NCBI GenBank assembly: GCA_046496285.1
Contig: JAWOHF010000310.1
Location: forward strand, 1-38,255
Origin: Candidatus Aminicenantes bacterium
Lineage (GTDB): Bacteria; Acidobacteriota; Aminicenantia; Aminicenantales; Saccharicenantaceae
Length of the DNA stretch: 38,255 nt
Direction: 5' to 3'
How positions within the stretch are numbered: the first letter of the stretch is position 1; every line of letters begins with the position of its first letter. The position numbers and the translations under genes are program-made. This document shows positions 1 through 38,255 of this stretch, piece by piece. Under the pieces are notes generated by a model. That model saw only the letters and a program-made list of their open reading frames with translations. It had not been told where the DNA came from and did no database searches.

Positions 1-870
1 GTCCTTGGCCTTCCCGTCCCGGAGATTGCGGACGAGCTCGAGGTTGCGGACGGTCGTCGCGTCGAGGGCGAGGTGGTCCCCGGTGTGCAGATACGAGATC
101 CGGTGGACGAGTCCCAGGGAGTCGCGGCGGACCTCCTTGACATAGTGGAGGAGGGCGCCGGCGGCCGAAACGGCCAGGGCTTTCTCCTCCAGGCCGAAGC
201 CGTCCAGGGACCGGGCCCCGAAGTGCTTGAGAAGGGTTCGGCTGGCCTGGGGGAAGTCGAAGAGCCAGCCTTCGACCGGGCTTTTGCCGGCCACGGGCAG
301 CCCGTTGAGGCCGAGGACCCGCTCGAGGGCCTCCTCGGCGCCTTCGGCGAAGACGATCTCCCGGGGCGGCGACTTGAACAGCTCGTCGGCCAGGGTCCTC
401 GACTCCGGCCACGGGCCCTGCAGCGTACGGACCTCGCCCGCCGCAAGGTCGAGGAGGGCCATCCCCCAACCGTGGGACTCGAGGGCCAACGAGGCGATAT
501 AGACGCCCTCCTTGGCGTTCTCGGCCTCGAACTCGACGGCCGTGCCCGGCGTGAGGACCCTGATGACCTCGCGTTTGACGACCCCCCGGGCCGCCTTGGG
601 GTCCTCGACCTGCTCGCAGACGGCGACCTTGCGGCCGGCCCGCAGGAGCTTCGGGAGATAGGAGGCCACGGCGTGATGCGGCACGCCGCACATCGGGACC
701 CTCTGACGGGAGGTCAGGGCGATCCCGAGCAGGGGCGCAGCGAGCTTGGCGTCCTCGTAGAACATCTCGTAGAAATCGCCGAGCCGGAAGAAGAGCAGGG
801 CGTCGCGATGGAGCTCCTTGATGCGGAAGTACTGCTCCATCATCGGGGTCAGGGAATCGTCTTTGGCCAT
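1..870 (-). CDS. mutS: DNA mismatch repair protein MutS, N-terminal 290 codons (rest of gene runs off the window)
   Basis: Absent from the ORF track because it has no stop in the window. The reverse complement from ATG at 870..868 reads MAKDDSLTPMMEQYFRIKELHRDALLFFRLGDFYEMFYEDAKLAAPLLGIALTSRQRVPMCGVPHHAVASYLPKLLRAGRKVAVCEQVED. This is classic MutS domain I (TPMM.QY..IK, GDFYE.F, GVP.H, A.CEQ). The frame stays open to nt 1 (870 nt = 290 codons). The + strand ORF 73..1032 is its antisense shadow. Confidence 0.9.
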   Translation of the reverse strand, partial: MAKDDSLTPMMEQYFRIKELHRDALLFFRLGDFYEMFYEDAKLAAPLLGIALTSRQRVPMCGVPHHAVASYLPKLLRAGRKVAVCEQVEDPKAARGVVKREVIRVLTPGTAVEFEAENAKEGVYIASLALESHGWGMALLDLAAGEVRTLQGPWPESRTLADELFKSPPREIVFAEGAEEALERVLGLNGLPVAGKSPVEGWLFDFPQASRTLLKHFGARSLDGFGLEEKALAVSAAGALLHYVKEVRRDSLGLVHRISYLHTGDHLALDATTVRNLELVRNLRDGKAKD

Positions 871-882
871 CGGAGCCCCCTC

Positions 883-911
883 ACTATACCCACGGCCCCC
901 CTGTTTTGCAA
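883..911 (-). promoter_or_regulatory. Putative sigma70-type promoter of mutS (TTGCAA-17 nt-TATAGT)
   Basis: On the minus strand, -35 TTGCAA is at 911..906 and -10 TATAGT at 888..883, with a 17-nt spacer. The -10 ends only 12 nt before the mutS ATG, implying a very short leader. Sequence match only. Confidence 0.4.
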
Positions 912-1006
912 CACCTGTGCGTTACCCCGGAGAAGGCTGCGGGAAAGCGTGAAGAATCACCGCGCGGACGGAAAGGATACCTCGAGGCCCTCTCGCGGCC
1001 GTTCGG

Positions 1007-1035
1007 TTGACACCCGGCGGCGCCTGGTGTAATCT
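1007..1035 (+). promoter_or_regulatory. Putative sigma70-type promoter of pgsA (TTGACA-17 nt-TAATCT)
   Basis: Perfect -35 TTGACA at 1007..1012, a 17-nt spacer, and -10 TAATCT at 1030..1035. The GTG start of pgsA at 1043 lies 7 nt after the -10, so the mRNA would be leaderless or nearly so. Sequence match only. Confidence 0.45.
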
Positions 1036-1042
1036 CGGGGCC

Positions 1043-1585
1043 GTGAACGTCCCCAACACGTTGAGCCTCGTTCGCATCCTGGCCATTCCGGCCCTGGTGG
1101 CCGTCATGGTCACGGATTTCCGCGGCCACGACCTGGTGGCCGTGATCATCTTCACCCTGGCCTCGCTCACGGACTGGCTCGACGGCTGGCTGGCCAGAAA
1201 GAACAAGATGGTCACCGTCCTCGGCCAGCTCCTCGACCCGACGGCCGACAAGCTGCTCATCGCCTCGACCCTCATCTGCCTGGTCGAGCTCGGACGGGTC
1301 CCGGCCTGGGTGGCCGTGGTCATCATCGGGCGGGAGATCGCCGTTTCCGGGTTCCGGGCCATGGCCTCGTCGAAAGGGGTCAACATCCCGGCCTCGGTCC
1401 TCGGAAAGGCCAAAATGGGCAGCGAATCGTGGATCATCGGGGCCCTTGTTCTGGGGCCTCTCTACCTGGGGAAGCTCTATGTCATCGCTCAGGTCGGTCT
1501 GTGGATCGCCCTGATCCTGGCCGTTCTCTCGGCCGTCGAATATTTCATTCGCTTCGGCCCCCGGGTCCTGTCACAGAAGCCCTGA
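1043..1585 (+). CDS. pgsA: CDP-diacylglycerol--glycerol-3-phosphate 3-phosphatidyltransferase
   Basis: ORF 1007..1585, with the start moved to GTG 1043. VNVPNTLSLVRILAIP matches the usual PgsA N-terminus, and ATG 1007 sits on the -35 box. The CDP-alcohol phosphatidyltransferase motif D-G-x2-A-R-x8-G-x3-D-x3-D is present (DWLDGWLARKNKMVTVLGQLLDPTADK). Several hydrophobic TM segments. Confidence 0.85.
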   Translation: MNVPNTLSLVRILAIPALVAVMVTDFRGHDLVAVIIFTLASLTDWLDGWLARKNKMVTVLGQLLDPTADKLLIASTLICLVELGRVPAWVAVVIIGREIAVSGFRAMASSKGVNIPASVLGKAKMGSESWIIGALVLGPLYLGKLYVIAQVGLWIALILAVLSAVEYFIRFGPRVLSQKP

Positions 1586-2503
1586 GAGGACCGTCCGCGT
1601 TCTCTCCAGGCTCTCACCGTTCTCCACGTTCAAGAGGACAGGGGACTTGGGCCACCCCCGGCTGATCCGCTTGAGGAGGCCGCCAAGGACCTTGCCCGCG
1701 CCCACTTCGACGCACGCGTCGAGGTCCAGGCCCTTGAGCACATCCATGGACTTCGTCCAGAGCACGGCCCGGCTGACCTGGCGCTTGAGGGCGTCCCTGG
1801 CCTCGGCACCCGTCAAAACGGGCTTGGCGTCGACATTGCAAACGACGGGGAACCGGGGGTCGCCGAAGGCCACGGCGTCGAGGTCCGCGGCCAGCCTGTC
1901 CTCGGCCGGCCTCATCAGCCGGGTGTGGAAGGGCGCGCTGACCGGCAGCATGACGGACCGGGGCGGCTTGAGGCCGGTCAGGGCCTCCTCGACGGCTTTC
2001 TTTTCTCCGGCGATGACGATCTGATCTTCGCCGTTCCAGTTGGCGATCTCGACGACCCCGGCGGAGAATCCGGCCAGGTACCGTTCGATCTCGGCCCCCG
2101 GGACCCCGAGGACGGCCGCCATGGCCCCGGCCCCGACGGGGACGGCCTCCTGCATGTAGCATCCCCTTTTGTGGACGAGCAGAACGGCGTCCTCGAAGCT
2201 CAAGGCCCCGGCGGCGACCAGCGCCGAGTATTCCCCGAGACTGTGTCCGGCGGCGACGACCGGGTCCCGGTCGAGAAGGAGGCTGGCGGCCGTACTCACG
2301 ACGAGCAGGGCCGGCTGCGTGTTCCGCGTCAGCCGGAGCTCCTCCTCGGGGCCTTCGAACGAGAGCCGGGACAGTCCGTAGCCGAGGATCCGGTCGGCTC
2401 GCTCGAAGAGGTCCCGGGCCTCCGGCGAACGGTCGAAGAGGTCCTTGCCCATGCCGACGGACTGCGAGCCCTGTCCAGGAAATAGATAGGCGATCCTTGA
2501 CAT
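1571..2503 (-). CDS. fabD: Malonyl-CoA:ACP transacylase
   Basis: ORF 1571..3130 trimmed to ATG 2503. GGGAGGAG lies 8 nt upstream, and the longer version overlaps the upstream chaperone gene with low-complexity R/G/P sequence. MSRIAYLFPGQGSQ, active-site GHSLGEYSAL, about 310 aa, colinear with FabD. Confidence 0.92.
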   Translation of the reverse strand: MSRIAYLFPGQGSQSVGMGKDLFDRSPEARDLFERADRILGYGLSRLSFEGPEEELRLTRNTQPALLVVSTAASLLLDRDPVVAAGHSLGEYSALVAAGALSFEDAVLLVHKRGCYMQEAVPVGAGAMAAVLGVPGAEIERYLAGFSAGVVEIANWNGEDQIVIAGEKKAVEEALTGLKPPRSVMLPVSAPFHTRLMRPAEDRLAADLDAVAFGDPRFPVVCNVDAKPVLTGAEARDALKRQVSRAVLWTKSMDVLKGLDLDACVEVGAGKVLGGLLKRISRGWPKSPVLLNVENGESLERTRTVLSGLL

Positions 2504-2520
2504 GATATCCGCTCCTCCCA

Positions 2521-3153
2521 TTACTCGAGGCAATCCTTCTTGATCCGGATGTCGGCCCGGGACCTGAGGTCCCTGACCCAGGCCTCCATCTGGTTCTTTA
2601 AATCCCGGTCCCGGACCTGGGCTTCGAGGAGGCCCGCCACACGGTCCAAAGGCTCGGGCTCGAGGCCCTGACGAACCTGCTCCGGGATATAGATCTCCCG
2701 ATAGTGCCTCTCGATGCCCGTGCGCGAGACGGGCAGGCTGCTGCTGAACCTCAGGGCCAGGGCCTTTTCGAAGAGAAGCGCCTCCTCGACGTAGGCCCTG
2801 AGGTCCTTCTCCTGGAGCCCGAACTTCCGCAACCGTCGCCCGAATTCGGCCTCCCCCAACTGCCGCCGGACCTCGTCGAGGGCCGCCGTCGCTTCCTCCC
2901 TGTCCACGGAGCGCGCCTCCCGGGTCAAATCCAGGACGACCTTCCGGTCGATGAGAGCGTCGAGGGCCGCGAGCCGCGGGTCCTTCGCCGGGCTCTCCGC
3001 GGTCCGATGGACCAGCCCGAATTCGGCGATGACCTGGACGTCCACCAGGGTGATGAGACGGCCGTTGACGACGGCGACCAGGCAATTGACGGTCTGGGCC
3101 GGAAGCAGGGCGCCCCACAGGAGGCACCAACCGGCGATCTTGGCGATCCTCAT
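2521..3153 (-). CDS. Periplasmic SurA N-terminal-domain-like chaperone (no PPIase domain)
   Basis: 210 aa. Signal peptide MRIAKIAGWCLLWGALLPAQT, then VAVVNGRLITLVDV, typical of the SurA_N chaperone domain. GGAGGAG SD lies 6 nt upstream. It sits immediately downstream of bamA, where skp/surA-type chaperone genes commonly occur. Family call by eye only. Confidence 0.6.
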   Translation of the reverse strand: MRIAKIAGWCLLWGALLPAQTVNCLVAVVNGRLITLVDVQVIAEFGLVHRTAESPAKDPRLAALDALIDRKVVLDLTREARSVDREEATAALDEVRRQLGEAEFGRRLRKFGLQEKDLRAYVEEALLFEKALALRFSSSLPVSRTGIERHYREIYIPEQVRQGLEPEPLDRVAGLLEAQVRDRDLKNQMEAWVRDLRSRADIRIKKDCLE

Positions 3154-3168
3154 ATGGCTCCTCCTATC

Positions 3169-5967
3169 CTAGAAGATGTTGCCGATGGTCAGGAAAAACA
3201 GGGGAGTGCCCTTGCGGTCCGTGCTTTCGAAAGTCCAGAGCTTCCAGGCGACCTCCAGACGCACGGGCCCCAAGGGCGTCCTGTAGCGGATGCCCGCGCC
3301 GGCGGCGGCCTGGAGATCGAGGGGCCGGAAATTCTGGAGCCGGCCGTAAACGTTCCCAAGGTCGAAGAAGGCCGCGATCCTCAGCTCCCGCCACGACCGC
3401 ACGAGCGGAAAAACGAGCTCCGTGTTGATGAGGAACACGGCTTCCCCGCCGAGGGGCTTCTGCGAGCCGTCTTCACCGATCTCGGCCGGGCCGAGCATGT
3501 CGAACTCCTCTCCCCGAAAGGTGTTGCTGCCGCCCGCGAAGAAGCGTTCCGGGAGGTTCCTCAGGCTGCGGCCGAGTCCCAAACGGCCCGTCAGGCTCAA
3601 GTTCAAGCTTGGTGACAGGGGCCGATAGAACTGCGACTTGAGATAGACCTTCTGATAATCCGATTCCATGCCGAAGACCGGGAATCCCCACTCCCCGACC
3701 AGGTTGAAATAGGTCCCCCTGACAGGGTTCAGCGTGTCGTCCCGCCTGTCCCAGCTCATGCTGAGCGAGGCCACGGCCGCAGAATACGGCAGGTACCGCC
3801 GATCGATGTCATCAGGCGGGTTCTCGATGCTGACGTCGAAGATCGCGGTCCGGGTCAGGCTCAGCGAGGCCAGCAGGAGCCGGCCCGTCCCAAGGGGTTT
3901 GATGGTGTTGAAGCTGACGCCGCGGCGGTCGAACTTGAAGCTGACCCGGTCCTCTCTTTCGGCCCAGGCCAGGAGGGTCGTCGGCATGGTCAGGCCGAAG
4001 AGGTAGGGTTGGCTCCAGGATCCGACGATCCGCCTCTCGATGCTGCTGAGCTGGCCCACGAGCCCGGCCTGGGCCCCGAGGCCCAGGACGTTGGTCCGGA
4101 TGTATTCGGCCGTGCCCCGGGGCCGGAACTCGTCCGGCCACGAAGCCAGGGACCCGCTGACCCGGTTGCGGGATTCGAATCCCAGCCCGACCCCCGCGTA
4201 GTTCAGCTCCCCCTCCCGCACGGTCACGACGAGGATCTCGTGGCCGGGCTCCGTGGGGATCTGCTCCAGCCGGACTTCGGAAAAAATGCCCAGACGTTCC
4301 AGTCTTCGCTTCGATTCCTGGATCCGGGACTGGTCCGCGACATCGCCCTTGCGGACCTGGATCTCCCGGTTGATGACCTGGGTCTTCGTTCTGCGGTTGC
4401 CGGTGACGAGGACGTTCCCGATGACGAACAGTTCGCCCTCCGTGATCTCGAAGACCAGGGACACGCGATGGTCTTCGCCCATCTCCACCCGGGGCAGGAC
4501 CTCGGTTCCCCGTGCGCCCCGGTCGAGGTAGGCGTTCTCGATCCGGCCGACGTCCCCCTGGACGTTCGGAGGGAAATACGGGCCGCCTTCCTTGTTGGCC
4601 AATTCGGCCAGCAGGGCTTCCGGAGAGAAGAGGCTGACGCCTTCGAGTCGGACGGAGCTCACCTGTCGCTGGGCGCCCTCTCTGACGGAATAGACCGCCT
4701 TGACGTCGGCCCCCTGACGGACGAAATCCAGCTTGACCTGGACCTCGGCGAAACCGTTCTCCTTATAGAGCGCCTCGATGTCCCTCGGGAGGGCGAACAG
4801 GCGGTCGTATCCGAGAAGATCGAAAAAGGGCACGCCCTCGCGCACCGCCAGCAGGACCTTCAGATCGTCCGGTGAATAGGCCGCCAGCCCGGCGAATTCG
4901 ACTTCCCTCACGCGGAATTTCTCCCCGCGCGAAACCTCGTAGATGACGGCCAGCCCGTCCTCCGTCTTCTCGGTCCGGCCGTCGACCGCCGCCTGAAGGT
5001 ATCCCTTCCGGCGGACATGGTTGAGGATCCGGGCTTCCCCCTCCTCCAGGCCCCACGGCTCGAAAATGGGTTCATCCCAGATCGGCTCGACGAGACGGGC
5101 CGGGACCCGGGCCCCCCGGATCTCCACCAGGATCCTCTCATGGGCCTCGATCCCGACCCGAAGGTCCACCTCGCTGCGCTCCTCGTCGAAGGACTCCTCT
5201 TCCAGCCGGACTTCCGCTCGCCGGAATCCCTGGGCCGCGTAGAAGGACACGAGGGCCTGGCGGCCGCGCTCGAGCCGGGACGGGACGTAGGGGTCGCCGG
5301 GACGGCACTTGAGACGCTTCAGCAAGGTGTCCCGGTCGGCAAGGACGTCCCCTTCCAGGACGATCGACCGGACCCGGACCGTCTTCCAGGAATCGACCCG
5401 GAACACGAGCCTGGCCGAAGAGGAACGGGGGTCCTTATGGACATCGACCTCGACCTTGGCGTCGAAAAAACCTTCGCCGCGCAGGGCTGCCCGGACCTCC
5501 TCGACTGCAGCCGGAAGACGTTCTTCCGAGAAAACGCTCCCCGGCCGGAGCGAAGCGAGTCCGTCCATCAGACGGGCCGCCGGGGCCCGGGTGCCGCGGA
5601 ACTTCACATCGGTGACGAACAGGTTCCTGGCCAGGACAAAGGTCAGTTCGACGTCCTCGTCCCCCGCCTTGAGGACCTGGATATCGGAAAAGAGCCCTGT
5701 CCGGAAGATCGTTTTGACGGCCTGGTCCACAGCCCTCGCGGAATAGGGCTCTCCGGCCTTGAGCGGGATGAGGTCCAGGAGGGCCGCTTCCCCCGGGCGG
5801 CCGTCGACCTGGACAACGACCCGGGCGATGACCGGAAGGCCCGTCTCCTGGGCCGACGCCGCCCTCGTCGCGGGCCAGAGGACAAGGGCCAGGAGGAGGG
5901 GCAGGAACCCCGGCCCGGGGCCCCGCCGCGGCTTCCGTCCTCTAGAATCTCTTCCGGTACTTGACAT
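3169..5967 (-). CDS. bamA: Outer membrane protein assembly factor BamA (Omp85/D15 family)
   Basis: 932 aa. An Arg-rich n-region plus hydrophobic signal sequence (FLPLLLALVLWPATRAASA), repeated POTRA-like segments, and a C-terminal barrel. The barrel carries FFAGGSNTFRGEEF (loop-6 RG[F/Y]-type motif) and a terminal aromatic beta-signal ...LTIGNIF. Confidence 0.9.
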   Translation of the reverse strand: MSSTGRDSRGRKPRRGPGPGFLPLLLALVLWPATRAASAQETGLPVIARVVVQVDGRPGEAALLDLIPLKAGEPYSARAVDQAVKTIFRTGLFSDIQVLKAGDEDVELTFVLARNLFVTDVKFRGTRAPAARLMDGLASLRPGSVFSEERLPAAVEEVRAALRGEGFFDAKVEVDVHKDPRSSSARLVFRVDSWKTVRVRSIVLEGDVLADRDTLLKRLKCRPGDPYVPSRLERGRQALVSFYAAQGFRRAEVRLEEESFDEERSEVDLRVGIEAHERILVEIRGARVPARLVEPIWDEPIFEPWGLEEGEARILNHVRRKGYLQAAVDGRTEKTEDGLAVIYEVSRGEKFRVREVEFAGLAAYSPDDLKVLLAVREGVPFFDLLGYDRLFALPRDIEALYKENGFAEVQVKLDFVRQGADVKAVYSVREGAQRQVSSVRLEGVSLFSPEALLAELANKEGGPYFPPNVQGDVGRIENAYLDRGARGTEVLPRVEMGEDHRVSLVFEITEGELFVIGNVLVTGNRRTKTQVINREIQVRKGDVADQSRIQESKRRLERLGIFSEVRLEQIPTEPGHEILVVTVREGELNYAGVGLGFESRNRVSGSLASWPDEFRPRGTAEYIRTNVLGLGAQAGLVGQLSSIERRIVGSWSQPYLFGLTMPTTLLAWAEREDRVSFKFDRRGVSFNTIKPLGTGRLLLASLSLTRTAIFDVSIENPPDDIDRRYLPYSAAVASLSMSWDRRDDTLNPVRGTYFNLVGEWGFPVFGMESDYQKVYLKSQFYRPLSPSLNLSLTGRLGLGRSLRNLPERFFAGGSNTFRGEEFDMLGPAEIGEDGSQKPLGGEAVFLINTELVFPLVRSWRELRIAAFFDLGNVYGRLQNFRPLDLQAAAGAGIRYRTPLGPVRLEVAWKLWTFESTDRKGTPLFFLTIGNIF

Positions 5968-8900
5968 CGAAGCTCAGCTTTCCCCGGTCGTCTTGTCCGC
6001 CGACCAGCGAGAACCTCCGGCTTATGTCCCACTCCATGCGGAAGATGGGGAACTCCTCCTCCGCGGCCAGGACGTTCGAATTCGCCAGGATCGTGGAGTA
6101 GATGATCAGCAGGTTGCCCGACAGCTTTTTTCCGACCGTCAACCGGGCGGCGATGGACCCCGGCGAGCTCTCGGAGAAATAGGGGTCGATGCGGAAGCGG
6201 TCCAGGGTGAAGACGCCGCTGGCCCTCTTCTTGGCCTGGTCGGCGATCTGGTAGGTCAGGAGGGAGGCCGTGCTCATGGCCGTGCTGCGGTCCATGGAGT
6301 AGGTGTAATAGGTCCTCCGGAACGACTCCCCCATAGCCAAGAGGGCCAGGACTTCGTCGGGGGGCAGCGGCGGCGAGGACGAGAACTCGGGCCTCATCCG
6401 GCTGACCGGTCCGTTCATGCTGAGGGTCACACGGTAATCCTTGACATAAGTTTCCCCGCGGAAGTCCAGAAAGGGCTCGGCCCGGAGAGGGTCGGTGAAG
6501 CTCAGGCGGCCGTAGAGGACCCGGAAGGCCCGGTCCTGGAAATAGATGTCGCCGCTGCGGATGTCGACATCCCCGAGCAGGACGGGGTTTTCGAGGCTTC
6601 CCGTGACGGCCAGGCTGAAGCGGCCGGATAGACGGCCCAGCGAATTCTCCACGATCACGTTGTCGTCCCCCTGGAGGCGGAGATTGAGGGTCAGGCCGTC
6701 GAAGAATGACGGCCCGGGATCCTCCTCCGGATCGGCCGCCGCGTAGAACGAGAATTCCTCGTAGATCTCGCGACGCCAGTTCAGGCGCTTGATCATAAGG
6801 TCGCCCTCGAGGACGAACCGCTGCTTGTCCTTGAGCATCCGGAGGGTCCCTTCGACCTGGACCCTCACTCTCTCGGCCGGGGACAGATTCATGTCCCTGG
6901 CTTCGGCCCGCATGTCCATCGTCTCGATGCCGTCCGGGCCGGTCCTCAGCTCCCCCGTCCCTTGGATGGTCCCGCCGCCCAGCCGGCCCGCGAAGGCGGT
7001 GACCGTCAGCGCGCCCTCTTCGTATCTGGCCGCGCCGGAGAAATCGGTAACGGCATAGGGGAACCCGGGAAGGGGCAGCACGGACCCCCGGAAGTCCGTC
7101 GTCACGGTGATCCGGGTCGAATCGTCCGTTTCGACGATGTCGGCCGCGTAATCCACCCGCCCGAGGGCGCCGTCCCACGGCAGGAGAAGGTCGAGGTTCC
7201 CGAGGGTCCCCTTGACGGTCCCGCGGAACGGCTCCCCGGTGGTCGGGATGTCGACCCGGGCCTCGAAGGGATTCTCTCCGGAAGCCAGCCCGCCTTTGAT
7301 CCCCAGAACGACCTGGCCATCCTCGTAGCCCAGCTCGAGATCGCCGCGGGCTTCTGTCTTCTCGAGAGGAGAAAAGAGGAGGTCCCTGACGCTGAAAGCG
7401 CCGCCGAGCGTGTCCGAGCCGAAAACGCCGCGGCCGACGAGGGTGAGAGAAAGGGCCCCGGCGGCGTCCGAGCTCAGCAGGGAGAGGTCCACGTCCCGGC
7501 CGCGGAGATCGACATCGAATTCGCCGTCGACGAGACCGATGAGCAACCGGCCCTCGAACCGCCCCCCGTGAAGGTCCAGCCCCATTTCGGGGAAAGCGAG
7601 GACCCCGTTCCTGAACTCGAGCCGGCCGGCGACATCCCGTGCGGTCTGGCCGTAGCCGGAGATCTCGGGGCTCGAGAAGGTCCCGGAATATTCCTCTTCT
7701 CCATTCGTCCGGACGATCCTGAAATCACCGGCCGCCCGACCCCGGAGAGAAACGGGGATCTCGAGGGCCGGGAAGATCCTGGCCAGCTCCCCCTCCCCGC
7801 CCCGGACCTCGACCTCGGTCATGGCGGCATCGGCCGCGACCCGGACCTCGCCCTTGAGCTCGGGGTCGTCGATCTTGAACGTCCCGGTAAAGCCCTGGGC
7901 GGTGATCCGCGTGTCCGCATCGACGAAAGCGGCGTCGAGCAGGTCGAAGCCGACGGACGAGAACGTTCCCCGGATGTCGACGACCGGGGCCGCCGAACGG
8001 CCGCTCAGGCTGACCTCGGCGAATCCCGCGCCGCGGATCTCCCCGAAATCGAAGGTCTCGTCCAGGATCAGGGAGACGAATTCCCGGGCCTGCCTGACAT
8101 CGAGGACCGAGCCGCGGATCCTGGTGTCGATGTCCCCGTCGAGGTCGATCGCCACGCGGGCCTCCAGGCGGGCGAAATTCGATTGAAGGTCGGGTGTCGC
8201 GACCCGTATCTCTTTGGTCCGGAAATCGACGAAAACTTCGGCGCCTCCCCGGAAAGCGAACCTGTCGCCCACCCTTTCGAGGGACGTATCGCGGAATTCG
8301 GCCGCCGCCTCGAGCTTCCCGTCCCTGACGATGAACGTCCCCCAAACAGGGGACCGCACGGGCCAGGGCATTTCGATCTCGTTGAAGACCGGGTCGATGA
8401 ACAGCCGGCCGGCCCGCCCCTCGACCCGACCTCCTCCGATGGCCAGGGTCAGGGTCTCGGGAAGAAGCCCCGGTTTCTGGATGACGACGTCGACCTCGAC
8501 GTCCTTTCCGGGCTCCCGGCGGACGCCGCCCCGGATCCGGCCCATGGGAACGTCGCTCAGGACGAGGCCGTCGGCCGCGATGGTCGTCTCGACGGAGATC
8601 TCCCCGGATTTCCGCAGGAACTTCCCTTCCCCGCCGACCTTGCCCTTCCAGTCGAAAGGCAGATCGAGAAGCGCGGATATCCCGGCCGTCTCGATCTCAA
8701 AGCGCGTGTCGAGCTCGATCTCGGGATCCCGGTAGGCCCGCAAGCGCCCTCGGCCCTCGAAGAGGACGTCCGGGCCCTCGATCTTCAACTGCTGGACCGT
8801 GATGTTATCGCCCCTGCCCGAAAGGGAGATGTCGAGGCCGGCCAGCAGGACCGCCTCGCCGGGAAGGGACTCATACTTCGCGTCGTCCGATCCGGCCCGG

Positions 8901-9424
8901 AGGGTGAACTGGTCGCCTCTCTGCGTGAACAGGGCCTCGATCCCCCGGACCTCGAGGCGCGTCCCGCCGCCCTCGTAGAGGACCGCCCCGTCCCTGACGA
9001 CGCCCCTGTCGACGTTGAAGGGAAGGGAGAGCGCGGGTCTCGCCCGCGCGGCTCTCGGACGCAGGGCTTCCGGGCCGATGCGGAGCTCGGGGGAATCGAA
9101 CACGACCGAAACGGCCTTGCGGTTCCGAAGCAGGGACCACAGGGGCATCTCCACCTTGACCGCTCGCGCCCGGAACAGGGGGGGGTCGGTCAAGGTCCGG
9201 ACCTCCTTGAGGAGGATGGCCGGCGGGAAGGAGGAAATCTGAAGGTCGTCATAGGCGAACGTCTTGCTAAGCTCCTTGCGGATCTCCCCGACCAGGACGG
9301 ACCGGCCGACGACCAGGCTTCCGCCGAGGAACCCGAGGACGAGGAAGGCGACGGCGATCCTCCGGATCCGCTGAATGAGCCTGCGGATGAGCTCGCGGAT
9401 CCGGAAGACCGACTTGATCCTCAC
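5942..9424 (-). CDS. tamB: TamB-like translocation and assembly module protein (AsmA-like, DUF490 C-terminus)
   Basis: 1160 aa. A single N-terminal TM anchor ([17 protein letters not shown]), a long beta-rich periplasmic body, and a C-terminus ...[19 protein letters not shown] typical of TamB/DUF490. The GTG start overlaps the tal stop (GTGA). The 3' end overlaps the bamA start by 26 nt. Confidence 0.85.
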
Positions 9425-10065
9425 TTCCTGACCTTTTTCCAGTCGCTCAGGAAGCGCTCGATACCGGAGTCCGTGAGCGGGTGACGGATAAGCTTCTCCA
9501 TGACCGCGTAGGGCACGGTCGCGATGTCGGCGCCCAGAAGAGCCGCCTCAACGACGTGCCTGGGATGCCGGACGCTGGCCACGATAATCTCGGTCCCGAA
9601 CCGGTAGTTCTCGAAGACCTGGACGATCTCCTCGATGAGGGCCATCCCGTCCTCCGAGACGTCGTCGAGCCGCCCGATAAAGGGGCTGACGAACTTGGCC
9701 CCGGCTTTGGCCGCGAGCAGGGCCTGGCTCGTGGAGAAGACCAGGGTCATGTTGACCGAGATGCCCTCCGCGGCCAGGACCTTGGTCGCCTTCAGGCCTT
9801 CCAGGCCCACGGGGATCTTGACCGCGACGTTGGGCGCGATCTTGGCCAAGGCCCGGGCCTCGGGCACGATCTCCTCCGACCGGAGCGAGACGCACTCGGC
9901 GCTGACCGGGCCGCTGACGAGGGCGCAGATGTCGCGGATGTTGTCCTCGAATTTGATGTTCTCCTTGGAGCACAGGGAAGGGTTGGTGGTCACCCCGTCG
10001 AGGACCCCCCAGCTCGCGACCTCGCGGATCTCCTCGAGGTTGGCGGTGTCCAGAAAAAACTTCAT
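9421..10065 (-). CDS. tal: Short-type transaldolase / fructose-6-phosphate aldolase family protein
   Basis: 214 aa. [21 protein letters not shown], Schiff-base Lys context VAVKIPV, and FVSPFIGR, all hallmarks of the roughly 215-aa Tal/Fsa subfamily. AAGGAGG SD upstream. Confidence 0.9.
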
Positions 10066-10074
10066 GGTACCTCC

Positions 10075-10842
10075 TTAGGATCTCGAACGCATGAGCGTAT
10101 TGGACAGTGTCCCGATGCCGTCGATCTGGACGTCGACCCGGTCCCCGGGGACCATGGGGCCGACGCCTTCGGGGGTCCCCGTCGTGATGATGTCGCCCGG
10201 GTTGAGGGTCATGATCCGGGACAGGAAGCGGACGAGGAACGGGACGGGGAAGATCAGATCGGCCGTGTGGCCCGACTGGACGAGCTTGCCGTTGAGAAAG
10301 GTCTTGAGGCGCAGGCCTCCCGGATCGACGTCGGTGGCGATGCAGGGGCCGACGGCGGCGAAAGTGTCGAAGGACTTGGCCCTCGTGAACTGGACGTCCT
10401 TCCTCTGCAGGTCCCGGGCGGTGACGTCGTTGAAACATGTGCAGCCCAGGATGCGGTCGGCCACGGGGTCTTCGTCCCGGAGAGAGCGGGTTCTCTTCTT
10501 GATGACGACGGCCAGCTCCCCTTCGTAGTCGACGCGGCCGGCCATATCGGGAGGGACGATGGCCTCGAGATGGCCGATGACGGCGGTGGACGGCTTCATG
10601 AAGATCAGCGGCTCCTCGGGAAGGGGGCGGCCCATCTCCCTGGCGTGGTCCCGGTAATTGGCCCCGATGCCGATGATCTTGGTCGGGATGACGGGAGGCA
10701 GGATCTTCGCGTCGCCGATCGGGACAGGGCTGTCCTCGATCGTGAAGTCGCCGAAGATCGAGCCCTTGAGGGGAAAGAGGAACTCCTCCTTGAGGACCCC
10801 GAGGAGGATCCTCTTCCGGTACCGGACACGGTAGATCTTCAC
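10075..10842 (-). CDS. Fumarylacetoacetate hydrolase (FAH) family protein
   Basis: 255 aa. [26 protein letters not shown], and [16 protein letters not shown] are typical of the FAH / 2-keto-4-pentenoate hydratase fold. The GTG start overlaps the upstream stop (GTGA). Confidence 0.88.
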
Positions 10843-11330
10843 GGTCCCTCTCTTTCGGCGGGAGCGGGCCCCCCGGGCGCCCGGGCGACGTCCACGACGG
10901 CCCAGGGCGAGAACGCCGAAACGCGGCCCCGGCGGTCGCGGACGCGGACCGTGAACGCCAGGCGCTTGGCGCCCTCGGGGACAGGCACGGACCGGCTCAT
11001 CGTCGCCTCACGGCCGTCCGTGGCTATCCGGAGGGCGAGCCGGGCCTCGGCCTCGACCTCAGCCGGCGCCGGGGCCGCCCCCGCGGCGGGGCCTGCCCCC
11101 TCGAGCACCCAGATCTCGATGGTCTCGAGAGGTCCGAGAGGCTTGCCCGAGACGGCCTTGACGGGATTGGCCCAGGCGAGGACCACGGCCCCGTTCTCGA
11201 GGGCCGCCGTGACCCGCTCGGCGGGCGCGGGCTCGCGGCCCGGAGGGAGCTCGAGCGGCCCCTTCCGCCCGCACCCGGGACCGGCGAGGAGGGCCAACCC
11301 GAGGATGAGCGTTCCGACCGGTCTTGCCAT
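10839..11330 (-). CDS. Lipoprotein with LptM/YifL-like N-terminal motif and extra C-terminal domain
   Basis: 163 aa. Signal peptide plus lipobox LLAGPGC, followed by [10 protein letters not shown]. The segment [12 protein letters not shown] mirrors the GCG.KGPL..P signature of E. coli LptM (YifL, ...LTGCGLKGPLYFPP). The remaining ~120 aa are Ala/Pro/Val-rich and beta-like. The start overlaps the hslU stop by 1 nt (TGATG). Confidence 0.6.
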
Positions 11331-12721
11331 CAGAGGATGAAGCGCCTCAGGTCCTGGCTCTCGAGAACGTCTTTCAGCTGGTCCCGGACGTATTCCCTGT
11401 CGATCCGGAGGGACTTTTCGACGATCGTCGGGGCCTCGAAGGAGATCTCTTCCATGACCTTCTCCATGACCGTGTGGAGACGGCGGGCCCCGATGTTCTC
11501 GGCCTCGGCGTTGACCTTCTCGGCGACCTCGGCGATCTCGTCGACGGCGTCGGACGTGAAATCGACCAGGACGTCCTCCGTGCCCATGAGAGCCTCGTAT
11601 TGCCGGATCAGGGCGTTCTCGGGCTCCGTCAGGATGCGGACGAAGTCGTTCTTGCCGAGCGATGTGAGTTCGACCCGTATCGGGAAACGGCCCTGGAGCT
11701 CGGGGATGAGGTCGGCGGGCTTGGAGACGTGGAAGGCGCCGGCGCCGATGAACAGGATGTGGTCCGTCCGGACCAGGCCGTACCGGGTGTTGACGGTCGT
11801 CCCCTCGATGATCGGCAGAAGGTCGCGCTGGACGCCCTCGCGGCTGACGTCGGGGCCGTGCCCGGATTCCCGGCCGGCGATCTTGTCGACCTCGTCCAGG
11901 AAGATGATGCCCGACTGCTCGACGCGGTCGATGGCCAGTCTCGAGACCTGGTCCATGTCGACCAGGCGCTTTTCCTCCTCTTCGAGCAGCAGCTCGCGGG
12001 CTTCCTTGATCTTGACCCGCCGGCGCTTGGAGCGGCCGCCCAGGAACCCGGGCAGGAGCTCCTGGATCTGGAACCCGATCTCCTCGACGCCCGAGTTGGA
12101 GATGACCTCGAAAGGCGGCGTCGTCTTCTCCTTGACCTCGACCTCGACGAGGCGCTCGTCGAGCAGGCCGGCGGCGAGCTGGGCCCTCAGCTTCTCGCGG
12201 GTGTCGCGGAACCTGTCGTCCTCCTCGGCGCTCGCCGCATCGTCCTTTTTCCGCAGGGGCGGGAGCAGGATGTCCAGGAGCCTCTCGATGACCGCGGCCT
12301 GGGCCTTTTCCTCGATCTCGGAGATCTTCTCCTGCTTGACCAGGTCCACCGAGATGCGGACGAGGTCGCGGATCATGGACTCCACGTCGCGGCCGACATA
12401 GCCGACCTCGGTGAACTTGCTGGCCTCGATCTTGAGGAAGGGCGAGGAGGTCAGCCGGGCCAGCCGCCGGGAGATCTCGGTCTTGCCGACCCCGGTCGGG
12501 CCGATCATGAGGATGTTCTTGGGCGCGATCTCGTCGGCCAGGTCGGGGGGCAGCTTGCGGCGGCGGAAGCGGTTCCGGAGGGCGATGGCCACGGCCTTCT
12601 TGGCCGCCTTCTGGCCGATGATGTATTTGTCGAGCTCGGCCACGATCTCCTGGGGGGTGAGCTCCGCGGCCGGCGTTTCGGCGGGCGGGGACTCCAGGCT
12701 CTCGGGCAGGGAGATGGGCAT
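11330..12721 (-). CDS. hslU: ATP-dependent protease ATPase subunit HslU
   Basis: 463 aa. [30 protein letters not shown], Walker [21 protein letters not shown], and C-terminal ...RRFIL. Colinear with HslU. Confidence 0.95.
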
Positions 12722-13249
12722 TCAGAGCTCCTCCACGGTGATCTCGAGGTTGGTGTAGACGCAGATGCCGGCGCTCGTCTTCAGGGCCTCCTCGGCAATC
12801 GTCCTCGCCGGCAGGTCCGTGTGGGCCATTAAGACCCGGGCGGCGGCCAGGGCGTAGGGCCCTCCGGAGCCGACGGCGATGACGCCGTCGTCGGGCTCGA
12901 CGACGTCCCCGGTGCCGGAGATGAGGAAGGTGCTCTCGGCATCGGCTACGATGAGCAGGGCGTCCAGCTGGCGGAGGGATTTCTCGAGGCGCCAGTCCTT
13001 GGCCAGCTCGATGGCCGCCCGCGACAAATTGCCGCGGTATTCCTCGAGCTTGGCCTCGAACCGCGTGAACAGGGCGAAGGCGTCCGAGGTCGCCCCGGCG
13101 AACCCGGCCAGGACGCTCCCCTTGGCCAGCCTCCGGAGCTTTCGGGCCTTGTGCTTGAGGACGGTCTGGCCCATGGACACCTGGCCGTCGGCGGCCATGG
13201 CCACCCGCCCTCCGCGGCGGACGCAGATGACGGTCGTCGAGCGGATCAT
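12722..13249 (-). CDS. hslV: ATP-dependent protease subunit HslV
   Basis: ORF 12722..14008 trimmed to ATG 13249. The longer version is R/G/P-rich and antisense to the next gene. [55 protein letters not shown]. The stop abuts the hslU start. Confidence 0.93.
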
Positions 13250-13280
13250 GGGCTCACCTTCGGACGGACTTTTCCTTTCA

Positions 13281-13309
13281 ATGATATAGGATAGGGCGGG
13301 ACATGTAAA
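13281..13309 (-). promoter_or_regulatory. Putative sigma70-type promoter of the hslV operon (TTTACA-17 nt-TATCAT)
   Basis: On the minus strand, -35 TTTACA is at 13309..13304 and -10 TATCAT at 13286..13281, with a 17-nt spacer. It lies 31 nt upstream of the hslV ATG, with a GAAGGTGAG SD in between. Sequence match only. Confidence 0.4.
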
Positions 13310-13350
13310 GCGGGGCCCTCTCCCCCCCGCCAGCCGGCGGGACCGGCCGT

Positions 13351-13380
13351 TTGACCTCGGTCCGGCCCCTGGATTAAGAT
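13351..13380 (+). promoter_or_regulatory. Putative promoter of the nucleotidyltransferase/GH2 genes (TTGACC-18 nt-TAAGAT)
   Basis: -35 TTGACC at 13351..13356 and -10 TAAGAT at 13375..13380. ATG 13379 overlaps the -10, which argues for the downstream start at 13412/13418 preceded by GGGAGG. Sequence match only. Confidence 0.35.
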
Positions 13381-13411
13381 GGGGTCCCAGGAAAGAACTA
13401 TCGAAGGGAGG

Positions 13412-17538
<4,127 letters not shown>

Positions 17539-17588
17539 GGGCCGGGAGGGAAACCAAATCCCGTGCCGCCGCGTATTTCTAAGTGGGT

Positions 17589-17628
17589 TTGATATTTCGA
17601 ACTCGAATTGATATTCTTGGTGTATATA
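17589..17628 (+). promoter_or_regulatory. AT-rich putative promoter/operator upstream of the Ser/Thr kinase
   Basis: One of the few AT-rich patches in the window. TTGATATT occurs twice (17589..17596 and 17608..17615, 19-nt period), flanking the inverted repeat TTCGA-ac-TCGAA (17596..17607). Possible promoter TTGATA-17 nt-TATTCT. TATATA at 17623..17628 ends 4 nt before ATG 17633. No SD precedes the ATG. Confidence 0.3.
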
Positions 17629-17632
17629 TCCG

Positions 17633-19600
17633 ATGAAATGCTCCCGATGCTCCCACGAGAATCCTGAGGACACCCGTTTCTGCGGCCGCTGCGGGCGCGA
17701 GCTGACGGGCTCCGGCGACAGCGCCTCGTCGGGAACGATGACCGTCCAGGCCACCGCCCGGGGGCTCGAACGGGGGACGACGTTCGCCCGGAGGTTCGAG
17801 ATCATCGAGGAGATCGGCAAGGGCGGCATGGGCACGGTCTACAAGGCCTACGACAGCAAGGTCCGGGAGGTCGTGGCCATCAAGCTCCTGAAGCCGGAGA
17901 TCGCCTCCGACCTCGAGGTCATCGAGCGCTTCCGGAACGAGATCAAGCTGGCCCGCAAGGTCGCCCACCGCCACGTCTGCCGCATGTACGACCTCGACGA
18001 GGAGTGGCTATCGATCTACATCTCCATGGAGTACGTCCCCGGCGAGGACCTCAAGAGCTTCATCCGCCGCTCCGGTCACCTCAACGAGGCCAAGGCCCTG
18101 GCCCTGGCCCGGCAGATCGCCGAGGGGCTGGCCGAGGCCCACCGCATGGGGGTCGTCCACCGCGACCTCAAGCCCCAGAACGTCATGATCGACCGCGAGG
18201 GCAACGCCAAGATCATGGATTTCGGCATCGCCCGCTCCCTGCACACGCGGGGGGCGACGGGCTCCGGGGTCATCATCGGGACCCCCGAGTACATGGCCCC
18301 GGAGCAGGCCGACGCCAAGGACGTCGACCACCGGGTCGACATCTACGCGCTGGGGGCCATTCTCTTCGAGATGGTCACCGGCCGTCTGCCCTTCGAGGGC
18401 GAGACCCCCCTGAGCATCGTCCTCAAGCACAAGAGCGAGCCGCCGGCCGACCCCAAGACCCTGAACGCCCAGATCTCGCCGGCCCTCAGCGGGGTCATTC
18501 TCAGGTGTCTCGAAAAATCCAGGGACCGGCGCTATCAAACGGCCTTGGACCTCCTGGAGGACCTGGGCCGGATCGAGAAGGGGCTGCCCACGACGCAGCG
18601 GGCCCTGCCGGCGCGCAAGCCCATCACGACCCGCGAGATCACGGTCAAGTTCAATTTGAAGAAGCTGCTGGTCCCCGGCCTGATCGTCGCCGCCCTGGCC
18701 GTCGCCGGGCTGATCGCCGTGCTCCAGAAGCCGGCAGGGAAGGGCCCGCAAGCCGAGGTCGCGACGAAGTCCGCGGCGGTTACCCCTTATCCCGATAGGC
18801 GGGCCGTGCCGCCGCCCCCGCGCGGCGTGGAGGGCCTCGCCTCCGTTTTCCTCAAGGGGGGCGAGTCCTCGAAAATCATATCCTCTCTCGCTCCGTTCCT
18901 CAGGGATCCGCTCCGTCAGCTTACGGAAGAGGACGTGCAGGAGCTGGAGAAGGTCCTGGTCACGATCAGGGAGGATCACCCGGCCGAGGCGGCCGCCTTC
19001 TCGGGCTTCCTGGACAGCATCGAGCAACGGATCCGGGAAGGCAAGAAGCTGGGGGAGGCCGGCGACGTCGAGGCCTCGCGCCGAAGTTTCGGCCGGGGCG
19101 AGTCGGAGATGCGCAAGCTGCTGGCCCAGGTCAGCGAGAGGGACAAGGCGGAGGCCTCGTTCAAGAACATGGAGGCCGCCAAACAGAAGATCGTCGGCGC
19201 GGGCCGCGGGGACCGCCCGAACCTCCTGACGTGGATCGCCGGGGAAAAGGAAAAGGACGCGGCCGACGCCTTCGGCAAGAACGACTTCTCGGGCGCCCGG
19301 ATCCTCTATTCGATCCTGGAAAGGGTTTATCTCTTGAGCCTGCGGGTCGAGGGCGAGGACCAGGGCCTCGGTGCGCTCCAAGGGCTTGTCGGTTCGCTCC
19401 GCCAGGAGGCCGTAGCGGCCCAGGCGCCGTCGAAGGAGGCCTGGCTTTTCAACCGGGCCGTCGAGGACGAGACCGGCGCCGTGGAGCTGGCCCGGGAGAA
19501 GAACTATATGCGCGCCGCAGAACGGTTCATCCTGGCCGCCTTCCTGTTCGAAAAAGCGAAGGAAGTCGCCCTCGAGAGCGCCGGAGCCGGGCGCGAATGA
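17633..19600 (+). CDS. Hanks-type Ser/Thr protein kinase with N-terminal zinc ribbon, one TM helix and a helical extracytoplasmic domain
   Basis: 655 aa. Zinc ribbon CSRCSHENPEDTRFCGRCG. Kinase motifs GKGGMGTVY, VAIK, HRDLKPQNVMI, DFGIA, GTPEYMAPEQ. TM segment LLVPGLIVAALAVAGLIAVL. About 290 aa of C-terminal charged helical region. Confidence 0.9.
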   Translation: MKCSRCSHENPEDTRFCGRCGRELTGSGDSASSGTMTVQATARGLERGTTFARRFEIIEEIGKGGMGTVYKAYDSKVREVVAIKLLKPEIASDLEVIERFRNEIKLARKVAHRHVCRMYDLDEEWLSIYISMEYVPGEDLKSFIRRSGHLNEAKALALARQIAEGLAEAHRMGVVHRDLKPQNVMIDREGNAKIMDFGIARSLHTRGATGSGVIIGTPEYMAPEQADAKDVDHRVDIYALGAILFEMVTGRLPFEGETPLSIVLKHKSEPPADPKTLNAQISPALSGVILRCLEKSRDRRYQTALDLLEDLGRIEKGLPTTQRALPARKPITTREITVKFNLKKLLVPGLIVAALAVAGLIAVLQKPAGKGPQAEVATKSAAVTPYPDRRAVPPPPRGVEGLASVFLKGGESSKIISSLAPFLRDPLRQLTEEDVQELEKVLVTIREDHPAEAAAFSGFLDSIEQRIREGKKLGEAGDVEASRRSFGRGESEMRKLLAQVSERDKAEASFKNMEAAKQKIVGAGRGDRPNLLTWIAGEKEKDAADAFGKNDFSGARILYSILERVYLLSLRVEGEDQGLGALQGLVGSLRQEAVAAQAPSKEAWLFNRAVEDETGAVELAREKNYMRAAERFILAAFLFEKAKEVALESAGAGRE

Positions 19601-20019
19601 AAAAAACGCGCATTCTCTTCGTGTGCTACGGCAACATCTGCCGCAGCCCCATGGCCGAGGGCATCGCCCGGCGGCGGCTCGGCGCGAGAGCGGAAGCGGC
19701 CAGCGCGGGCATCGCCGCGACGGGCGGCCCGGCCTCCGCGGAGGCCGTCCTGGTCATGCGGCTCGTCTATCAAACGGACATCTCGGGCCACGTGGCCCGG
19801 CCGGTGGGCGTCTACGACATCAAGTCCTTCGACCACGTCGTGGCCATGGACATCTCCATCTACAACCATCTCCGGGACATCTGGGGCGTGCCTGTCCCCA
19901 AGCTCTACGGGTGGGATATCGAAGATCCTCTGGGATCGGGCTACGACGTCTACAAGGAGACGGCCGGCAAGATCGAGCGCCGGCTCGAGCCGTTCCTGAC
20001 CTCCATCGGCCTCGGCTGA
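19597..20019 (+). CDS. Low-molecular-weight protein-tyrosine phosphatase (LMW-PTP / ArsC-like fold)
   Basis: ORF 19231..20019 trimmed to ATG 19597, which overlaps the kinase stop (ATGA). 140 aa. P-loop ILFVCYGNICRSPMAEG (C-x5-R-S) and the general-acid DP motif in WDIEDP. Confidence 0.88.
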   Translation: MKKTRILFVCYGNICRSPMAEGIARRRLGARAEAASAGIAATGGPASAEAVLVMRLVYQTDISGHVARPVGVYDIKSFDHVVAMDISIYNHLRDIWGVPVPKLYGWDIEDPLGSGYDVYKETAGKIERRLEPFLTSIGLG

Positions 20020-20031
20020 GCCCCCTCTCCC

Positions 20032-21054
20032 CTACTTGTCCAGCATCGCTTCGAGGAAGTTCAAGGACGGGACGTTGGCGAAAACGATCTTGAGGATCGC
20101 CAGGATGGGGACGGCCAGGATCATGCCGGGCACGCCCCACAGCCAGGCCCAGAAGAACAGGGAGAAGAGGACAAGGAGCGGCGGCAAGTTCAATTCCCGG
20201 CCCATCAGCCGCGGCTCCAGGACGCCGTTCAGGAGCACATGGATCCCGGCCAGGAGGCCCGCGATAATCCAGACGGCCGGGCGGAACGCGCCGGCGAGAA
20301 AAGCGGCCATCAGCACGGGCAGGGCGACGGCGATGACGGCCCCGAGTGTCGGGACGTAGTTGAGGAGGAGGGCCAGAAGGCCGAAGAGGACGGCGAACGG
20401 GATCCCGAACAGGGCCAGGACGGCCGCCACGAGGGCGCCGATCCCGAGGTTGATGAGGGTCTTGACGGCCAGGTACTTCTGGATCTCGCAGTTGATCCTG
20501 CCCACGGTCCGGGTCAGCGTCGAGGCCTGTTCGGGGGGGAACGCCTGGGCGATCTTCTTCTCCATCCGGCCCCGGCCGGCCAGGATGAAGGTCATGAAGA
20601 CGAACACGAGCATCAGCTGGGACATGAAGGACAGGAACGGACCGAGCGCCGAGAGGACGACGGATCCGACTCTCCCGACGTTCAAGGCCCGGACCCACTC
20701 CTGGAGCCCGAGCCTGAGGCGCTCGTTCTGGACGCTCTCTTCGATGCCCGTCAGGAACGATTGCACCAGGTCGTGGTAGGAGGGAATTTCGGCGGCGAAC
20801 GACTTGCCGCTCGTGTAGAAGACGGTCCCCATCAGGTAGAGGACCACAAAGGCCAAAAGAAGGACGATGGCCAGGGCCATGGGCTTGGGGATATTGCGGC
20901 GGACCAGGATATCGAGGAGCGGGGAGACGGCGAAGGCCAGCAGGAGGGCCATGCTGAAGGGGATGAGAACGGGCTTGGCCAGCTTCAGGAAGACCCCCAG
21001 GAGGAACAGAATGAGGAGGCCCACGCCGAGCTTGATGAATTTCGTCCTGTCCAC
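20032..21054 (-). CDS. AI-2E family transporter (PerM/UPF0118)
   Basis: 340 aa with about 8 hydrophobic helices. The overall pattern (LIPF..A...A....P, the C-terminal G..G..LAVP motif as GVPGMILAVPI) is typical of AI-2E/PerM permeases. GTG start with GGAAGGAG SD. Confidence 0.85.
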   Translation of the reverse strand: MDRTKFIKLGVGLLILFLLGVFLKLAKPVLIPFSMALLLAFAVSPLLDILVRRNIPKPMALAIVLLLAFVVLYLMGTVFYTSGKSFAAEIPSYHDLVQSFLTGIEESVQNERLRLGLQEWVRALNVGRVGSVVLSALGPFLSFMSQLMLVFVFMTFILAGRGRMEKKIAQAFPPEQASTLTRTVGRINCEIQKYLAVKTLINLGIGALVAAVLALFGIPFAVLFGLLALLLNYVPTLGAVIAVALPVLMAAFLAGAFRPAVWIIAGLLAGIHVLLNGVLEPRLMGRELNLPPLLVLFSLFFWAWLWGVPGMILAVPILAILKIVFANVPSLNFLEAMLDK

Positions 21055-21160
21055 GGAAGCTCCTTCCCACTCATGATAGCCAAAACGCAGGGAAAAGAAA
21101 ACAGGTGAAAAAAGGGCGCCGTCCGGGTATCATGGAGCCGTCAACGACCGGAAACAGGAG

Positions 21161-21658
21161 GTGGCCGTGGTCCCCACAGAAACGCTGGCCAAGCTCAGTC
21201 TCTTCGAGGGGTTGCCCGAGAGCGCCTTCAAAGCCATCGGTGCCATTTCCAGGGAATTGCCCTTGGCCGCCGATACGGTCATCTTCTCGCCCGAAACGGC
21301 GGCCGAGCACCTCTATGTGCTCCTGGAAGGGTCGGTCCGCCTGACGGTTCACGTATCGCCCCTTTCCGGTCCGGTGACGGTCACCGTGCTGGGAACACCC
21401 GGTCAGGCTTTCGGATTCTCTTCGCTCGTCGGGAGCGGGCACCACAACAGCTCGGCCGAGGCCGCTTCGGCCGTCCGGGTCGTGGCCGTCAGGGGCCGGG
21501 AGCTGATGGACTACCTGGCCGGGGACACCGCGGCCGGGTTCGTTCTCATGAGGCGCCTCGTTCAACGCATCAGCAACCGGCTGGCGGCCGTGCGCAGGCT
21601 GCTCGTCCAGACGATCATCGACTACGAGCGGCCGGCGAGCGCGATCGACGACAACTGA
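21161..21658 (+). CDS. Stand-alone cyclic-nucleotide-binding (CAP effector) domain protein, no DNA-binding domain
   Basis: 165 aa. LFEGLPESAFKAIGAISRELPLAADTVIFSPETAAEHLYVLLEGSVRL is the typical cNMP-binding beta-roll N-terminus. There is no HTH after the C-helix. The true start may be GTG 21167, which has better spacing from CAGGAGG. Confidence 0.8.
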   Translation: MAVVPTETLAKLSLFEGLPESAFKAIGAISRELPLAADTVIFSPETAAEHLYVLLEGSVRLTVHVSPLSGPVTVTVLGTPGQAFGFSSLVGSGHHNSSAEAASAVRVVAVRGRELMDYLAGDTAAGFVLMRRLVQRISNRLAAVRRLLVQTIIDYERPASAIDDN

Positions 21659-21670
21659 CGCGGCTCCCGG

Positions 21671-23413
21671 TCAGAAGGATCGCCGGCGCCGGCTTTCCCT
21701 GATGGCGTTGTACTCCCCGAGCATCACGTCCATCTCCTCGGGCCCGAGCGACATCCCCTCGGCGGTCTTCTCCCTGAGGAACCTCGGCGGCAACCTGTCG
21801 TCTTCCGCGCCCAGGCCCTCCCGGAGATTGAAGCGGCGGCTGTCGAGGGTGATCTCGTTGGCCAGGACTTCGAGCTCGTCCTTGGTGAAGCTTCGGCCGG
21901 TGGCGGCAGCGACGATGTCGGCCAGTTCGTCCCACAGGATGAGGTCCCGGAAGAACCGGCAGAGGATCAGGGAGTCGAAGAGGGCGGCCCGGTCCTCGTA
22001 GTCGATGACCTGGGCGGCTTTGCCGGCGACGGCCGCCTTGTCCACGAGCCCCGAAAGCTCGGCTTTGTAGAAGGTCCCCCTCAAGTGGCAGGCCCCGCGG
22101 GCCGCCGTGGCGTAGGCCAGCCCCATCCCCTTGAGGACACGCGGCTCGAAACCGGCCGGCTCGAGCCCTTTGACGTGGATGGCCAGGTCCTCGAGGCCGA
22201 GCTCGGCCGAGGCCCGCTTGATGCCCTGCCCCAGGATCGCGCCCACGCCCCGGCGCTCGGCGATGAGGGTGAAAAGCTCGGCCATCCGGTCGGGCTGGTT
22301 GTAATCAATGTCCCAATCGAGCCGGCCCCGGGCCCGGGCTTCGACGGCGAACGCGGCCATGTTCCCGGCGCTCATCGTGTCCAGGCCGAGCTTGTCGCAG
22401 AGGTCGTTGAGCCAGGCGACCTCCTCCAGGCTGTCGACCTCGTTCAGCCCGCCCAGGGCGTAGATGGTCTCGTATTCGGGGCCCTCGAGCTCCAGGCCGG
22501 CATGGCGGCCGTGCCGGACCCGGCAGAACTTCGTGCACTGGAGGAAGCAGTTCGGGCAGGGGCGGGAAACGACGTCGAGGTTTTCGATCATGTAATCCGC
22601 CGAGATGCGCTCCCAGCGCGCGAAGTGCCCGGACCGCCAGTAGCGGGTCGGGAAGCAGTTCTGAGCGTTGGTCAGGGCCACCTGCATGGGTGTCCCGTAC
22701 TTCCTGTAAAGGGCGGAAACGGGGTTCTCATTCCCCTTGCGGGCGATAGCGGAGATGACGCGGCGCATCCCGTCGGGATCGGAGACCGCCGGCCGCCGGG
22801 CGCCGCAGAAAGAGATCCCTTTGACGTTCTTGGAGCCGAGAACGGCTCCCAGGCCGCAGCGGCCCAGGCTCCGCCAGCGGTCGGACTTGACGCAGGCGAA
22901 ACGCACCCCGTTCTCGCCCGCCGGCCCGATGGTCATGGCCCCGGCGCCCGGAGGCGACAGGGCCAGCAGGGCGTCCTCGGCCCGCTCCGTGGTCCAGCCC
23001 TTGAACGGCTCGGCGCCGTGGAAGGTAACGCCCTGTTCGTCGACGGCGAGGAAGCTCAGGGCCGGCCGCCGGCCCTCGAGAATGACGGCGTCGACGCCGC
23101 AGCCCTTGATCTTCGGCGCCAGGGTGCCCCCGCAGTAGGATTCGGCGAAACCGCCGGTAGCCGGGCTCTTGGAGAAGGCCGCGAAGCGGGATTGCCCCCA
23201 CATCGAGGTCCCGGTGACCGGGCCGGTCGTCAGGATGAAGCGGTTGCCGGGGGACAGGGCGTCGACGCCGGGGGGGTTCTCGGCCAGTAGCAGGGCCGTG
23301 CCCAGGCCCTTGCCTCCCAGGGTCCGGGCCAGGAGGTCATCGGAGAGGGGTTCCGTACGCCAAGTCCCCCGGTCGAGGTCGACCCGAAGGCACTTGTTCC
23401 AGAAACCTTTCAT
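21671..23413 (-). CDS. aor: Aldehyde:ferredoxin oxidoreductase family (tungstopterin) enzyme
   Basis: ORF 21671..23560 trimmed to ATG 23413; the longer version overlaps the fumarase gene. MKGFWNKCLRVDLDRGTW..EPL, GGKGLG, and the [4Fe-4S] motif C-x2-C-x3-C (CPNCFLQC). About 580 aa, colinear with AOR. Confidence 0.9.
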   Translation of the reverse strand: MKGFWNKCLRVDLDRGTWRTEPLSDDLLARTLGGKGLGTALLLAENPPGVDALSPGNRFILTTGPVTGTSMWGQSRFAAFSKSPATGGFAESYCGGTLAPKIKGCGVDAVILEGRRPALSFLAVDEQGVTFHGAEPFKGWTTERAEDALLALSPPGAGAMTIGPAGENGVRFACVKSDRWRSLGRCGLGAVLGSKNVKGISFCGARRPAVSDPDGMRRVISAIARKGNENPVSALYRKYGTPMQVALTNAQNCFPTRYWRSGHFARWERISADYMIENLDVVSRPCPNCFLQCTKFCRVRHGRHAGLELEGPEYETIYALGGLNEVDSLEEVAWLNDLCDKLGLDTMSAGNMAAFAVEARARGRLDWDIDYNQPDRMAELFTLIAERRGVGAILGQGIKRASAELGLEDLAIHVKGLEPAGFEPRVLKGMGLAYATAARGACHLRGTFYKAELSGLVDKAAVAGKAAQVIDYEDRAALFDSLILCRFFRDLILWDELADIVAAATGRSFTKDELEVLANEITLDSRRFNLREGLGAEDDRLPPRFLREKTAEGMSLGPEEMDVMLGEYNAIRESRRRRSF

Positions 23414-23421
23414 GTCCCGCG

Positions 23422-25032
<1,611 letters not shown>

Positions 25033-25068
25033 TTTATCCCTCCGCAGGTCCGGCGTTCGGCCGCCGGC

Positions 25069-25620
25069 TTATTGGGCCTGGACCTTGCCCAGGCCGTATT
25101 CGTAGCCCTTCTCGAAGGCCGCGAGGTTCAGGCCCTCCGTCCCCTTGGGCACCGAGGTCTCGACGGCCTTGCGCATGGCCTCCTTGGAAACCAGACCGCT
25201 GACGGCCGTGAAGAACCCGGCCATGACCATGTTGAGGACGACCTTGCGGCCCAGCTCCTCGGCGATGCGGGTGGCCGGGACGCCGAAGACCTTGACCGTC
25301 GGCGGCAGGCCCTCGGGGTTGACGAGCTCCTCCTCGATGAGGATCATGCCGTTCGGGTCGAGCTGGGGCGAGAACTTCGTGAACGCCTCCTGGCTCATGA
25401 TGACCATGACCTGGGGCCGCTTGACGTAGGGGTAGAGGATGGCTCCGTCGGAGACGATGACCTGGGCGCTGCAGGCGCTGCCCCGGGCCTCAGGCCCGAA
25501 GGCCTGGGTCATCGTGGCGTCCTTGCCGTCGAAGATGGAGGCGGCCTTGCCGATGATGTAGCCGGTCAGGATGACCCCCTGGCCGCCGAACCCGCCGATC
25601 TTGATTTCCGTCTTGGCCAT
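25069..25620 (-). CDS. korC: 2-oxoacid:ferredoxin oxidoreductase, gamma subunit
   Basis: 183 aa. IGGFGGQGVILTG.IIGKAA and FGPE.RGSA are typical of POR/KOR gamma subunits. Confidence 0.88.
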   Translation of the reverse strand: MAKTEIKIGGFGGQGVILTGYIIGKAASIFDGKDATMTQAFGPEARGSACSAQVIVSDGAILYPYVKRPQVMVIMSQEAFTKFSPQLDPNGMILIEEELVNPEGLPPTVKVFGVPATRIAEELGRKVVLNMVMAGFFTAVSGLVSKEAMRKAVETSVPKGTEGLNLAAFEKGYEYGLGKVQAQ

Positions 25621-25621
25621 G

Positions 25622-26521
25622 TTATCCCTCGTAGACCTTGTACTTCGCGCCCAGCCGCTCCTGGTAATGGTCGTTCATCGCCTGGAGGTAGGTCGGCCGC
25701 TCGACGTCGACGAACTTGCCGACGAGCATCCTGTCGCGCAGGCGGATGTCGGCATCCTTGGTGCTGGCCCCGTTCTGGATATCGCTGTTCTCGCAGTACC
25801 AGCGCAGCCTGTCGAGCCCGTCCCCCATCTTCTGCTGGCGCTCGAAGATCGTCGGGCAGGGGGCGATGATCTCGACGAACGAGAACCCCGGCTTCTGGAT
25901 GGCCTCGACCATGGAGTTGGTCTGGTTGTAGACGTGGAGGGAGGTCCACCGGGCGACATAGACCGCGCCGACCGATTCGGCCAGGAAGGGCAGATTGAAA
26001 GGGAATTCGTAGCTGCCGAAGGGCGCGGTGGACAGGACGGACCCTTCTGGGGTCGTCGAGGCCATCTGGCCGCCGGTCATGGCGTAGTTGAAGTTGTTGA
26101 CGCAGATGACCGTGATGTCGATGTTCCGCCGGGCGGCGTTGATGAAATGGTTGCCGCCGATGGCGATGATGTCGCCGTCCCCGCTGAAGACGATGACCTT
26201 GAGCTTGGGGTTGGCCAGCTTCAGGCCGGTGGCGAAGGGGATGGCCCGGCCGTGGGTCGTGTGGAAAGAGTCGACCTTGACGTAGCCGGCGACGCGCCCC
26301 GTGCAGCCGATGCCCGAGACGACCACGACCTGATCGAGCGGGATCTGGCATTTCTCCAGGGCCTTGGCGAAGCAGTTGACGCTGACGCCGATGCCGCACG
26401 TGGAGCACCAGATGTGGGGCATGCGGTCCATGCGCAGGAAATCGTCCATCGGATGGCTTCCCGGATGGAAATCAGGGCTTGGGCTCAATGACGCTTTTTG
26501 GAGTTCGTTCAGGACAGACAC
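25622..26521 (-). CDS. korB: 2-oxoacid:ferredoxin oxidoreductase, beta (TPP-binding) subunit
   Basis: 299 aa. WCSTCGIG cluster motif, SGIGCTGR, and the TPP motif GDGDIIAIGGNHFINAARRN. The GTG start overlaps the korA 3' end by 13 nt; an internal ATG (M25) is an alternative start. Confidence 0.9.
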   Translation of the reverse strand: MSVLNELQKASLSPSPDFHPGSHPMDDFLRMDRMPHIWCSTCGIGVSVNCFAKALEKCQIPLDQVVVVSGIGCTGRVAGYVKVDSFHTTHGRAIPFATGLKLANPKLKVIVFSGDGDIIAIGGNHFINAARRNIDITVICVNNFNYAMTGGQMASTTPEGSVLSTAPFGSYEFPFNLPFLAESVGAVYVARWTSLHVYNQTNSMVEAIQKPGFSFVEIIAPCPTIFERQQKMGDGLDRLRWYCENSDIQNGASTKDADIRLRDRMLVGKFVDVERPTYLQAMNDHYQERLGAKYKVYEG

Positions 26522-27678
26522 CGGTAGGCCTCCTCGATCTTTTTGACGATATCCCCGATCTCGTGGACCGTTCCGCCGCCGTGGCCGGCCAGGACGACCG
26601 GGGCCTTGCCGCGGGCCGCGCGCTCCACCTCGTAGAAGATCTGGCCGTAGTTCATCTCAGCCATGACCAGGGCCTTGCCCTGGCAGGCCAGCTCAAAGAT
26701 GCGGGGCTCCGGGAAAGGCCAGACGACGATGAGCCGGAGCATGCCGACCTTGATGCCCTTGGCCCGGGCCGCCTCGACGGCCTCGACGGCGACCCGGGAG
26801 GTGATGCCGTAGGTGACGAGGACGACGTCGGCGTCCTCGACGCCGGTCTCTTCGAAGCGCCAGATCTTGGGAGCGTTGAGCCGGATCTTGTCGACCAGGC
26901 GGCGGACGAGCTGTTCCTGGACCTCGGGGTTCATGGCCGGATAACCCTTGAAATCGTGGGTCAGCCCGGTCACGTGCAGCCGATATCCGTCCCCGGCCTT
27001 GAACATTTCCGGGATCATGTCCGGGCCCGGCTTGAAGGGCAGGTACTCTCCCGGCGGCAGCGTCGTGTAGCGCCGCGGCGTGATCTCGATCTGGTCGGCC
27101 GGAGGGATGACGACCCGCTCCATCATGTGCCCGACGCACTCGTCCATCATGAACATGACCGGCACGCGGTACTGCTCCGAGAGGTTGAAGGCGTCGATGG
27201 TCAGGTCGAAGCACTCCTGGGGGGAGTTGGGCGAGATGGCGATGATCTCGTAATCGCCGTGGGACCCCCAGCGGGCCTGCATCATGTCGGCTTGGCCGGG
27301 CAGGGTGGGCAGGCCCGTCGACGGGCCGCCGCGCTGGACGTCGACGAAAACGCAGGGGACCTCGGTCATGGCCGCCAGGCCGATGTGCTCCATCATCAGG
27401 GAGAAGCCCGGGCCGCTGGTGACGGTCATGGCCTTCTTGCCGGCCCATACGGCGCCCTGGATGACGATCGACGCCGCCAGCTCGTCCTCCATCTGGATGA
27501 AGAGCGCGCCCTCGACCATCGGGGCCCGGCGGGCGAAGCGCTCCACGACCTCGGTCGAGGGCGTGATGGGGTAGCCGCCGACGAACCGGCACCCGGCCGC
27601 CAAGGCGCCCTCGCAACAGGCGTGGTCCCCGTCGATGTAATGGGGCCCGGTCAGGACTCCTTTGGGATCGGCTTTCAT
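26509..27678 (-). CDS. korA: 2-oxoacid:ferredoxin oxidoreductase, alpha subunit
   Basis: ORF 26509..27852 trimmed to ATG 27678, which overlaps the korD stop (ATGA). 389 aa. GDHACCEGALAAGCRF.GGYPITPSTE is the typical alpha-subunit N-terminus. Confidence 0.9.
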   Translation of the reverse strand: MKADPKGVLTGPHYIDGDHACCEGALAAGCRFVGGYPITPSTEVVERFARRAPMVEGALFIQMEDELAASIVIQGAVWAGKKAMTVTSGPGFSLMMEHIGLAAMTEVPCVFVDVQRGGPSTGLPTLPGQADMMQARWGSHGDYEIIAISPNSPQECFDLTIDAFNLSEQYRVPVMFMMDECVGHMMERVVIPPADQIEITPRRYTTLPPGEYLPFKPGPDMIPEMFKAGDGYRLHVTGLTHDFKGYPAMNPEVQEQLVRRLVDKIRLNAPKIWRFEETGVEDADVVLVTYGITSRVAVEAVEAARAKGIKVGMLRLIVVWPFPEPRIFELACQGKALVMAEMNYGQIFYEVERAARGKAPVVLAGHGGGTVHEIGDIVKKIEEAYRCLS

Positions 27679-27953
27679 GGCTTTTCTCCCGTATTGGGCT
27701 CGTAGGTATAGATGGCGAACTCGGGACAGATCATCCGGCAGAAGCCGCAGTTGACGCAGAGCTCGGGTTTTACGATCTCCGGCGGGTGGTAGCCCTTGAG
27801 GTTGTACTTCTTGGAAATGATCAGGACCTGGTGCGGGCAGTACTCGACGCAAAAGCCGCAGCCCTTGCAGCGCTCCTCCAGGATGACGATCTCGCCGTGA
27901 GGGGTCTCCGGCTTGGGAAAGCCGAACGGTTTTTCTCTTTGCCTTACCGGCAT
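27675..27953 (-). CDS. korD: 2-oxoacid:ferredoxin oxidoreductase, delta (2x[4Fe-4S] ferredoxin) subunit
   Basis: ORF 27675..28517 trimmed to ATG 27953. 92 aa with two C-x2-C-x2-C-x3-CP motifs (CKGCGFCVEYCP, CVNCGFCRMICP). Its position ahead of korA is typical of four-subunit enzymes. Confidence 0.85.
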   Translation of the reverse strand: MPVRQREKPFGFPKPETPHGEIVILEERCKGCGFCVEYCPHQVLIISKKYNLKGYHPPEIVKPELCVNCGFCRMICPEFAIYTYEPNTGEKP

Positions 27954-27973
27954 GGCTGAACCTCGTTCATGGA

Positions 27974-29647
27974 TTACCGAAGCGTCCCGTGATACTTCGT
28001 CGTCAGCTGCTTTTTCCGGACCTCGGGGTTGGAATAGTCCGGCAGGAGCATCGGCGCAACGCGGCCGTCCACGGGAACGCCGGCACTGTCGAGCGCCTTG
28101 TGATAGGCCCGGACGTGGTCCAGGGACAGGGACCCGTCCTTGAACGCCGACTTGGCGTATTCGGCCGCTCTGCATCCGGCGATCCGGCCGAAGACGACGA
28201 CGTCGAGCAGGGAGTTGCCCATCAGGCGGTTCTCCCCGTGGATGCCTCCGCTGGCCTCGCCGGCGACGAACAGGCCGGGCACGACCGTTTCGGTCCGCTG
28301 GTTGATCTGCAGGCCCCCGTTCTGGTAGTGGAGGGTCGGATAGACGAGCATGGGCTCCTTGGTGATGTCGATCCCGTAGCGGTGGAACAGGATCCACTTG
28401 CCGGGGAACTCCTTGCGGACCGTCCCTTCGCCCTTGAGGACGTCGATCATCGGCGAGTCGAGCCAGACGCCGAACTTGCCGGTCGGGGTGGGCACTCCCT
28501 TGCCTCTTTCCAGGCATTCCCGGATGAAGGCCGAAGCTTCGACGTCCCGGGGCTCGCGCTCGTAGACGAACTGCTCGCCGTCGATGTTGAGGACGTTGGC
28601 CCCCGCCCCGCGGACCTTCTCGGTGATCAGCAGGCCTTCGGCCTGCTCGGGGAAGACGGCCCCCGTCGGATGGTACTGGACCGTGTGCAGGAACCTCAGG
28701 GGCACCCCGGCCCAGTAGCCCATGATCAGCCCGTCACCCGTGGCCCCGTAGTGGTTGGTGGTCATGAAGTCCTGGATGTGGAGCCGGCCCGAGCCCCCGG
28801 TGGCCATGACCACGGCCTTGGCCTTGACCAGGAAATACTCCTCGGTCTCGAGGTTGTAGAGGACCGCTCCGGCGCAGGCCCCGTGGGCGTTGAGGATAAG
28901 CTCGACGGCCGGCGAGAACTCGAGGACCTGGATGTCGTCGGGATGGTTCTTGACCTCGTCGCGCAGGGTCCGCATGATCTCCGCGCCGGTGATGTCGCCC
29001 GCGTAGTGCATGCGCTTGCGGGAAGTGCCGCCGCCGTGCATGGCCTTGAGCCGGCCGTCATCGTACTTGGAGAACATCGCCCCCTGCTTCTCGAGCCAGG
29101 CCATGACCTTGGGGGCCTCGACGACCAGGGTCTCGACGAGCTCGGGGTCGTTCTTGAAATGCCCCCCGCCCATGGCGTCCAGGTAGTGGAAGTAGGGCGA
29201 GTCCTTGTCGGTCTTGATCGCCGCCTGGATGCCCCCTTCGGCCATCATCGTATTGGCGTCGCCCAGGCGGAGCTTTGTGGCGATGAGGACCTTGGCGCCG
29301 TTCTCTCGGGCCAGGAGAGCCGCCGAAGCCCCCGCCCCGCCGCCCCCGATGACCAGGATGTCGGTCTCGTAATCGACGCGGGTGAGGTCCACGGCCTCGG
29401 GATCGAGGCGGCTCTTGGCGTGGATCAGGCTGACCATCTCCTTGGCGATCCGGTAGCCCTTGTCGGGCCCGACCAGGATCTCGCTCCGGCCGTCCTCCTT
29501 GAAATCGGGGTGGTACTTGAGGATGGCCTTGCGCTCCTCGAGGGACATAGGCGGGAACTCCTCCCCCTTTCGCTTCTTCTCGACGCGGGCCGGGCGGGTC
29601 TTCTCGACCTTCTTGATGAGTTCCTTCAATTCAGGGGTGTAGGGCAT
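27974..29647 (-). CDS. Fumarate reductase/succinate dehydrogenase-like flavoprotein (FAD_binding_2 family, soluble-type signatures, non-covalent FAD)
   Basis: 557 aa. The dinucleotide fold DILVIGGGGAGASAAL begins only at about residue 96. DANTMMAEGGIQAA has Asn where SdhA/FrdA carry the FAD-linking His (RSHTVAAEGG). Also TEKVRGAGANVLN (catalytic Arg region), VQYHPTG, and GLFVAGEASGGIHGENRLMGNSLLD. The C-terminal tail is shorter than in SdhA. Confidence 0.85.
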   Translation of the reverse strand: MPYTPELKELIKKVEKTRPARVEKKRKGEEFPPMSLEERKAILKYHPDFKEDGRSEILVGPDKGYRIAKEMVSLIHAKSRLDPEAVDLTRVDYETDILVIGGGGAGASAALLARENGAKVLIATKLRLGDANTMMAEGGIQAAIKTDKDSPYFHYLDAMGGGHFKNDPELVETLVVEAPKVMAWLEKQGAMFSKYDDGRLKAMHGGGTSRKRMHYAGDITGAEIMRTLRDEVKNHPDDIQVLEFSPAVELILNAHGACAGAVLYNLETEEYFLVKAKAVVMATGGSGRLHIQDFMTTNHYGATGDGLIMGYWAGVPLRFLHTVQYHPTGAVFPEQAEGLLITEKVRGAGANVLNIDGEQFVYEREPRDVEASAFIRECLERGKGVPTPTGKFGVWLDSPMIDVLKGEGTVRKEFPGKWILFHRYGIDITKEPMLVYPTLHYQNGGLQINQRTETVVPGLFVAGEASGGIHGENRLMGNSLLDVVVFGRIAGCRAAEYAKSAFKDGSLSLDHVRAYHKALDSAGVPVDGRVAPMLLPDYSNPEVRKKQLTTKYHGTLR

Positions 29648-29650
29648 GGT

Positions 29651-30430
29651 TCATTCTCCCAGAAAGGACTTGTCGGTCGGTGCCCAGGATTCGTCGGCCA
29701 TGTCGGGCTCGATCTCCAGGCTCTTATAGATCTTCTTGAGGGTCTCCAGGTCCTTCTTCTTGAGCTCCTGGAGAGCCTTGTCGTACTTCTTTCCCTCCAC
29801 ATTCTTGACGGCCTCGGCCAGGTGCTTGGCCTTGGGGGCCAGGTGGCGGGCGTAGAGCCGGCGGGCCAGGATGCCGATGTTGTACTGGACCTCCTCGGCC
29901 GGGCAGCGGGCCGCGCACAGTCCGCACATGACGCAGTCGAAGGAGCTCTGGGCCACGGCCGTGAGATCGCCCTGGATGGCCTTGGAGATGTAGCCCATGA
30001 CGTCGATGTCCATGGGGCAGCTCCGCGTACAGGTCCCGCAGCCGACGCACTTGAAGACCTCGGGGTAGAGGGCGGCGATCGTCCCCCCGACCGCGGGCAG
30101 CGTCTCGATGTCGTAGACGGCCTTGTTGCCGGGGAAGAAGGGCAGCTGGGCGATGTACATGTCGGGCTGGACCACGGTCTGGCAGGCCAGGCCGACCTCG
30201 ATCCGGTAGGAGCCTGGGAAGCGGTAGACCGTGCCGCAGGCGCCGCAGATGCCGCCCCGGCAGCCGCAGCCGCGGACGAGCTGGTAGCCGGCGTACTCGA
30301 GCGCCTTCTGGATCGTCAGCGAGGCCGGGACTTCGTAACGCTTCCCCATGACGAAGATGGGGACGAGGCTCGCCTCGGTGTCCTTCGCCTTGGCGACGGC
30401 CTTCTTCGGTTTGGATGCCGTTTTACTCAT
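29651..30430 (-). CDS. SdhB/FrdB-like iron-sulfur subunit ([2Fe-2S]-like plus two [4Fe-4S]-type motifs)
   Basis: 259 aa. An N-terminal ferredoxin-like domain with CGCRGGICGACG, then CVGCGTCTRSCP and CVMCGLCAARCP. Lys-rich N- and C-termini. It starts 8 nt inside the mvhD 3' end and ends 3 nt before the flavoprotein ATG. Confidence 0.8.
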   Translation of the reverse strand: MSKTASKPKKAVAKAKDTEASLVPIFVMGKRYEVPASLTIQKALEYAGYQLVRGCGCRGGICGACGTVYRFPGSYRIEVGLACQTVVQPDMYIAQLPFFPGNKAVYDIETLPAVGGTIAALYPEVFKCVGCGTCTRSCPMDIDVMGYISKAIQGDLTAVAQSSFDCVMCGLCAARCPAEEVQYNIGILARRLYARHLAPKAKHLAEAVKNVEGKKYDKALQELKKKDLETLKKIYKSLEIEPDMADESWAPTDKSFLGE

Positions 30431-30866
30431 CTTTGACCACCTCTCGGACTAAAGCTTTATCGTTCAGGTCGAGGGGCCCCATGGCCCGGATCTGCTCGGT
30501 GAACTCATCCATGGTCTCGGCGTATCTTCGGCCTTCCGCGGCCGAGATCCATTCCAGCCGCAGTCGTCCCGGTTCGATCCCCAGGTCGCCCAGCATCTTC
30601 TTGAAGAGGGCCACCCGGCGCAGGGTCTTGTAGTTGCCCTCGACGTAGTGGCAGTCGCCGGGGTGGCAGCCGCCGATGAAAACCCCGTCGGCCCCCTCCT
30701 TGAACGCGTAGAGGATGTGTTGGGGGTCGACCCGGCTGGAGCACATCACCCGCATGTTGATGGTGTTGGCGACGTGTTGGATGCGCGAGGTGCCGGCCAG
30801 GTCGGCCGCCGAACTGGTGCACCACTTGCACAGGAAGCACATGATTTGCGGTTCGAACATCATCAT
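30423..30866 (-). CDS. mvhD: MvhD-like (methyl-viologen-reducing hydrogenase delta subunit family) [2Fe-2S] protein
   Basis: 147 aa. FLCKWC, RVMCSSRVDP, and GADGVFIGGCHPGDCHY are the characteristic MvhD/FlpD motifs. The ATG overlaps the hdrA stop (ATGA). Confidence 0.88.
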   Translation of the reverse strand: MMMFEPQIMCFLCKWCTSSAADLAGTSRIQHVANTINMRVMCSSRVDPQHILYAFKEGADGVFIGGCHPGDCHYVEGNYKTLRRVALFKKMLGDLGIEPGRLRLEWISAAEGRRYAETMDEFTEQIRAMGPLDLNDKALVREVVKDE

Positions 30867-32842
30867 TCCCTCAGCATGGCTCTAAGCATGGAAAATATCT
30901 GATCGTCGGTCTGGTTGCGCTGCTGGGCGGCGCCCGTCGGACAGGCGGCGGCGCAGGCCCCGCAGCCCTCGCAGAGGATCTCGTTGACGACGACAACGCC
31001 CCGGTCCGGGTCGAGGGTCCGGGCCCCATACGGACACATCGTGATGCAGATGCCGCAGCCCGAGCAGAGCTCGTCGTTGACCGGGACGACCGTGGGTTCG
31101 TGGCTGAGCTCTTTCTGGGCGAACAGGTCGCCGACCTTGGCCGCCGCGGCCGAGGCCTGGGAGACGGCCTCCGGGATGTCCTTGGGGCCGTGGGCGCAGC
31201 CGGCCAGGAAGAACCCGGCGTTCAGGCTCTCGACCGGCCGCAGCTTGGGGTGGGCCTCGGCCACGAAGCCGTGGATGTCGGTCGAGATCTTGAGCTTCTT
31301 CAGGAGGTCTTGGACGCCTTCGGTCTTGACCATGGCCATGGCCAGGACGACCATGTCGGCCTCGATCTCGACCTTCTTGCCGGTCAAGGTGTCCACGCCC
31401 CAGACGATGAGCTTGTCGCCCTCCTTGAAGATCTTGGAGACCTTGCCCCGGATATAGAGGACCTTGTCGTCCTCGACGGTCCTCTGATAGAACTCGTCGA
31501 AGGCCTTGCCGCCCGTCCGGACGTCGATGTAGAAGACCGTGGCCTGACCGTCATGGACGCGGTGCTTGTAGAGCATGGCATGCTTGGCCGTGTACATGCA
31601 GCAGATCTTGGAGCAGTACGGCAGGTGCTTCTCCGTGTCCCGGGAGCCGCAGCACTGGACGAAGACGATCGATTTCGGGACCTTGCCGTCCGACGGACGC
31701 CGGACGACGCCGCCCGTCGGACCCGAGGCCGACAGGATACGCTCGAACTCCAGGCCGTTGACGACGTCCTCGTACTTCTCCCCGCCGAACTCGCCCAGGG
31801 CCTGCATCGTATACAGGTCGTAGCCGGTGGCCACGACGATGGCCCCGACCTTCTCCTCGATGAACGTCTCTTTCATGTCGTAGTCGATGGCCTTCTTCTC
31901 GCAGACGTCCTTGCACTTGCCGCAGCGCACCGGCGACAGGCCGAGGCAGTGCTCCTCGTCCAGGGTGTAGGTGCCCGGGATAGCCTGGGGGAAGGGCATA
32001 TAGACGGCCTTGCGGAAGGACAGGCCCATGTTGAACTCGTCGGGGACGATCTGGGGACAGACCTTCTCGCACTCGCCGCAAAGGTTGCACAGCTTCTCGT
32101 CCACGAAGCGGGGCTTCTTCTTGATGCGGACCTTGAAGTTGCCGATGAACCCCGACACGGAATCGACCTCGTGATAGGTCAGGAGCTTGATGCGCGGATG
32201 GCGGGAGACCTCGACCATCTTGGGGGTCAGGATGCACTGGGAGCAATCCAGGGTCGGGAAGGTCTCCGACAGCTGGATCATCTTGCCGCCGATCGACGGG
32301 TTCTTCTCGACCAGGATGACCTCGTATCCGTGGTCGGCGATGTCCAGGGCGGCCTGCAGGCCGCTGACGCCGCCGCCGATGACCAGGGCCCGTTTGTTGA
32401 CGTCGACCTTGATGGGCTCCAGGTTCTCGTTCCGGATGGCCTTGGCGACGTGGGCCTTGACGATCTTGATGGCCTTCTTGGTGGCCTTGTCCTTGTCCGA
32501 GTGGACCCAGCTGTTCTGTTCGCGGATGTTGGCGATCTCGATCTGGTAGGGGTTCAGGCCGGCCAGGCGGGCCGCTTCCTGGAAGGTCTTCTCGTGGAGG
32601 GTCGGCGAGCAGGCGGCGACGATGATGCCGTCGAGGTGCTTCTCCTTGATGGTGTCGATGATCATCTGCTGGCCGGGGTCCGAGCACATGTAGACGTAAT
32701 CCGTGGACATGCTGACACCGGGGGTGTCCTTCAAGGCCTCGGCCACCTTCTTGACGTCGACGACGCCGGCGATGTTCACCCCGCAGTGGCAGACGAACAG
32801 GCCGATGCGCTTGTCCTCTTTCTTCTTGGTCATGACGGTCAT
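30863..32842 (-). CDS. hdrA: Heterodisulfide reductase subunit A-like flavoprotein
   Basis: 659 aa. N-terminal FVCHCGVNI, FAD fold ALVIGGGVSGLQAAL, inserted ferredoxin motif CNLCGECEKVCP, the HdrA signature VQCCGSRD...YCSKICCMY, and a C-terminal 2x[4Fe-4S] region (CSGCGICITMCP, CEGCGACAAACP). Confidence 0.92.
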   Translation of the reverse strand: MTVMTKKKEDKRIGLFVCHCGVNIAGVVDVKKVAEALKDTPGVSMSTDYVYMCSDPGQQMIIDTIKEKHLDGIIVAACSPTLHEKTFQEAARLAGLNPYQIEIANIREQNSWVHSDKDKATKKAIKIVKAHVAKAIRNENLEPIKVDVNKRALVIGGGVSGLQAALDIADHGYEVILVEKNPSIGGKMIQLSETFPTLDCSQCILTPKMVEVSRHPRIKLLTYHEVDSVSGFIGNFKVRIKKKPRFVDEKLCNLCGECEKVCPQIVPDEFNMGLSFRKAVYMPFPQAIPGTYTLDEEHCLGLSPVRCGKCKDVCEKKAIDYDMKETFIEEKVGAIVVATGYDLYTMQALGEFGGEKYEDVVNGLEFERILSASGPTGGVVRRPSDGKVPKSIVFVQCCGSRDTEKHLPYCSKICCMYTAKHAMLYKHRVHDGQATVFYIDVRTGGKAFDEFYQRTVEDDKVLYIRGKVSKIFKEGDKLIVWGVDTLTGKKVEIEADMVVLAMAMVKTEGVQDLLKKLKISTDIHGFVAEAHPKLRPVESLNAGFFLAGCAHGPKDIPEAVSQASAAAAKVGDLFAQKELSHEPTVVPVNDELCSGCGICITMCPYGARTLDPDRGVVVVNEILCEGCGACAAACPTGAAQQRNQTDDQIFSMLRAMLRE

Positions 32843-33771
32843 GTCCTCACCTCGGTCGTCGGAACTTCCTCGAACAGGCTGTCGGCGGGAACGGCGTGCT
32901 CCCCGAGGCCCAGGACCTCACGGTCGACCCCCAGGGCCCAGGCCAGGATCTGGGTGAAGTACAGGACGGGGAGCCCCGAGAAGTCCAGGAACTTCTCTTT
33001 GATGACCGCCTGGCGGCTGTCCATGTTGTAGAAGCACAGGGGGCAGGTCACGGTGACCGCCCGGGCGCCCTCCATCTGGGCCGCCCGCAGGACGCGGTAG
33101 GAGGCCTCGGTGGCCGCGTCGGGGAGGGAGACGGAGAGATAGGAGCCGCAGCATTCCTGCTTGAATGGATAGTCGACGGCCGAGCAACCGACGGCTTCCA
33201 GGAAATCCTCGAAGATGCGCGGCGAATCCGGCTCGTCGAAAGCCATCTCCTCCTGCGGGCGCAGGAGGCGGCAGCCGTAATAGGGGGCGACCGCCAGGCC
33301 CTTGAAATCGCGCTTAAGGCGGGACTTGATCTTGGGCGTGCCGACCCGGTCTCGCAAGTACTCCAGGAGATGGAGGACCTGGACCTCGCCGTTATAATCC
33401 TCGAAATCCGTCGTCCTGTCCTTGGTCAGCGGATCGATCTGGATGTCGTCCCGCAGGAACGCGTTGATGCGCTTGCGCTTGAGCGGGTCGTCCTGGAGGG
33501 CCTTGTTGGCCCGTTTCAGGACGGCGAAGCAGAACGAGCAGGTCGTCACGAGGACGTCCCCGCCCTCGTCGCGGACCTGGCGCAGGACCCTGATCGGGGC
33601 GGCCAGCCCGACGATCTTCTCCTCGGTCAGGGGGTATTCGGCGCCGCAGCAGGTCCAGCCCTCGGGTTCGACGAGCTCGACGTCCAGGCGCTTCATGGCC
33701 TCCCGAGTGGAGATGTCCAAGGCCACCGCCTTCTCCTTGAGCGTGCATCCCGGATAGTAATGGAGTTTCAT
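32839..33771 (-). CDS. hdrB: Heterodisulfide reductase subunit B-like protein (two CCG domains)
   Basis: 310 aa. MKLHYYPGCTL, two CCG motifs (GWTCCGAEY and QECCGSYL), and C-x..-C partners (TCSFCF, TCPLCF). The stop overlaps the hdrA start (ATGA). Confidence 0.88.
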   Translation of the reverse strand: MKLHYYPGCTLKEKAVALDISTREAMKRLDVELVEPEGWTCCGAEYPLTEEKIVGLAAPIRVLRQVRDEGGDVLVTTCSFCFAVLKRANKALQDDPLKRKRINAFLRDDIQIDPLTKDRTTDFEDYNGEVQVLHLLEYLRDRVGTPKIKSRLKRDFKGLAVAPYYGCRLLRPQEEMAFDEPDSPRIFEDFLEAVGCSAVDYPFKQECCGSYLSVSLPDAATEASYRVLRAAQMEGARAVTVTCPLCFYNMDSRQAVIKEKFLDFSGLPVLYFTQILAWALGVDREVLGLGEHAVPADSLFEEVPTTEVRT

Positions 33772-33780
33772 GGGCTTCCC

Positions 33781-34188
33781 TTATTTGGCGAATTTCCGGC
33801 AGAGGGCGACCATGACCTGCTGGGGCAGTTCCTTGGCCAGCTCCGGAGAGATCTCCCCCGGGCCGAAGGCGTCCTTGCCCTTGGGGTCCAGGATGTGGCG
33901 GACGGCCTCCATGACCCGGGCCATGTCGATGCCCTTGGGACACCGGGATTCGCACGTGAAGCAGGAGGCGCACAGGAAAAGGGTCTTGGAGCGGAGGACG
34001 TCCTCCAGGAGACCCATCTGGACCAGACGGATGATCTGGTTGGGCAGCAGGTCCATCTCCGAGGCCATGGGGCAGCCGGCGGAGCACCGCCCGCACTGAT
34101 AGCAGGCGAAGACGTTCTCGCCGGACAGCTCCTCGATCCTGTCGATGAACGTCCGCTGTTCGGGACCGGCCTTGAGCTTGACTCTCAT
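33781..34188 (-). CDS. hdrC: Heterodisulfide reductase subunit C-like protein (2x[4Fe-4S])
   Basis: 135 aa. CYQCGRCSAGCP and CASCFTCESRCP with the intervening helical region typical of HdrC. GAGGAGAGAG SD. Confidence 0.85.
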   Translation of the reverse strand: MRVKLKAGPEQRTFIDRIEELSGENVFACYQCGRCSAGCPMASEMDLLPNQIIRLVQMGLLEDVLRSKTLFLCASCFTCESRCPKGIDMARVMEAVRHILDPKGKDAFGPGEISPELAKELPQQVMVALCRKFAK

Positions 34189-34220
34189 GCTCTCTCCTCA
34201 AAGCGAGTTGGAAGGATGAA

Positions 34221-34249
34221 GATATATAAAAATGGCATTATGACGTCAA
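34221..34249 (-). promoter_or_regulatory. Putative internal promoter ahead of hdrC (TTGACG-17 nt-TATATC) overlapping palindrome TGACGTCA
   Basis: On the minus strand, -35 TTGACG is at 34249..34244 (inside the last codons of the HEAT gene) and -10 TATATC at 34226..34221. It lies in the only sizeable AT-rich gap (49 nt) of the long minus-strand array. The perfect 8-bp palindrome TGACGTCA at 34241..34248 overlaps the -35. Sequence match only. Confidence 0.35.
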
Positions 34250-36073
34250 CGGCTTTTCTAACTTCTTGAGGGCGGTCTCGATGACGTCCCGGACCTGCTT
34301 CCTTTCACGTTTCCGCGCCAGGGCGCTCTTCAAACAGCCGACGGCCCTCTTGTCGCCGATCTCTCCCAGGAGCCGAGCGGCCCGGAAACGCGTCGTCCAC
34401 AAAGGGCTTTTCAAGGCCTCCGTGAGCGGGTCCACGGCGTCCCGTCCGAAGTTGAGGAGGGCCATCTCGGCGCTCTCCCGGACGCTCCAGTGGGCGTCGG
34501 CCATGGCCCTGAGCAGGGGCAAGATGGACCTCCGGTCCTGAAAGTTCCCCAGGAGCCGGGCCGATTGGACCCGGACCTCCCTCGAGGCGTCCTTGAGCCC
34601 GCGAAGGCCCGTCTCGAGAACGGACGGGTCGCCCAAGCCGACCGTTCTCAGGCGCCGGAGGGCTTCCCGGCGGATGAACGCGGCGCAGTCCTTGCGGGCG
34701 ATCCGGACGAGGTGCCGCACGGCGGCCGGGCCGCCCAACTTGCCCAAGGCGCGGACGGCCTCGAAGCGGACGTTCTCCGAGTTGTCCTTTAAGGAGGGCA
34801 GGATCTTGGGGGCGAAAGAGGGGTCGGCGATCTCGCCCAGGACCTGGAGAGCGCAACAGCGGCCCCAGGCCGCGCATCCGATCTGGAACAAGGCCGCCGA
34901 GGCCGCTTCCTGGACATCGGGCAGGCCTTGATCGACGATGTCCTTGAGCAGGGGCACGGCCCGGTGGTCCTCCAGCCCGCCGAGGGCCTTGATGGCCCTC
35001 ATCTGGAGCTCGGGGTGTTCCTTGTCGCAAACATCCCTCTTCAGCTTCTCGATGTCGGAGGTATTGAACGATAGAGTGGCCAGAAGGTGGCGGATGGCCA
35101 GGGGCCCGAGGCGGACGAGGGCGGACACGGCCGACTGCCGGACGATGAAGTAGCTGCTCCGGAGGTAGCTGATCAGGGCCGGCACGGACTTCGGGTCCCC
35201 GATCTGACCAAGACACCGGAGGAAAGCCCGCTGGGCGAACTTGTCCCTTTCCCGGGACAGGGCGTTGAGCAGCGGCACGACGGCCTGCTTGCCGAAAAGG
35301 ACGATGGCCTCGGCCGCCGACTCCTGGACCTTTTCCACGTTGTCCTGGATCATCAGGACCAGGGGCTCGATGCTGACCTTGTCCCCGATCTGGCCCAGGG
35401 CCTGACAGGCGCTGGCCCGGACCGCGGCGTTCTCGTCTTGGAGCAGTTCCAGAGCGTAGGGCGTCGAGGCATGGGACCTCATCTTGCCCAAGGCCCGGGC
35501 GGCGTTGGACCGGATGGTGTCCGAGGAGATCTCCAGGGCGTCGTGGAGCCAATGGAGGCTCTCCGGCCCGATCTCCTGGAAACCTTCCATGGCCAGCTCG
35601 ACGATCTCCTCGTTGTCCAGGGAGAACATGAAGACCAGGATCCGGGCCAGCCGGACGTCCTTCCGGGCGACGATGTCCTTGACCTTGGCCATCAGCCCGG
35701 TGACAGCCTCCGTGCGGACGATCCACTCCGGGTCCTCGGCGGCCTTGAGGAGGTGGTCGATGACCCGGTAGTCGCCCAGGCGGGCGACAGCGGCCACGGC
35801 CGCCCATCGGATCTGGTGGTGAGGGGACCGGAAGATCTTCGGCTTGATGAGCTCTTCGATGCCATCCGCCCGGCCGTGCCGCCCCAGGGCGACGACGGCC
35901 GCGTGCTGGACGCTGGGGTTCGGGTCGTTGAGCTTCTCGACGAGGAGGCGATAGACGTCGTCCCCCTTCTTGTACCCGAGCTCCATGATCGCGGCCCGGA
36001 CGGCGGACGCATCCTCAGCGTTCCGCGCGACACGGAACAGGCCGTCCAGCGAAGAGATAGCCGCTTTTTGCAC
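34238..36073 (-). CDS. HEAT-repeat (PBS-lyase-type) protein
   Basis: 611 aa made of about 15 reiterations of the pattern D....VR..A..ALG.[IL]GD..A...L...L (for example NPSVQHAAVVALGRHGRADGIEELI, SENVRFEAVRALGKLGGPAAVRHLV). GTG start one nt after the upstream stop. No catalytic motif recognised. Confidence 0.85.
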   Translation of the reverse strand: MQKAAISSLDGLFRVARNAEDASAVRAAIMELGYKKGDDVYRLLVEKLNDPNPSVQHAAVVALGRHGRADGIEELIKPKIFRSPHHQIRWAAVAAVARLGDYRVIDHLLKAAEDPEWIVRTEAVTGLMAKVKDIVARKDVRLARILVFMFSLDNEEIVELAMEGFQEIGPESLHWLHDALEISSDTIRSNAARALGKMRSHASTPYALELLQDENAAVRASACQALGQIGDKVSIEPLVLMIQDNVEKVQESAAEAIVLFGKQAVVPLLNALSRERDKFAQRAFLRCLGQIGDPKSVPALISYLRSSYFIVRQSAVSALVRLGPLAIRHLLATLSFNTSDIEKLKRDVCDKEHPELQMRAIKALGGLEDHRAVPLLKDIVDQGLPDVQEAASAALFQIGCAAWGRCCALQVLGEIADPSFAPKILPSLKDNSENVRFEAVRALGKLGGPAAVRHLVRIARKDCAAFIRREALRRLRTVGLGDPSVLETGLRGLKDASREVRVQSARLLGNFQDRRSILPLLRAMADAHWSVRESAEMALLNFGRDAVDPLTEALKSPLWTTRFRAARLLGEIGDKRAVGCLKSALARKRERKQVRDVIETALKKLEKPLTS

Positions 36074-36074
36074 C

Positions 36075-36572
36075 TCAGGTCCTTTCGATGTAGCCCTTGC
36101 AGTCTCCTTCGATGTTGAACGAGGTCACCTGGTACTCGCAGTCGATGTTGGCCAGGGCCTTGACGGCCGCCCGGAAACATCCGATCCGGGCGCAGGTCAG
36201 GTCGCGGACCGAGAAACCCTCGTCGATCAGGGCCTGACAGCTCTTCAAGTAGACGCAGTCGTGGACCGTGATCTCCAGATGGAAGGGATTGACATCGACC
36301 AGCTCGAAGGCGTTGGCGTCCCGGAACAGACCCCCGGCGATGCCGATCTCGATGTAGTTCTCGACGGCCGCCCGGATGGAGGCGGACTTCTTGATCTGCA
36401 TCCCGTATTCGTCGCCCAGGAGATGCAGGTAATACTGGACGGAGTGCTCGTAGGCCCTGGCGCTGAAGACCCACGGCCGGGTGCCGTGGAAATCGCGGGC
36501 CGTCTCCTCCAGGGCGCTCAGCCAGGACAGGGCGACCAGCCAGCCTGCTTCTTCCCTATCGATCTTGTCCAT
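36075..36572 (-). CDS. Cys-rich small protein of unknown function (possibly V4R / ATC-hydrolase-like ligand-binding fold)
   Basis: ORF 36075..36701 trimmed to ATG 36572, 165 aa; the longer version overlaps the ackA tail with low-complexity sequence. The C-terminal half has 6 Cys (DCVYLKSC, LTCARIGC, DCEYQ, EGDCKGYIE). The ending G-D-C-x-G-Y-I resembles the G..xC.F.I end of V4R-type domains. Weak assignment, by eye only. Confidence 0.55.
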   Translation of the reverse strand: MDKIDREEAGWLVALSWLSALEETARDFHGTRPWVFSARAYEHSVQYYLHLLGDEYGMQIKKSASIRAAVENYIEIGIAGGLFRDANAFELVDVNPFHLEITVHDCVYLKSCQALIDEGFSVRDLTCARIGCFRAAVKALANIDCEYQVTSFNIEGDCKGYIERT

Positions 36573-36583
36573 GATCCGATCCT

Positions 36584-37969
36584 TTATCTCTTCTTCTTCT
36601 TCGTTATTTTCAGGGACCCGGCGACCGTCGCCAGGTTGAGCCGCGAAAGCTCCTGGGTCACAGCCTCGGCTCCGACCGGCCGGCCGATGGCCCGACACCA
36701 CTTCCTGGCCAGGGATTCGGCGCTCGCTTCAGGGTCCCGGGCCCAGAGGAGGACGAGCCGGGCCACGTCGGCCGGGAGCAGGGTCGTCGGCCGCTCAGGC
36801 ACGGCCGCGGGAGCGGCGACGGTTGGCTGGGGCTTTCGGGTCTCGAGGATGTGCCGGGTGTCCCGGGCGATGGCCAGCTCCTCGTTGGTCGGGACGACCA
36901 GGAGCTTGACCCGTCCGGAAGAGACGACGGTCTCGTTGGCCTCGTTCTTGGCGGCATCCAGGCGGATACCGAACTCCTCGAGTCCCTCGGTAGCCAGGCG
37001 CCGGACGAGCCGGGAGTTCTCGCCGATGCCGCCGGTGAAGACGACGGCGTCCACGCCGCCCATCTCGGCCATGTAGGCTCCGATGTGCTTTTTGACGTGA
37101 TGGCAGTAGATCTCGAGGGCCAGCTGATGGCGCTCGCTGCCGTGGGCCGCTTCCTGCTCGATCTCGCGCATGTCGTTGGAGGTCTCGGTCAGCCCCAGCA
37201 TGCCGCTGTTCTTGTTCATGATGGAGTCGATCTCTTTGGTCCCCAGCTTTTCGCGGTCCATGATGTAGGGGACGAGGGCCGGATCGATGCTCCCGCAGCG
37301 GGTGCCCATGACCAGGCCTTCGAGGGGCGTGAAGCCCATCGAGGTGTCGACCGACCGGCCGCCGGCGACGGCGGTGATGCTGGCCCCGTTGCCCAGGTGG
37401 CAGGTGATGAGCTTGAGCTTCTCGATCGGCCGGCCCAGGGTCTCGGCGGCCCGATGGGCGACATAGCTGTGGGACGTGCCGTGGAAGCCGTACCGGCGGA
37501 CGCCCAGCTTCCTGTAGAGGGTGTAGGGCAGCCCGTAGATGAAGGCCCGCGGAGGGATGGTCTGATGGAAGGCCGTGTCGAAGACCGCGACCTGCGGGGC
37601 CCCCGGCAGGAGCGTCTCGCAGGCGTCGATGCCCTTGAGGTTGTGGGGGTTGTGCAGCGGCGCGAACTGAATGCATTTGCGGATGGTCGCCTTGACCTTT
37701 TCCGTGATCATCACGGATTCGGAGAAATCCTCGCCGCCGTGGACGACGCGGTGCCCGAGGCCATCGATCTCGCCCTTGTCGCGGATGACGCCGTGCTGGG
37801 GATGGAGGAGCAGGGCCAGGACCATCTCGATGGCCACGCCGTGGTTGAGGACCTCGCGGATCTCACGGATCCTGTTCCGACCGGCCGGCTGGTAGGTGAC
37901 GATGGCGTCGCTCGAGCCGATCTTCTCGACGATGCCCTTGGCCAGGAGGCCTTCGTCGTCCATGCGGAT
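36584..37969 (-). CDS. ackA: Acetate kinase, 5'-truncated at a sequence breakpoint and carrying an ~85-aa C-terminal extension
   Basis: GHRVVHGG, APLHNPHN, AVFDTAFHQT, RRYGFHGTSH, CHLGNGAS, TPLEGLVMGTRCGSIDP, FTGGIGEN, and VPTNEELAIARDT are colinear with AckA. Homology starts at ...IRMDDEGLLAKGIVEKIG, about residue 18-20 of normal AckA. The N-terminal phosphate-1 motif (LN.GSSS.K) is absent in all three frames upstream. Track ORF 36584..38044 gains a fortuitous N-terminus by reading antisense through the Tex fragment. Confidence 0.85.
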   Translation of the reverse strand: MRMDDEGLLAKGIVEKIGSSDAIVTYQPAGRNRIREIREVLNHGVAIEMVLALLLHPQHGVIRDKGEIDGLGHRVVHGGEDFSESVMITEKVKATIRKCIQFAPLHNPHNLKGIDACETLLPGAPQVAVFDTAFHQTIPPRAFIYGLPYTLYRKLGVRRYGFHGTSHSYVAHRAAETLGRPIEKLKLITCHLGNGASITAVAGGRSVDTSMGFTPLEGLVMGTRCGSIDPALVPYIMDREKLGTKEIDSIMNKNSGMLGLTETSNDMREIEQEAAHGSERHQLALEIYCHHVKKHIGAYMAEMGGVDAVVFTGGIGENSRLVRRLATEGLEEFGIRLDAAKNEANETVVSSGRVKLLVVPTNEELAIARDTRHILETRKPQPTVAAPAAVPERPTTLLPADVARLVLLWARDPEASAESLARKWCRAIGRPVGAEAVTQELSRLNLATVAGSLKITKKKKR

Positions 37970-37971
37970 AG

Positions 37972-38255
37972 GCGGCGCTCGCGAGGGAGCGGGGGCTCGA
38001 GCCGCTCGCGGCCTACCTCCGCGCCCAGGAGGACACCGCGCCATCGCGGGAGGCGCTCATCGCCCCGTTCGTCGATCCGGCCGGGGAGGTACCGACCGAG
38101 GAGGCCGCGCTCCGGGGAGCCTGCGACATCCTCGCCGAGGAGTGGGCCGAGGACCCGGCGATCCGCTCCTGGCTCCGTCCCCTCGCCGCCGCCGGGAGCG
38201 TCGTCGCGAAGGTCCGGAAGGGCTGGAAGGGAAAGCCGAGCAAGTTCGAGACGTA
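37972..38255 (+). CDS. tex: Tex-like transcription accessory protein, internal fragment (5' ~110 codons missing, 3' end off window)
   Basis: The + frame from 37972 reads AALARERGLEPLAAYLRAQEDTAPSREALIAPFVDPAGEVPTEEAALRGACDILAEEWAEDPAIRSWLRPLAAAGSVVAKVRKGWKGKPSKFETY. It is colinear with E. coli Tex/YhgF residues ~115-210 (...IAIEAGLEPLADLL...[27 protein letters not shown]...VVSGKEEEGAKFRDYF). An in-frame TAG at 37969..37971 directly precedes it. There is no start codon or N-terminal Tex region. Confidence 0.8.

What the first reader, a model, noticed from the sequence alone, without database searches (positions are those of the whole stretch)
27974..34188. HdrCBA-MvhD translationally coupled to an anchor-less, soluble-type fumarate-reductase-like flavoprotein/FeS pair: candidate electron-bifurcating fumarate (enoate) reductase
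**Seen in the sequence.**
- Six consecutive minus-strand genes run hdrC, hdrB, hdrA, mvhD, an FrdB-like FeS protein, then an FrdA-like flavoprotein.
- The junctions are +9, -4 (ATGA), -4 (ATGA), -8 and +3 nt, which implies co-translation and equal stoichiometry.
- The flavoprotein has Asn where SdhA/FrdA carry the covalent-FAD His (DANTMMAEGG versus RSHTVAAEGG).
- It has soluble-FRD-like signatures (E.VRG.GA..N, GG[IV]HG.NRL).
- No SdhC/D-type membrane anchor is encoded nearby.
- No MvhAG hydrogenase, formate dehydrogenase or FlxABCD-type donor module is present anywhere in the 38-kb window.

**Established knowledge.**
- HdrA is the flavin-based electron-bifurcating subunit of MvhADG-HdrABC.
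- HdrB CCG domains carry the non-cubane clusters that reduce the high-potential acceptor.
- Methanogen thiol:fumarate reductase TfrAB fuses an Frd module to an HdrD-like CCG domain.
- As I recall, the soluble five-subunit fumarate reductase of Hydrogenobacter contains Hdr-like subunits.

**Inference.** Here a full HdrABC+MvhD set appears wired to a fumarate/enoate reductase. Exergonic fumarate reduction could then drive ferredoxin reduction, or the reverse (confurcation for succinate oxidation). To my knowledge this exact six-subunit combination is not a characterised enzyme.
Basis: partly seen in the sequence, partly recalled or inferred. Interest (0 to 1): 0.75.

Follow-up and report, generated by a model that had tools for sequence, protein, structure and literature searches.

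The report
Hydrogenase-Hdr-linked soluble fumarate reductase operon
Six tightly packed genes in an uncultured Aminicenantes bacterium pair a complete methanogen-type electron-splitting module (HdrABC plus MvhD) with an unusual soluble fumarate reductase, and close relatives add a hydrogenase, so the set probably uses hydrogen to reduce fumarate and ferredoxin together, an untested enzyme already hypothesised in an NADH-driven form.

Summary
The six genes and their junctions (+9, -4, -4, -8, +3 nt) are real. HdrA is full-length and methanogen-like (705 bits to 5ODC_A). HdrB has two complete CCG domains and MvhD is canonical.

The flavoprotein belongs to a distinct, widespread clade nearest TfrA. 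All 76 members examined have Asn at the covalent-FAD His site and keep every fumarate-binding and catalytic residue. It has no C-terminal SdhA domain and carries a 95-aa N-terminal extension.

The FeS partner has SdhB-like architecture (2Fe-2S plus two 4Fe-4S) and is fused to the flavoprotein in two Dehalococcoidales loci. The pair recurs next to hdrCB (27 loci), hdrCBA-mvhD, or HdrABC/HdrL. Neighbours are fumarase, 2-oxoglutarate:ferredoxin oxidoreductase and, in relatives, succinyl-CoA synthetase.

The 'missing' donor is a window-edge effect. All 15 informative relatives carrying mvhD also carry mvhG-mvhA [NiFe]-hydrogenase genes in cis. The window breaks at 37969, inside ackA, where relatives 96% identical over most of the shared stretch continue into mvhA.

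Best reading: an MvhAGD-HdrABC-FrdAB complex, 2 H2 + fumarate + Fd(ox) -> succinate + Fd(red), feeding the co-encoded 2-oxoglutarate synthase.

The concept is not new. Flx-Hdr-TfrAB-Kor models exist for tubeworm symbionts and P. thermosuccinogenes. I found no paper describing the hydrogenase version, and no version has been assayed.

The parts
33781..34188 (-). hdrC-like subunit with two [4Fe-4S] clusters (135 aa)
   Evidence: Fer4_17/Fer4_8 hits. HdrC TIGR03290 scores 71 bits, below its cut-off of 160. It is the first gene of the conserved hdrC-hdrB unit seen in 4-gene and 6-gene loci.
32839..33771 (-). hdrB-like subunit with two CCG domains, sites for two non-cubane [4Fe-4S] clusters (310 aa)
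   Evidence: PF02754 CCG x2. 138 bits to methanogen HdrB 8rvu_b over its full length. Also 130 bits to the SdhE anchor model of MFR. Each half carries a C...CCG...CxxC motif. ATGA overlap with hdrA.
30863..32842 (-). hdrA, FAD subunit with six [4Fe-4S] motifs; putative bifurcating flavoprotein (659 aa)
   Evidence: 705 bits to M. wolfeii HdrA 5ODC_A, residues 9-658 against 2-651, with all cluster Cys motifs aligned. HdrA2 NCBIfam model 818 bits, below its cut-off of 1100.
30423..30866 (-). mvhD, [2Fe-2S] adaptor between hydrogenase and HdrA (147 aa)
   Evidence: FlpD 169 bits. 160 bits to MvhD 5odc_D. Its presence tracks with mvhGA in cis: 15 of 15 informative loci have both, and L007 and L032 have neither.
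29651..30430 (-). SdhB/FrdB/TfrB-N-like FeS subunit: 2Fe-2S domain plus two [4Fe-4S] (259 aa)
   Evidence: Invariant C57/C62/C65/C83, C128/131/134/138 and C166/169/172/176. Fer2 hits in 35 of 36 members and Fer2_3 in 11. Weak SdhB hits with a family profile. Always immediately upstream of the flavoprotein, and fused to it in L034 and L055.
27974..29647 (-). TfrA/FrdA-like flavoprotein with a fumarate-reductase catalytic core, non-covalent FAD, no C-terminal SdhA domain, and a 95-aa N-terminal extension (557 aa)
   Evidence: PF00890 covers residues 96-480. Best NCBIfam model is TfrA, 353 bits, below its cut-off of 718. Aligns to E. coli FrdA and M. smegmatis SdhA. Foldseek top hits are 7d6v_A and 1kf6_A. 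N132, H326, T342, E343, R346, R367, H440 and R474 are invariant or nearly so in 76 sequences.
27675..27953 (-). korD-like delta ferredoxin of the 2-oxoacid:ferredoxin oxidoreductase (92 aa)
   Evidence: OGOR_delta 60 bits and OorD 51 bits. Starts 20 nt after the flavoprotein stop.
25069..27678 (-). OFOR alpha (26509-27678), beta (25622-26521) and gamma (25069-25620), 2-oxoglutarate type
   Evidence: POR_N/PFOR_II, TPP_enzyme_C and POR domains. PRK08659 scores 539 bits, above its cut-off. The next-best alpha and the best beta model are 2-oxoglutarate enzymes.
23422..25032 (-). class I (Fe-S) fumarate hydratase (536 aa)
   Evidence: Fumerase and Fumerase_C domains. Class I fumarate hydratase model 852 bits.
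21671..23413 (-). aldehyde:ferredoxin oxidoreductase, last gene of the same-strand array (context)
   Evidence: AFOR_N and AFOR_C domains. The likely start, MKGFWNK, lies 9 nt after the fumarase stop. The L084 homologue is 580 aa.
34238..36073 (-). HEAT-repeat protein directly upstream of hdrC (611 aa; context, role unknown)
   Evidence: HEAT_2 x9. Resembles the HEAT tail of PRK13800 flavoprotein-HEAT fusions. Conserved in Aminicenantes loci.
36584..37969 (-). acetate-kinase-like gene lacking its first 17 codons; the array breaks here
   Evidence: Acetate_kinase 472 bits, starting at profile position 25. L001 and L084 begin MKVLVLNSGSSSVKFQF, which the window lacks.
37970..38255 (+). internal fragment of a Tex-like gene; the breakpoint replaces the mvhA-mvhG genes of relatives
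   Evidence: PF22706 Tex_central_region, E 1.5e-8. No similarity to L083 or L084 beyond 37969. The junction was not found in metagenome contigs.

Best explanation
**What it is.** The six genes encode the HdrABC-MvhD core and the terminal reductase (FrdB-like plus TfrA/FrdA-like) of a soluble, quinone-independent fumarate reductase. It is built on the methanogen Mvh-Hdr electron-bifurcation scaffold. In relatives the operon also encodes the MvhA/MvhG [NiFe]-hydrogenase. In this window that part is cut off by a breakpoint at 37969.

**Proposed mechanism (inferred).**
1. H2 is oxidised at MvhA.
2. Electrons pass through the MvhG clusters and the MvhD [2Fe-2S] to the HdrA FAD.
3. The FAD bifurcates. 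One electron goes uphill through the HdrA ferredoxin domain to ferredoxin.
4. The other goes downhill through HdrC, the HdrB non-cubane clusters, the FrdB-like clusters and the non-covalent FAD of the flavoprotein to fumarate.
5. Net: 2 H2 + fumarate + Fd(ox) -> succinate + Fd(red)2- + 2 H+. Fumarate (E0' about +33 mV) takes the place of CoM-S-S-CoB.
6. The reduced ferredoxin is what the co-encoded 2-oxoglutarate:ferredoxin oxidoreductase needs. The operon therefore reads as a reductive branch: malate -> fumarate -> succinate (-> succinyl-CoA) -> 2-oxoglutarate.

**Shown versus inferred.** Shown: gene content, domain and residue conservation, synteny and natural fusions. Inferred: complex formation, the wiring between HdrB and FrdB, bifurcation, and direction.
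For: - **Scaffold.** Canonical full-length HdrA, HdrB, HdrC and MvhD.
- **Substrate.** The flavoprotein keeps all FrdA fumarate-binding and catalytic residues, invariant across 76 members from about 10 phyla.
- **Direction.** Asn at the covalent-FAD His is invariant. By established knowledge (E. coli FrdA H44 variants, Blaut et al. 1989, recalled), non-covalent FAD keeps fumarate reduction but loses succinate oxidation.
- **FeS partner.** It is always adjacent, and it is fused to the flavoprotein in L034 and L055. It has no CCG domain of its own, so it must take electrons from a partner.
- **Core unit.** hdrC-hdrB-FeS-Flavo is a conserved 4-gene unit in 27 loci. The window's HdrB is 38-51% identical to those HdrBs, against 27-31% to the HdrB of HdrL-type clusters.
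- **Independent joins to HdrA modules.** Three are seen or reported: MvhD/MvhAG, HdrL/MvhD, and Flx in the literature (PMC7282089, PMC6315080).
- **Hydrogenase in cis.** mvhG-mvhA is present in 15 of 15 informative loci with mvhD. It lies directly upstream of hdrC in L081, directly downstream of the flavoprotein in L016, L029, L035, L036, L039 and L040, and upstream of ackA in L001, L002, L003, L005, L006, L015, L083 and L084. The MvhA of L081 scores 384 bits to 5odc_F.
- **Loci without mvhD** also lack mvhGA (L007, L032).
- **Pathway context.** Fumarase, 2-oxoglutarate-type OFOR and, in relatives, sucCD sit in the same strand array.
- **Proteomics.** FrdABEF of S. fumaroxidans rises during growth with fumarate (PMC5947623). 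It is probably the 4-gene form seen in L078 and L079, but that equivalence is inferred.
Against: - No biochemical data exist for any member.
- The window itself carries no hydrogenase, and its far end is a rearrangement or assembly chimera.
- All equivalog cut-offs (TfrA, SdhA, HdrA, HdrB, HdrC, dhsB) are missed.
- The FeS subunit is only weakly SdhB-like by sequence.
- AF2 models were of low confidence (pLDDT 58 and 60), and no multimer model could be run. The HdrB-FrdB contact is therefore untested.
- HdrB keeps both intact CCG sites, so a thiol/disulfide intermediate cannot be excluded.
- L007 and L032 have HdrABC-FrdAB without MvhD or a hydrogenase. HdrA may therefore also work with another donor, or without bifurcation.
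Confidence: 0.6

Rival explanations
1. Two-step thiol shuttle. MvhAGD-HdrABC is an ordinary bifurcating disulfide reductase acting on an unknown bacterial disulfide (a DsrC-like protein or a small thiol). HdrB/C together with FrdAB then acts as a split thiol:fumarate reductase that re-oxidises the thiol, as Mvh-Hdr plus Tfr do in methanogens. The net chemistry is the same, but fumarate is not wired directly to HdrA.
For: - HdrB keeps both complete CCG motifs.
- The flavoprotein's best model is TfrA. TfrB model regions match the FeS protein, HdrC and HdrB in turn.
- The 4-gene hdrCB-FeS-Flavo form exists without HdrA.
- Rubin-Blum et al. list DsrC-mediated transfer as an alternative (PMC6315080).
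Against: - Only one CCG protein is encoded, so the same HdrB would have to both reduce and re-oxidise the shuttle.
- No DsrC-like or thiol-carrier gene lies in the window or in L081/L084.
- The tight translational coupling of all six genes suggests a single complex.
Confidence: 0.2
2. Non-bifurcating fumarate reductase. HdrA (with or without MvhD) simply passes electrons from reduced ferredoxin, or from the hydrogenase, linearly to HdrBC-FrdAB. This would be a ferredoxin:fumarate or H2:fumarate oxidoreductase that re-oxidises the ferredoxin made by the neighbouring OFOR and AOR during fermentation, with succinate as an electron sink.
For: - L007 and L032 have hdrCBA-FeS-Flavo with neither mvhD nor a hydrogenase.
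- The operon also holds the ferredoxin-reducing enzymes OFOR and AOR, plus an acetate-kinase-like gene, a catabolic flavour.
- P. thermosuccinogenes uses its homologous 'succinate operon' in fermentation (PMC7282089).
Against: - Linear transfer from ferredoxin (about -450 mV) to fumarate (+33 mV) wastes about 90 kJ/mol.
- HdrA retains every domain of the bifurcating enzyme.
- Hydrogenase, HdrL or Flx donor modules recur with the pair (PMC6315080), which is the signature of a three-armed bifurcating system.
Confidence: 0.12
3. The flavoprotein/FeS pair acts on a different substrate (L-aspartate as in NadB, or another enoate or C4-dicarboxylate), or works as a donor dehydrogenase feeding HdrA through MvhD. 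The clustering with TCA genes would then be incidental.
For: - No equivalog cut-off is reached. NadB models score 282 bits against 353 for TfrA.
- The clade has a unique N-terminal extension and lacks the C-terminal domain.
- The gene order places FeS-Flavo next to mvhD.
Against: - The His/Arg/His/Arg quartet and the Thr-Glu of FrdA are invariant.
- NadB has no FeS partner.
- Fumarase, sucCD and 2-oxoglutarate OFOR are neighbours in several phyla.
- Succinate (+33 mV) is too oxidising to be a bifurcation donor.
- The pair associates with hdrCB even where mvhD is absent.
Confidence: 0.08

Closest known systems
MvhADG-HdrABC of hydrogenotrophic methanogens (structure 5ODC), together with thiol:fumarate reductase TfrAB of Methanothermobacter
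   Same: - HdrA, HdrB, HdrC and MvhD match full-length, with all cluster motifs. Relatives add an MvhA/G-type hydrogenase.
- TfrA is the best-scoring model for the flavoprotein. TfrB model regions map onto the FeS, HdrC and HdrB proteins.
- In methanogens the two enzymes together already give H2 + fumarate -> succinate with ferredoxin reduction.
   Different: - The host is a bacterium with no CoM/CoB.
- Tfr-like and Hdr parts share one HdrB/HdrC and are encoded as one translationally coupled unit. This suggests direct wiring rather than a heterodisulfide shuttle.
- All CoB-CoM equivalog cut-offs are missed.
HdrABC-FlxABCD-KorABCD-TfrAB gene clusters of tubeworm symbionts (Ca. Endoriftia, Escarpia symbiont) and Thioflavicoccus. 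A model, not a characterised enzyme (PMC6315080, PMC11636981, PMC13147460)
   Same: - hdrABC is interspersed with tfrAB-like and four-subunit korABCD genes.
- The proposal is that HdrA bifurcates electrons to fumarate reductase and, via ferredoxin, to 2-oxoglutarate synthase.
- Co-expression has been shown in Endoriftia.
   Different: - The donor module there is the NADH-oxidising FlxABCD. Here it is MvhD plus, in relatives, an MvhAG hydrogenase.
- The hosts here are anaerobic heterotroph-like candidate phyla (Aminicenantes, Fermentibacteria, Aegiribacteria, KSB1), with no ATP-citrate lyase in the cluster.
- Sequence relatedness of the two TfrAB sets was not tested here.
'Succinate operon' of Pseudoclostridium thermosuccinogenes (fumarase + Flx-Hdr + novel fumarate reductase; PMC7282089, citing the Koendjbiharie & van Kranenburg 2019 preprint)
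   Same: Fumarase, Hdr genes and a two-gene soluble fumarate reductase sit in one operon. The proposal is coupling of succinate formation to ferredoxin reduction. The operon is transcriptionally up about 4-fold under CO2 limitation.
   Different: The system is NADH/Flx-dependent, the host is a Firmicute fermenter, and there is no OFOR or hydrogenase in that operon. The preprint was not readable here, so family identity is unverified.
MetFV-HdrABC-MvhD methylene-H4F reductase of Moorella thermoacetica (PMC5861303)
   Same: A purified hexaheteromer in which HdrABC plus MvhD is joined to a two-subunit terminal reductase (a flavoprotein and a small FeS protein), with no hydrogenase encoded alongside. 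By my recollection the gene order is the same: hdrC-hdrB-hdrA-mvhD-FeS-reductase.
   Different: The terminal module is MetF/MetV rather than Frd-like, the donor is NADH, and the low-potential acceptor is still unidentified.
Type E succinate:quinone oxidoreductase / FrdABEF (S. fumaroxidans Sfum_4092-4095; Sulfolobus SdhABCD; Campylobacter MfrABE)
   Same: A flavoprotein and FeS subunit combine with a CCG-domain subunit (SdhE/FrdE, similar to HdrB) and a small fourth subunit, with no haem-b anchor. The window's HdrB scores 130 bits on the MFR SdhE model. Syntrophobacter loci L078 and L079 carry the 4-gene form. FrdABEF protein rises with fumarate (PMC5947623).
   Different: The window adds HdrA and MvhD between hdrB and the FeS gene. 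The flavoprotein lacks the covalent-FAD His and the C-terminal domain typical of SdhA. Identity of L078/L079 with Sfum_4092-4095 is inferred, not tested.
Soluble five-subunit NADH:fumarate reductase FrdABCDE of Hydrogenobacter thermophilus (Miura et al. 2008, cited in PMC13147460)
   Same: A soluble, quinone-independent fumarate reductase of the rTCA cycle, with extra electron-input subunits.
   Different: The donor is NADH, and it has no HdrA or MvhD.

Membership tests
SdhA/FrdA/NadB flavoprotein superfamily (PF00890 FAD_binding_2) | FAD-binding and capping domains matching PF00890 above the gathering score | tested here: met
   254.5 bits against a cut-off of 20.4, residues 96-480. Foldseek top hits are SdhA and FrdA chains.
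SdhA/FrdA/NadB flavoprotein superfamily (PF00890 FAD_binding_2) | Fumarate/succinate site: His232, Thr244, Glu245, Arg248, Arg287, His355, Arg390 (E. coli FrdA numbering) | tested here: met
   H326, T342, E343, R346, R367, H440 and R474 align in the phmmer alignment. All are invariant in 76 sequences, apart from one T-to-S change.
Canonical complex II flavoprotein (SdhA/FrdA of quinone-linked enzymes) | Covalent 8-alpha-N3-histidyl FAD (His44 of FrdA) | tested here: not met
   Asn132 is at this position. It is Asn in 76 of 76 family members.
Canonical complex II flavoprotein (SdhA/FrdA of quinone-linked enzymes) | C-terminal helical domain (PF02910 Succ_DH_flav_C) and NCBIfam sdhA/frdA cut-offs | tested here: not met
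   No PF02910 hit. TIGR01812 scores 301 against 567, and PRK09231 scores 239 against 854.
Canonical complex II flavoprotein (SdhA/FrdA of quinone-linked enzymes) | Membrane anchor SdhC/D or FrdC/D encoded alongside | tested here: not met
   No such gene is in the window or in L081/L084.
Thiol:fumarate reductase TfrAB (methanogens) | TfrA equivalog score | tested here: not met
   NF004900 is the best model, but scores 353 bits against a cut-off of 718.
Thiol:fumarate reductase TfrAB (methanogens) | TfrB: an SdhB-like FeS domain fused to a CCG (HdrB/D-like) thiol-oxidising domain | tested here: not met
   The FeS protein has no CCG domain. The CCG function is on a separate HdrB. TfrB model segments hit the FeS protein, HdrC and HdrB separately at 33-35 bits each.
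Thiol:fumarate reductase TfrAB (methanogens) | Uses CoM-SH and CoB-SH as electron donors | not testable with these tools
   Needs an enzyme assay. The host is a bacterium (Aminicenantes) not expected to make CoM/CoB (inference).
HdrABC-MvhADG type flavin-based electron-bifurcating complexes | Full-length HdrA with FAD domain, N-terminal cluster, inserted and C-terminal ferredoxin domains | tested here: met
   705 bits to 5ODC_A over residues 9-658 against 2-651, with all Cys motifs aligned.
HdrABC-MvhADG type flavin-based electron-bifurcating complexes | HdrB with two CCG motifs, and HdrC with two [4Fe-4S] | tested here: met
   CCG x2 at 75.5 bits. 138 bits to 8rvu_b. HdrC has Fer4_17/Fer4_8 hits. 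The equivalog cut-offs for the CoB-CoM enzyme are not reached.
HdrABC-MvhADG type flavin-based electron-bifurcating complexes | MvhD [2Fe-2S] adaptor | tested here: met
   FlpD 169 bits. 160 bits to 5odc_D.
HdrABC-MvhADG type flavin-based electron-bifurcating complexes | MvhA/MvhG [NiFe]-hydrogenase (or another donor module) encoded with the complex | tested here: not met
   Absent from the window. Present in cis in 15 of 15 informative relatives, including L083 and L084, which share 96% nucleotide identity with the window over most of the aligned stretch. The window breaks at 37969.
HdrABC-MvhADG type flavin-based electron-bifurcating complexes | Coupled reduction of ferredoxin and a high-potential acceptor (bifurcation activity) | not testable with these tools
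   Requires purified enzyme.
SdhB/FrdB iron-sulfur subunit | N-terminal plant-type [2Fe-2S] domain followed by a helical dicluster domain; TIGR00384 cut-off | tested here: inconclusive
   The architecture and invariant Cys pattern fit. TIGR00384 scores 33.5 bits against 88. A family profile finds SdhB chains only at E 5.6e-6 to 5e-5. The AF2 model is too poor (pLDDT 58) for a fold test. The second motif has four Cys, so a [4Fe-4S] takes the place of the [3Fe-4S].
Type E succinate:quinone oxidoreductase (SdhABEF / FrdABEF) | A CCG-domain subunit SdhE and a small SdhF in place of a haem-b anchor | tested here: inconclusive
   HdrB scores 130 bits on the MFR SdhE model, against a cut-off of 500. 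The 4-gene relatives fit the layout. The window adds HdrA and MvhD, which type E enzymes lack. Quinone use is untestable here.

The most novel reading that the evidence does not exclude
An eight-subunit MvhAGD-HdrABC-FrdAB enzyme in which fumarate directly replaces the heterodisulfide. Electrons would pass through HdrB's non-cubane clusters into an SdhB-like wire with no thiol intermediate. The reduced ferredoxin it makes from H2 would go straight to the co-encoded 2-oxoglutarate synthase. This would be a self-contained, quinone-free, H2-driven reductive TCA branch operating in supposedly fermentative candidate phyla (Aminicenantes, Fermentibacteria, Aegiribacteria, KSB1). It would also be a new class of flavin-based electron-bifurcating enzyme.
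Probability: 0.3. Interest if true: 0.8.

Novelty: new variant of a known kind. Interest (0 to 1): 0.6.

Why it matters
- **A gap in the list of bifurcating enzymes.** Fumarate reduction is strongly exergonic, but it has been known to conserve energy only through quinones and membranes. An Hdr-based bifurcating fumarate reductase would let quinone-free anaerobes capture that energy as reduced ferredoxin. No fumarate-linked enzyme is among the bifurcating enzymes catalogued in two 2018 reviews (PMC5861303, PMC6085437).
- **Ferredoxin supply for the reductive TCA cycle.** It would explain how the low-potential ferredoxin needed by 2-oxoglutarate synthase is supplied. Symbiont studies have so far addressed this only by gene-cluster models.
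- **A better test system.** The family is widespread: at least 589 species-level genomes by a capped scan. The hydrogenase version offers a simple assay with H2, fumarate and ferredoxin.
- **Annotation.** The FeS partner is currently mislabelled HdrC or ferredoxin in public annotation. Metabolic reconstructions therefore miss this enzyme.

Tried and rejected
**Led nowhere**
- AF2 of the FeS subunit (pLDDT 58) and of the flavoprotein (pLDDT 60, pTM 0.70). The available alignments were too shallow (at least 70% identity). The FeS model was not good enough for a fold search. The flavoprotein fold search only restated SdhA/FrdA homology.
- Sequence and profile searches of the FeS protein against the PDB mostly returned generic polyferredoxins.
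- An exact-sequence look-up of the window's own flavoprotein found nothing on record.
- An exact scan for the 37969/37970 junction in metagenome contigs found nothing. Whether it is a chimera or a real rearrangement is unresolved.
- The Koendjbiharie & van Kranenburg preprint is not held.
- A full-text search for 'bifurcating fumarate reductase' returned no paper.
- A multimer structure prediction is not possible with the tools on hand.

**Considered and rejected**
- **APS reductase/Qmo-type pairing.** The flavoprotein and FeS sizes and the top NCBIfam models do not fit.
- **L-aspartate oxidase.** NadB has no FeS partner and the context here is TCA.
- **Succinate-oxidising confurcation to H2.** It is thermodynamically conceivable only at very low H2, and the invariant loss of the covalent-FAD His disfavours it.
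- **Flavoprotein/FeS pair as the donor module docking on MvhD.** Succinate is too oxidising, the pair goes with hdrCB where mvhD is absent, and a hydrogenase fills the donor role in relatives.

Full report
**1. Observation**

The six minus-strand ORFs exist at the stated coordinates. They are hdrC 33781-34188, hdrB 32839-33771, hdrA 30863-32842, mvhD 30423-30866, an FeS protein 29651-30430 and a flavoprotein 27974-29647. The junctions are +9, -4 (ATGA), -4 (ATGA), -8 and +3 nt.

Pfam and NCBIfam give these assignments:
- HdrC-type dicluster domain
- two CCG domains in HdrB
- HdrA, with the HdrA2 model at 818 bits
- FlpD/MvhD at 169 bits
- FAD_binding_2 at 254 bits for the flavoprotein

Codon-position GC marks these ORFs as the coding frames in this 66% GC window.

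**2. The Hdr/MvhD half is canonical**

- HdrA aligns end to end with M. wolfeii HdrA. It scores 705 bits to 5ODC_A, residues 9-658 against 2-651, and every cluster-binding Cys motif is aligned.
- HdrB scores 138 bits to a methanogen HdrB and has two C...CCG...CxxC motifs.
- MvhD scores 160 bits to 5odc_D.
- None reaches the NCBIfam equivalog cut-offs for the CoB-CoM enzyme. That is expected for a bacterial paralogue with another substrate.

**3. The reductase half is a distinct clade of the fumarate reductase family**

*Flavoprotein*
- Its best model is TfrA at 353 bits, against a cut-off of 718. Next come an actinobacterial Sdh/Frd model (302), sdhA_frdA (301) and nadB (282).
- It matches only PF00890, at residues 96-480. 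It has no Succ_DH_flav_C domain.
- It carries a 95-aa N-terminal extension that is conserved across the family.
- In the alignment to E. coli FrdA, Asn132 replaces the covalent-FAD His.
- H326, T342, E343, R346, R367, H440 and R474 correspond to FrdA His232, Thr244, Glu245, Arg248, Arg287, His355 and Arg390.
- In 76 family sequences from about ten phyla all of these are invariant, apart from one Thr-to-Ser change.
- By established knowledge (E. coli FrdA His44 variants, Blaut et al. 1989, recalled), non-covalent FAD keeps fumarate reduction but abolishes succinate oxidation. The clade therefore looks committed to the reductive direction.

*FeS partner*
- It is only weakly SdhB-like by sequence.
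- Public sources call it 'heterodisulfide reductase subunit C' or 'ferredoxin'.
- 35 of 36 diverse members hit the Fer2 model in the N-terminal domain.
- Three Cys sets are invariant: C-x4-C-x2-C-x17-C and two C-x2-C-x2-C-x3-C motifs.
- This is SdhB/TfrB-N architecture with a [4Fe-4S] in place of the [3Fe-4S].
- In two Dehalococcoidales loci (L034, L055) the FeS protein and the flavoprotein are one polypeptide.

**4. Origin and spread**

The window comes from a Candidatus Aminicenantes bacterium. The best genome match is 94% identical. The hosts include Thermodesulfobacteriota, KSB1, Zixibacteria, Gemmatimonadota, Dehalococcoidia, Fermentibacteria, Aegiribacteria, Ignavibacteriales and Acidobacteriota.

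**5. Synteny**

I ran tblastn with the window's proteins against 80 loci with 10-kb flanks. The FeS gene lies directly upstream of the flavoprotein in nearly all of them. The automatic tally of arrangements gave:

| Arrangement | Loci | Notes |
|---|---|---|
| hdrC-hdrB-FeS-Flavo | 27 | Includes Syntrophobacter loci L078 and L079 |
| hdrC-hdrB-hdrA-mvhD-FeS-Flavo, as in the window | 10 complete | Three further loci are cut by contig ends (L004, L039, L040) |
| hdrA-hdrC-hdrB-HdrL-mvhD-FeS(379 aa)-FeS-Flavo-sucC-sucD | 11 | Syntrophales-like; HdrL is 1003 aa with NAD(P)-binding domains |
| Other layouts with hdr genes | 6 | Includes L007 and L032, which are hdrC-hdrB-hdrA-FeS-Flavo without mvhD |
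| No hdr gene in the upstream flank | 13 | The one inspected, Desulfomonilaceae L053, has multihaem cytochrome c and FeS genes instead |
| Too little upstream sequence (<2.5 kb) | 10 | Not classifiable |

- The Syntrophobacter 4-gene loci probably correspond to frdABEF (Sfum_4092-4095). That cluster was described as a type E fumarate reductase, and its proteins rise on fumarate (PMC3570798, PMC5947623). The equivalence is inferred.
- The window's HdrB is 38-51% identical to the HdrB of the 4-gene and other 6-gene loci. It is only 27-31% identical to the HdrB of HdrL-type clusters.
- The 6-gene form therefore looks like the 4-gene unit with hdrA-mvhD inserted. The HdrL form is an independent union.

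**6. The electron donor**

Relatives have one.

- **L081** (78% identical flavoprotein) reads mvhG-mvhA-hdrC-hdrB-hdrA-mvhD-FeS-Flavo-korDABC-sucCD-...-fumarase alpha and beta subunit genes-hycI. Its MvhA scores 384 bits to MvhA of 5ODC and 391 bits to the large subunit of another solved [NiFe]-hydrogenase, 7t2r.
- **Six-gene loci outside Aminicenantes** place mvhG-mvhA immediately downstream of the flavoprotein (L016, L029, L035, L036, L039, L040). A hycI-like gene lies within these loci in L016, L029, L035 and L036.
- **Aminicenantes loci** place mvhG-mvhA upstream of an acetate-kinase-like gene and a HEAT-repeat gene that precede hdrC (L001, L002, L003, L005, L006, L015, L083, L084).
- **L084** shows a clean same-strand array: mvhG, mvhA, ackA-like, a 165-aa ORF, HEAT, hdrCBA, mvhD, FeS, Flavo, korDABC, fumarase, AOR. 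Only 8 nt separate mvhA from the next gene.
- **Tally.** All 15 informative loci with mvhD have mvhGA in cis. The two loci that lack mvhD, L007 and L032, also lack mvhGA.

**7. Why the window lacks the hydrogenase**

- The window is 96.4% identical to L083 over 17978-37969. Against L084 it is 96.4% identical over 17968-34199 and 87.4% over 34232-37969.
- In both comparisons similarity ends at 37969.
- That point is codon 18 of the acetate-kinase-like gene. The N-terminal MKVLVLNSGSSSVKFQF of L001 and L084 is missing.
- Bases 37970-38255 instead encode, on the other strand, an internal piece of a Tex-like protein (PF22706, E 1.5e-8).
- The junction was not found elsewhere. It is either a real rearrangement or an assembly chimera.
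- Either way, 'no hydrogenase' is an edge effect and not a property of the system.

**8. Pathway context**

Downstream on the same strand lie:
- a delta ferredoxin (27675-27953)
- OFOR alpha, beta and gamma subunits, whose closest specific models are 2-oxoglutarate enzymes
- a class I fumarase (23422-25032)
- an aldehyde:ferredoxin oxidoreductase

Relatives add succinyl-CoA synthetase. This is the run of steps malate -> fumarate -> succinate -> succinyl-CoA -> 2-oxoglutarate.

**9. Mechanism (inference)**

The most economical reading is an MvhAGD-HdrABC complex whose high-potential arm ends in a Tfr/Frd-like module instead of at a heterodisulfide.

1. H2 is oxidised at MvhA.
2. Electrons pass through MvhG and MvhD to the HdrA FAD.
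3. The FAD bifurcates to ferredoxin and, via HdrC, HdrB, the FeS subunit and the flavoprotein FAD, to fumarate.

- With E0' values of -414 mV (H2), +33 mV (fumarate/succinate, PMC5861303) and about -450 mV (ferredoxin), the exergonic half gives about -86 kJ/mol. That is more than the heterodisulfide provides in methanogens.
- The ferredoxin produced is the reductant that 2-oxoglutarate synthase requires. This would explain why kor genes travel with the cluster.

What remains open:
- whether HdrB passes electrons directly or through a bound or free thiol/disulfide
- whether all eight proteins form one particle
- what donor serves the forms without MvhD

**10. Comparison with the literature**

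- **Tubeworm symbionts.** Rubin-Blum et al. 2019 proposed an HdrABC-FlxABCD-KorABCD-TfrAB complex in tubeworm symbionts and Thioflavicoccus. In it HdrA bifurcates NADH electrons to fumarate reductase and to 2-oxoglutarate synthase (PMC6315080).
- **Endoriftia.** Mitchell et al. 2024 showed co-expression of that cluster (PMC11636981). A 2026 survey repeats the model (PMC13147460).
- **P. thermosuccinogenes.** Koendjbiharie and colleagues proposed the same for the 'succinate operon' (PMC7282089).
- **Closest purified enzyme.** The nearest purified architectural analogue is MetFV-HdrABC-MvhD of Moorella (PMC5861303).
- **What I did not find.** No paper describes the hydrogenase-linked version or its distribution in these candidate phyla, and none gives a biochemical test of any version. 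The library searched is incomplete.

**11. Verdict**

- The interpretation, a candidate electron-bifurcating fumarate reductase, is supported by comparative genomics. It is strengthened by finding the hydrogenase donor.
- The reverse, succinate-oxidising mode is unlikely.
- The novelty is that of a new variant (H2/Mvh-driven, broadly distributed) of an already hypothesised but uncharacterised enzyme type.
- Interest is 0.6.

Noticed in passing
window 37960-38255: There is a breakpoint at 37969/37970. The acetate-kinase-like gene loses its first 17 codons and abuts an internal fragment of a Tex-like gene on the opposite strand. Near-identical relatives (L083, L084) continue into mvhA-mvhG at this point. 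This is a possible assembly chimera or a genuine rearrangement.
   Followed up: partly
window 34238-36073 (-): A 611-aa HEAT/PBS-lyase-repeat protein sits between the acetate-kinase-like gene and hdrC and is conserved in Aminicenantes loci. It resembles the HEAT tail of the NCBIfam PRK13800 family, in which a fumarate-reductase-type flavoprotein is fused to HEAT repeats. This hints at a functional link to this flavoprotein class.
   Followed up: no
L034:1913-4357 and L055:6918-9410: In two Dehalococcoidales genomes the FeS subunit and the flavoprotein are fused into one ORF of 815 and 831 aa. This is a natural fusion supporting their physical association.
   Followed up: partly
L007 and L032: A five-gene variant, hdrC-hdrB-hdrA-FeS-Flavo, lacks mvhD and has no hydrogenase genes in the flanks. 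HdrA may therefore serve this reductase with another donor, or without bifurcation.
   Followed up: partly
L053:6080-11680: In Desulfomonilaceae the same FeS/flavoprotein pair is preceded by multihaem cytochrome c7/c3-like and FeS proteins instead of hdr genes. An NrfD/molybdopterin oxidoreductase set lies downstream. This may be a cytochrome-linked version.
   Followed up: no
L009:859-13937: The Syntrophales-type cluster is hdrA-hdrC-hdrB-HdrL (1003 aa, NAD(P)-binding)-mvhD-FeS (379 aa)-FeS-Flavo-sucC-sucD. It resembles HdrABC/HdrL of S. fumaroxidans (Sfum_0819-0824) joined to the reductase pair, and points to an NAD(P)H-driven form.
   Followed up: partly
window 36075-38044 (-): The acetate-kinase-like protein is about 80 aa longer than the Pfam domain (479 aa in L084). 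A small ORF with no Pfam or NCBIfam match follows it (208 aa as listed here, 165 aa in L084). The two ORFs overlap by 118 nt in the window.
   Followed up: no
P0121-P0240 (homologues of window 29651-30430): Public annotations name the SdhB-like FeS subunit 'heterodisulfide reductase subunit C', 'ferredoxin', 'NADH:ubiquinone oxidoreductase subunit I' or 'hypothetical'. Automated metabolic reconstructions will therefore not recognise this fumarate reductase.
   Followed up: no
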